Shown here piece after piece: positions 1 through 64,000 of a stretch of DNA of 64,000 nucleotides. A program made the translations under genes and the position numbers. The DNA is taken from assembly GCA_904063045.1 (NCBI GenBank), contig CAJFCJ010000043.1, positions 107,501 through 171,500 on the forward strand, written 5' to 3'. How positions within the stretch are numbered: the first letter of the stretch is position 1; each line of letters opens with the position of its first letter. This DNA is from Dimorphilus gyrociliatus (Eukaryota; Animalia; Annelida). The notes under the pieces were generated by a model. The model had not been told where the DNA came from and ran no database searches. It saw nothing but the letters and a program-made list of their open reading frames with translations.

Positions 1-893
1 TTCTCTATTACTCAAGTAGAAGAGAATTTGATACTGATATCTTTTAAATGGTAAACTTGAAGTTAATTCATTGGAGAATGTCCTTGACATTTTACATAAT
101 ATTTTTTGAGTAATCAATTCTTCTTCGAATGAATGAAATTCAAATATTAATGGTATAAATCTGTGATTTTTAAAATATCCTGGAATTTGAAAATTGCTAT
201 CAGATTCTTTGTGATTTTCATCAGTAAAAAATAAATTGTTTTGTTTGAAGACAACTCCATGGAATGTTGTTTCAATTTTAAATTCAAAATTTTCACCAAA
301 ACATATTGAATCTGGGCAAAATTTTAGAGATGAGGTTAAATTTTCATCTTTTATCATTTCTAAATGATCAAATTCTATAATATTTCCACAGCCTTTATGA
401 GTTGTTTTCAACAGACAAAATGCAGTGTGATTGTTGTAAACTCTTTGATAAACAGTTTTCATATCAATTGTTAAGGAAAAATAATCTGAAAGGATTGTTT
501 GTCAATAGATATACTTTTTTCTCTCTCTCTCTCTCTCTCTCCTTCTCAATTATCATCCTTACATGTAAGACTTTTCATAAAACATTTAACCTTTGTTGCA
601 TATTTTGTTAGTAGATCTTGCAACTGAAAGTAACAAAGATTGTTCTCTTCTTCACAGGACATGAAATAAATTCTATTATGCCAATTCTGTGTAACTTCAA
701 TATGAGCTTCAACTCTATACTCATCAAATTCTGAGAATTCTGAACAAAACCTTTCAATATCTCTCCTCTTCTCCATAAACAGTAAATATCTGTGAGTGTA
801 ATGTTTCAAGCTCGTACTAACATAGCCCATACAGTATTCTCTATTGCAGATTTCATCGGCAAAATCCAGTTCTAATTCATCTAACATTAGCAA
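1..893 (-). CDS. Spliced gene of unknown function, two exons visible (893-563 and 485-1), running off the left edge; 5' exons not identified
   Basis: Acceptor ttaacAG at 895/894. Donor GTAAGG at 562 and acceptor tttcAG at 487/486 give a 77-nt phase-1 intron. The join reads ...KSLT-Y-YFSLTIDMKTVY... and stays open to base 1. A (CT)10 microsatellite (521-540) lies in the intron. Confidence 0.6.
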
Positions 894-1019
894 CTGTTAA
901 GACAAAAAAATATGCTGGTTACTGTCTTTTTTATGGAAGATATCCCTCCCCCTCCTCCCTCTCCTTACATTTACATTTTGTATGGATTTCCTTAGTATAC
1001 AACATAAGAAACAACTGAC

Positions 1020-1140
1020 TATGCCTTTGTACTGAAACATTTGCACCATTCAAAAATCTCTCCTCAAACAATCAGTAATTTATAAGACTTTTCCAAATCA
1101 TGCTTCAGATGATTAAATAGATGCTTTGTTCAATGAAAAA
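1020..1140 (-). mobile_element. Short degenerate mariner-like transposase N-terminal relic
   Basis: Minus strand reads ..FG..L....FEWCKCFS, resembling the mariner HTH region (FEW.KRF), with several stops. Confidence 0.3.
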
Positions 1141-1649
1141 ATATACCAAACTTTTGTCGAAAGAAACTTAAAGCTAGAGAAAAGGATTTAATTAATTTAC
1201 TTTTGAAAGAGACTGCAAAATGAATCCAAATGAAATGCAACAACCAGATCTCTTGTTGAGTTAATTAAAAAATTAGATAAACTTATGGCTGTGTAAACGT
1301 ATTAGTTGGGTTTGGAAATATTTTTAACTAGTTTTAATACACTTAAACCAAGGCTTAGTAACCTCCAACTGGAAAATTACATGCTAACCTCTGCAAGATC
1401 TGACAAATGTGGTTTAGTTTACAGTCTTCCAGACATCTACCTCATCTAAGCCTACAAGGAAATTGAAATATGGGCTAAGAGAAGTACAATTTGAGTGTAC
1501 TTTGTTGTATTGTAATTGTAGGAAATATCTTTTAGTGAACGCTAAATTCAAAAATGCTTTCAGGAAAAGATGTATTAAATGCTAAACGAACTCAACACCA
1601 AAAGTATATCAAAAGGTGTAAGTATTTTCAGGTTTAGTAAGAAATATAA

Positions 1650-1830
1650 TTAAAAAATAATCACATTGTTAGAAATATGTTGACCGCTTTTTCCAGAAAC
1701 ATCATAGCAAATATCAGCTGTCTCTTTTGTTTTTTCAGTGAAAACCCTCTGCGAAACGTGGGGATCACCATTTCCTCCTGGAACTATATGTTTACGCGTT
1801 TTATGTTGTCTGGATATTAATAAAATAGAC
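1650..1830 (-). pseudogene. Fragment of a GDPH/ITI_HC_C-like gene (diverged third copy)
   Basis: GNGDPHVSQRVF...ADICYDVSGKSGQ aligns with TGDPHFAQNVV...QICYDVTGKMGD of the 25238-26847 gene. The ORF ends immediately after the motif. Confidence 0.6.
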
Positions 1831-2857
1831 AAATGTCATTGATAAAAAATGACATTTTCCCACACTGAAATGTAGCCTTGACATATTTCAGCTTTTACAT
1901 TGGGATCACCATTGATCGCATCTGATAAACTAATGAGACAATATCTGTCACTCAAACCTGTGCATGAAGAACACTTATCATAAATCATATAAAAGTATAT
2001 ATATCCTCAGAATTGTTGTAACTTGCATATGCATAAATTGGCCAGGTAATATTGTCCGAGACATTTTTTCCCAACCACAAATACAATGCTTATGTTTTCT
2101 TGATTGTTGGACTTGTCGTATTAAAATTGTTACATCTTATACAACTCTCCTATCCTTTGCCTATAAAAGGGGTTGATTCTGGCAGTTTGGAACCCTCTAC
2201 CCCAAAAGGCAACATCTATTTCAACACTTCTACCATATAGTAAGTAATATTGTAAAATCTTTATTAACTATAGTTCATAAGTGTACACATATACTTAATG
2301 GAATCTTTGCTAAAGGGGAAGACACAACCATAGTAGGTCACCCATGCTTTGTAACTGTCTAAAAATTTAAATTTTGACTAGGCTGAAATCACTTACTGAA
2401 ACATTGTTTCAAAATATGGATTTGTTGTAAAAGTTAATTTTAGAAATGATAAGTTAATTTGTAATAGAAATGAAGTAGTTAAAAACTAGAGAGAGTCATA
2501 TAAATAAATTTTATTTACTACTCTGATAGAAAATATCCAAATACATTGTGATATGGATAAGCTACGTTTTTTACATATCTTCCAGGAAAAAGATTTAGGA
2601 TTCTAATTTGTCATTAGATAGCTCTAAACAAAGGGTTAGTAACAACGAAGTGCTTATAAATTGGTCTAGGGATGGATTAGGGTTAGAGTTAGAGTAAAAC
2701 CACAAAACTGTGGGCGTTTTCAACAACATCCAAGTAAGATGATTACAAAGTCAAAAAATTCAAAATGTGTTAAAATCGTTAAACCTAAAGTTAATCCAAA
2801 AGCTCCATCAATATCTGATAACAGTACTAACAATGTATGTGCTGGCTTCTCAGTTAT

Positions 2858-4486
2858 TTACAAAAACACATTTTTGTTATGAAACATTTTTTCCAATTGC
2901 TTTCTCTGTTTTCGTTTCAAATCGCATCCAATAAAAAGTATTTCTTCAAGAGTATTCGAAGATCTAAGAAGACCTTGACATATATTGAAAAATCCAAATG
3001 TCATCTTTGAATTCCCTGATAAATCGATAATTTTAAATTTAGAGCAATTTTTTAAGAGATTCCCAAGACAAGAACTCTGGTATCCATCCAAATTACAATT
3101 TCGCATATAGATTTCTTTTAAACTATCTGCTGATGTGACAAGTCCAGAGCAAATACTTGATACTCCATTACCCATGTTCTCATTTTCAGAAATGTTGATT
3201 ATTTCAATTTTAGGAAAATTCATGAGCATATGTCCTATATTGATACATTCATTTTCAGCTAAATCACAGCCAAGTAAATGAATTTCCTTTAAGGTGTTTG
3301 TTGAATTTAATAGTCCAAGAAATACACATGTTATTCTATTGGCTATTCGTAAATTTCCCGACAAATCTATATTTTCAATTGAATTACAACAATTCAACAA
3401 AATTCCAATGTTTTTTGTAGTAGATTTGTCCAAATCACAAAAGCTAAAATTTAATTCTTTTAAACTATTTGAAGAATTGAACAGTCCATGAACAATTTTT
3501 GAAATTCCTGTTCCTTTATTTGAATTTTTTGAAATATTAATTTTTTCAATGTTTGAACAATTTGATATTAAATTTTCAATGGCTTCCATATTATTTTCAC
3601 TTAAATCGCAATTTGAACATTTCAATTCTTTTAGAACAGTTGAAGATTTATAAAGTTGCTGAAATATTTTTGAAAATTTATCATCTCCCAATTTCTTATT
3701 ACAAGATAAGTCAATACTTTCCACATCAGAATTGGAGTGTATCATTTCAATAGCATAATTAATTTCCTTATCAGTTTTGCATTTTGCAGAAAATTGCAGT
3801 TTCCTTCCACCTTTTACAAAACGTTGTATATAATCCATATTTTCCAATGAATAGTTAAGTGAAAAATCATTTAACAATTCAAATTCAATTTTTTTATTTA
3901 AAAATTCTTTTAATTCATCACAATTTTTTTTCAAAGTAATATCTTGCTTAAAAAGATCATTTAAAATATTTATTCTTTTATCGCTCACATCTTGAACTTT
4001 TTTTTTTAAAGCTGTAAAATTTTTCTCAACTTTTAATATCCATATCTTTTGAAGTTGATCAATTCTATTATAAATAGCTTTGTGATAACTTTTATCTTCA
4101 TCTATGTATTTTTCTAACAAGTTTTCTTGTGTATTATTTTCACAGTTTAGATGACATTCCTCAAAACATTTTGTACACAAATTTCCAATATTATGTACTT
4201 TACAGAATAACGACAATTCTTTTGAATGTTTCGGACATAATTTTACAGTTTTGACATCTTTAAGTATATTTTTTTCCAAGTTACAAATCTGATTTTTCGC
4301 CAATTGAGTTTTTTCATTGCAGAGACAAGTGATTTCTGAATTGGATATATTTAATTGTTGCAAACATTCCATACAGAAATTAGAATGATGATGGGTAAGA
4401 ATTGTTGCATCTCTTTCTAAGCAAAGTTTAGAACAAAGAGTGCAAGAAAGTGATTTTTCATTCAGCATAAAACCATTAACAGCCAT
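2858..4486 (-). CDS. Intronless TRIM-like protein: degenerate RING, B-box, coiled coil, ribonuclease-inhibitor/NLR-type LRRs (542 aa)
   Basis: ATG at 4486. CTLC...HHHSNFCMEC...CLC is RING-like; CPKH.KELSLFCKVH....CTKC..ECH is a B-box; a K/E/L-rich helical segment follows; then ~9 repeats of ~28-29 aa (LKELxLxxCxL...IExIxLSxNxxMGxG). Confidence 0.85.
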   Translation of the reverse strand: MAVNGFMLNEKSLSCTLCSKLCLERDATILTHHHSNFCMECLQQLNISNSEITCLCNEKTQLAKNQICNLEKNILKDVKTVKLCPKHSKELSLFCKVHNIGNLCTKCFEECHLNCENNTQENLLEKYIDEDKSYHKAIYNRIDQLQKIWILKVEKNFTALKKKVQDVSDKRINILNDLFKQDITLKKNCDELKEFLNKKIEFELLNDFSLNYSLENMDYIQRFVKGGRKLQFSAKCKTDKEINYAIEMIHSNSDVESIDLSCNKKLGDDKFSKIFQQLYKSSTVLKELKCSNCDLSENNMEAIENLISNCSNIEKINISKNSNKGTGISKIVHGLFNSSNSLKELNFSFCDLDKSTTKNIGILLNCCNSIENIDLSGNLRIANRITCVFLGLLNSTNTLKEIHLLGCDLAENECINIGHMLMNFPKIEIINISENENMGNGVSSICSGLVTSADSLKEIYMRNCNLDGYQSSCLGNLLKNCSKFKIIDLSGNSKMTFGFFNICQGLLRSSNTLEEILFIGCDLKRKQRKQLEKMFHNKNVFL

Positions 4487-4699
4487 ATTTTCTAGGGAAT
4501 AAATTCTAAAGATTTAATTTATTACCATGACATTCTATATGTAAATATAAATACTATTGATAGATTAATCCAATCAATCACTTTTTAAAGAATGTTTAAA
4601 TCGTTTCCTTCGATTAAAACATTAATTATAATTTCTGTACATTCTACAAGAAACGAATGTTGTTCTAAACTGATTGCAGAGTCCAGTGTCCTTATTGAC

Positions 4700-5200
4700 G
4701 GTGTCCATATTGGTACATAAATATGGCACACACAGTTAACAGGATTAGAATGGATAATATAGTTTCTGCCATTTTACAATTTTCAATGTTTCTACTCGTA
4801 AAATCCAGGGTATCTATTATTACTCTGGCAGTGTGTGGGGTGCGTTATCCTGCTGCCAGATGAAGTTTTCTCCAAATTTTCCACTCAATATTAGGAAAAC
4901 TGTTCCCACCAACTGGAAGCTTATCCCTACATAGCCTTAGCCTGTCATTGAGCTGCCAGGTTAACAGGTGATTGGGACCATCCAGCAAAAACCTGGACTC
5001 ATCAGTGTTTAAATTTTCATCTGTTATAGGTCTAGTTAGGCAATATCATGAATGAGTTGAGATTGCAAAAATTGAACATTGTCAATTTATTTCTCTGTAA
5101 ATCTACACCAGGTGGCTCTTGATAATACACACATATGAGTGTGCGTTAGCATTTGTGCGGGCTTGCCTCTTAAACTATACATTTTACATCGATAACACAT
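4700..5200 (-). mobile_element. Tc1-like (DD34E-type) transposase relic
   Basis: Minus strand gives TDESRFLLDGPN (first D) and ENFIWQQDNAP-HTARV (second D, frameshifted), followed by a decayed SPDLNPIE-like region. Multiple stops. Confidence 0.7.
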
Positions 5201-5589
5201 ACCTATCCTTTTTCTTTTTTAATCAACGTCAGTCTCTCTGCTACTGATTGTTACTTCTATCTGCTCTTTGGAAATGTAGCCCTATTGTCTAAAATTTTAA
5301 TTAATTTGGCTAAAACCTGATTCTCTGTCTTTATTTGATGTTGTTATATCCTCCTAACCTCTAGATGCAATTCTCCCAATTACAAACCAATGCCTGTCTA
5401 CTCTTTCTAGCTATCTACCTCAGAAGTAACATCTACTTCAACACTTCTACCATATAGTAAGTATTATTTATAAAATATCTATAAATTATAGTTCATAAAT
5501 GTACAAAACCAAAATCAACATTTAAAATAACTTTCACTAGAAAAAGATTTTTCAAAAAATCTATCAATTCAAAAAGAAATGCCTTTGTT

Positions 5590-6200
5590 AATATAGAAAT
5601 ATGACTCATTTTCCACAGAAGGCCTATTTTCATAGAGATGTACCTACACATTGACTCTAGTGACATTTTTTCTAAAAATTCTTTCCCTTCTGCTGTGTAT
5701 TTCTGAAGGAGTTCACCCTTAAATCATTTCAGTACTGATTAAGGTCATAGCAGATCCATTTAGCACAAATCTTTCCCTATCTAAGTTCTTTTGTCATTTA
5801 TCCAATAGCTACATAACAAATTTTTTGAAGATTGCTCTCTGTAAAATAGTCTGATCTCCACTGTGGGGGCTATTTATTTCTTCTCAGTTTTGAAATTTTA
5901 CAACTGTCTTTGGACAACCACATCTTGCAAATCATCAAAATTTTTTCTTTCTTTTTATAACATATACCTACCTTCTTATGAAACATTCACTCAAAATGTC
6001 ATCCAAAAATAGCTTTTTGATCATCTGTAAAAGAACTTAGAAAAACTTTCTCAATCACTAAAAAAGCAATGAATTTTCAACTGTGTTTACACAATAAAAG
6101 TTTTTTTATTTACTAAGAGTATTGGAGAGTATCAATGACATTAGTTGAGTTGTTTCAATAAGAAAAGCACAAAGTTTGAAATAATTTGACCCAACCTTAT
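5590..6200 (-). mobile_element. mariner transposase relic with one TIR-like end
   Basis: Minus strand reads RCGCPKTVV (GRP motif), KICAKWICYDL (KxxARWVPHxL) and EGKEFLEK..T...VHLYE across frameshifts. A TA-TAAGGTTGGGTCAAATT-like terminus lies near 6200. Confidence 0.6.
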
Positions 6201-6974
6201 ATCTAACAAATATTGTTCATATTTTGTCCACTAAATATTATATCCAACAGAAGTTATTTGGAAGTAGCATTTGTACAGCATTCATGTAACATTACAATTT
6301 TTACATTCAGACACATCTGTCACTACTTACAAACTGGGCATCATAGGCATCTTTCAAAATATCTAAAAAATTTGTTCACTATAACCCTACTTTCAAAAAT
6401 TAGAAAAGAAAATGACAAGAAGAATTTTAGTGTAGCAAAGACTTTACATGTGGTAGAAAATTTTGATAAGTTAATAATTTTACCTTAACCTTAACCTAAT
6501 CATATTTTTTTACCTAACCTATTTGAATAAACTTAACCTTTGATAGAACCCAACCTAGTATTTATCAATAGTTTTAATATTTTTCTTAGACATTTTCCCA
6601 TGCTGAAATCTAGCCTTGAAATATTTCACATATGCCTGTCTTTATCAACAAAAACTATTTCAAAAATATCCAAGTAAATAATATTTTACAGTTGAATGAA
6701 AAGTTTTTTAAATGTGTCTAAAGAGATACAACACAACTAGCCCACTACCATAGATCCTATATTAACCTTAACAATCTGATCTGTTAATTCAAAAGATCTC
6801 CATAGACCTATAGAAATGTATTTGAAAATATTCTTAACCTCTTTAAAAATACCAATGAAAGAGTTTAAGTAGATGTTTTTGAAAAATTGTCACAAGACCT
6901 TTTGATGAGAAAACACCTATAAGAGAAAACACTTATAAGCAGGCACAATGGTAGCAGAGGTGTTAATAGAAATC

Positions 6975-8176
6975 ATGAAGAGTTGTACAATATGTACTGT
7001 TTTTCTTCTTTTGAATTTAGATTGTATGATATTTAGATTTGTCTCAAATAAATTTTTATTATATTTTAATCAACAGTTTTTGTGGTTCATTCACAACAAT
7101 TTTCTGTATCTGTTGAAGTTCCAGCTATAATGTTGGAAGGTTTTGGACAATATCATGTAAATTTTAAACAACAGACTGGAAATCCTACATGCAGGTTTTT
7201 TTTGTACATTAATATTTGAATGAATAATTTTACAAATTTAATTTGTTTTAAAGCTTTACAGCTAAAAAACCAGATGAAACTGTGGTAGCACAAGCTACCA
7301 AAGATTTAAATTCTATGTTTGAAAGCCACACCATTCAATATTTTACTTTATCATCATTCACTGAAGATTTTATCCTAACTTTTTCTTTCACTTGTGGTAC
7401 TTCAGGGTCATCAATTAGTTTTGAATTCAGGACACATGTTTTTGCAGTTGAGACTATGTAATACTTTAAACAATATTCAAAATATATATAAAAAAATTTA
7501 AATATTTCATTTGCTTATGGTTCTACTTTTCTACCTGTGATGTATGGGGTTCAAATTGATGTATCAAGTGCGCAATCCTAACCAACTATAGTTAAATTAC
7601 TTAGACAACTTGGTGACGCTATTTGCAGGTAATTACTTCGGTGAAATTAAATCATTCATCATCATCTATATGATTATTTTTCGTTATCTCAGCTTAACTC
7701 AACCAGACTCTGCCATAGCCATAACAGATTATTCTGGATCAACTGATCTAAGAAATGATAACATGGAAATTACAGTTACTAAAACTGGTTCTCAGGAATC
7801 TCTTCTCATGCTTGCAAGCTGCTCATCTGGTGGAAAGACATTCAATACTGACATTCCAGTTTATTTTTCAGTTGGTGCTCCTTCACCATGGGCATCTGCA
7901 ACAGGAGATCCACACTTTGCTCAAAATGTTATTGATAAATCATCAATGTCTACAAAACAAATATGTTATGATGTAACTGGCCAAATGGGAGATTTTATTT
8001 ATATTGCTGGATTCTATCACAGTGGAATAAAAGTATTTGGCCAACTTAAAGATGATTAATACATGCATAAAATTATCATTCAGTCTCCATCAGCAAACAT
8101 CACAGTATCATTAAATGAAATTCTTCTTGATAATATATATACAATGGAATGGAATGATAATTCAAAGGCAATGGCT
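6975..8176 (+). pseudogene. Pseudogenised paralog of the secreted GDPH/ITI_HC_C-like gene
   Basis: Same exon layout as 25238-26847: signal exon MKSCTICTVFLLLNLD, then TGNPTC|, then TGDPHFAQNVIDKSSMSTKQICYDVTG. Premature TAA at 8057-8059 where the intact copy has TAC. Truncated at ~8176 by a TIR element. Confidence 0.8.
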
Positions 8177-8182
8177 GTTGTA

Positions 8183-9038
8183 CACATACATTCGTCAGCT
8201 ATATTCTACAATAGAGAAGTAGTATTGAACCAGTATTGTACTATGCAGATAGTATTGTATACACAATACTGTTTGTCTTAACATGCATTAATCAGATATA
8301 CTTCCTCCTTATATGCTGATGCTAAATTTACTAACTCAATCAATTGAATATCATTATTAAGGTAGAATATAAAAATAGTCAAATATACAATCTACATGTT
8401 TTCTTGATTGTTGGACTTGTCCTACTAAAATTGTTATGTCTTATGCAACTCTCCAACCTGAGAAATTCAACTATTATTTAGAAGAGGAAAACAATAAAAA
8501 CATGACCATATTTACAACTTTTCTTTGTCTTCAAATGTTACTTTTGTTTTTGTGAACATTGAAATTTGTCAACTATCAACCCTTAAAAGAGTATATAAAC
8601 CCTACAAAATTAACAGTTGACAGTTCACTTTTCTAACTGTCAGCTAGTTGTTTAATCTAGCTGGTTTAGAACTAGAAGCTCATTTTACTCAATACATATT
8701 CTTTGGACAAAATACTGGTGTTTTGTTGATTAATTTCTACCAAAATTGCCTTTGTTAGACTATTTGTGGACGAACTTTAAAGGTTCTATTTGTGTGAGTA
8801 CTTTGGCAAGTTGGTAAATGATTGGAAAGGATGATTACAGTTGTGACGAACCAGAAATTCCTACAATTACAATACAACAAAGTACAAATTTAATAGGTTT
8901 TATAGCTGTGCAATGTATAGGCACTGCCCTCTGCGAAACTAGGTGAATACTGCTTATCTCTATCAGTGCTATCTGCATAGTACAATACTGGTTAAATACT
9001 ACTTATCTATTATAGAGTATAGCTGACAAATGTATGTG
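8183..9038. mobile_element. Non-autonomous TIR element (~65-bp TIRs, TA-flanked) carrying a family X segment
   Basis: Left CACATACATTCGTCAGCTATATTCTACAATAGAGAAGTAGTATTGAACCAGTATTGTACTATGCAGATAG matches the reverse complement of 8964-9038. TA occurs at 8181-8182 and 9039-9040. Confidence 0.7.
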
Positions 9039-9069
9039 TACAACTACACTAATCATTTCAGATTATCAA

Positions 9070-9384
9070 TAAGAATTTACAGATGTAATTTCTTTTTTTA
9101 AATCGATACATCATTTAAAAGTACTCAATGTCAGTGGAACAGATATTTATGATATCCATTTTAGAATAATGTCAGAAAATCTTGTCTTATTAGAAGAATT
9201 AAATATATCATCAAGAAGTATTAAGAAATTAAGGCCTATTCTCATGTTGAGTAATAAAAAATTGTTCAAAGAGATGTCAGATATTGCTATTCAGTATGAT
9301 GAATTTCAATATCTACTACATTTGGAATATCTAGAAATAGTTGAAATGTCTTTATGTGATTACAATATAGTATTTTATCAATGA
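9070..9384 (+). pseudogene. Orphan LRR (F-box/AMN1-like) coding fragment
   Basis: FFKSIHHLKVLNVSGTDIYDIHFRIMSENLVLLEELNISSRSIKKL shows LxxLxLS periodicity. There is no start, and it is bounded by repeats. Confidence 0.5.
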
Positions 9385-10320
9385 ATGAAAATGTAACAAT
9401 TTGAGCATAACTCTACCAAATGCCTGCATACATTGGTGAGTGTAGTGCATGATAAGAACCTAGATGTGTACGATTTAAAAATTGAAAATCACCAAAATTT
9501 TGCATGAAATACTATATTGTAATAGTATTGAGCAGTGCTCTGCATACCCAAGATACAACTTTTAACTACTTCTAAAGTTAGTTGTAAATAGACTTTTACA
9601 ACTTAACTTGAATATTTAACTAATTATCTTAAACATAATATATAATCAATATTAGTTGTTTTTATCATATTTTACCTATATTTGGAAATTGTAGATTGTT
9701 GAATAGTAGCAAATACGCAATACTATTATAGATAACCAAATGCTTTGGTTTTTGCCATAAAATCTATTTTACACTACAATATCTCATTTTTGTGGTATAT
9801 AAGAACAGCATTATGCTGATCTTTGTCTATTTTTGTGTGTTGGACACCATCCAAGTTCTACCAAAAATTGTTACATCTTATGCAATTTTTGACCTACTCA
9901 AAATATAGAACAACAACTCTCCAGAATAAAGAAAAAGTACCAATTATGGTGGCATATTTGGACTTTTCCTATATCTTATATGTTACTTTTGTTTGTCTGT
10001 ATATTTGTGATCTGTGAACTGTCAACTATTGGAAAGGTATATAAACCCTGCAAATTTAACAGTAGACAGTTCAGTCTTATCACTGTCAGCTTGTTGCTTA
10101 AACCAGCTTGTTTAGAACTAGAAACTTATTTACTCAATAAATATTCTTTGAATGAAATACTGATGTCTTATTGATTAAATTTTTGCAAAATTTCATTTTT
10201 TGAGACTATCTTTGGACAAACTTGAATGGTTCTATTTGTTTGACTACTATGGTAAATTGGTAAATGATTGGAAAGGGCAAATTTGATCTTGATGAATTCA
10301 ATTACAATTCAACAAAGTAC
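9383..10320 (+). repeat. Family X, longest copy (possible decayed intronless class-A GPCR)
   Basis: Clear nucleotide homology to 15190-16150, 8250-8890, 24440-24770, 2085-2160 and (minus) 33783-33940+36084-36176 and 1495-1530. One frame reads MNENVT...MKYYIVIVLSSAL...ILPIFG...LPKIVTSY...FLYLICYF...SACCLNQLV*N*KL with many stops. The repeat call is firm; the GPCR call is tentative. Confidence 0.6.
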
Positions 10321-10665
10321 ATTTAGAAAATTATTATTATTTTTTAAGGGTATTTAACACTTTTGTCTCTTTTGTAGCATCTTCCGTAAAATCATTCCTA
10401 AAGTATATATATCCTTCTTTTCTCCACAATTCTCCTTAATATACAACTCCTTTACAGATAAATATATCTTGAAATTATTGGGCTGAAAAGGATGATAATG
10501 TAAAATTTAATCTACTAATTTTCCATAGATTTTAAATACTCAACTTGGACAACAATATCCGTTATTGAAAATTGTCCATTTAGACAAAAGTTATGTCTAT
10601 GAATTGAGGAAATTGAATGTAAAATTGTTGAAAAACATTTAAAATATTTATAATCTCTATAAAAT

Positions 10666-13600
10666 TCATATGTTATATGAATTCCAGAAAATTTGTTTGT
10701 CCTGAATAAAATTAGATGATAGTTTTCTTGATTTTTTAGGAAACTTAAAACTAGAAGAGAGGAAAACAAATATATTTAAATAATGATTGAAAATGTTAAT
10801 TCTTTTTTTTTATTTTACAATTCTGAAACCATTCATGTCTTGCATTTTTCAATAAATTCATCCTTTTCAAACAAAACAAAATATTTTACTTAATAAGTAG
10901 AATGAAGACATGTAATTGAACAATTAACCTCTTTCTAGCAGATTTGACCTTAACTTCTGTAATGGTATTTGTTATCTCTTGAAAAGACAAGATATAGGGA
11001 TTTATAATTGAACTTAGAGGTAAAATTGTAACCATTATCCATTCAAATTCATAAATTTCCACTGGAACTTTTGAAAATAGAATTAAAAATCCTAAATAAC
11101 AAATAATTAATCATTTTCTATAAAGTTTTTTTATATGTGTTTTTTTTGACACCTAAAAGAGAGACAGTTGTCCAAGTTAACATATGACTAACAGTGAAAA
11201 TAACAACATTCATGTTAACACTTCTTTGATTAGACAACTTTCGAAATTTTTTAAATGACCCCTTTATTATACTGATAAATTCACAAGTTAAATAAAACAT
11301 AAAGATGCTTAACAAAGGCAAAATGATGCAAAATATGATAAATTGATAAATAAAATATACAGTTGAATTTTCCAAGTTGAGTATTGAGAAACATTTTCTG
11401 TCATTTTCCTGACAAAAAAACTCTTGAATATAAACAAAAATGTACCAAAAAAGTATTAGAAACTAATTACTTTGTGAAAAAAAAATGCAATCATTGATAA
11501 AACCAGACAGAATATGAATGAAATTGCAATAAATATGCATTTAAATATCCAAGATTTATGCTTCTCCATTGGGTACTTTACCACTCTATTTCTTTCTACT
11601 GTTATGAATAGAATACCAGTAGAGGATAAGAGTAGGGAAGAGAAGAGTGTGATTTGCAAAACTTGACAGAAAACACTTTTGACCCAGGTGATATCATTTT
11701 CTAAGTATGAATTTCCATAATAGAGGTCAACAATGGAGATTGATATCATATAGAAAGATATGCACAAGTCAGAAAAACTTAGTAGTTGTTTAAAATGTTT
11801 GGAGGAACTTTTTGCCCTTAAAAGTAAAATTGTTGAAAGAATATTCCCTAAACAACCAAACACTCCATTAAGCCAATAAAAAACTATTTTACTTTTTGAA
11901 TGAATAAGCCTTGTACATTGTGGATAGTTGAGTAGTTTGCCTGCTGAACAATTGACATTTTTACCAAGGTATTTTATAGAAAGACAGCAAATTTTTGAAT
12001 TGCTTGTATAGATTTTAGGCACTTTAACCATATCTATAAAAACTCTTGCAATTTCAAAATGAGAGATAATTGTATAAGGAATAATTAATTTTTTTATTTC
12101 AAGTAAATAGGTAAAACTTCCATCTTCTATTGAGTGAATAAAACAACCTTTTATAATGAATATTTGTAATTGTCTTATCAGATTAAGGTGTAATTTTGAT
12201 AGTATTGTTATATTTGTATATGATATATCCAAATAATTCAAATGGCTACATTTTAAATGATATAGAAATGATAAAGATTGAATTGGATTATAGGAAATTA
12301 TCAATTTTTGAAGTAGTTTTAATTTTTTTCTTAGAATTATATTATCATTTTCACCTACTAATCCATTTTCAGTTAATGACAAACTTACTACATTTGGAAT
12401 AGTAATATTCAAATTTTTAGTCAGGAATCTGTTACTTTTTCTGATAATTAAGATTGTTAAATGAGTAAAAGTTGTATGAAAAAGTTTGTTTTTTTTGGCA
12501 AATTCCCAGTAATATTTAATTTTCTTATACTTTCTATATGTTTAAATTTTAAACTGTTATTGTTTGGCTGTTGTTTCTCAACTATTACATTATCCACAAA
12601 TGCTTTGAAGTGACAATTGAATGAAAATGTGGAAATTTCAATACAACCAGGAAAATTTATTATTGGAATTTTACATAAAAGCTCATCACTTCCATCAAGA
12701 CATTCAACAATTCCATTGCATATTTGATACATAGTCAAAAAACGTCTTTGACTTGAACACATAAAAAATCCTTTGGGTAAAAATTTCCTAAAAGTAAATG
12801 TAATTAGATCTATATAATATGTTGCTCTTTTTTCTTTTCTGTTTACCACAATCAACTTCATCATCACCTTGAGGACATTGGTTAAATCCATCACAAATAA
12901 GATCAAGAGAAATGCAATAAGCTTCTCTATAGCAAAGGTATTGGCCATAAGAACAAGATTTTTTAGAACAGGATTCTGAGAAATTTGGCTTTAATTCACT
13001 TAATACATATCCTAAGGATTATGTTGTAACAAAACATTTTGCTATTTTCCTATAAGGTGTATTTGACAATAATTTATTGCATTGCAGAATTTCATATTGA
13101 AAATTTATATAAGGAACACAAAATGCAAAGCATTCTTTTTGAATATCATTTCGACAGGCTAAATCTTAAATGAAAAAAAAGGCATTGTAAAAAATTCATT
13201 TCTAATTTTTTTTTAAAACCATATTTATATTCTTTTAAAATTGAATTTGAGTTAAAGCATAACTCATCACTTTTATCAAAACAGTCAACTTCATTATTGC
13301 AAACTTTGTCTTTATTAATGCATTGTCCATTTTTGCATTGTCTAAAAGAGATAAATTATCAGATACCATTCAATAAGTAATTAAATCACTGTACACTTCA
13401 TTTTCAGAACATTTGGGGAAAGCTGAGAAAGAATTTTTTCTATGGATTATAAGCCTTAGATTATAGGAAGAGAACAGAGAGACAGAGAGAGAGAGACAAA
13501 AATTCTTTGTTGGTTTCATCACATAATACTTGAAAGGTGAGATCATTCTTCACTTTTAATCTAACTAACACACCCACATCTTACTATGAGATGAAACAAC

Positions 13601-16600
13601 TAAAAGACTGAAATCTTCTTAAACAGTCTGTCAGGGAATATGACTATCAACAAACCACAATATTCTTCATCTGAACCATCAGGACAATCTATCCAAAAGT
13701 TACAAACACTTAAATAACTAATAAATTTGTTTCCTGAATGGCATTTGAATATGTGTGTTAATTCAGTATGGCAATATTTTGAATATTCCTTATTTGTTCT
13801 ACAATCAATGAGATTTTTGCACAAATGAATCTTATTCAAGAAAATATTAAAGTTTTCACATTTTACAAAATTTTCAGGAAATTTTACATTCTCATTGTGT
13901 ATAAATAATCTTTCTTGAAGTGTCTGTATGGCTGAAATCAATTAAAGAGTTTCATTTGCCCAAAAATTAAGAGCTAAACATGCTTTTACTTACTTAAAAT
14001 TTTTTGACAAGCAAACATTTTGAGAAGAGAAGTTTTACAAGATCTTTTCAGGGAGATTTTAACATTATCTTGTGTAACCTTCTGTAAAGTCTCAAAACAT
14101 TCTTATTGATATTTTCTAGATTTAATTCTAATTACCAAGAAATAGCACTGATCTTCTACACTGTAAGATATTTTCTTGCCAATAAACTGATATTCTCTCA
14201 ATTGTAATAACTAGATACAGATAGACGTAAGTGTCAACATGTGAAGGAAAAGTTATAACCTCTGATTCCAGATAGTGGTTTATAACTGGCAAATTTAAAT
14301 CAAAATTTGTAGATGTTGTAAAAGTTCTTGAATTTACTCTAATATTCTCTTTAGAGTTGACTTCTGTAGGTAAAAAAACACTAATGTCTTTTTGAATTTT
14401 TTTCAATGCGGTGACTGTTGAAAACACTCTTTTATAGATTCTCTGTGCTCTCAAAAGCCTCCCATATATTATCTGACATACTCATGAAATGTCTATACAT
14501 TTTAGAGTCAAGTACTTTTGACAAATATGCATTATATGCAATATCAAGCATGTGTAAAACAAAATACTTTTGATAGCTTTGATAATCAGGTGATGTCATA
14601 TTTCTTTTATAGCAAAATTTATCAATTTCCAAAATATCCATTGCATGTTTTGGCCTGAAAATGGTGTAGCAAGTATCCAAGATAATTACTGTATTTTTGC
14701 CATAACATTTTTCACTTGAACGATTTGAACATTCAATTCTTAAAGCCTTTGATGAATATCTATAATTTTTATTAAATGTGTAAATGCTCTTAAAATATTT
14801 CAGAATTTTTCTATATCTTTGTAAAATGCTAATAATTTCCAAACTAAAACAATTTGTTCAACAAACTCAAAGTAAAATGAAAAGTTTAATTGTAATGCTG
14901 TCCCAATTTAACATTATATCCCAATAATGTATGCCTATTGCAAAACACCACAGCTAAGAGTTTGACTAATGCAGATGATGCAACAACCCCCCTCTATTTC
15001 ATCTGTAGAAATAAGGTTACTGCATGTATCCACTCTTTACTTTCCTCTCTGGTGTACTATATGAAATCAATGAAGCAGAAATTTTATGAAACTTTAATTT
15101 GCAGTCAATCTCTGATTAAAGAATAATCATTCAAATAGGTTCATAGATTTCTGGATACTCTAGACTACTCTAGAGTTCATATGTTTAACAATATACACAT
15201 CTAGTTCGTTACTGTGCACTAAATGCTACACTCACCAACATTCACACACATTTGGTAGCATAAGCTCAAATTGTTACATTTTCATTAACTGATGAAATAC
15301 TATATTATAATAGTATCGAGCAGTGCTCTGCATATGCAACATATACCTAATACTATTCTTTTAACTACTTCTAAAGTTAGTAAAATACACTTTTACAACT
15401 TAACTTGAATATTCACATTAAGGAATATACACATAACATTTATTTATCATTAGTTGTATGTTACACTAATTGACATATGTTTGGAAATTGTAGATTATTG
15501 AAGAGTTTGTATGCACAATACTATTTTAAATAACCAAATGCATGGTTTTTAACCAGTTAACTATTTTACACTAATATATCTTATTTTTCACAAACAAATG
15601 TTAATAATAATTTGTGGTACATAAGAGCATTATTCTGACCTTTGTCTATTTTTGTGTGTTGGACACCATCCAAGTTCTACTAAAAATTGTTACATCTTGT
15701 GCAATTTTTGATCTACTCAAAATATGGAACAACAACTCTCCAGAATAGAAAAAACATAGCAATTAAGTAAGCATATTTGGACTTTTCCTTTATCTTAAAT
15801 GTTACTTTTGTTTGTCTGTATATTTGTGATCTGAACTGTCAACTATTGGAAAGGTATATAAACCCTGCAAATTTAACAGTGGACAGTTCAGTCTTATAAC
15901 TGTCAGCTTGTTGCTTAAACCAGCTTGTTTAGAACTAGAAACTTATTTACTCAATAAATATTCTTCAAATGAAATACTAATGTCTTATTGATTAAATTTT
16001 TGCAAAATTTCATTTTTTGAGACTATCTTTGGACAAACTTGAATGGTTCTATTTGTTTAACTACTATGGTAAATTGGTAAATGATTGGAAAGGACAAAAT
16101 TGATCCTTATGACCTAGAAGTTCCTACAATTACAATACAACAAAGTACAAACAGACAGTCTGAATAACAGGCTTACTCAATCAGACAGATAAATTATGAA
16201 ATTATTTAATAGCCAATGTGCACTAAGAAACTATAGAATAATAATTGTTGTGTATTTATAAGCATTTAAACAAGTAATCAGCTGTTCAAGACACAGTGAA
16301 TGAGAAAAGTACAGCCATGCTATAAGAGCTAATAAACAGTACTCCAGCTCAGTAAATCTGTGCTTTGTTAACTATGGCATTTTGATTAAAACATGTCAAA
16401 AAAGCTTGTATTGCATTGTATTGCATTGAAGTTTTTTAACTACTAACTGTAGCTGGCATTCTCTGTCATAATAGAAGTAATAGTTTTTTACCTAATATAG
16501 TTTCTCTTTCCGACTTGGCAAAGTGTAAAGCTTGTTGAATTTTTTGGACAATGGAATGTTTCAAAATAATATTTTTTGGAAACTCTGAAGCTTGAATAAC

Positions 16601-19600
16601 TGTTAATAAAGTAGTTGGAATAAACAATTGTCCCATAGTTCAAGCCAAAAAATGAACAGATCTTGATAACATCCTCATAAAGCAGAAAATGAAAATAGAA
16701 CCAAAGTCTATTTATTAATATTTGAAAATATCCAGAAAATTTTAAAAAATTGTGTTGAAATTGTTCTACAGGATACAAAAAAATGTTTTCCTCTGAAAAT
16801 AGTCTAAGTGCTTTAAGAAATTTAATGAATTTTAATATAGTGTAAAAAATGTCAAACAAATTTATACTGTGGTTTTTTAATGGTAAAATACACTTTGGTG
16901 ATAGGCTATATATTGAACTATGTGTCTGGATTCCACATATTTCACTTTCATGATCACTCAAAAAACATACTGAAAATGATAGAATCTTCATTTTGGCAAC
17001 AGGAGTTGAGCAGATTTGTTCATGATATTCCAATGAAATCTGTTTACAAATATATTCACAGATAGCATTGTTCTGCTGCTGATCAACAATAGGAAATAGG
17101 GAGCCATAAGTTTTTGATTCAAAAAAGATTTCACTGTGAATATTTTCTTCCAAATTCAACTCATAGGAGAGATTTCTCCCCTTTTCCAGGAATTTTACTT
17201 GAAGATCTAAATAAAAAAACAAGAGGGGGAAATATTTAATATTTTTTGGTGTAAAGTTGTCTTCAGAAAGGTAAACCTTGAATTTCTAAATATGAACAGT
17301 AAATTTCATTGAAGGAAGCATAATTGTTATTTTGTGAAGTGTTGAAAAAAACTCTCCTAAAAGTTTTTAGTAACTTGTATGAATTTGGTAAGGAGAATTG
17401 GCATCTTGGGCAGAGACTTTTATTCTTTTCAGAATTTCCATAAATTTCAAATATTGAACCATTTTCTTTCAAGTACAATTTGTGTTTGTTCAATAGGTTG
17501 TCATGGGAAAATATATCTGTATAATTTGTAATAGACAAACATTTATAAATTTTTTCTGATTAGTTAGTCAGGATACAACAGAAACTTGTCTAAAAGACAA
17601 TTCTTTCTGTTGATACTAAAAATAATAAGCTGTACAAACAAGAGGAATTTTTGTGAAAGCACTTAAGTAGAATACCCTCAGTACTATTTAAATTTCTTCC
17701 TACTCTTGAAAAAACATAAACTCAAAAAATGAATGGATTGTTTTATCAAGTTTTGAAGAATATAAATCTTACATTAATTGTAAAGTATAACTTTGAAAAG
17801 TTGCTGCTAAACTTTCAAATTGTATAGCAATATATTTTGAAAGAGAATGAATGTAATCAAATCCCATGATTCCACATATCTTATTACTCAGCCATTGGGG
17901 AATAACAGAAAATTCTAATGACCGAATAAATCTTTCATTATCCATTTGAATTTGAAGAATACCAGTAGAAAATTCTCTTGTTTTATTTATAGTACTAAGC
18001 TTAAATTTTACATTTTGAATATTGTAGAATCTTTTGGTAGCTGAATGAATAAGAAAAAGGGCATGAAGCAATTCAAAGCATTTTCAATTTTCTTTCTCTT
18101 ACTATTTTTCACATTTGGCATACAATTTGTATCAATAATTTGTGCAGACTTGTGTGACATTGTATTGTTATAATAGCAATCAACAATGCTGTATAGCACT
18201 CTACGACAGCCAGCAATTATTGGTTGGCTCTGAAAACAGATAGATAGATAGTTAGATATGTTTGAATTTGAAACTTGAGTATTAGCTATTTTTACCATAT
18301 AGGTTAGAGAACTTTTACAAAATTTAACTCCAACAGTGTTAAACAATGTTAGACATATAAATAGGCAGGCATCTTCTTTTTTCACTTTTGTATCAAAGAG
18401 TAAATTGTGCTTTGCAAAGGACTTTGTTTCATATGAGAAATGATGAATATTGTGCCTAACATTTGATTGAAATATCTCCATATCTATGATTACAGATAAA
18501 GATAAAAGAAATTGTAAGATTATTATCCTGTGAAAAGACAAACCACTCAATTCTTCATATGAGCAAGTCATTGTATTCATATTCAAGGATTTTGAAATCT
18601 TTTCTATTGTACCATTCTTATTAAGGAATATAATGAATTTTTTATCAGTAAAAAGTTTATTGAAAGAACTCTTAAATTGATGGAAGGAGAAAAGAGTTTG
18701 TTTACATAATCTTTTCCTTGTCTCATTGTCACCATTTCCTAATTCATAGATAATATTATTCAATTTAAGATTTAGGTTATAGGTTCTGATTTCGCTTTTA
18801 ACTCCAAATACATCTATTTTTGATAAAGAAGAAAAAAGTATAGCAATCTAATCAAAAGATTATATGTGACAGTGTGAGTGGAGTAAACAGAAAATGTCCT
18901 CAAATGACTTTTTTCAGGGTTAAAATTTGGATTGGAATATGATTAGAGTGAATAAGACAGCTATTGATCTGTACTTAAGGGGGGAGGGGGTACCATCTAA
19001 GGGTAAGGAGTAATGAACATGGTTAGGAAGTGACCAGGGCTGGGTTAGGGTCAGGGTAAAATCATACATTTGAGGACATTTTCTGTGTGAGTTTGTGTTC
19101 ATGCATGTGTATGTGTGGAAGTGATTGAATTGGTGTCAGGAGAAAATCTCCCCTCAACTAAAGATATTAATTGAAATATTTATGAAAGTGAATAGTATTA
19201 TTAAATTAATTTTGAAAATAATTTTGAAAAATTGTTTTAAAAATAAAGAAAATAGTGGATGAAAATGACTGAAATGTATTGAGGAAGGCAAACAAATTAG
19301 ATACCAGTTTGGAAATTATTTTCACTAACCTGATTCCAACATCATCCTCAGCTGAATTTATATATAATACTATTCATTTTAATAAACTTTTTATTAATAT
19401 GTTAGGTTTTCTGGGGAGATTTTCTCCATAGTTTGATTAGATTTACCAACATGTAATGTTCTTCTTGAAACATTTTACTTCTGTTTTAAAGCAACCTATA
19501 TGGGCTGACTTTTTGAATTTCAACTTCTTTTTATTTATATAAAATGTAAAACATTTAAAATTGCTCATGAATTCTCCAACTCTTGTAAAGGTGTGAAAGC

Positions 19601-19802
19601 TATCATAGCCAAGTATATCACACAAACCTATTTTTGAATATTCAATATAGGCTTCATGACGAATAATAGTATTATTGTAAGTTAAATATCCTTTAACATA
19701 GCTATTGGATTCAAACTCAATTTTGATCTTAATGGATATTATCAATATCAACGTGGAAAGAATTATTATTACTCCAATTAATCTCCTTTCACAATTAACC
19801 AT
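10666..19802 (-). CDS. Giant GRL101/LGR-type GPCR: signal peptide, multiple SRCR-like repeats, CTL-like, LDLa repeats, LRR, 7TM; carries lesions (possible pseudogene)
   Basis: Phase-consistent introns include 19450-18814, 18102-18041, 17276-17207, 16491-14844, 14481-14415, 11470-11409 and 11152-11092. Motifs: ICGIMGFD/ICSFFGLNYG (SRCR-like), TCYTIF..FC..NM...FACQK (CTL-like), CNFWIDCPDGSDEEYC and CDGFNQCPQGDDEVDC (LDLa), KICC hinge, LSFSDLC, ITVERN, ILPLSSIINPYI (TM7). In-frame TAA at 13019-13021 and a frameshift at the run 12489-12496. The exon 1 donor and the last exons are less certain. Confidence 0.75.
15190..16150 (+). repeat. Family X copy inside GPCR intron; 5' segment inverted relative to the 9383 copy
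   Basis: 15295-16105 is a direct repeat of 9505-10290, and 15195-15315 is the reverse complement of 9361-9470. Confidence 0.8.
18880..19090. mobile_element. Mutator-type MITE related to element B termini, in GPCR intron 1
   Basis: ACAGAAAATGTCCTCAAATG (18887-18906) is inverted at 19067-19086. The core CAGAAAATGTCC is shared with the TIR at 58281. The internal TTAGGG-rich sequence recurs at 27120-27250 and 61520-61640. Confidence 0.65.
19132..19434. mobile_element. Second Mutator-type MITE (~300 bp)
   Basis: Perfect 15-bp inverted repeat GGAGAAAATCTCCCC at 19139-19153 / 19413-19427. Flanks gattgaatt / gattagatt look like a decayed 9-bp TSD. Confidence 0.6.
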
Positions 19803-20499
19803 ATTTTTCAAGTTATTCGAAAATGTTTAAATTACCCAGTTAAAGGCATTCCCTTTATTTCTCAGTTTAATTTAAATACTTTGTTCAATAAGTAAACTTT
19901 TAATAAGATATATTTTCTTGTATTTCTTTAATAAGAAATGTTTTCTTGTATTTCTTTAATAAAAAATATTATCTCATATTTCTTTAATAAGAGTTACAGT
20001 TTTTTAATTTAATTTTGATAAAATCAAAATTACGATAAAATAGTTTTTAAACTAAGTTACCACATTTCAAGAGAGCTAAGTTAAAACTTAGGTTAGTTTA
20101 GGCTCCAAAAATAAATTTTCAATAAAATTAGTTGAAAACTTTTTTTTGGAGAATTCTTTTGTTAAAAAAAAATAACTTTTCTCTGACTGCTATCTAAGTG
20201 TTAACTTGGGTCTCTTGAATTTTTTTTTTTGTATTTGATTTCCTATTTATATAATACCTGGGACTCTTCAGAGTCAGTTACTGAAATGTGTTAAAGAGGT
20301 TTGAGAAACTTGTAAAGACAAGTATACTCTCTGAATATTTATTATTATTTTATAATATCATGGTATGCTTTGATATAGATTTTTGTACTAAAAAGAAAAA
20401 ATTGTTCTACCAAACTTATGTTTGATAAAACAATCTTCCAAGTATTCCAAGTTGGTAGTTATTTTATCCTGACTTGGGTGCCCATAAGCCTTAGGTCTT

Positions 20500-21390
20500 C
20501 GGGTTAGGGTTAGCTTATGTATTGTTGTAAATTCTTCAACCACAGTTGTTCTAGCCATTTGTAGTTTGGTCCTTTGTTTTCATTGTACACCAGGAGATTG
20601 CCTTTTTTAATAAGCTTCTATCCATTTAAAGTTGTCTTTGATAATAACATTATTCTACATTGTATCTCACTTAACATAAGTGTTTGTTTCTCAACTCTAT
20701 GTTTCTTTGCTCCAAAGAAGTAGTGAGTGCCAAAGTTGATTCTTCTCTTTACCAAACACTTAAACACTTATATTGCTAATTTATCAGCTTTAATTTCATA
20801 GATATTTGCCATTATTTTAGTCATTTGTTTTGTTTCAAATGTGCAAACTGGTTCATTAGCCAAATCAAATGATTGGTATACCTGTTGTCCTTGACAGAAT
20901 TGTACTGAAGGAAGCATTCTGACAGTGATGTTTGCTTTCGTTATTGATACATTTCCATTTTGTTCTTTATAGAAATTTATCTCAACAGGTTTATTTTTTA
21001 ATTTCATAACCTGTAATCTGTTTTCATTTCTGTCTTCATCATCATCATCTAAATTGTCATCCAGACAATCATCTAATTCTTCTAGGTCTTCATTGTCAAT
21101 GTCAAAGCATTTAAGCATATCTTTTCTCTCAGCTAATTTGGGAGCTGTATTGCCATTCTGTTTTTCTCCATTTACTCTGTCTCTGAGTAAATTTCTAAAA
21201 TCAATTACTTTATCAGTCTCTCCATTTCTTGATACCCAATCTGCTCAGTTAGATTATTTCAAAATCCACATCTATAAGGGCCATAACCCATTTTATAGTA
21301 CTTGAATTTAGTTTGCTTTTTACATAAGTTTGTACTAGATTTTGATGATCAGTGTAGAGAAAAAATTTCGGTATTTCTGTACCCATACTG
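20500..21390 (-). mobile_element. Ty3/gypsy pol relic (RNase H end through decayed integrase)
   Basis: FFLYTDHQNL...KLNSSTIKWVMALIDVDFEII then ADWVSR matches the gypsy RNase H C-terminal pattern (TDH..L...RW..L.E+DFEI...AD.LSR). A QTTNG..RIYNNT-like integrase remnant lies near 20550. Confidence 0.7.
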
Positions 21391-21396
21391 AGTGAA

Positions 21397-23500
21397 GGGT
21401 AAAGGACAGTTGACCCCTGGACAGTTGACCCCCATCCAGACAGTTGACCCCCGGACAGTTGACCCCCTTCCAGAAAGAATTTGGAAATTTCTCTTAATAC
21501 ATCATCAGCTGTTTTATTGGCATTTGCAAATTCTTCCCAAACTAAACATATTTTACCTTGCAATTCCATGTATTTCACTTTCTGTATCCTACATATCTTT
21601 TTCTCTGACAACAACCTTTGATTCATGATTTAACTTCAAAATTAAATTGTAAAAATTAATGCTTTGTCCACAGTGACTGTTTAGTCTATGATGCCAGGAT
21701 TCTACATCAATGTTGGTTCTGATGGTCACTTGGTAGATTGACCAATTATTTATTTTCCAAATATTATTTCTAATAAAAATTCTTTCAAAATAATCCAAAA
21801 AATCCAGAAATAAATTTTTCTCAACAAGTTCTCCTTTAATAGTTTTGAATTGTCTTTTAATGATGTTAGCAGGTAAGAATGGTAAAGACATTATTTTTCA
21901 AAGCATTTCACCTCCATAATTTTTTTCTTTATAATCTTTTACATATCCAAGATGCTTCAATAAATAAAAAACTTTTGTAATTCTCAAATGACTATTTATA
22001 CAATGAATACTTGTATTTTCTCAAAAACTGCATTTTTAAAATGATAAACACATCCTTGAATTGTTGTTGTTGGAAACATTTCTTCAATGGCCTTCCATAA
22101 GGCTGCCTCAAAGTCAACTACTATTTTTTTTGATTGATGACCATCTAAAACATCAGCTAACACCTGATATATATGTAGTGTAATTCATGAAAATGTGATA
22201 TATATATATTTACCTTGAAAACAGCTTTATAAGATTTTTTCTTTCTTTGGCTCATAAAAGCATAAACTAGAGGAACTTGCTTATAATTTCCATTTTTCTT
22301 TATGAAAGCATGAACTGTGAAAAGCTGTTGAAATGGTTCTGAAATCACTTTGAAGGTTCCATCCATAAATTATATTTTTGCTTGTTTCAACAATTCGATT
22401 TGATGATTATTACCAAAAATGATATATCTTGCATCATCCTTTTTAATATCCTTTATTAAAAAATTTTCAGGAACAAAATCATTGTTCAAAGTAAATGAAA
22501 GATCAGCTGGATTGCTAGGTCTCAATTTTCCTTTGTATCTGTCTGCTGTTCTTCTCATGCTTTCAATAAGTGGAAGTTTCTTACTTTGATGTAAACATTT
22601 CAAAAGAGTAATCTCTGCAATTTTTTTTCCTGAGTTATTGAAATTTTGTTGAATCTCTGCTTTTACAACTTTTCTCATTTGTGCTTCAACTTCATTGGCA
22701 CTTGTTTTTGGATGTGAATGTTGCCCTTTTTCTAAAAAATGTGATCCTTTTTGTAGAACAATGGCTGGACCCTAACCCTGGACTTTCCTGTTCTTTTACT
22801 ACAGCACCAAGTTGTTTGTCTGTCAGATTTCTTCTTCACTGCAAAAGTAAAGCCATTTTTTGTCAATAGATCTTTGCCTCTTCTTGATCCTTCTTTGATA
22901 ATTTCAAAGCCTTGCTTTTCTGACTGTTTTGTTGATTGACTGGGTGTCACCTCAAAAGAACTTTCATCAGAAACATTGATAGAATTTGTGAGATTCTTTG
23001 GCTCATATTTGTCATCAGATGATTCTTCAGCATCTATCGAACTTTCATGTGAAAAATCAAATGAAAGCTCAAGCTAAAGGTTAAATTTCAAATTTTAAAC
23101 AATAATAAATTAAATGTCATTCTGAAACACTAACCTCTTGATTATCAAATTGTTGTTTATTTGAACAGGTGTCAGTTGAATTTTCAATTTCAGAGGATTC
23201 TATATCAGTTATTTCATTTTGTTCAAAGTCCATTGGAGTTCTTATTTGAAGTTCATTACCATTTTCCAGTTCATTGCCATTTGCCAGTTCATTGCTATTT
23301 TCCAGTTCATTGCCATTTTCCAGTTCATTACCATTTTCTAGCTTCTTTTTATTTTTCAATTCAGATTGAACTTGTATCTTTTCTACTACAAGCTGATTGG
23401 CATTTTGTACCATAAAGTGCTTGGACATTTGAGCTAACTGAATCTGGCATGTTGTTGTTTTTATGTTTTTGCAAATATTGCAATAGTGTTGGCCTTTATT
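21397..23500 (-). mobile_element. FLYWCH-MULE (Phantom-like Mutator) element D, defective, only one terminus visible
   Basis: Terminus GGGTAAAGGACAGTTGACCCC with four subterminal GACAGTTGACCCC repeats (21404-21466). Motifs: WCCS..CPA...H.H (FLYWCH), MDGTFK, VVDFEAALW, QGCVYHF, RTNIDVESWH. Nonsense codon at KI*FMDG and a frameshift near 22770. An 18-bp tandem ENGNEL repeat lies at ~23236-23335. Confidence 0.9.
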
Positions 23501-23937
23501 TTAGAAACTGAGTTATATGAATTAGTGGATACAATAATACAGACCTTTGAGGCAGTCCTCATGAAAAACATGTTTACATAAACAATATGTCTTATTCATT
23601 TGGTTTGAAAAAATCATTTGTTTGCAGTATAAGCATTTGGAAGCCATTTGTTGGATAGAAATGTATCAAAATTCCCTTTTAATTTTTTAAATGAAGAATA
23701 TATCTATGCTGATTATGTAGACAAACAAAAAACATGAAAAAATTCAATATTTACCAACAATTTTAACAAAATGTTGTCAAAATCAGTATTATAACATTTT
23801 ACATTTATATATAATATACAATATAATATTAACAATTTAATTAATCACAAAAAATCAATGATAAATACTAAAGTGACTTACCTCAAATTGAGTGATATTT
23901 AAAAAGGAAGTAAATTTTACTGCCTTCTTCTCTGAAG

Positions 23938-24413
23938 ACTGTGAAAATAATACACAAGAAAACTTGTTAGAAAAATACATAGATGAAGATAAAAGTTATC
24001 ACAAAGCTATTTATAATAGAATTGATCAACTTCAAAAGATATGGATATTAAAAGTTGAGAAAAATTTTACAGCTTTAAAAAAAAAAGTTCAAGATGTGAG
24101 CGATAAAAGAATAAATATTTTAAATGATCTTTTTAAGCAAGATATTACTTTGAAAAAAAATTGTGATGAATTAAAAGAATTTTTAAATAAAAAAATTGAA
24201 TTTGAATTCTTAAAAGATTTTTCACTTAACTATTCCTTGGAAAGTATGGATTATATACAACATTTTGTAAAAGGTGGAAGGAAACTGCAATTTTCTGCAA
24301 AATGCAAAACTGATAAGGAAATTAATTATGCCATTGAAATGATACACTCCAATTCTGATGTGGAAAGTATTGACTTATCTTGTAATAAGAAATTGGGAGA
24401 TGATAAATTTTCA
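23938..24413 (+). repeat. Near-identical inverted duplicate of internal segment 3671-4146 of the RING/B-box/LRR gene
   Basis: 476 bp with no indels. I counted about 6 substitutions, all in the distal part (e.g. ELLND->EFLKD, ENM->ESM, QRF->QHF). Confidence 0.95.
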
Positions 24414-24439
24414 TTTATGGAAAATGTAGGAAAGGAAAT

Positions 24440-24770
24440 ACATTTCCTCAGCTTGTCAGTTCAGTTCTTTAACCATTAACTGGTTGTTTAAACTTACTTG
24501 TTTAGAACTAGAAACTCATTTACTCAATACATATTCTTTGGACGAAATACTGGTATTTTGTTGAATTATTTCTACGGAAATTACATTTGTTAAGACTATT
24601 TGCGGACGAACTTGAAAGGTTCTATAATTGATAAATGATTGGAAAGGACAAATACTGTTCTGAAGAAGCAGAAATTCCTACAATTACAATACAACAAAGT
24701 GCACCCATTCAACATAAAATTTCTACAATTACAATAGAACAAAGTACACCTCTTCTTATTCAATAAGCCT
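24440..24770 (+). repeat. Family X copy (distal part)
   Basis: Shares gtttagaactagaaactcatttactcaatacatattctttggac and ttcctacaattacaatacaacaaagt with 8660-8885 and 10100-10320. Confidence 0.85.
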
Positions 24771-25237
24771 ATAGACATGACTCCATGCAAAAATTGAGAG
24801 AAATTATTCACCCTCTTTTAAAATGTCTGAAATGTTGCCAAAATGAAAAGAAGTGTAAAGAATATTTTCTCTTTTGTTGTCTGACATTCCCAACAAAAAA
24901 TTTTTACCTCCATTGTAAAGCTGATAATGATTGATTTCTTTATTGCTCCCACCAGCTTTAAGCATTCAATACAAAACATTATTAAAATATATAGAAGAAG
25001 AAAAATATTTTCTGAATAATAAAATACTACTAGTCCTACATTTTTAGGTTAAATGCTATGTTTAATAAAATAGCCTGATCTGTTTATTTAAATTATTCAT
25101 GAGAAATATTTGACAATTTCTTTGGTTTTTTGTAAAGATATAGAAATATTTCAAAGACTGTTTTATTTAAATTGTCTCCTCATCTATTGTTAAAAAATGC
25201 TTAAAAGCACCCAACTTTTTTTAGTTATCCAAAAATC

Positions 25238-26847
25238 ATGAAGGCATTTACAATACATAACTTTGCTCTTCTTTTTCTGAGTTTTGGTTGTATGATTTTT
25301 AGATTATTTTTAATATCAAAGCAAATTAATATGTTTTTATTTATTTACAGTAATTACAGTTCATTCAGACAGTTTTAGTCTTAAAGTTGAATCTCCAGCT
25401 CAAATTTTGGAAGATACTAATACTTACTACATTAATTTCCGACAAATCACTGGAACTCCTACTTGCAGGTGTCTTTTTACATTAACATTCAAATCAGAAA
25501 TCTATCAATTTAATTTGTTTTACAGCTATACACTTACAAAACCAGATGGAACCATTTTACTACAATCCTCAAAATCAGTAAATTCTGGACTTGTATTTGC
25601 AAGTGTCCAAGGCAGTTTGTTTTCAGGAACAACTGAGAATTATGTACTGACCTACACTTATACATGTACCAGTGGAGGGACTACACTTGAATTTGAAGTT
25701 AGAGGATATGTTTATTCACTTGAACGTATGTATTATCAATATTCATTTTCAAAATTTTTTTAATTATTTGTGATGTTTTTGATGTTTCATTAGAATATGG
25801 TAGTGGTAATCTACCTATAGGCTATGGTATTGAAATTGAGATGTCAACTGAGCAAACTTCACCATTTAGAGTCAAAATTAAAGGTAATACTGGTGTTGGC
25901 TCATGCAGGTAATTATTACAATGACAGTCAAATTTTGCAACATCAATTTTACATCTACTTTTGTCTACTTTAGCATAACTCGACCAGACACTTCTATAGC
26001 TACAGTAGATAATATTGGACCAGTTACACTTGGGCAAGGATCATTGACAATTGCAGTTACTAAAACTGGTTCCCAAGAGTCCTTTTTCATAGCTGCAAGT
26101 TGCAAAGCAAGTGGAAAAACATTCCAAAATGAAATTCCAGTTTACTTTTCACCCAATGCTCCTTCACCATGGGCATCTGCAACTGGAGATCCACACTTTG
26201 CACAAAATGTTGTTGACAAATCAACTATGTCTACTAAACAAATATGTTATGATGTAACTGGGAAAATGGGAGATTATATATATATTGCTGGATTTTCTCA
26301 CAGTAGAATAAAGATTTTTGGCCAACTGAAAGATGATTACTATATGCATAAAATTGTCATTCAATCTCCATCTGCCAACATCACAGTATCATTAAAGGAT
26401 ATTCATCTTGGCCAAAAAGATACCATTCAATGGAATGCAAACTCAAAGCAAATGACTTTGCAAACTAATCAATTGAAATGTGAAATTGCAAATGGGAAAA
26501 AGATTATTTTCACTGAATTAAAGTCATTAAATGCAATTGCTGTTGAGAAATCTAAGCACTTTTTAGGGGAAATGCACCTGGATGTAGGCTTTAGGCTTAT
26601 GCCTAAAGATTACAATGAAATGAGTGGACTAATTGGAGATATTGGCCAGAAAAAATTTAAATTCTTCAGAGCAGTTCAAATTGGAGAAGATAGTTTAAAC
26701 AGTGAAATGGTTTCTATTCAAGTTGACAACAAATTTTTGAGAGGAAGTGTTGTACAAAGAAATAAAAAGTCTTGTTGGTTGCTTGATGTAAATGACATTT
26801 TGAAACCTTTGAAAACAACTGACTATCTTTTCAAAAGAATTGATTAA
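25238..26847 (+). CDS. Secreted protein: signal peptide, short repeated beta-rich modules, GDPH-initiated ITI_HC_C-like domain (intact copy)
   Basis: ATG at 25238, MKAFTIHNFALLFLSFG|LITVHS-DS. Phase-consistent introns (~25290-25350, 25729-25793, 25909-25973, plus a probable in-frame one near 25470-25526). Terminal exon: GDPHF...ICYDV.G..G...MHLDVGF...SGLIG...CW, stop at 26847. Confidence 0.8.
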
Positions 26848-27119
26848 CATTTAAATTAAATATAATATTTACAATTTATATTTTAGGATTTACAGAAGGT
26901 AAACCAAACTATTGAGTTAAGTAATACTGTTTCCTAAATTTTGTATATGACATTTGCCTAATGAAAAACAATCTATAATGTAAACAATTTATTTTATGGA
27001 ATGTATGAAGGCATAAATACAGACTAACTTTTTGAATTGGACATGAAACAATCTTACATAAGACAATAATGTATTCTTAATAATTCATACATTTAAAAGA
27101 ATGATAACATTATGTAAGT

Positions 27120-27250
27120 GGATACAACAGAAAACATCCCTAAGTGCATAGTCTAACCCTAACCCTAACTAAGTCCTTGTCACTCCTGAACATTTTTGAT
27201 TACCCTGACCCTTAGATGGAACCCCCCTAACTACAAATCAAAGTCTACTT
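27120..27250. mobile_element. Partial Mutator MITE (element B-type terminus)
   Basis: GGATACAACAGAAAACATCC matches the element B left end GGATGCAACAGAAAATGTCC. What follows is the reverse complement of the TTAGGG-rich internal sequence of 18965-19060. Confidence 0.55.
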
Positions 27251-27687
27251 CACTTGTCCTATGAAATTCCTACAATCCTGATACAACAAATTGCATTTTT
27301 AATGCAAGTGTACTATTAGATCCACTATAATAATGTACATTCTAATCCCATGTTTATAAAATACAGATTATGATCCTCTAACCAGTACCCAAATTAGTGT
27401 TTGTCATGAACCAGCATCTTACTAACACAAGAACAGAAACACCAAGTTGGAAATCAAATCATTAGAAACAGTTATGTGAGTGGCCTAACCCATAACCCTA
27501 ACCCAAACTAACCCTGTACCAAATTTCAAGATAATTGGAGCACTTTGAAATTTTTTTGATAATTTCAGTGGTTGACTCATAAATGATCTTAGAGCAAGAA
27601 ACTGTTGGAGCTGATGGAAAGAAAACCAAGAGACCAGTTTCATTTCCATCAAAATTACTTATCAATTCACAGCTCAAGTATGCTGCT

Positions 27688-27867
27688 GTACTGCTCTTGC
27701 TGGCAAAATCTATGCGTTTGCAAGTTATAACAATACTGGTTCTACTCAAACCTTTAAACAAATGTTTAAATTAAAATGGTTTATTTGCAATAATAATACT
27801 TAAGCAAGTAACAATATGAGGGTTCGATAGCAGAGTAGATAGTTAGTAAAAGCAGGTTGCCAAATTA
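27688..27867. repeat. 180-bp dispersed repeat, near-identical inverted copy at 54761-54940
   Basis: gtactgctcttgctggcaaaatctatgcgtttgcaagttataacaatactggttctactc... is the reverse complement of 54761-54940 with few mismatches. Confidence 0.9.
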
Positions 27868-28689
27868 TAATCCTAAGATTAGGGCCACATGCCAAACATG
27901 TGCCACAGCAAACAGGCCTGTCTCATCAGCATCTGGTGTTTGACCTGCATCTTTTCCATGTTCTTTGTTCCTTTGTTAATTCCCCAAGTAGCCACCATCT
28001 GTTACAGTCAAAGAGTCTATTTCTTACGAAATAGAGTTCTTTCTAAAGTACTAAAAGCTAACTCTACGAAATAAAAGTCTTTCTAAAGTTCCACCACTAT
28101 AATTCCTACAAAATATAAGTATTTCTATAGTTGCACCCGTCTAATTGCTATAAAATAGAAGTCTTTCTAATGTACCCTTATATCTAAGTGCACAGATAAT
28201 TTCAATTTGAGAAGGAAAGTGTTATTGGGCAAAAATTTGGCAGAGAAGGAATCTAGAACTCTCACCAAATAATGGAGAAAGTGATCTATTGGAGAAAGAT
28301 AGCAACAATGTAAAAAATATATAGAAATCAATGTAATTTGTAGGAATTTCATTCTTTTCCCAACAGTAATCATCTGTACTGCTCATTTAATAACACACCA
28401 GAGTCCAGGGGCCAAAAGCCAATGAATAATAAAAAGTGGGAGAAACTGAATCATTTTTACAAAACGAAAGTAGAAAAGAATAGGGAATTTTTTTCTACAA
28501 AAATTTCTCTTTTGAATTCTGTCCACTTAATCATTTAGACAATATGTCTTCACTGAAACAGGTCAGAAATTGATAATTGATAGAAAAATACTATTATTCT
28601 TCAATTTTTTTTTTCAGGAAAAGTAAAAAAATGAAGAACTGAGAGAAGAGGAAAAACACCAAAAACATTTGTGTTACTTTCCATATTAA

Positions 28690-29550
28690 TTTTAAACAAT
28701 GGAAAATTGGAGAGTAGAAGACCATTAAAAATTAGTGATATTCAACAATATATTACGCAATCATTAAAGGATTCAAATTTAAAACTGGATTATTTAAGAA
28801 TGAATATAATTCAACTGATTGTAAAAAATGTTAGGACTATCAAGAATCAAATTGAAACAAATAACCTAAATTCAACTGGAGAAGATCCCTGTAAAGCAAC
28901 ATTTTCTTCATTTTATAGAAAGCATTTCCCATTTCAAAAAAGACCATCGACTTTTTCCTTCTACTGCAATTTTAACACAGAAAATATTTGCAATTTGAAA
29001 TTCAAAAATGATGACAATTTTCTTACATACGCTAGATATAACTGGATAAAAGAATTCAAAGTACTGAATGGTCAATGTAAGTAAAAAATTTTTATATATC
29101 TTTTCAATAGAAATAAACCAATTAATTAATGAATTTACAGGTAAAACACACCACTTTCTTACAATTCAAATCAATAAAACAGTTAATACTAGAAAACCAT
29201 ACACTTTGCTTGAAATACCAAACATTTTAATAGATGACAAACATTTTTGTCTCAGTTTTCAAAGTAGTTTTAATTCTAAAAGTTATTTGCAAATCTATTT
29301 AAAATTTGAAAAGGATGATGAAATCAAATAAGTATTTTAATCCAAAATGAAAACAAATACAGAATGGAACACCTATTTTATCAATTTAACAAATCCAGAT
29401 ACATTTTCCCAGGTGTGAAAATTCTTTTCATTTTCATGTTTAATACCATATTTTCTGGTTGTTTTAGAGAATGTAGATTATACTAAAAGGAAATGTATAC
29501 AGTACCAGCAGTAAGTCACTGTTACACCTCAAAAATATAATATTTTCTTG
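28690..29550 (+). pseudogene. MAM-domain pseudogene
   Basis: FYCNFNTENICNLKF.NDDNF...RYNW | G.THHFL...HFCLSFQ..LQIYL...EWNTYFINL..FSQ | follows the MAM pattern, with spliceable introns. In-frame stops occur at ~29329, ~29338 and in the last exon. Confidence 0.6.
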
Positions 29551-29599
29551 ATTTTTCCTCTTTCCGTACTTAAAGATTTTCTTTGAGTATCATTTAAAT

Positions 29600-29832
29600 T
29601 ACAATATTCCAGATTTATATCCATAAGACAATTTGAACATGATTTTTCACAAATTATAAAGTGATAAACACATTCTTGAATTATTGTTGTTGGAAAAGTG
29701 TTTTGAATAGCCTTCCATAATGCTGCCTCAAAATCAACAACTATTTTATTTGGTTGATGACCATCTAAAATATCAGCTAACACCTAAAAAATGTAATGCT
29801 ATTCATGAAAATAAGACATATATTTTACCTTG
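29600..29832 (-). mobile_element. Internal MULE fragment of the element D family, including its intron
   Basis: VLADILDGHQPNKIVVDFEAALWKAIQNTFPTTIIQECVYHF versus D: VLADVLDGHQSKKIVVDFEAALWKAIEEMFPTTTIQGCVYHF. The intron sequence 29787-29828 aligns with the D intron at ~22165-22213. Confidence 0.85.
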
Positions 29833-30642
29833 TTCTAAGCTTACCGAAATATCAACTTTTAAATAAGTTGTAAATTGTGCTTTTCTTAATATTTGCACAA
29901 AACCAGGTACAAATGTGTTGTCATAGTGACATTTATTGTTTGAATAACAACACCCAAATGTTATGCAATGTGCCTGACTAGTAGAATCTGATCCACATTT
30001 TCTATTGGAGACTGCAGAACATCTAGTGGGAACATTGATATTATCGCATTGCCCATCTTTTGGACCATAGTATTCAAAGCTATTATCCTGTTTAAATAGG
30101 TCAGGACATTCATGGTGATTAAGTGAATTTAGAAAACATTCTTTTTCCGTAATTTTGTAGTCGATTGATCTATTGAAAAAAAAAAACATAAAAAAATGTG
30201 ATGAGAATAGATTTATACAAATTTCATAGTATTTCACTTCTAAATTCTCCTTTCTTAAACCAAAAATAAAACTAGAACAATAGTTGACTAATATTTGTTT
30301 TAGAAATTTGTAAAAAATCTACATTTTTAAATATTGATTTGAAAAAATTATTTACTTGCAATTAAGATTTTCAATACACTTTAATTTACATTCTTCAACA
30401 TTGATATTGGTTATAGTATCTATATTATGTCCTTGAATTTCTTTCGAAAGCGTATGTTCAGTAAAACACACTAAGGTAAGAAAAAAAGAGATTACATACT
30501 CAAATAAATGACACTGTAAACATAGAAAGAGAGCGTTTCTTTTAAGGATGTTATTACTTACATTGTCTACTGCTTTTTATTAAAGTTATACTATCAACTA
30601 GAAGAATAGTAGTAATGTAAAAAATTCAAAGTTTTTCATCAT
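29829..30642 (-). CDS. Secreted PAN/apple + trefoil (P-type) protein, 3' truncated or chimeric
   Basis: Exons 30642-30562, 30470-30356 and 30169-29829 with phase-consistent introns. CFTEH..IQGHN...VEECKLKC..NLNC|KSIDY...CFLN is PAN; RKCG....QAHCITFGCCY...CHY is trefoil. The signal exon needs +1 base in the run 30619-30624. Confidence 0.7.
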
Positions 30643-31839
30643 GCCTCCTGCTATTGCCTATTTGTTCTCTCTAATCAACTTTATAATAATTGCTTCACCA
30701 GTCAAATGACATATTCATATTTAATATAACTGAAAAGAAGCCATAGCTATTCATATTTTGATTTGAAATCATTATTTTTCATTGTCAAAATGCAGATTTG
30801 TTATTAATAGGCTAAAAATTGTACACATATTATTCAAAACACTGTAAAAGCCTAAAATTAAACCTATAAAAAATGTACAACTTTATTATAGAAAGTAAGT
30901 ACTGTTACTAGACTTTGAACAATTGTTTTTATTGTAATAATTCATTCCTTTTGTGTTTAATGTGTGAAAGAGTAAATTGGAATGAAAATGGCTCAATTTT
31001 ACACCAGTAAACATCCTAGTTTTAGTATAAAAGGGTATTACTGATTTTTCTTTTAATTATAAATGACTATTGACAAATTATTTGGTTTTGAAACCATACA
31101 TTCATCAGCTTTATTCTACAAAAAGAATAGAAGAATTGTTGCAATGTTACAATACAAAAGTTGAATAGCAGAGTAGGTAATTTTTAATAGTAGATTGTCA
31201 AGTAAGCAAACTAGTGTATTATCAAAGACAAAATTTCCTTTGAATATAAAGTTTTCAGCTAGATTTAGGACATTTATATCAATGGCTTGAAAGAACACAA
31301 ATTTTAACTGGAAACCTTATAAATATTCTAAAATAACCAAATTTTTTCTACCAAAATATTAATTTGTATATATAAATATATAAAATCAACATATATTTCA
31401 TTAAATCTACTTCATGTTGATCCTGTGACACAACATATTTCTCTACTAAATGAATTCTTCCCAACAGTTACTGTTCTATAAATAGAATTTACTTCATCCT
31501 CAACAGCATTCATACAAAATATACAAGATCAATGATTACCATGAATTCTTATCAATAACCTAAATCCCTTATTTTAGAGCTATTGAAAAAAGGAATGATC
31601 AATATTTTAATAGATATTTTCTTTATACTTTTAAAAATCAATACTTTTATATGCAAACAATATTTTTTGGATTAATTTTGATAAGCCTTTAATGTTAAAT
31701 ATTTACATATAGTAAACTATAGTGTTTTTTTTTTCAAAATCATTTGATTTATTAAAGTGACTATAGAAATTTCTCAACTGAAAAAATTTTCTTAAAGATT
31801 TATCTTAATAATCCAACATTTGGTAAAAATTGTGGAAAG

Positions 31840-32286
31840 ATGCCTAGTAGTAATCAAGTTTTGAATTCTACTAATTCAACAACAGTTGTAGTTGGTCAAC
31901 CATTATCGAATGAACATAAAATTATAAAGATATTGCCTCAAGGTAGAAATAATGCAAATATTAAATTTAAAGCTGTTGGTGATACTATGGTACATGTGAA
32001 TAAATTTTTTTTTAATCATATTAATGTTTCTAATTATGCTTTTTTTTTCTTTCTTTCTTTATAGAGATTGAGTATAACTTCGGCAATATGCTGTTTCTGC
32101 TGCATCTGCTTTGGAATTTTATCAATATACAACAGTTTAAAAAGTAGAGAATCAAAACGAATTGGTAATACTGAAGAAGGTATTAGAAGGGCAAGATATG
32201 CAATTGTTTGTTCTTTTATAGCTATAGTAGGAGGCTTAATTGTTTCTTTTACATGCCTTATGGCAACATTACCTCTAGTGGTATAA
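31840..32286 (+). CDS. CD225/dispanin family (IFITM/PRRT-like) membrane protein, ~123 aa
   Basis: Exon 31840-31989, phase-0 intron 31990-32064, exon 32065-32286. GDTM|RLSITSAICCFCCICFGILSIYNSLKSRE..RIGN.EEG.R.ARYAIVCSFIAIVGG matches the CD225 pattern. Confidence 0.85.
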
Positions 32287-32599
32287 GCAGACTTTTCTAT
32301 AAGAATGTTGTAGTATTATTTTAATACAATTCTTTAAAAATATCTATAACAAATATTGGCTGCCATTTTTGGTTATTTACTCTATGATTTTAGGATTCAA
32401 ATTTAAATAATATATTTGTACTAAAAGAGAAATCCTCTTAAATTATCAACTCTGGTTAGACATTTTTCCTTCTTCAGAAAATAGCATCCTTTTAATCCTT
32501 TTACTCTGATTTGCTGAATTTGACATCAATGTTTCTTTTATAGAAACATAAACAAAAAAAATATTCACTTTCTTCACAGTAGATGGAGCCAAAATCATC

Positions 32600-33782
32600 C
32601 ACTTGCTTGTAAAATTTTCAACTGTTGAAAATCTTTGGAAAATTGTTAAACTGTTTTGAAGGAGTCTACACTTAGCCTAAAAACAATTGAAAATTATTGG
32701 AAGTTATTTTCTGATTGAAAAAGACCAGTTAAAGGTTGTTACAACATGTTTTAGAAATATAGGCAAAAAGTTTCAGGACATTGTAAAATCATTCGAAGAG
32801 TATTTGAAAATATTTTAAATGGCTGACAAACTAAATAAATAGGTGATAGAAGAAATCATAGAGCTTGCAGAAAATTTCAATGGAAGATATCTGTACAAGT
32901 CTTTCAAAATCTTTAAATACTTTGAAACAAATCAAATTTATAAAATGTTCTCTAAAGGAAGAAAATTGCAAAATTTTAGGAAATTTCTTAAAGAATAGTT
33001 ACAAAATAGAAACAATTAATCTTCAAGGGAATAGAGAGATGGGAAAAGGAGTAGAGAATATTTGTGTAGGACTTTTACAATCATCAAAAAATTTGAAACA
33101 TATCTATTGTGATTGTTGTCAATTAAATGAAAAACAATGCGAATCTATAGGAAATCTTTTGAATAATTGCTGTAAACTTGAAACAATAAGTCTAACTGAG
33201 AATTTTGTAATGGGAATAGGATTATCAAATATTTTTAGAGGATTATGTCAAGCGTCAAAGACTTTAAAATATCTCAATTTGAAGTCATGTTCTTTAGAAG
33301 AGGAACAGTGTGAATTGTTTGGAGAATTACTGAAAAACTGTTCAAACATTGAAACATTACATCTTGAAGAAAATCATGGAATTGCTGATGGAATCCATAA
33401 TGTTTGTAAAGGACTTATTCAATCAACAAATAAATTAAGACATTTGTTTTTTGGATGGTGTTATTTAAATGAAAATCAGTGTAAATCTGTGGGAAATCTG
33501 TTGAAATTCACCAAAATTGAAACATTACACCTAGAAGGAATTAACCAGATGAAAAATGGATTATCCGATATTAATAAAGTTCTATTTCAATCATCGTACA
33601 GTTTAAAACATATCTATTTTGGTAATTGTAATTTAGATTTAAAATTATGCAAATCAATTTGGAATTTGTTGAAAGATTGTTATAAAATAGAAACAATCAA
33701 TATAAATGGTAATAGGCAAATGGGAAATGGATTACAATATATTTGTGAAAGCCTTATTCTATCTTCAAATAATTTAAATAGA
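32600..33782 (+). pseudogene. Intronless RI-type LRR paralog of 2858-4486; 5' decayed, 3' truncated by family X
   Basis: ORF 32865-33815 has the same ~28-aa repeats (LKHIYxxxCxLxExQCxSIGNLL..C.KIETI.L..N..MG.G). The upstream LRR-like sequence has stops, and the terminal RASSSSTSISK* is family X sequence. Confidence 0.7.
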
Positions 33783-33940
33783 GCCTCAAGTTCGTCCACA
33801 AGTATCAGCAAATGAATGATATTTGTCCAAAGTTTTATATCGAACTTTTAACAAAATGCCAGTATTTTCCAAATAAGATATGTATTGAATATTCTGAGGT
33901 TTTATCTTTAAGCAAGCAGTTAGAAAACTAAGCTAGCAAC

Positions 33941-36083
33941 AGGTTATGGAATGAACATCCCATGGAAAGAATGTCCCATTTTTAAAAGAATACATCTATT
34001 TGAAAGAAAAATTTAATATTTAAAAAATGTATTATTTCTTTCAAAAGATATTTATACTTTTCAATGATGTAATGAGTAATCATTGTATCCACACAACAAA
34101 ACTGGAATACTCCATTTTGGAAAATTCACTGAAGTAGTAATTTTTGGAAATTTCTCTAAATTAAAAAAGATAGGATTATTTTGTTTGAAAAAGAGATAAG
34201 GTAATTATTAAATATTAATAAGGAATTGAAAAGATTTATTTTATGTGTTTTTCACAATTGGCTAAGTTAAAAACACTTTTTTTTATTATATCTTTAATTG
34301 AACTTCCTCTTTATAGACAATGGATGCCTCTTGTTATCAATGTAAGAAAAGGATATATGGAAAGAGATCTGTACATAAATGTTCAGTATGTAATCATACA
34401 TATTCCATGCATTTTAAGTGCACCAAAGGTTTGTATAAAATTTATTTGAAATAAGGGAGGAAGCAAGAAAGGAAAAGATATTCTACTCTATAATGGATTT
34501 GCATTCAATGTAAAGTTTATGAAAGACAGCTATACCTTATGGAGATGCAGTGTTCATAATAAAAAGAAAATATGTCCTGCTACAATTAAACAAAAGGGTT
34601 CAACATTTATTGAAAGCACAATGGAACATTGTCATAGAAAAAAAATAGATGGAAATGGAAATCAAAACAAGAACAGACTTGAGAGAAATATGTTTAACTG
34701 ATTTAAAGTCATCAGGAAAAGTTATTGCTGAAACTGTACTGTTGGACTACAGCAAAAAAGTTGAACAACTTCCTAAACTGGAAAATTTACAGTGCCTAGC
34801 TAATTTGACAAGACAAAAGATTTGCCCAATTGAACCACAAACATTAAATTTTGATCTAAATATGGCATTTATACCAGATGGTTTCCTTCAACGAGATTTC
34901 TATAATGAAAAGGAAAGAATAGTAATGTTTGCATCAATGAAGCAATTGGAATTGCTAGCAAAGAGCAAGGTATGGTATATGGATGGAACTTTGAAAGTGG
35001 CAAAACAACCTTTTTACCAACTATTTTCAATACATTCATTCATTAAAAAACATGGTGAAGTGAAACAAGTACCACTTATGTTTGTGTTTATATCATCAGC
35101 AAAGTCAAGAGCTTACAAATATGTATTAAAGGTATAAAATGACTGATGATTCAATGCCAGAGGAGGTAGTTGTTGATTTTGAAAAAGGACTCTGGAAAGC
35201 TCTGAAATCTATTTATCCAGCAGTATCCATAAGAGGGTGTGCATTTCATTGGAGCCAAGCTGTGTATAGAAAGATTCAGGTAAGATGAATATGTTAATTT
35301 TGCTACAGTTTAGCTTTTATTATCTATATTTTTAGAATTTGGGATACAGTATAGATTATCAATCAAACATGAATAATGGAAGGTCAACATTAAAAAAGAT
35401 ATTAGCATTGCCATTTCTTCCTTCTACTACAACACCAACAGTCTTCAATTTAATTGCAAATGGTATGGGAGCAAGAAACAAATATGCTGATTTGTTACAT
35501 TATGTTCAATCTCAATGGATTGAAAATTCAATTTGGCAACCTCAATAATGGTCTGTGTTTGGTTATAGTGTCAGAACAAATAATGAAGTTGAAGCTTGGT
35601 ACAGAAGATTGAACAGTAAAGTCTTGGCCAAAGGCTCTTTTTACCAATTGGTAGATGAACTAAATAAGGAAGCTTCTCTTATTGATGTTTATAAAAACTT
35701 TTATCTGAGAGAAAGTTGAAGAAACACCAAAAGAAAGAATATATGAAATTACAGGTTGAAATATTCAAATTATGGGATAATTATGATTTAGGATTAATAA
35801 CAGCAATATATCTATTGGAAAAAGTATCAAATATATATGTATCATAACTTGCATATTAACCTCTCTTGTCTAGCCCTGTAGTTTAATTCTTGATATTTTT
35901 GGTGTAACTAATGTTGTTCATAAATCTTTAACTAAAGATTCAGTGGTTTCTTACTTAAATACATTTTATATTGTAAAACTTTTTCTCTGCTAAATTCTTT
36001 TCATAGAATAGTATTTTCACATTGTCTTGTGTCATTCTATAGAACTACTTCCTTTTTAATATGGGACATTCTTTCCAGCTCCC
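33941..36083 (+). mobile_element. FLYWCH-MULE element E, complete ends, internally deleted and defective
   Basis: Perfect 9-bp TSD GCTAGCAAC at 33932-33940 and 36084-36092. The ~22-bp imperfect TIRs have the core TGGAAAGAATGTCCCA. Motifs: DGTLK, VVDFEKG, GCAFHWSQAVYRKIQ|, TNNEVEAW. It contains stops and frameshifts. Confidence 0.95.
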
Positions 36084-36175
36084 GCTAGCAACTGTTAAAT
36101 TCGTAGGGTTTATATACTTTCCTAAGAGTTTAACAGTTCACAATTTCAAAGTTTGAACAATGCAAAGTAGTATTG

Positions 36176-39100
36176 AAACTGATTCTACACTTAAACCAAA
36201 GTATGAAATCTCTCAATTAAGAATGGTTTTCAGACAGTTTTATGGTCCGAATCATCCAGTTAATGGTGGTTATTTTTCTGGAGATAATTGTCAATCATAT
36301 CTAAAGTTCAACTTTGGTAGGATAGTCAAAATGAAAAGAATAAAGATAGAAGGTGCTGGAAGATCAGGAGATTCATGGATAAAATACTTTTATATATATA
36401 TGAGCAACAATTCAGATTCACTGGACACTGTACGAACAATGGATGGAAGTCGTCATGTAATGTCTTTTGAATTTCAAAAAAAAAAGAAAAATAATAATTT
36501 ATTTAATACTTTTCTGTTTTGTTTCTTTTTAGAAATTTCGTGGAAATTTCAACAAAATAACAGTTACTCAAAATTCATTTAATCCTCCAATAATAGCTCA
36601 ATACTTGAAATTTTTGTCAGAATCTTGCGAAAAAGCATTCTCTGTTCGATTGGAAATTTATGGTTGTAATATAACTAAAACATACATTGATCGTACAAAA
36701 CCTCTTGGTTTAACAAATTTTTATATATTACATTCTCAAATGATAAATAGAGAATTGGACAATTTGGAATATGGAATACATGAGATTAGGCTTAGTTGTG
36801 AATCAGATTTTCAAAATAGAGGCTATTACTTTGCCAAATCAATGTGGCAGTTTGATCTTGGAATAAAGCATAATATAGTGAAAATTTTTTTGCGAGGTTC
36901 CTGCGTATCTGAGAATCACATGAAGAGTTTTCAGGTAAAATATACTGATGATCCTTTGAAATGGTTTGATGATAAGGCAGCAAATGGACAAATTAGAAAG
37001 TATTTTGCTCAAGATAAAAATATCCTCTCAGAAGTACAATTTTATGAGACAATTACTGCTCGTTACATAAGATTTACACCATTTAGTGCTGCTGCAGATA
37101 TTAGAATGGAATTGTATGGCTATCCCTGGGAACATCCGAAATTGATGAAAACCAAAAAATTCCCTAAAACAACTACTGCATCATCAGAGAAAAGTTCAAT
37201 TAATTCTCCTGAAATGGCATTAAATACAAAACAAACATTTTGGTGTAAAGAAGACAATGATTTAAATGGTTGGTGGTCAGCTGATCTAGGCTTAATATAC
37301 TACATAGAGAGGATTATCATTTTCTATAGAGAAAACCTGTCGAGAGATGTTTGTAGTGATATTTCAGTGTTTGGATCTCAGAATAATGGAACAAATTTAA
37401 TAAAAGTAGATCAGGTAAGAATTTTTGACAAATTTTAGATTGATTTCTTACTAGAAACAATAATTTTGCTACTGTTGAACAAAAGGAAATAGCATGTTCA
37501 TTTGAAGATAATCAGACAGCAATCTATTCATCACCAGCCTTACGGTTTAGATATATTCGTCTAGACTTTAAAAATGGACCAAAAGAATGCATTAGATTTG
37601 AATTATATGGTAAAAAAGCACCAATATGTCCTCCAGGCTCTCTAAGACATTTAGACAAGTGTTACATGATTTCTGAAATGGTAACATCATTTGAGAAGGC
37701 CTTAAAATTCTGTCAATCAGGATTTTATTGGAAAAGTGAAGGTTTTCTTGTAATGCCAAAGAATACATTTGAAACAGATTTTGTTAAAAGACATTATAAA
37801 TTACAGTAAATATACTTTTTTTATATAAATTTTTCATTTTAAAATTTATTAAACTAATAATTGAAAACCTTAATAGAAAGCTAAATCATGGAATTTACAT
37901 TGGTGTTAAGCAAATTTCATTAAATAACTTTGTCTGGCTGGATGGAACACCTGTAACAAACTATTTACTTTTTGAAAGCAACTTCTCTCCACATATTTCC
38001 TATCCTTGCTTAATAAGGAGAGATTTCTTTAAGAAGAGTAAATGTCAGGAAAATGGTTACGCAATGTGTGAAACAAAAGCAAACTGTTAGATTCTTTTTC
38101 CCTTCTTATATTTATTTTTTTCAATATTATCTATATTCATTAAACAGTACCAGATAATTTGGATGATTTTAATGATGAAGAGAAATGTCAGCCTACATGG
38201 TTTCTAATGCCACATCATAGGTTGGACATTCAACTTTCCATTGGTGTTCTCGATGTAACAAGTATGGGAAATTGTTTAGCCTATTGTCTGTCTCACAAGA
38301 CTTGTAAGTCAGTCAGTTGGAGATATAGGTAAATAAAAATTGACACAAAGTAGGCTTAATTTTACAAATGATGAGAGATAATTGTTCATAGGTATAGAAT
38401 TCTATCAGAGTGTTATATTTACAATATTACAAGATCAGCACTGAAATATGATAATACAAAATTTACTAAAATATCCAATGAGTTCCATTATTTCGAGCAT
38501 TTCTGTTTAGATAGAAAAATTTCAAAACTTTTACCAGAAGGAAATTTTGAACAAGATGAAAATTTCAATGTAACTGTAACATCCTACAAAACTTATAATA
38601 ACAATTATCGTGATTATCGTCTGGGTTTGTCTATAACTCATTATTACTGTGCACTTTGCAAGCAAACTATACAGTGCTATCTGGAAGTGAATTTTGAAAG
38701 ATTAGTTCAATTGGTAGTATTTACAACATCTGCAAGATACGGAAGCTATACCGAGTATACAAAGACAGCACATTTCTTTTATAAAAGAACTTCATATGAC
38801 CAATGGTTAATTGTTCGAGATGGAGATGGAGATGTTATTGTAAATATAATAAAATAATACATTTTCAAACAATTTATTCTCATTTTATATTCTCTTAACA
38901 GAATTATTCTCTACAAGAAGATAAACACTATTATAATCATAATGAATTTCCTCCTAATCTCTTTTGTAGAGGTGTTAGATTCAATCCAACAACTTATCAT
39001 TCTTATGCCTCACTAATCCTTCAATTATATGGAAGATATATTGAGGAATATGAACATTCACTTTATACTCCAAAATGCAATCATCCACTGGGACTGGAGA

Positions 39101-42100
39101 ATATGAATCGAATACATAGTTCTCAAATAACTTCTCCATCCTTTCTTAATTCTTACCATCCATATAATGTAAGATTAGATTGCCCAAGCTGTTGGATCAC
39201 TAATTCTCCAGAACCAAATGATTACATAGAGATAGATTTAGGTTATATCTATCACATTACAGGTTTTGTTTCTCAAACCTGTAAAAATCAGGAAATTTAT
39301 ATCCTTGAATTTGCTGTTGAATATTCATTATATAGAATTCATGGTTGGCAATTTTACAAAAATGTAAAAAAAAAAATTTTTTTTTATTCGAAAGAAATTT
39401 TTATTTTTTCTTTTTTATTTGTTTTTTCTTTTAATAGAAACTGCTTGTTCGAAATGATTTCAAATTGATAACAAACACGAAAAATCTATTGCTTTTTAAT
39501 GAAACTCTAGAAATGAGATTTATTAGAATTTCAGGGAAAACTTGGGAAGATAAGAGAGGATTACGCTTGGAACTTATTGGATGCATAAAACGTAAAACTT
39601 TATTACTTATTTTTTTTACAAAATTTCTTGTTGTAAAATAATAAACTTTTTTTCTCATTAAGAGCATGACACAATAACCCAAAGTTCCAATGATTACCTG
39701 GAACAAATTATTATTGAAGAAACCACTCTTGGCAATGTTTTATCATTGGACAAGGTCAATGAAACTTCTACTTTATCTTGCCTGGACAATTGGCTATTGC
39801 AACCAAATAAAATAACTATAAACTTTCAAAGAGTTTACAGTATTACAGGATTTGTCATTCTTTCAAATGTAACAAACAATTTGAACTTTACAATAGAATA
39901 TTCATTTGATCTGGTAAACTGGTATACTTATACTTATGGATTCGATTACAAACAATTAAATGTATAATAAGAAATTTTTCTAATATTTTCTTTTTACCTA
40001 TAACTTTGCATTTGTCTTCCATTTTTAGTCAACTCATCATATTCTCTTATCTAATCCAATTTTGACTGTTTATTTATCATTGACTATTCAAAGCACAAAT
40101 CAATATACTTGCTTAAAAATTCATATTAATGGTAAAAAACATTCAGGTATGATTATGAAGGTTTTGAATTTGATACAAAATATTTTATTTAAAAATATCT
40201 ACTTCTTCACAATGTCCTCCAGGATACTTCCTCTTCAACACAAAATGTATTTCCTATCCTTATTCTGTACCCTTCTCATACGATGAAGCTGTTGAACAAT
40301 GCCAAGGTATACCATGGAGAGGTCAAGGACGAATAATTTCACCAAAAAATGATGAAGTTCTAAATGTATTTCTACAAGGATTTTTCAAAAAGTAATTCAA
40401 TCACCTAGGTTGAATTTTTTTAAAATGAAATATTTATAAATAGAAATACACTAAAGACACGTTTAGGATTGAGGAAAATTAGTGGTAAATTCACTTGGCA
40501 AGATGGTAGTCTTCTACCTACAGATGAGGTGACAAAGTGGGATGATTCAAGCACATCTGGCTACTGTGTTGGTTTTAAACCAACTAATGGATTTTGGATA
40601 AAACTATCTTGTAGTAGTGATTTTCTCTTTTCATGTGAAAAGAATGCTGGTATATAAGAAATTTTGTTTTGCTTTTAAAAGAATCTAACCGAATTTTTTA
40701 TAGTTCTATCACCTGAACAAAGAGTTGGTAAATTATGGGAAGTAATTGAATCAGCTATATTAATAACAGCCAGTAGTAATAGTATTATTTACAAAAATGA
40801 CTACAATACAAGATTTGATTGTTTGATGGCTTGTAATGAAGAAATAAGATTAACCTGCATTTCCTTTACCTTTGATACAGCTAGCAAAGACTGTATTCTC
40901 TATTCTGCAAACACTTATACTAAAAATTCTTACCTGAGAATGAATGTCACTGATGTTGATAAGATATATTTTCAAGCTTTCAATCCTGGTAGAATATAAG
41001 ATTAAGAAAGTCTCTAACATTACTTGTTTTGTTTTTTCCTCAGGTAAATGTTCAGCTAGTCTTGTTGAACAGAAATCTTTAGGAATAAACTGGAATGTTT
41101 CTTCCAATTATGATTTATCAAGGGATGCAAGTAAATTACCTCTATATATAAGAGAGGGTTCTTTTGGTTACTGGAGACCTGATGATGCTGATTTAAAACC
41201 ATGGATTCATTTCAATTTTGATGCTGCTGTAACAATATCATATTTCATTTTGCAAGGAACAGGAAAGTTGAGTGACGAAGGATACATAAAATCCTTTTTC
41301 ATAGAATCTGCTTTAGATGGTATCAAATATGAAAATGTCTCATGGGACTACAATGGTGAGAATGTTTTTGATGGACCATTAGATCATATCAGTACAAGAT
41401 TTTATAGATTTCAATCTTCATTCAAGACAAAATCTATCAAATTTAACCTTTTGGAGAAGAGTTTATATTTTGCTATGAATATTGAATTGTATGGTTGCAC
41501 TGACTATATTCCAGACTGTTTTTCCCTAACATCTTCAGATTTTGAAGTTAGAGGAGCTGATAAAATGGCAAAATTAAAATGTTTTGAAGATTGGACTGTC
41601 CTTGGTCAAAAGTTAATGTCAAATGATTCTTGGGAAAAAAGTTGGTTTGATTACAAAAATGGATTCGAAAGTAGTAACCAATTCTGGGCTGGTAATCAAC
41701 TAGCAACCTACTTGACAACTTTCAGAGAGTACAACTGTAGAATTGACCTTTGGACAAAAGATGGAAAACACAGACACAGCGAATTTAAAACAATTCTTTT
41801 TCAATCAGAAATCGAATTCTATACTAGAAGTGTATTGAAATTTTTGAGTGGTAGCTCACCATCCAGTAAATTTTTAGAACCTGCAAAATTTTTTGCAATT
41901 GATAGTGATAATGAAAGATCTTGTGCACAAAATACCCAAACTGGTTGGTGGTTTTTAAATGACAGTTGTTTATCAACAAATTTATTAGCTTCCAATTCAA
42001 TTTGGCCAATTGATCAAACGGATTTGTTCAATGCTTACAATTTTAAAGTGGAAAAATTTCTTTTTAAAATAAAATCAAATAATTCTTGTAAGATAGTCAA

Positions 42101-45100
42101 ATTTTTCATTTAAAAAAAAATCTATTCTCTTTTTTATTATCTATTAATTTATCTAGATAATATTGCTATTGGCAAACATGCTTTTCAAAAGAAAACTGAG
42201 GGCGAAAATGTAGCTAATTTGGCAATTGATGGCATCATTTTATCTGATGCTACTCAAGGATATTGTGCAGTTGGAGAACATACAACTGATCCTTGGTGGG
42301 TAGTCAATTTATTCAAATCTTTCAGAGTATTGGGAATAGCAGTAACAAACAGGAAAGATTGCTGTTGTAAGTTTAAACCGAAAAACAATCTATGAACAAA
42401 CATTTTTCTATCCCAACTGTCCATTCAGCTTCAGAACTCTCAAACTTTAGAATTGGATTGGCAAACAGTTTTTCTGTTACAAACTTTGATTCTTCCTTAT
42501 TTCAACTATGTAAACATTACACTGGAACAATTGGATCTGGCATTACAGAAGAGATAGTATGTGATAATGGGCCAATCATAGGATCTTACCTTGGCATTTG
42601 GATGATTGGAGCAAATCTTAGATTAAGCTTATGTGAAGTTGAAATTAATAGTGAATTAAAATATGGTGAGTATAATTTTTCCCACCATAATAGGGTCACA
42701 TTGAAAGCTGCAGGAGTTGAGAGGTGAATACTCTCTAACTGGCTGGGGTTGATACTTTTATTCTATTTTACTCTGTTAAGAAGAAGTATAGCTAGTATAA
42801 AACTTTTCACAGTGGCCTTTGAAGAAACTGTATACATATATATATTATGAGATAATGTTTATATTAACCAGGTTCAAATAGGATTTATGGAGAATCTTGT
42901 GAATCAGATTCAAATTGTGTTGAACCCTATACATCTTGCCTTCCACAGAATGAACCACAGAATCTCAATGTCTTATTATATTCTTGTCAGTGTAGTGTCT
43001 ACACAATTCGTAAAGACAACATATGCTATAAAGGTAAGTGAGGAATGGAATGGTGTACAATTTCAAACAGTCTAAAACAGTTTCTTATTTCAAAAAAAAA
43101 ATACACAGCTACAGATATTTCATTGAAGCTGATTGATATAGATACGAAATTTATCAGAGAAGAGGAAAGCAATATTCCATTAAGAATTACATTGCAGAAT
43201 TTAGCTGGATGGCCAATTGCTGAAACTACTTTACCAAATACAAACTTTGACTTTACAGCATCACTTTCGGATTCAGATAGCATTGCCAGTGCAAAATTTA
43301 TAAAAAATATATCCTTAGCTTCAAAATCAGGCCTTGAAAAGCAACTACTCAGTAGAGATATAACAAATTCTTCTAAACGGGGTGAAACAGTTTTGAGTCT
43401 GACAGTTACAATGAAATTCCCAATTCATCAATGTTTTAATGAGAGTTTTTTCTGTGGAAATATTTTACAATCTTCAACTAGTGATTATTTAGAATATGAC
43501 AAATCAAATAATGAAAAATGTGTATCAATGTCATCGCTAGTAAATTGTCAACCTGATATAGATTTATCAATATCCAAGATAACACTTAGTTCCGAAGAAT
43601 TTATCTATAGAAGTATCAGTCAAAATCATACTTTTATTATTACTATACTAAACAAACATTCCAATTCTCATGATGTTATACAATTATTTGATACTTTCTA
43701 TAATTATGACATTGAAAGTCTGATTTCAAACAAAACTCATCAAATCAACAGTAAAAATCAAAATTGGCAAAAGTCTAAATTGGATTTAAAAGAAAAGCAG
43801 AAAGGGATTAAAGTTGGTAATACTTTGGATTTGTCAATGAAAATTTTAACACATCTTTCAAGATTTGAATGTGAAGATGATTTATTTGTTTGTTTTCGAA
43901 TTGTTCCATCAAATTTTTCATCATTTAAAGAGATTAATAGAACAGATGATATTTTATGTTTAGATATGGATAAATACAAGAATTGTACACCAGGTAAATA
44001 ATTTCACTTCAAAATAGTTTACTGACTATACTATTTTATCTTTATCTATTCAAATTAGCTATCAGAATCAAGGCAAACATTACTATTCCAAGACAAACTG
44101 TAATAAGAGGTTATAATCAGTATTTACAAACATTTTTGCAATGGACAAACATTGATGAGAAGTTCAGCATTGATTCAGTTCCAATGAACAGATACAACTT
44201 TAATTTCACTGTATTTTTCACCAATGTCAATTTGCAAAGTAATCATTCAAAACCACACTTCTATAGATTTTTGAATTCATCTAGTATTCAGTCAAATCTA
44301 TCTATAAATCAGGAGTTGATGTGGAAATTTATGCATAGGATATATATTCCAAGAACTCAATGCTCAGAGTATAAATTTCTCTGTTTCAAGGTCAGTCCTG
44401 GTGAGGGATCATCATATTCTCTATTTCCTGATGGAAATAGCACATCTTGTACAGATATGGAAACTGTTATAAACTGCATTGGTCTGAAAATAAATGGTCT
44501 TCACTTTGAAATTTCAAACAACAATCTGACTGAAGGCAGTTCCAGTCAATTTTCAGTAGTATGGAGTCAGGGAACAGATGTAAATTATAGAATAAACTTT
44601 ACTGAAATGAATTCAGTATCATGGAATTGGCTTAATGCCAGTCATACAGAATCATTTGGACCAATTAGTAAACATTACTTGGACTTTTTGTACAATAGCT
44701 ATGGCACATACAATGTTACTTTAACAGCATGGAATGAGGTGGCAAGTCAAATACTTTGGCTAGTTAAAGTTGTTGAACCAATACTTGGAAATCATGTTAG
44801 CTTTAAGAGTGACTATGTTCCAAATGAACCACCTTTGCAGGTCTTATGGAAGATTGAATATCAATATCAAACTAATGTGATGACAAAAGATATATCAATG
44901 ACTTGCTTTATTGACACTGGTCACAATGAAACTTTGACCAAAACTGTCATTCTCAACTATGCAAATCTATTGGTCATTGATTATATTTATTCAAAGGATG
45001 AATTAAAAGCAGAAGCAACAATTACTTGTAATAATTCTATATCAAATGTTAAAAGTAATCAAGTATTTTTACTTCAGCAAAATGTAACAGATTTAAAAGT

Positions 45101-48100
45101 GAAATTCAATCATATTCATTGGCCATCATTCAAAAATTTATCACTTGAAATAACCATGAAAAATGGAAGTGATGTTGAATATGAAATTTTGTTTGGTGAT
45201 GATTCAAAAGAGATTTTCAAGAATCCTGAACTTTTTGCAAATGGAAAAGCATTTTATGCAATTCATTCCTATTCTCTTCCAGGTGAATATCAAGCATTTG
45301 TTAGAGCAAGAAATGAATTTTTCAATGACATGGCCTTGACACTTCAACCTATCATCATTCAGAATGAAGTGAAAAAAATTAATTTAACAATTTCCTATGA
45401 AAAACCTAGAAAAGTGAACTTAACTATTAAAGAGATAGACAATGAATTGAATCCAACAAATGTATCATGTTTATTTCAACCTGATGATAATCAACACATA
45501 ATATTTCATAATGTTGATATCAGAAATGGTACAACTCTTATTCATGAATATTCAGAAGTGTTCAATGAAAGGGAGAAGAGAAATTTAACAGTAAAAGCCT
45601 TCTGCTTTAATCAAGTTTCCAATGCATCATTTACCCAAAATTTCATTTTGGAAGAACTAATTTCACAATTGAATGTTTCAATCAATAATTTGTTTTTATC
45701 TACTTTTGAACTGTTCACAATAAACATCACAACTCTTACTGGCACAAATATGAACTTGACATTTGATTTAGGAGAAAATGAAATTTACAATTTCCAAGTA
45801 AAAGGTCCTGGTATGAATTCAATTCCATTCAATTTCACCTACAAGAATCCAGGAGTATTTTGGTTAAAGATAAAGGTGCTTAATTCTGTCAATACCCTTA
45901 CTAGTCAACACCTATTAACAGTTCAAAATAGAATTGTTAATGCAACTTTCTTCTTAATTTATATAGAACCCAGAACAATACTGACTAGTGTCAGGCAATA
46001 TTTTCCATTAATTCTACCTACAAATGTTACCTGTTCAATTGATATTAGCTGGAAAGCTACAATTGTTCATGAACATCAGAATTTATTATTAGGAAGTTTG
46101 GGAAATTTTTTACTGGATGAGATTTATAACCAAAGAAAATTCAAACATTTCAATTTTACTACAAAGTGTTTTAATTTAATTTCGAGTGTTGATTTTTTTC
46201 AAAATGTTACATTTAGAGAAAAAATCACTGATTTGAACTTTTATATTGATAAAGCTGTTGTAAAAGTTAATGAAACTGTTAATTTTACAATTACAACTGC
46301 AACTGGTGACAATATTACGCTGGAACTGGACTATGGAGATGGAAATTCTTTTAGTAGATGGATGACACCGGATCGTATAATAAAAAGCTTAACATATGAA
46401 TATAAAATAGCTGGAAATTATAGTGCAAATGCTATTATGAAGAACAGTGTCAATCAGTTATCTTTCACCATAACTCCAAAGATAATTGTTCAAGTACCAA
46501 TCTTTGAATATACAATTAAGGCACAGTACATTGGAAGTTTAGATGAACAGCCACTAAACTTTTCAATTAGTGTTAACAAAGATTTACTTGCTCCTACAGA
46601 TGTTTTCTGTTTCTTTCAACCAAAGTTGAATGAAGTGAATAGTAAATTTTTCTATCAACCAGAATTGACAAGTTTAAAATCATTGACTTTTAGTCATTAT
46701 TATTTAAAAGATGATATTGGAAGAAATATTTCAGTAAATATAACATGTAAAAATCTTGTTAGTGAATTTGAAAAAATTTTTAATGTAACAATTTTTGAGA
46801 AAATAAGAATTTTACAGTTGAAACTTAACAAATTGGCTTATATGAGAATGGAAAGTGTACCTTTAGAGATAACAGTTCGAAATGGTTCGTCTGTTATCTA
46901 TACAATCTATCAACAGACATTGTCTATTATAAGGGAGAGACACCCAAATTTATTTGCTACTGATCAATCATTAATCAGTTCTTTGGAATTTTCAAATATT
47001 GGAAATTATTCTGTAACAGTTGTTGCAGAAAATGAAGTAAGCAAAGAAAATGAAACAATTACAGTGATCATTCAGAACAAGATTGAAAATATTTCTCTTG
47101 AAGCAAACAAATCAATATTATGGACACCAGGAGTTATTTCATATAGGCTTTATTCTGAATCTACTCAAGACATTCTTAAAGATGTTCACTGCTCTTTTAA
47201 TTTTGGTAATGGTATGTCTTCAGAGAAATTTATACCAGTTTGGCTACCATTTACATCATTTGCATATGATTTTTACTTTCCAAGAACTGCTATTGGCAAT
47301 TTAACAACCAATCTGGTTTGTAGCAATTTACTATCAAACAAACAGCTGAATACAACAACAGAAATTATTTTGGATGCTGTAATACTAGAAGATATAAGGG
47401 ATAATGGAACTGTCCTATTGACTAATCAAACAACTATTATAACTGAAATTAAAAGAATGGGTACAAATTCCTGTTTTATCTTTGATCTTGGTGATAAAAA
47501 TTCAACAAAATTAGCATTTGGAGTTAATGATATTTGCAGAGATTATGCATCTGATAGACTGATAACTTTTACCAAAATTCCATATCAACAAAATATCATA
47601 ATTTTCAATCATATTTATGAAGAGATAGCTTACTACAATGTCAAAGTTCATGCTTTCAATCATATTACAAATGATGAGAAGACTGTTAGAACACGTGTTC
47701 TTGATTGGTATTGCTATAGTCCAAATGCATCTGTACCAACTGAATACACTTTTCCAGATAAACCACAAAGGTTGATGAAAAGTATACAATTTGAAATACC
47801 AGTAAACATCAGTTGGGATTGCATGAAAACTGATAAAGTAATATACCAATGGAAAGTCTTTCAGTTACCAACAAATTCTCTGACATTTCAATCAACTAAT
47901 AAAACTTTGCAAATAAAAGAAAGACAACTTGAATATGGCAGTTATAGAGTGGAATTTTTCATATATATGCTCAACAATCTGGATGCAAATAATGCATATG
48001 AATACTTTTTTGAAATTATACCAACTCCACTACATGCAGAAATTCTAAATGGAAATTGGACTAATGTCGAATATGATATCAACCACACTGTCAATGCCCA

Positions 48101-51100
48101 AATACTCAGCTATGATCCTGATAATGATATTGATGATAAATTGAAAGGTATTACTTTTCAATGGCATTGTAGAAGAGAAGATGAACAATTATCTTCATCC
48201 TCAAACATTGTGAAGAAAGGAACAAATTTACAAGATGTTCCACCAACTCTAAAAGAATTCAAAGACAATGGTGGATGTTTTGGAAATGGTCCAGGTTATA
48301 TTGATAATGAATCTAAAGGCATATTAACTGTCAATACTTATTACATGATACCAAATACAACATATGTTTTAACTGTAAAAGTTCTATCAGACATTGGAAA
48401 TAGAGAATCAACTTTTGAGCAGGTTCTTTATTTGAAATTGACCTCCAAACCACTACTAAAATTAAAGTAAATTCTTTTCTGTATAATGTTTCATTTTAAC
48501 TTTTTTTTACCAATTTTTTTAGATGTGAAAAGAATTGTTTAGACAAAGCTGGACTTTCATCATCAACAATTTATCAAGTGGTATGTTTGTCAAAGTGTTC
48601 TAGTTTGTACTGGAAAATTGTCTATAATTGGAAAGTGTTTGTCAATTTGAACGAAACATGGACTATTGTTAATGATTTACATGATAGAGTTATTGGAAAT
48701 TTATCCTGGAGTATGATTGAAATCAAGGAACAATCACTTATTCCTGGAACTTATCATAATTTAGTTGCTGAGGGTAGAATGGAAGAAATTGGTGGTGAAA
48801 CAGGCTTTTCAAATATGACTTTCCTTGTAAATAAACTACCATCAGGTGGAAAGTGTTATTGTAAACCTAATGCTGGTTTTGCATCAATTACCAATTTTGA
48901 GATAAATTGTCCAGGTTGGAAAGAATTTGAAAAGGCTATTGATTCACCAGGTTTAAATTATCGATATAGAGCTAGGCCTAAAGGAGCAAAGACAAGTCTT
49001 CTTTTGTATTTTTCATTCCAGGAAGAGCCTGTCTATGTTATGTTACCTGTTGGCGATCCAAGAAACCAGATAACTGAAGCACTAGTCACTATAATTGATT
49101 CTGTTGGTGATTCTTTTGATTTTATGTTTGAAGTTCAGGTTCAACCACCCCCAGAACCTGAGGAAAAGTTGCTAGATCTGGTTATAGATGTTGTTTCGGG
49201 TGGGCTTTTAAATCAACAATTAAAGAATGGTAACTACACTCAAGTGTCATCTACTATTTATTCAGTTGCATCAATACTCAATGCAAATCTTAATAAATCA
49301 TTAGAGAAGACAAATAATGAAACAGAAAATGAAATAGCTCAAAATGCATGTGAAAAGAGAATAAAGAGAATAAAGGCAAGAAAACAAATGATTGATTATT
49401 CTGTAAATGTTCCTTTTAAATCAGTTGATGAAATGGAACAAAATAATGAATTGATTAATTCTCTAGTATACAAACCAAAAGAAGTAGACATTGGATCACA
49501 GGTATTAAAACTCATTAAAAAGTAAAAATTCCAATCACATTCTCTTCCTTTCCAGATGATTGTCACTGATCAAATAGGCAAGCTAAACAATGTCTTAAAT
49601 ACAGAACAAGTCCCACCAAAACTGAAGAAACAAATATCAATAAGTATGAGAATTGATAGAGTAAATGATGAAACAAATAAACATTTCTTTTACAAAACTA
49701 GGCCTTCTAGAAACCTGTATACTTACAACTACAGCTGCTGACGCCTATAAAGAAGATGCAGAAAAAGAGGAACAATACAAACTTGAAAAAAATAATACAA
49801 AGTTTTTTTGTGACATCATTTCCAAAACTAGAAATCTAACAACAATACTCAATACCACAAATAATAGCAGGCAATCTTTGAATACAACTAGTGGAAAATT
49901 GGAAAATGTTATGACAAAAGTTATTGGAGTTATCAACAATGTTACTGATGAATTGCTATTTGAACAAAAAGAGGATGAACCAGCATTGAACATTGAATTT
50001 GAACAGATGAGTATCAATATTGAGAAAGCATCTATTAATAGAGTGAAGGAAAGCAGTTACAATTCAACTTTGGTTAGTAGAATTGAACTCTTTTGACAGT
50101 GAAAATAATTCATGTGTGACTAAAAGATTAATCATGTCCAGTATTAATCCATATATGTGGGACAAGTCAGCAAACAATGTAACATCAACAGTAACTGAAT
50201 TTATTGTTCAACCTTGTAATGAATTAACAAAAACAGCCACCAGAAAGAAAAGAAGTATTCATGAACAATCTACAACCAACTTTTCCTTAACTCTGAACAT
50301 GAAGAACAAGGGCCAAGATGTTCAGTATGTAAACACAACCAAAAAATCAGCCATCCACATACTTAATGCAACAAAGAATATCCTGCTACTCAGTTTTAAC
50401 CTAAAACCTACAGATGTGATATCAGTTCTGATTGGTTTTGACAAGAGACCAGTTAATGATCTGAATAATGGATCTTTTATTGTTCCAAATTTAAACAAGA
50501 CCTGTTCTACAAATCTTAACCAAAATGATTGTGATGAATATAAAAGAACAATTATGATTAAACCCAGTCAAAATCATAAAATCATGGTTGTTGTCTACTG
50601 TTCAAACTGTTCAGATAAACTACTCAATTATAGTTTAAAAATTGCTTACCCATCATGCAAAGTATGGAGGGATGATAGTTGGAAAGAAGATGACAATTCC
50701 TGTAAAATTGACAAACAAACAACAGTCACCAAAGCAAGATTTACAAGTAATCTATTTGGAAGTTTAGGAGCTGGACTAGATCTTGCACCAAATCTTATAG
50801 ATTTTGATACAGTATTTGATGACTTTGCTAGTAAACTGGCTGATAATGCAGCAGTATTTGGAACAGTTTGTTCACTATTTGCCCTCTTTATTCCTTTGGC
50901 AATATTGGTACGAAAATTAGACAAAAAGGATCAATTTCTGTGGACACCAATGCCATTGTTGGACAATTATGAAGAAGATAAACATGAATATGAAGTACAT
51001 ATCCACACTGGGAGTAAAAAGGATGCTGGCACTCAGTGTAGAGTTAATTTAACATGTTATGGGAGCCTTTGCAACACTGGTAATCGAGTTCTAGCTTCCA

Positions 51101-53893
51101 GCAGAGTTGTAACTTTTGATGCAGGAACAGTTAGGTCATTTCTAATGAAAACAAACTGCAATATTGGATCAATAGTTTGTATAAAAGTATCTCTTGAAAG
51201 AATGCCTTTTGCACTGGAAGAGTATGATCCTTGGTATTTATCAAGAGTAGTAATTGTTGATAAAGCTGAGAATATTTGGTATAATTTTGACTGTGAAAGG
51301 TGGTTATCTCCTTTTCATGCAGATTGCGAAACTGAAAGAGTTCTTCTTGCAACTAGGCACACAAATCAACCTCATGTAGATCAATTGTTTAAAAGGAATA
51401 TTAAAAGAAAGTTGACTGATGATCATTTATGGATATCAGTTGGAGCTAGGAGAACAAAATCCAAATTCACAAGACTTCAACGTTTGTCAGTTTGCTTTGT
51501 TGCTCTTTTCCTGTCTATGATTGCCAGTTGTATGTTTTATAAAAATTCTGGAGAATCTAAAGCTCAAGTTGGATTGACATTTGGTCCAGTTACATTTACT
51601 GTTTATGAATTGTATGTAGGATTTGTTAGCAGTATCATTATATTCCCTGGCTTGGTTGTAATAACTCTACTATTCAATTCTAAAAGATGGAGAAAATTTA
51701 CTATTCCATTGGCATGGACAATCACTTTTCTTACAGCAGTTGCAGCTGCATTCTTCACAATATTATATTCTATCCAATGGGGTAAAGATAAATCCTTAAA
51801 GTGGTACTGTCATTCTTCCTATCTTTTATACAAAGTGTCATTCTTGTTCAGCCTGTAAAAGTCATTCTTGTTGCAGTTTTACTAACATTTTTGTTCAAAA
51901 AAGATTCAGATCTTAGTGAATATGAAGAAGAAATTGGAGATATGAAGAAGTTGGAAACAGAAGATTTATCTCACATTCCTAAAGGTAAGTGAAAAAAAGC
52001 TATTTTTTTTGTTTTTGTATTCAGATTTATAATTTTTTTTTTAATAAACAAAAAAAACAGAATTAAATATTCATCAAAGACTAAAAACAGCATCAGAAGA
52101 ATGCCATGCCTCAAAAACTGACAAACATCTTGAGAATAAAATGCATAATATGCTTAAGAATATTACTCTTCATGCAATCTATCTAATCTTTATCATCTTT
52201 ATATGCTATAGCAATCAAAATCCAATAACTTATTATCAGAATAGGTCAATTTACAAATTGATACCAAATCTTCAAAAAGTAAAAGACTATGACAATTTCT
52301 GGAAATGGCTAAAAACTGATGCTCTACCACAACTTTATCCAAAGACATATTATAATAAAATGAATCTTTCTATTTATGATCAAAAACATACAAGTGAATT
52401 GAATCATATGAGATTCTCACCTGTCAGACTCTTTCAAACCAGAGTAAAAGAACAAAAATGCAAAACTATTACAAATTTTCAAAAATTGTTTTCTAATCAT
52501 AGCTGTTTTGGATTTTATTCAGCAACTAATCGACTTGAAAAGAATTTCTCTACTCATTGGGCTGACTTTAATGTCAATGATACACACAATGCATTTATAT
52601 ATTCAGTTAAAGACCAAGGCTATTCAATTTCATTGGGTCAGAAGGCCGATAATGCCCATGAAATTCTAGATGAATTGAAAAAATATGGTTGGCTGGACCG
52701 TCAAACCCATCTGATCAAATTGGAGTTCACAATTCTAAATCAGGAGACAGTTTGCCAGGCATCTTGGAAATTTGAATTTAAAATAATAGGAGGAATAATA
52801 ATAAAGGTTCGAAGTGACTCCTTACAACTTTATAGATACACAGGAGTGGGTGGTTTAGTTTCCCTTATCTTTGAAATATGTTCTCTGTTAATATGGATTT
52901 TCTTGGTTATTCGATGTCTGTACAACTTTATCAAGCATTCAGAAATTCCTGGTTTACTCTCACTGCTCTCCTATATATGTTTCATATGGTCCATTGGTCT
53001 TTATATCTGGAGAACAATTATTGGACTAAAAGCAGTAGAGAATGTAATGAATTCCAAATATGAATATGTAGATATGTCATTATTTTTTAATGCTCATGAA
53101 TACTTTATGATATGCATTGGATTTTGTGGTTTTTTCGGTATGATTCATATATTGACCATGCTGAAAATCTCCAGAACAATTTCAGTTCTTGTAAGTACCT
53201 TATTAAAATCCAGGAAAGAATTAATGGCAATAGGAGTTTGCTGTTGTATTGTTTTTATTGGCTATGCCAGTTGCGGTTACATTATTCTTGGCACAAATAC
53301 AGAAAATTATAAAAGTTTCAAACACACATGCTTTGCATTAATTGTCACCATTTTTGGACATTTGGACTTTGAAGTATTATCTGCTACAGCAGGCTCTCTG
53401 GGTAAAGTTTATATTACATCCTATGCATCTATAATGACATATCTCATCTTGAATATTTTTATAACAACTTTAAATGAATTTTTGACTGCTGTTAAACTTG
53501 ATCCAACTGTACTACCTGAAGATCATAAAGTATTCAAATATATTATCAACCAATTTAAGAAAGTCTTTTCCAAAGATGATCAATCAGAGAAAAGGCTTAA
53601 AGAATTTGATAACACAAAATTTAAAGGTTTGTCCTTATTCTATTTTTTAAAAAATTCTTTAAATTCTGAAAATTTTTGTAGCACTACACAAAAAAATAAA
53701 TGATTTGGATCAGATTACCTCTATGTTAGAATCCTCCATAGATTTTGAATTGTTTGATATGGTAATGACTAGCTATGTTTGGCAGTCGGTAAAGCAATCT
53801 GATAAAAAAGTGGCCAGTGATCACATTGGTCAAGATAGTGAGCAGCTAGAAAACGAATTGATCAATATTTTTGCAAATGTAAGAAACAAATAA
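36176..53893 (+). CDS. Polycystin-1-like (PKD1/REJ family) receptor-channel with a multi-lectin ectodomain, ~24 exons, ~5,300 aa; no 5' exon found and two frameshifts
   Basis: Most introns are phase-consistent (one near 37415-37490 is ambiguous). Seven F5/8C-like domains (e.g. RLEIYGC, MELYGY, IELYGC), two CTL, two PAN, FReD (WFDYKNGF..FWAGN..GWWF), fucolectin (DPWWVVNL..TNRKDCC..LSLCEVE), EB, a 4.4-kb PKD-repeat/REJ exon 44060-48467, GPS, TM1 (RKLDKKD), PLAT (YEVHIHTG..AGT), FTRLQRLSVC and a channel domain. Stop at 53891-53893. Frameshifts at 50091-50094 and 51803-51804. Confidence 0.9.
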
Positions 53894-54760
53894 ATATACA
53901 ATATACAATTTGAAAACTTCACTTGACACTTTGAATATAAATTTCACTGGCTTTGTAGCAAAACTGCAATAGCAGTTGTTATATCTGGCATAGATTGTAT
54001 CAAATTACAAATAATAATTACAATATAATTTTAATAGTCTTTATATGAAATTTTGTGATTGTACAAACAACTTATTAGTTAGGCATGTAACATGTCTAAC
54101 TTGATGTGCTCAGCGAAAAGATCTCCCCTTCTAATAAATCTTTTTAAAGTAAATTATTTTGATAGAAAATTTGTAGATTTTTTGATTAAATAGGTTTGTT
54201 TAGTGAATTTTTTCTCCTGTTTTCATTTTCATTGATATTTGAATTGATAAAAAGTTTATCTGTTATGTTATTTCTATAATTGAATATGGAGATGAGACTT
54301 TAATACTGTACAACTTTGGTTATATTTTACATGCTTGAACTCTATTATTTTATGCAACATATACATGTCCATCTTAAAACCTACGCAAGAAAATGCTATA
54401 ACATTGGCCAAACATAAGTCTGATTAGTCAGCTTCAAGGCTCATCTTTAATTACCAATAAAGGTTTGGCCAAGTTATAATTTAATTAACTTGCCTAGGGT
54501 GTGGCCAAGTTATAATTCAATTAACCTTCCTAAATGTTCAACCTTGTAACATCCTGTTACTAAAGATAAATATGAACTACACATTTTGGCAACTGTAAAG
54601 TGATGATTGGATGTCAGAGACAAACCTCAAAGTATATAAATCCTCATTATTCTCATTTGGCATGCAGCTTCCATCTGGACCCAAGGACCTGGGAAAATCA
54701 TCTGGAAACAACCTCCACTGGAACCATCCATCTACTCCTCAACATTGGAAGACAGTTTGG

Positions 54761-54940
54761 TAATTTGGCAACCTGCTTTTACAAACTATCTACTCTGCTA
54801 TCGAACTCTCATATTGTTACTTGCTTAAGTATTATTATTGCGAATAAACTGTTTTAATTTAAACATTTGTTTAAAGGTTCGAGTAGAACCAGTATTGTTA
54901 TAACTTGCAAACGCATAGATTTTGCCAGCAAGAGCAGTAC
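54761..54940. repeat. Inverted partner of 27688-27867
   Basis: Reverse-complement match as described for 27688-27867. Confidence 0.9.
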
Positions 54941-54944
54941 AATA

Positions 54945-55330
54945 CCATCAGAATTCCAATCCAGATTTTTCTTATCTTCAAAATAGACGGTATGATTAGC
55001 AACTTTTATGATGTGATTATTTGTATATAAAAGAATCTGATGAATGTATTAATCATCTTTCACAATTCCATAAACAGTGATATTTTGTTAAGTTTCCTTT
55101 TAAATTTATTATATAGTCTAGAGCTCCTGGTTTCAAGCTATTTTTTGTAGAAAAAAAACAAATGAAATGATTCATTGTCTTAGTTGCAATTTAGCTCCTT
55201 TCATCCAGCATATACTTCAAGGTAAACAAAAGATCTTTCTTCTACAGCTTCAGCTGGTACCATCAGTGTAGAATAAATGGCTTATTTTTGCCTGTCTCTA
55301 GTAGACTCTTTACAAATTTATTGAGGTCCA
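54945..55330 (-). mobile_element. Possible non-LTR (LINE) reverse-transcriptase relic
   Basis: ISHLFYTDGT...LEVYAG*KELNCN resembles the (I)xHL.YADD...L..Y....GL..N region of RT. It is heavily decayed. Confidence 0.35.
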
Positions 55331-55751
55331 GTGCAAATGTACCTGTTAGCAAATATTTCCAACCCTGAAAACTTTTTGGAAAGGGACAGGTTGAAAATTT
55401 GAATGGATTAATTGTTAGAAGGGCTCCAATTTAGGGTTAGGGAATATAAACAACACAGATATTACACTCAACTTCAGAAATGTTAAGGTAGGTTTCTTCC
55501 CCCCAAATGTACATTTGAACCACCACCAAAATTTATTACAAATAGAAAATGATGAAATTTTTAATTATAATGTAAACTTTTTCTCTACTGAAATTCTTTG
55601 CCAATTTAATTTTTCAATAAACAGCAATAATTTAAATGTCTTTTTGCAGAGATAGGGTTAGGTACAAATTATGAACTTCTTCTTAAACCTTTTGACTAAT
55701 TGCTTCAATGAAAATATACCTTAAGCAAGCAGAATAACAGATCGTTTAAGG

Positions 55752-58700
55752 GGTGCAGTGACATTTCGGCCCAGGACAGTTTGGCCCACTTTTGGACATT
55801 TTGGCCCATTTGGGACATTTTGGCCCATTTTATGACTTTTTGAGTTAATTATGAATTAAATACAAGGAATAAGAAAAAGCAAATCAATTTTAAAATTAAT
55901 AAAAAATATAATAAGTAATATAATATAGTAATTCCAGATATAAAATATTTTCAGAATAATGGATACCAGTTTTCCTTATTTCTCAAGTATATTTTACATT
56001 GCTTTACAATTTCCTTTTCCTGTTTTAAGAAAAAGTAGAAACCATATTTCTTTTCTTCATTTATCATAGAAGCTTAAATAGAAATTACAACATGAATTTG
56101 AAAAACTGTTGGAAGTGTGGATTAAGATTTCATTGGACACAAAGAAAATTCAGATGCAAGTTGTGCAGACATTTTTATCATACAAAGTGTTCAAAATGTA
56201 AGTAAACTCTTTAACTTTCTCAGGTATAATGCTATATCACCTATATATTAAGATGCAGTTTATTGTCCTGATTGTCATGATGTCAGGAAACAAAAATTAT
56301 TTATTAAATTTAAGAAAATAGATAATTATTGTCAGAGTAAAATTCATCCAGAATATGATGAAACTGTTGTTAATTTATAATCATCAATGAATAATACAAG
56401 TGAAATGAATACAAATCAGGTAATTTCATTTGTTCAAAGATATTATTATTTCACCATAAATTTTAACAGTTAAGACTTTCCTTTGACTTCAATTCACCTG
56501 AATCACCAAACAATGAAAAAGAGTTGAACTTTCCTGAAGATGGACAAGACATGGCAAAGAGAGTTGATATAAGTGATGAAACTTCATTTGAGATGGATAA
56601 GCAGTATAACATCATGGAAACAGAAAGAGATGATTTCAAAATAGTTATAGGTGGAAGTACAAAAAATAAAGACTTACTTCTACACAAAAACTGTTCATAT
56701 TCTGTAAAAAGAAAAACTGAAAGTTCAATCACCTGGAGATGTACTCAGAGATATGCCAAAGCTCCTTGTCCTGCATACATATTACAAAAGGGATCAAAGT
56801 TCATTGTAAAAAATGAAAATCATCTTCATAAATTGCATAAAAACATAGAAAGTGTTCTTCAATCAAGAATGGACTTGAAAGAAATGGCAACTGGTGACAA
56901 TGGAAAAACTGGTAAAAGAATAGCAGAAGATATTATCCTTAAATTTAAAGATAGTATTGAAGACTTGCCAGAACTAGAATCATTAAGAAGAAAAGCTTCT
57001 AGATATAAAGAGAGTAAAAGACCAAAGCATCCAAGACATTTAGATTTTGAAATAAATCTGGATGAAATTCCATTTGATTTCTTATTGAGAGATATGAAAG
57101 AAAAGAAAAAGCATTGTATTATATTTGGCACAAATCATCAAATAGAATTACTGGAATGTTGTAAAATTTGGTTCATTGATGCAACTTTTAAACTTGACAG
57201 AGATCCATTTTATCAGCTGTTTTCAATTCATGGATTCTTGAAAAAACATGATGAATATCAACAGGTTCCATTGGTCTATGTTCTGATGAGTAGCAAGAAG
57301 AAAAGCTCTTATATTGCTGTATTTCAGGTTTGAGATATTTCAGTATTTTAATCACTTTTAATTTATCATTTTTCATTTGAAAATAGGAGATAAGAAAATT
57401 AATCAATGATAAAACTCCCAGAAAATGTGTGCTTGATTTTGAAAAGGCTATATGGATGGCACTTAAAGAGCAATTTCCCAATTATGACCTTCAAGGATGC
57501 TCTTTTCATTTGAAACAAGCAGTTTTGAGGAACATTCAGGTAGATTAAACAATCATATAAAGAAAATAATTAAATACTTATTTTATTAGAAACTTGGATA
57601 CATTACTGATTATAAAGAAAATGGGTACAAAGGAAAAATGTTACAAAAATTAATGTGTTTGGCATATCTGCCTTCAAATTTTATTGAACAAAAGTTTGTC
57701 CAACTAAGAGAAGAACTTTGTGAAAAGAAATTGTTTACAGATTTGCTTGAATATATAGAAGTAACATTCATTAAAAGCAGTACTTGGCCTCCTCAATTCT
57801 GGTCTGTTTATCAATTAATTGTGAGAACAAACAATCATGTTGAGGCATGGCATTCCAGACTCAACAAAAATTTGAAAATGGATGAGAACTTTTATTCTCT
57901 AATAAAAGAATTGAAAAGAGAAGCTGAATTAGTAGAGATCTTTGAAAAGTTATTGTCTGAAAAAAGTTGAGAAAAATACAGAAGAAAAAGTATAAAGATT
58001 TAGAATTTAAAATATTACAGTTGTGGAGTAAATTTGAAGAAAGAGAATTGAGTTTGGATGAATTATTGGATAGACTTGTTGATTTAAATATCTGTTAAAA
58101 TTTGTTATTTCTTGTTCTGCTTTTTAGTTATTAAACTTAACACTCCTTACTATTTGTAAATTGTTTTTTATATTAAAAAAAATAAACATAATTGTTCACA
58201 AAATAAAAATTATATTTGTCATATTTATCAATTCATAAGTACTAAACCTATCTTCAAGTGAGACACAATGCCTTTAGTATGGATGCAACAGAAAATGTCC
58301 ATGAAAGAAAACATCCATAAACCAAAAGAAAATGTCCATGAACTGAAAGAAAATGTCCATAAAGTGAAAGAAAATGTCCATAAGCTGAAAGCAAACATCC
58401 ATGAATCAAAAGAACACATAAAGTAAAGAAACTTTTTTTTAAATATAAATACATGTTGAAAAACAAATTAACACAAAACTTTAAGAAAACTGGTAGAGAT
58501 GAAGAAATCTTCAGGAAAAGAGATAAAAAATATCAACTTCCTCTTCTATTTTCACTCTCTTGAGGTAATATGAAAATTTTAATTTTTAGAGGTTTTTTTT
58601 GTTCTTATTAATCTTTGTGATTAAAAACTTTTTGATTATTTTATTAATAATCAATCTAACATAAATTTAGCAATTTTATTTGTTAATGAAGTTTTTTTTC

Positions 58701-61508
58701 AATGTTATTGTCAAAATACTAATTGTTACAAAAATAATCATAATAATGATATGACAAATTCATTTATTAATTTTAGTTTAGCTCTTCTTTTTCTCTAATA
58801 TTTTAGAAAAAATATTGAATAATGGACAAGTATTCTATTTGCAATGATAAATTTGTTGGTAGGCAAATAAAAGGCCAATGCTCATTGTGTCTGCATATTT
58901 GTCATATAAAATGTCTGCATGGTTTGTATTATCTTCTATTTGAAAAACATTTACTGTTTTTTTTTCTTCCAGATTCATCAACAGCATCACCACTCTGTTT
59001 TATTTGTTATAAAATAACTAAAAAAACCTGTTTTGTGATGTTAAAGAGAATTGATGAGCCAAAAAAATGCAGGGAAAGTGTACCAATAAAAAGTAATTCT
59101 ACTGCAAAACTTAATGAGAAGGAAGAAGCAATTATTGAATATCCAGAAAAGAATATTGAGGAGAATAACAGCATGACTGAGGAAAAATTAAAAATTGATG
59201 AGAAAGGAGACAATAATCAAGGACAAGAAAAGAGTACTGAAGAGTTCACAGAAGAATTGAGATTATCTATATCATGGAGTAGCAACAACAATAATGATGA
59301 AAGTATAAACACAAAGGTTGACAAAGGAAATATCATTAATGAAAGTGATATTGAATATGATAATGAAATTGAAGTTGAAAATTTTGAAACAATTCAAAAT
59401 GCATATATAGAATCTGAAAAAATTGAGGAAGAATCTTTTGAAAGTGAAACATCTGCCAAAGAAAATTCTTCTGACAATTTTCATTTTAAAATTCTGCCAC
59501 ATGGAAGTCAAAAAGGCAAAGACTTACTTTTTCACAAATGTTTTTCATATACTATTAAATTAAAAACAAAAACAACTACTGTATGGACTTGTTCTGTCAG
59601 AAGCAAAAAAAGAAAATGTAAAGCAAGCATCAATCAAAAAGGATGCAATTTTGCAATTGGGACAAACATTCATTGTCATTCACCAATAAAAAATTTAGCA
59701 ACCAGGATTTGTATAAGAAATGAAATCAAAGACAATTGTTCTAGTGATATAAATTCTTCAGGTAAAAGAATTGCTGAAAATGTTCTTGTCAAGTATTCTA
59801 GTGCTTCAAACTTACCAAATATAATTAATTGTAAAGAAGTGGCAAATTGGAATAGAAGGAAGAACAGGCCTATTGTACCCAATGATAAAAACTTTGAGCT
59901 GAATATGACATTCATTCCTCCTGAATTTTTAAAGAAGGATATAAATATGAATAATGAGAGGATCATTATTTTTGCAACAAATCATCAATTGGAGCTATTG
60001 TCAAAGGGGAAAATTTGGTACCTTGATGGTACTTTTAAGATTGCCAGTGAACCTTTCATTCAAATGTACTCTATTCATGTATTTTTGAAAAAAAATAGAC
60101 AGCTTAAGCAAGTTCCATTGCTTTTTTCTTTTCTGTCTTCTAAAAAAAAGAGAGCATATAAACTACTTTTCCAGGTAAGAATTACATTTCATAAATATAC
60201 TTACTAATAAGCAATCATGTTAAATTTTTAAGGCTGTGAAGGATTTAGCTGAAAATTGTGCTCCTAAGAAAATAGTCTTAGACTATGAAAAGGCTGTTTG
60301 GAAAACTTTACAAAATATATGGCCTGATGCTGTCTTGACTGGATGTTCATTTCACTGGTCTCAGGCAATATTTAGAAAAATTCAGGTTTATTAATTTCTA
60401 AAATTTTTAACAATCCAATTAATATTTGTTTTGTTTAAGGAACTCAGTTATAGCAGGAAATTTAGAAAAAAAGAGGGAGCTTGGGAATCCATGAGAATGA
60501 TTATGTCTTTGCCATATTTGCCTCATGGCATGATTGAAAATCAATTCAATAAAATTGAAAATCAACTGACAAAAGAAAATAAACTGTCTGATTTGTTGGA
60601 CTATGTGTCTAATACTTGGATAAAAAATACAGAGACTTGGTCTCTTTTTGATCAAAGCATAAGGACAAATAATGATCTGGAAGGTTATCATCAAAGGCTG
60701 AATAAAATTGTTGGAGAAAATGTTTCTTTTTATTTAGTGATTGATGATTTAAAGAGGGAAGCAGACATGATAAATCTGTACAAAAAGCTTTTAAGTGAGA
60801 GAAAGATAATTAGACTTCAAAGGAAGACTTATAGCCAAATTTAAAAAGATCTTTTCTTAATTTGGAAAAATTTTAAAACAGGTGAAATTAATGCAAACCA
60901 GCTTCTGCAGCTTTGCTAAGAATTATATTATTGAAAACAATTGACAATACCTTGATATCAAAAAACTTTACTTGAAAACACTGGTCATTTAATTGTAAAA
61001 CTTGAAAAAAGTTTGTCTTTCTTTTAAAGTTGTTTACAAATAATCAATACACAATTTATATGGTAAACCTAAAGTTGCATATATAAAAAATTTTCTATTA
61101 ACTTGTTTTTCAATATAGATTTACATTTAAATGAAATTTATTTTTATTCATGTTTTATTTTAGTTCATGGATATTTACTTTTAGTTTATAGACATTTTCT
61201 TTCACTTTATGGACGTTTTCTTTCACTCCATAAGGAAATATAATTCCTAAAATATTAAGCTAATAGAAAAAGTTAAGTGATTTTTTTCGTGAATATTTCA
61301 TTTATTAAGTATATGTTTAATATATTCTTTTACCAAAGGTTTACTTTTTCAACATATATTTATATTTATATGAAATTTATTTTAATGGATGTTTTCTTTC
61401 AGTTCATGGACATTTTCTTTCAGTTTATGGATGTTTTCTTTCATGGACATTTTCTATTGACCCCCTTTAGTATGATTACCTTAGAATGGGCCGAAATGTC
61501 CTGACCCC
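55752..61508 (+). mobile_element. FLYWCH-MULE element A (transposase ~56092-58095), interrupted near its right end by element B
   Basis: 21-bp TIRs sharing GACATTTCGGCCC. TSD CGTTTAAGG (55743-55751) / CGTTTGAGG (61509-61517). Subterminal GGACATTTTGGCCC repeats. Motifs: TWRC..CPA...H.H, WFIDATFK, LDFEKA, GCSFH, RTNNHVEAWH. Frameshift at 57960-57965 and lesions in the N-terminal exon. Confidence 0.9.
58281..61464 (+). mobile_element. FLYWCH-MULE element B nested in A, near-intact transposase (58822-~60930)
   Basis: Perfect TSD CTTTAGTAT at 58272-58280 and 61465-61473. 20-bp termini GGATGCAACAGAAAATGTCC / GGACATTTTCTATTGACCCC, with long TIRs built of 21-bp subrepeats. DGTFK, LDYEKA, GCSFHWSQ and TNNDLEGYH are present. 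Premature TAA at 60842-60844. Confidence 0.95.
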
Positions 61509-62329
61509 CGTTTGAGGAGCAGGGTTGATAGTTTTTGACACTACCTGGTCTTCTAAGTAGAATATCTAAGGGTTAGGGATAGTTGAAAAGGTTAGGTACA
61601 GCCAAGGGCTGGGTTAGGGCTATGCATATATGCATTTTCTGCTAAAAACATAATTTCTCCATATCTTCAAAATTAATTTCACTTTGAAAGAAAAATTTTT
61701 TATAAGCTTCACCAATTTCAATATTATTTTTTCCATAAAACTCCTCTATAATGAAAAATAGTATGATTAAAATTAATTTAAATAGCTAAAATCCTTAATC
61801 TCAACTTTGATTTTTACAATCAATATTAATATCTTGGATAATCATATATTTTTCAAATTTTTTGACATTAATTTGGTTTCAGATTAAATTTTTGACAAAT
61901 ATACATCCGAAAACATATATCAAGGAGGAATGTATTATCACTTGCTCTCAAATATATTGGAATAATTCCAAGAGGCTTTGATTCAGGAAATTCTTGAGAT
62001 TTTCCAAAAAAACAACTTTAATCTTATATTGAAAATTATTAAATGCCAAAAAAAAGTCAATTTGAAATCAATTATTTGTCTTGTAAAAGTGCACAATTTT
62101 CATCAGCACTTTCAAAATCTCATGCTCTTAAAATGTTGAACTTTTCAAAATTAATAGCTGTATTGATTTGGAACCTATAGTTCTCTTGTTTAGTCACCTT
62201 ATAATTTTTTAACAAGGTGGTAGTAAATTCATAATTTGTACAGTTATTGGATATTGTAGTATAGCTGAAAAAGGAATTTCCCAAAAACCTTAGGATAGGA
62301 TTAGCTTCTCTGATTAGGATATAAAGGTT

Positions 62330-64000
62330 GATGTAGGGATCATTCGGCCTGGGACAGTTCAGCCTGTTTTTCAGACAATTTGGCCTGTTTTTGGGACAAT
62401 TCCGTCTATTTGCAATTCAGCGAATTTTGAGACAATTCAGCCTTTTCAGGAGAATTTAACCTATAAATTTATATTCAAAACTGTAATTTGAACAATGTTT
62501 ATCTTTATTAATATTTGCTATTGATGTATAGAATGTTAAATATCAAAACACTACAAGCAAAAAATACAAAAAAAACCCAAAATTACAAACAACTACTATT
62601 AAACTTAATAATCATGCAATGTTTAACTCCACTAACCCATCTAAAAGATTATCTAAAGTGAGTTTATTAGTTTCCAAGTTGTCCCATAAATTAAATATTT
62701 TAGATTGTAGGTAGGCTTGTTTTATTCTCTGCATTCCCTTTAACTTGTTTTCAGAAAGTAGCTTCTTATAAATTGTAATTAAATCAGCTTCTCTGGCTAA
62801 TTCATTTACAAGATTGTAGAAATTTTCATTTGCTCTTACTGCTGTATTTAGTCTGCAGTGCCATCCTTCAACATTATTGTTAGTTCTGATGGTCATGTTG
62901 TACACAGACCAATACTTTTGTTTCCAAATGTTGCTATAGATATAGGTCCTTTCCATATAATCTAATAAATCTCCATATAAATTTTTCTTTAAGAGTTCAT
63001 ACTTTATTTCATTAAATGTTGAAACAATGCATTTATGTGGGATATATGAGAGACACATGAGTTTTCTCAGAATTTCAGGAAAAATTTCAGTAACTGCTTT
63101 CCACAAGCCTGCCTGAAAGTCTAATACAAGCCTTTGCAGTTTATTCTCTATCATTATACTTTCTATTTCCTTCAAGAACAGAATAATTTTGTATTTTTTC
63201 TAGCAAGTTTTTTTAATTACTCACTCTGAAAACTTCCAAGTAGTGTTTCTTCTTCTTTCCACTCATTAAGACAAACAAAAGTGGAACTTGATGATATTCA
63301 TCCTTTTTCTTAATGAAGCCATGTATGGAAAATAGTTGATAGAATGGGGGTCTAACAACTTTAAATGTTCCATCAACAAACCATATTTTACATTTGGACA
63401 ATAGGCTAATTTGATGACATGGTACCAAAAATTATGTTTCTATGGTTTTTTCCTTGAATATCTTGCACTAAAAATTGTTTAGGTATTTCATTCATATCTA
63501 GTTGAAAAAATAATTCTTCTGGGTGCTTAGGTCTAAGGTTTTGTTTGTATCTATTTGCTGTTCTTTTAAATGATTCAATTGTAGGCAAACATTTAATTGA
63601 ATTACAAAATTCCATTGCAGTATCTTCAGCTAAATGTTTTCCAGACTTTTCATTTCTTTCCAAGGTAAGACACTTTAAATGAAGTCTTGCTTTTATGCTT
63701 AGTTTTAAATTCTTTCCAGAATTAGAATGATTATGATCATTTTTTATTAGAAATTTTGAACCTTTTTGAATAATATAAGCATTACAGGTCTCATTTTTAG
63801 ATCTTTGTGAACACCTCCAAATGTTAGAGCTTTTTGTTTTTAGTGAGAAGGAAAAATTATTATGCAATAAAATATCTTTTCCTCTTTTACTTCCATTCTT
63901 GACAATTTCAAAATCATTTTCATTTGCTTCATAAACACTTATTTCCTTGCTTGTATCAAATGATACTTCATCTTGAATGTCAACTCTTTGATCTTGATCA
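62330..64000 (-). mobile_element. FLYWCH-MULE element C, defective, runs off the right edge
   Basis: Terminus-like GATGTAGGGATCATTCGGCCT with GGACA(A/G)TT(C/T)(A/G)GCCT subrepeats. Motifs: IWRCS..CNA...H.H, WFVDGTFK, RTNNNVEGWH. Frameshift near 63420, and the GCxFH segment is deleted (FPEI joined to LRKLMCL). Confidence 0.9.

Follow-up and report, generated by a model that had tools for sequence, protein, structure and literature searches.

Proteins of the polycystin-1 family partner TRPP channels in a receptor-like manner, and few of their natural ligands are known. The ectodomain of human polycystin-1 (PC1) consists of LRR, WSC, one C-type lectin and LDL-A, and N-terminal lectin modules are also present in PKD1L3 and PKD1L2 (PMC1934368). 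In sea urchins, the PKD1 family underwent a lineage-specific expansion, giving SpREJ1-10 with C-type lectin, EGF and SUEL lectin modules, and REJ1 serves on sperm as a receptor that binds glycans (PMC1934368, PMC2120838). Among annelids, PKD1-1 and PKD2-1 of Platynereis act in ciliated mechanosensory neurons (PMC6294549).

The window in this study is a 64-kb stretch of Dimorphilus gyrociliatus DNA, and all coordinates are positions in it, on the plus strand. We found that it holds a single polycystin-1/REJ-type coding unit running from a lectin-type array through a channel half (Table 1), as the original prediction had proposed; open frames, collinearity and a shared domain order support this. 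In the splice-aware model all 26 exons are in frame, and the introns are 43-158 nt long (median 67) and GT-AG throughout. The model is collinear, without gaps, with residues 833-5711 of the public model DgyrCDS14890, and its domain order is repeated in five other loci or models. A chance origin is excluded because one exon stays open for 1,469 codons, with a probability of ~4e-55 at the local base composition. Intron-free ORFs in relatives span three of the exon joins, among them 43993|44059, which had been predicted almost exactly as 43995-44059; those on contig cA span the PAN to F5/8C and linker to PKD joins, and one on contig cB spans the F-type lectin to Cys module join. The other predicted join, 42666-42872, was close in location but out of frame as written, and the in-frame alternatives nearby use a donor at 42669 or 42723 and an acceptor at 42882.

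Table 1. Features of the locus, given as positions in the 64-kb window.
Feature	Position	Strand	Evidence or remark
Degenerate MULE transposon remnant	34243..35850	+	Broken reading frames
Whole coding unit	36160..53893	+	26 exons, ~5,309 codons; splice-aware model
Exons 1-6	36160-36429, 36533-37414, 37486-37805, 37877-38085, 38148-38328, 38434-38839	+	
Exons 7-12	38902-39363, 39438-39591, 39663-39961, 40029-40146, 40223-40391, 40444-40649	+	
Exons 13-16	40704-40988, 41044-42087, 42157-42366, 42429-42723 (or -42669)	+	
Exons 17-21	42882-43033, 43109-43993, 44059-48466, 48523-49501, 49556-49643	+	
Exons 22-26	49702-50010, 50054-51781, 51862-51984, 52091-53626, 53682-53893	+	
Cassette 1, F5/8C (discoidin) x3	36268-36664, 36821-37120, 37235-37611	+	Pfam PF00754/PF22633; profile E 1e-22 to 6e-25
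Cassette 1, C-type lectin-like	37633..38075	+	Family profile E 2e-43; intron 37806-37876 splits domain
Cassette 1, PAN/Apple	38148..38328, extends into next exon	+	Pfam PAN_1 E 6.1e-5
Cassette 2, F5/8C x3	38639-39033, 39187-39581, 39791-40133	+	Pfam; profile E 1e-16 to 1e-28
Cassette 2, C-type lectin-like	40143..40642	+	Pfam Lectin_C E 8e-7; profile E 5.5e-47
Cassette 2, PAN/Apple	40760..40930	+	Pfam PAN_1 E 2.9e-9
Seventh F5/8C	41166-41495	+	Pfam; same exon as fibrinogen-related domain
Fibrinogen-related domain	41532-42077	+	Pfam E 4.3e-13
F-type lectin (fucolectin/FTP)	42159..42676	+	FBP32 (3cqo) match; intron 42367-42428 splits domain
6-Cys EGF/EB-like module	42886..43029	+	Conserved in all six relatives
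Family-specific linker, ~3 beta-sandwich modules	43109..44483	+	Family profile; no Pfam match
PKD repeats then REJ	44484..49300	+	Pfam PKD E 8.6e-32, REJ E 1.2e-23
Degenerate GPS region, TM1, PLAT, TM2-TM5	50054..51984	+	Pfam PLAT E 1.6e-15
TM1	50836-50892	+	
PLAT	~50989-51345	+	Directly after TM1
TM6, polycystin (TOP) domain, 6-TM TRPP-like channel half, C-terminal tail	52091..53893	+	Pfam Polycystin_dom E 5.5e-20, PKD_channel E 9.7e-24
Pore loop	53329-53385	+	

Pfam was run on the exon reading frames of the window, and a second set of profiles was built from the family. The domain order is [F5/8C x3, C-type lectin, PAN] x2, F5/8C, fibrinogen-C, F-type lectin and a 6-Cys module, followed by beta-sandwich/PKD repeats, REJ, TM1, PLAT and the TRPP-like channel half. 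The family profiles, which placed seven F5/8C, two C-type lectin, one PAN, one fibrinogen-related and one F-type lectin domain and one Cys module, together with Pfam reproduced exactly the order that had been predicted, including the duplicated five-domain cassette and the four lectin-type classes plus PAN ahead of an 11-TM body. The Pfam matches lie in frames 36157-36579, 36533-37435 (two), 38899-39465, 39662-39964 (weak) and 40944-42110 (one) for F5/8C, in 38144-38329 and 40679-40996 for PAN, in 40424-40654 for Lectin_C and inside 40944-42110 for Fibrinogen_C. Frame 42114-42392 gave a weak F5/8C/NedA-like match, and the downstream matches were PKD, REJ, PLAT, Polycystin_dom and PKD_channel. 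Only Pfam found the first PAN (23.2 bits; cut-off 21.4). For the C-type lectin of cassette 1, the counterpart in DgyrCDS14777 scored 28.1 bits with Pfam Lectin_C.

Among solved structures, the F5/8C domains matched the C domains of factor VIII, and the fibrinogen-related domain matched ficolin-1 (9e-13), angiopoietins and tachylectin-5A (E 1e-12 to 3e-9). Both halves of the F-type lectin matched FBP32 (3cqo; E 5e-16 and 6e-3), on consecutive parts of its fold, and a paralogue's domain matched solved F-type lectins at E 5.7e-28. The window's own exon (42159-42365) accounts for the 5e-16 match and also resembles eel agglutinin (1k12; E 2e-7), which confirms the predicted fucolectin. The predicted EB domain is a real 6-Cys EGF/EB-like module, but its assignment to Pfam EB is below threshold (12.9-13.7 bits against a gathering score of 24.3), EB being the top match both for the window copy and for two of three scanned paralogues. 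An AlphaFold2 model of the linker was all-beta (mean pLDDT 68.6), and its Foldseek matches were tandem Ig/FnIII-like sandwiches with low TM-scores.

The body has the features of the polycystin-1/PKD1 (REJ) family, with PKD repeats before REJ, PLAT after TM1 and an 11-TM TRPP-like layout, and human polycystin-1 (chain 6a70_B) matched it at E 1.4e-20. A hydropathy scan gave nine TM peaks and the pore helix, while TM5 and S6 were picked out visually in the sequence and alignment. The nearest solved relatives of the channel half are PKD2L1 and PKD2 (S1-S6, E 1e-30 to 1e-26). The selectivity filter aligns as FGH, compared to LGD in PKD2L1, with conservation of the Asp that follows and of S6. The GPS pattern C-x-C-x-H-x-T/S was absent from the four family proteins scanned (cB, P0005, P0155 and P0007), and at the GPS position of the window neither the Cys pair nor HL|T was seen by eye. 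Pfam likewise found no GPS in the window exon, nor was one in the precomputed domain lists of three public paralogues.

The original prediction did not recognise this architecture as described. However, the identical layout occurs in three public D. gyrociliatus models, DgyrCDS14777, DgyrCDS14890 and DgyrCDS14438 (5,543-6,071 aa), unnamed predictions with UniProt identifiers A0A7I8WEU8 and A0A7I8WDL7, and in two loci from another sequencing project, and amphioxus models mix several lectin classes. We found no paper describing this family. The tree places the window copy as sister of DgyrCDS14890 and DgyrCDS14777, inside a 100/100 clade. Over more than 5,000 residues it is ~50% identical to these two and ~39% identical to DgyrCDS14438. 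All three models agree with it in domain order from their second cassette through to the C-terminal end, but their N-termini extend 740-900 residues further, with a PAN, two or three F5/8C, a C-type lectin and another PAN.

The start of the window copy corresponds to the start of the second cassette in the relatives, and the first 830-920 N-terminal residues of the latter, signal peptide included, are missing from it. Homology to the relatives ends at 36160, ~300 bases beyond the MULE remnant, in which the Pfam MULE match at 35130-35285 is sub-threshold (23.0 bits against a cut-off of 27.6). In the gene model of contig cA, the position matching this start falls within an exon. The N-terminal hydrophobicity of the window model was 0.36, compared to 3.35 in DgyrCDS14777 and 2.81 in cB, both of which have a clear signal peptide. 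Exons of the relatives' first cassette were found nowhere else in the 64-kb window, including the 36 kb upstream, and there was neither a plausible signal-peptide exon within normal intron distance of 36160 nor a strong acceptor nearby. No protein model for the locus was found in the public models across three length ranges, and no RNA run was listed, which does not mean that none exists.

The window copy is a further, apparently unannotated paralogue of the family, and we see about an even chance that it is a recently 5'-truncated duplicate in which the frames are intact and export of the ectodomain has probably been lost. Because both the signal peptide and the first cassette of the relatives are missing, such a copy may not yield a working receptor. 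Counting against truncation, ~5,309 codons remain open despite a genome of 30% G+C, the branch of the window copy (0.31) is about as long as those of its annotated sisters (0.32), and 16 of the 40 changes relative to the ~90%-identical contigs are synonymous, where a fraction of 0.20 was expected. Taken together, these results suggest that selection acted until very recently or is ongoing.

The same open frames, branch length and synonymous excess favour an intact working gene whose true 5' end, a signal-peptide exon and perhaps a whole first cassette, was missed or mis-joined at the transposon remnant, an alternative that we consider somewhat less likely than truncation. A missed 5' exon would be too short or too diverged to be recognised, and the product would function like the full-length members, although its antenna might be shorter. 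The alignments show every conserved Cys and core residue retained. DgyrCDS14890 and DgyrCDS14438 also have no visible signal peptide; therefore, 5' ends in this family appear hard to model and prone to error. The paralogues sit on short scaffolds, and an assembly mis-join at the 5' junction (35.85-36.16 kb) is possible. However, a working gene fits poorly with the 36 kb upstream, where no homology to the relatives' first cassette was found, given how short all of the introns are, with the lack of a credible signal-peptide exon or strong acceptor near 36160, and with the lack of a protein model and of a listed RNA run.

By analogy with solved polycystin complexes, a full-length member of the family would be a membrane protein with an outer antenna of ~4,300 residues. 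It would pair with PKD2-type subunits, and binding to or pulling on the antenna would modulate a cation channel. The canonical sites for sugar are EPN/QPD and WND in C-type lectins, where calcium and sugar are bound, and a His/Arg/Arg triad for fucose in F-type lectins (eel agglutinin and FBP32). What F5/8C and fibrinogen-related domains bind is often not a glycan but a lipid, collagen or an acetyl group. In our alignment, EPN/QPD and WND were found in neither C-type lectin domain of the window, nor in the relatives. In the F-type lectin, the His of CTHT aligns to Val and the last Arg of R-x-D-C-C-x-x-R is Glu, so that only the first Arg of the triad is retained, likewise in all relatives. Because the known sugar-binding residues of these two lectin classes are gone, the antenna is more likely a multivalent adhesive or tethering array than a classical sugar reader.

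It is unlikely that sugars bound to the lectins open the channel, which would make the family a glycan-gated receptor of sensory, gamete or immune type. The original prediction had suggested such gating, and the missing residues of the C-type and F-type lectins leave it without sequence support. Four lectin-type folds are present, the channel half is near the pore-forming PKD2L1 and PKD2, and REJ1 of sea urchin, a relative of the family, binds egg-jelly glycans on sperm (PMC2120838, PMC1934368). However, the lectin sites described above, the frequent non-glycan ligands of the F5/8C and fibrinogen-related domains and the FGH in place of LGD all argue against it.

We consider it quite improbable that the dinophilid family, including the window copy, forms a putative 'variable antenna, constant channel' sensor set that gates a TRPP channel directly. 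Paralogues differing in their number of lectin/discoidin cassettes would then bind different polyvalent surfaces (for example the coats of mates or eggs, mucus, or microbes), and the window copy would be a functional short-antenna variant with an unrecognised first exon.

A pair of adjacent head-to-tail genes, with the lectin exons (36.2-43 kb) separate from the polycystin body (43-54 kb), is close to refuted: although the window copy has no cDNA evidence, and the joins between fibrinogen-C and F-type lectin and between Cys module and linker hold an intron in every locus examined, so that no intron-free relative spans them, the two parts have neither a stop codon nor a start with signal peptide between them, the frames continue across short canonical introns, the order and spacing recur unchanged in five further loci or models, which come from at least two species, the parts are joined in three public gene models, and intron-free ORFs in relatives span the neighbouring joins.

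Its 14-20 lectin-type modules, attached to a channel-like body, make the family an extreme of the modular polycystin-1 ectodomain. The window contributes one more copy rather than a new kind of protein, since the layout was already public as unnamed predictions, and this copy shows that duplication, the loss of cassettes and transposons continue to reshape the family. D. gyrociliatus is a small annelid that can be cultured and has a compact genome, and it could serve to ask what the antenna binds.

The locus shares PKD repeats, REJ, TM1, PLAT and the 11-TM layout with human polycystin-1 (PKD1; PC1-PC2 complex 6a70). However, PC1 is cleaved at the HL|T site of its GPS, whereas the window protein has no HL|T and carries ~14 lectin-type modules, and its channel half is closer to PKD2-type pores than to PC1. 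PKD1L3 and PKD1L2 are likewise polycystin-1-like subunits whose channel-like last six TM segments join PKD2-type subunits, and the PKD1L3-PKD2L1 channel (7d7e) was matched through 7d7e_A at E 6e-10. In contrast, they have a single C-type lectin, alone or with one SUEL lectin, and no F5/8C, fibrinogen-C, F-type lectin or PAN. Sea urchin REJ proteins differ in having one or two lectin modules each and far shorter ectodomains, and no lectin array is reported for Platynereis PKD1-1/PKD2-1. Parallels in ectodomain composition are predictions from amphioxus and a crinoid (B. lanceolatum 'PKD1L3' A0A8K0A8R5; Branchiostoma XP_078659501.1 and XP_078669286.1; Antedon XP_071965421.1), in which several lectin classes also sit on one polycystin-1-like body. 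Their layouts are F-type lectin x2 with fibrinogen-C and C-type lectin; LCCL, F5/8C, Xlink, C-type lectin and PAN; F5/8C, C-type lectin and PAN; and WSC, PKD and F5/8C x3-4. These differ from the dinophilid family in domain order, in having single copies instead of repeated cassettes and in length (2,000-4,100 residues). The three amphioxus models have a recognisable GPS, unlike the dinophilid family, and the tree places the amphioxus and crinoid predictions outside the dinophilid clade.

The giant lectin-decorated polycystin-1-like coding unit of this window (the window copy) is a further, shortened member of a family that is undescribed but already deposited. When the PLAT exon was used as query in a full-database HMMER search, the best long matches were two models of 5,543 and 6,071 residues; a third, of 5,744 residues, came from another search. 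The three are the public Dimorphilus gyrociliatus gene models DgyrCDS14777, DgyrCDS14438 and DgyrCDS14890, which have identical Pfam content and, by family profiles, the same domain order. The window copy is ~50% identical to DgyrCDS14777 and DgyrCDS14890 and is placed as sister to these two in the tree (100/100 clade). With the big PKD exon as query, two reading frames were found in Logan (41% and 36% identity), and the contigs of both relatives carry the same series, from the lectin exons through the channel. On one relative's contig, L004, the terminal part of a different polycystin gene (Polycystin_dom and PKD_channel, 156-1718) precedes the lectin-polycystin gene by ~2 kb, so the family is tandemly arrayed at this locus. 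The layout had been thought undescribed. Our literature search found no paper on this dinophilid family, but in the databases the three D. gyrociliatus models were already deposited.

The window is AT-rich (~30% G+C), and from 36.1 to 53.9 kb its plus strand is a succession of long open frames with short gaps between them. One open exon has 1,469 codons, for which the chance probability at the window composition is ~4e-55, and therefore the coding signal is not a product of chance. The gene model came from a small, custom-written, splice-aware gene finder trained on long exons; its introns are all GT-AG and measure 43-158 nt (median 67). Retraining the splice matrices without the stiff intron penalty broke the long exons into spurious pieces, so the penalised model was kept. 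Homology-guided junction refinement, which is biased to long introns, was applied at one junction only, where an implausible 33-nt intron gave way to a canonical one of 75 nt (43034-43108).

Features of the lectin-polycystin locus and its neighbourhood (window coordinates)
Feature	Position	Strand	Remarks
Weak F5/8C-like signal	23892-24476	+	E 0.013; unrelated upstream reading frame
CD225/interferon-induced-transmembrane-like exon	32065-32283		Pfam E 1.8e-9
LRR-type frame	32862-33812	+	317 codons; five 171-nt (57-residue) repeats; ribonuclease-inhibitor/NLR type; Pfam LRR sub-threshold
MULE transposon remnant, degenerate	34243-35850		Frameshifted reading frames; sub-threshold Pfam MULE; ends ~300 bases upstream of homology stop
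Lectin-polycystin coding unit	36160-53893	+	Splice-aware gene finder; 26 exons; ~5,309 codons
Apparent MULE-type copy	56029-58095		Judged from similar reading frames only
Apparent MULE-type copy	58286-61459		Judged from similar reading frames only; terminal inverted repeats of 21-nt tandem units

Three apparent MULE-type copies thus flank the gene, and the LRR-type frame lies between the CD225 gene and the transposon remnant.

On the open frames, Pfam gave F5/8C, PAN, Lectin_C, Fibrinogen_C, a weak F5/8C/NedA-like match, PKD, REJ, PLAT, Polycystin_dom and PKD_channel, in this order. Profiles seeded with the window's own domains and iterated over the family resolved the ectodomain into three F5/8C domains and a C-type lectin, again three F5/8C domains, a C-type lectin and a PAN domain, and then F5/8C, a fibrinogen-related domain, an F-type lectin domain, a module with six cysteines and a family-specific linker. 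Together with the PAN domain between the two cassettes, which Pfam alone placed, this matches exactly the order of the original prediction. Its fucolectin call was also borne out, as the window's own exon matched FBP32 (3cqo) with E 5e-16 and eel agglutinin with 2e-7; the second half of the domain aligns to the part of this fold that follows. The fibrinogen-related domain is similar to ficolins, angiopoietins and tachylectin-5A. The EB label given to the cysteine module was abandoned, being the top match of Pfam below threshold (12.9-13.7 bits vs 24.3). The linker had no match in Pfam, and its predicted structure consists of beta-sandwiches (mean pLDDT 68.6) matching generic Ig/FnIII-like folds.

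A search for RNA runs listed none, and the run contigs matching the window were either exact, DNA-like and unspliced or 85-95%-identical paralogue contigs; the argument for a single gene is therefore comparative. All exons of the model are in phase, the window copy covers residues 833-5711 of DgyrCDS14890 without a break, and five further loci or models share the order from lectins to channel. In the relative's contig cA, a single reading frame contains PAN, F5/8C and fibrinogen-C, supporting the join 40988|41044, and a second one connects the linker with the PKD repeats, supporting a key join proposed at 43995-44059, now 43993|44059. The other proposed join, 42666-42872, was adjusted to 42669 or 42723 | 42882, with support from a second contig, cB, where a single frame encodes the cysteine module together with the latter half of the F-type lectin. 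Two joins, fibrinogen-C to F-type lectin and cysteine module to linker, bear introns in every locus and are predicted from conserved order and the public gene models. In the DNA sequencing run X1 (window 38900-44899 region), exact window contigs occurred together with others of 85-95% identity that carry small indels at 42714, 43029 and 43099 and come from a paralogue very close to the gene or else from a divergent haplotype. Run X2 contains a contig of 3,101 nt (record 12, library type not given) that is collinear with window 41466-43902 and lacks 337 nt and 75 nt in two intervals for which 289 nt and, under the discarded model, 33 nt of introns had been predicted. Both residuals are multiples of three, the second being zero under the adopted 75-nt intron, and a close paralogue, transcribed and spliced, could be the source of this contig.

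The relatives are all longer at the N-terminus by 740-920 residues (PAN, F5/8C, C-type lectin, PAN), and DgyrCDS14777 and cB start with a clear signal peptide. In the window, homology to them ends at 36160-36169, and the matching point in our cA model is inside an exon. Homology to this additional N-terminal cassette was found nowhere else in the 64-kb window, and a scan for a signal-peptide exon gave no credible candidate, only chance reading frames requiring introns >1.9 kb. No protein model for the locus emerged from searches over a length range of 794-9,700 residues, and two window reading frames looked up as exact sequences among public assemblies had no match. We estimate the chance that the window copy was recently truncated at about one half. 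A serious though somewhat less probable alternative is that the gene works and that its 5' end escaped detection or was assembled wrongly: the open frames are still intact, the branch of the window copy is not lengthened (0.31 vs 0.32 for DgyrCDS14777/14890), and 16 of the 40 differences listed against the ~90%-identical contigs are synonymous, where a fraction of 0.20 would be expected, all of which argue against decay.

A glycan-gated receptor had been proposed. The C-type lectin domains contain neither EPN/QPD nor WND in the alignment, and of the three fucose-binding residues of the F-type lectin domain one is left; thus a classical mechanism of this type is unsupported. Our preferred guess is that the ectodomain would act as an antenna for multivalent adhesion or tethering. 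Annelid polycystins are known from mechanosensory neurons of Platynereis (PMC6294549).

The polycystin-1/REJ family members described so far have one or two lectin modules each (PMC1934368, PMC2120838). In our architecture survey of the best 150 representatives, polycystin-1-like predictions of amphioxus combine two F-type lectins with fibrinogen-C and a C-type lectin; LCCL, F5/8C, Xlink, Trefoil, C-type lectin and PAN; or F5/8C, C-type lectin and PAN. A crinoid prediction has WSC, PKD and F5/8C. A distant match, P0156 of the jellyfish Rhopilema esculentum (5,805 aa), has 16 F-type-lectin-like domains with Gal_lectin and VWA and is devoid of a polycystin body. The GPS cleavage motif is absent from the window copy, as is Pfam GPS from all three public paralogues; no cleavage is predicted from the sequence. 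Human polycystin-1 (6a70_B) is alignable to the PLAT exon (E 1.4e-20), and the last large exon aligns with S1-S6 of PKD2L1 and PKD2 (E 1e-30 to 1e-26), with a weaker match to PKD1L3. The hydropathy scan fits an 11-TM layout once two segments are taken from the alignments, and the selectivity filter is LGD in PKD2L1, whereas FGH is aligned there in the window copy. The solved complexes of PC1-PC2 and PKD1L3-PKD2L1 suggest, by analogy, that a family member of full length would assemble with PKD2-type subunits.
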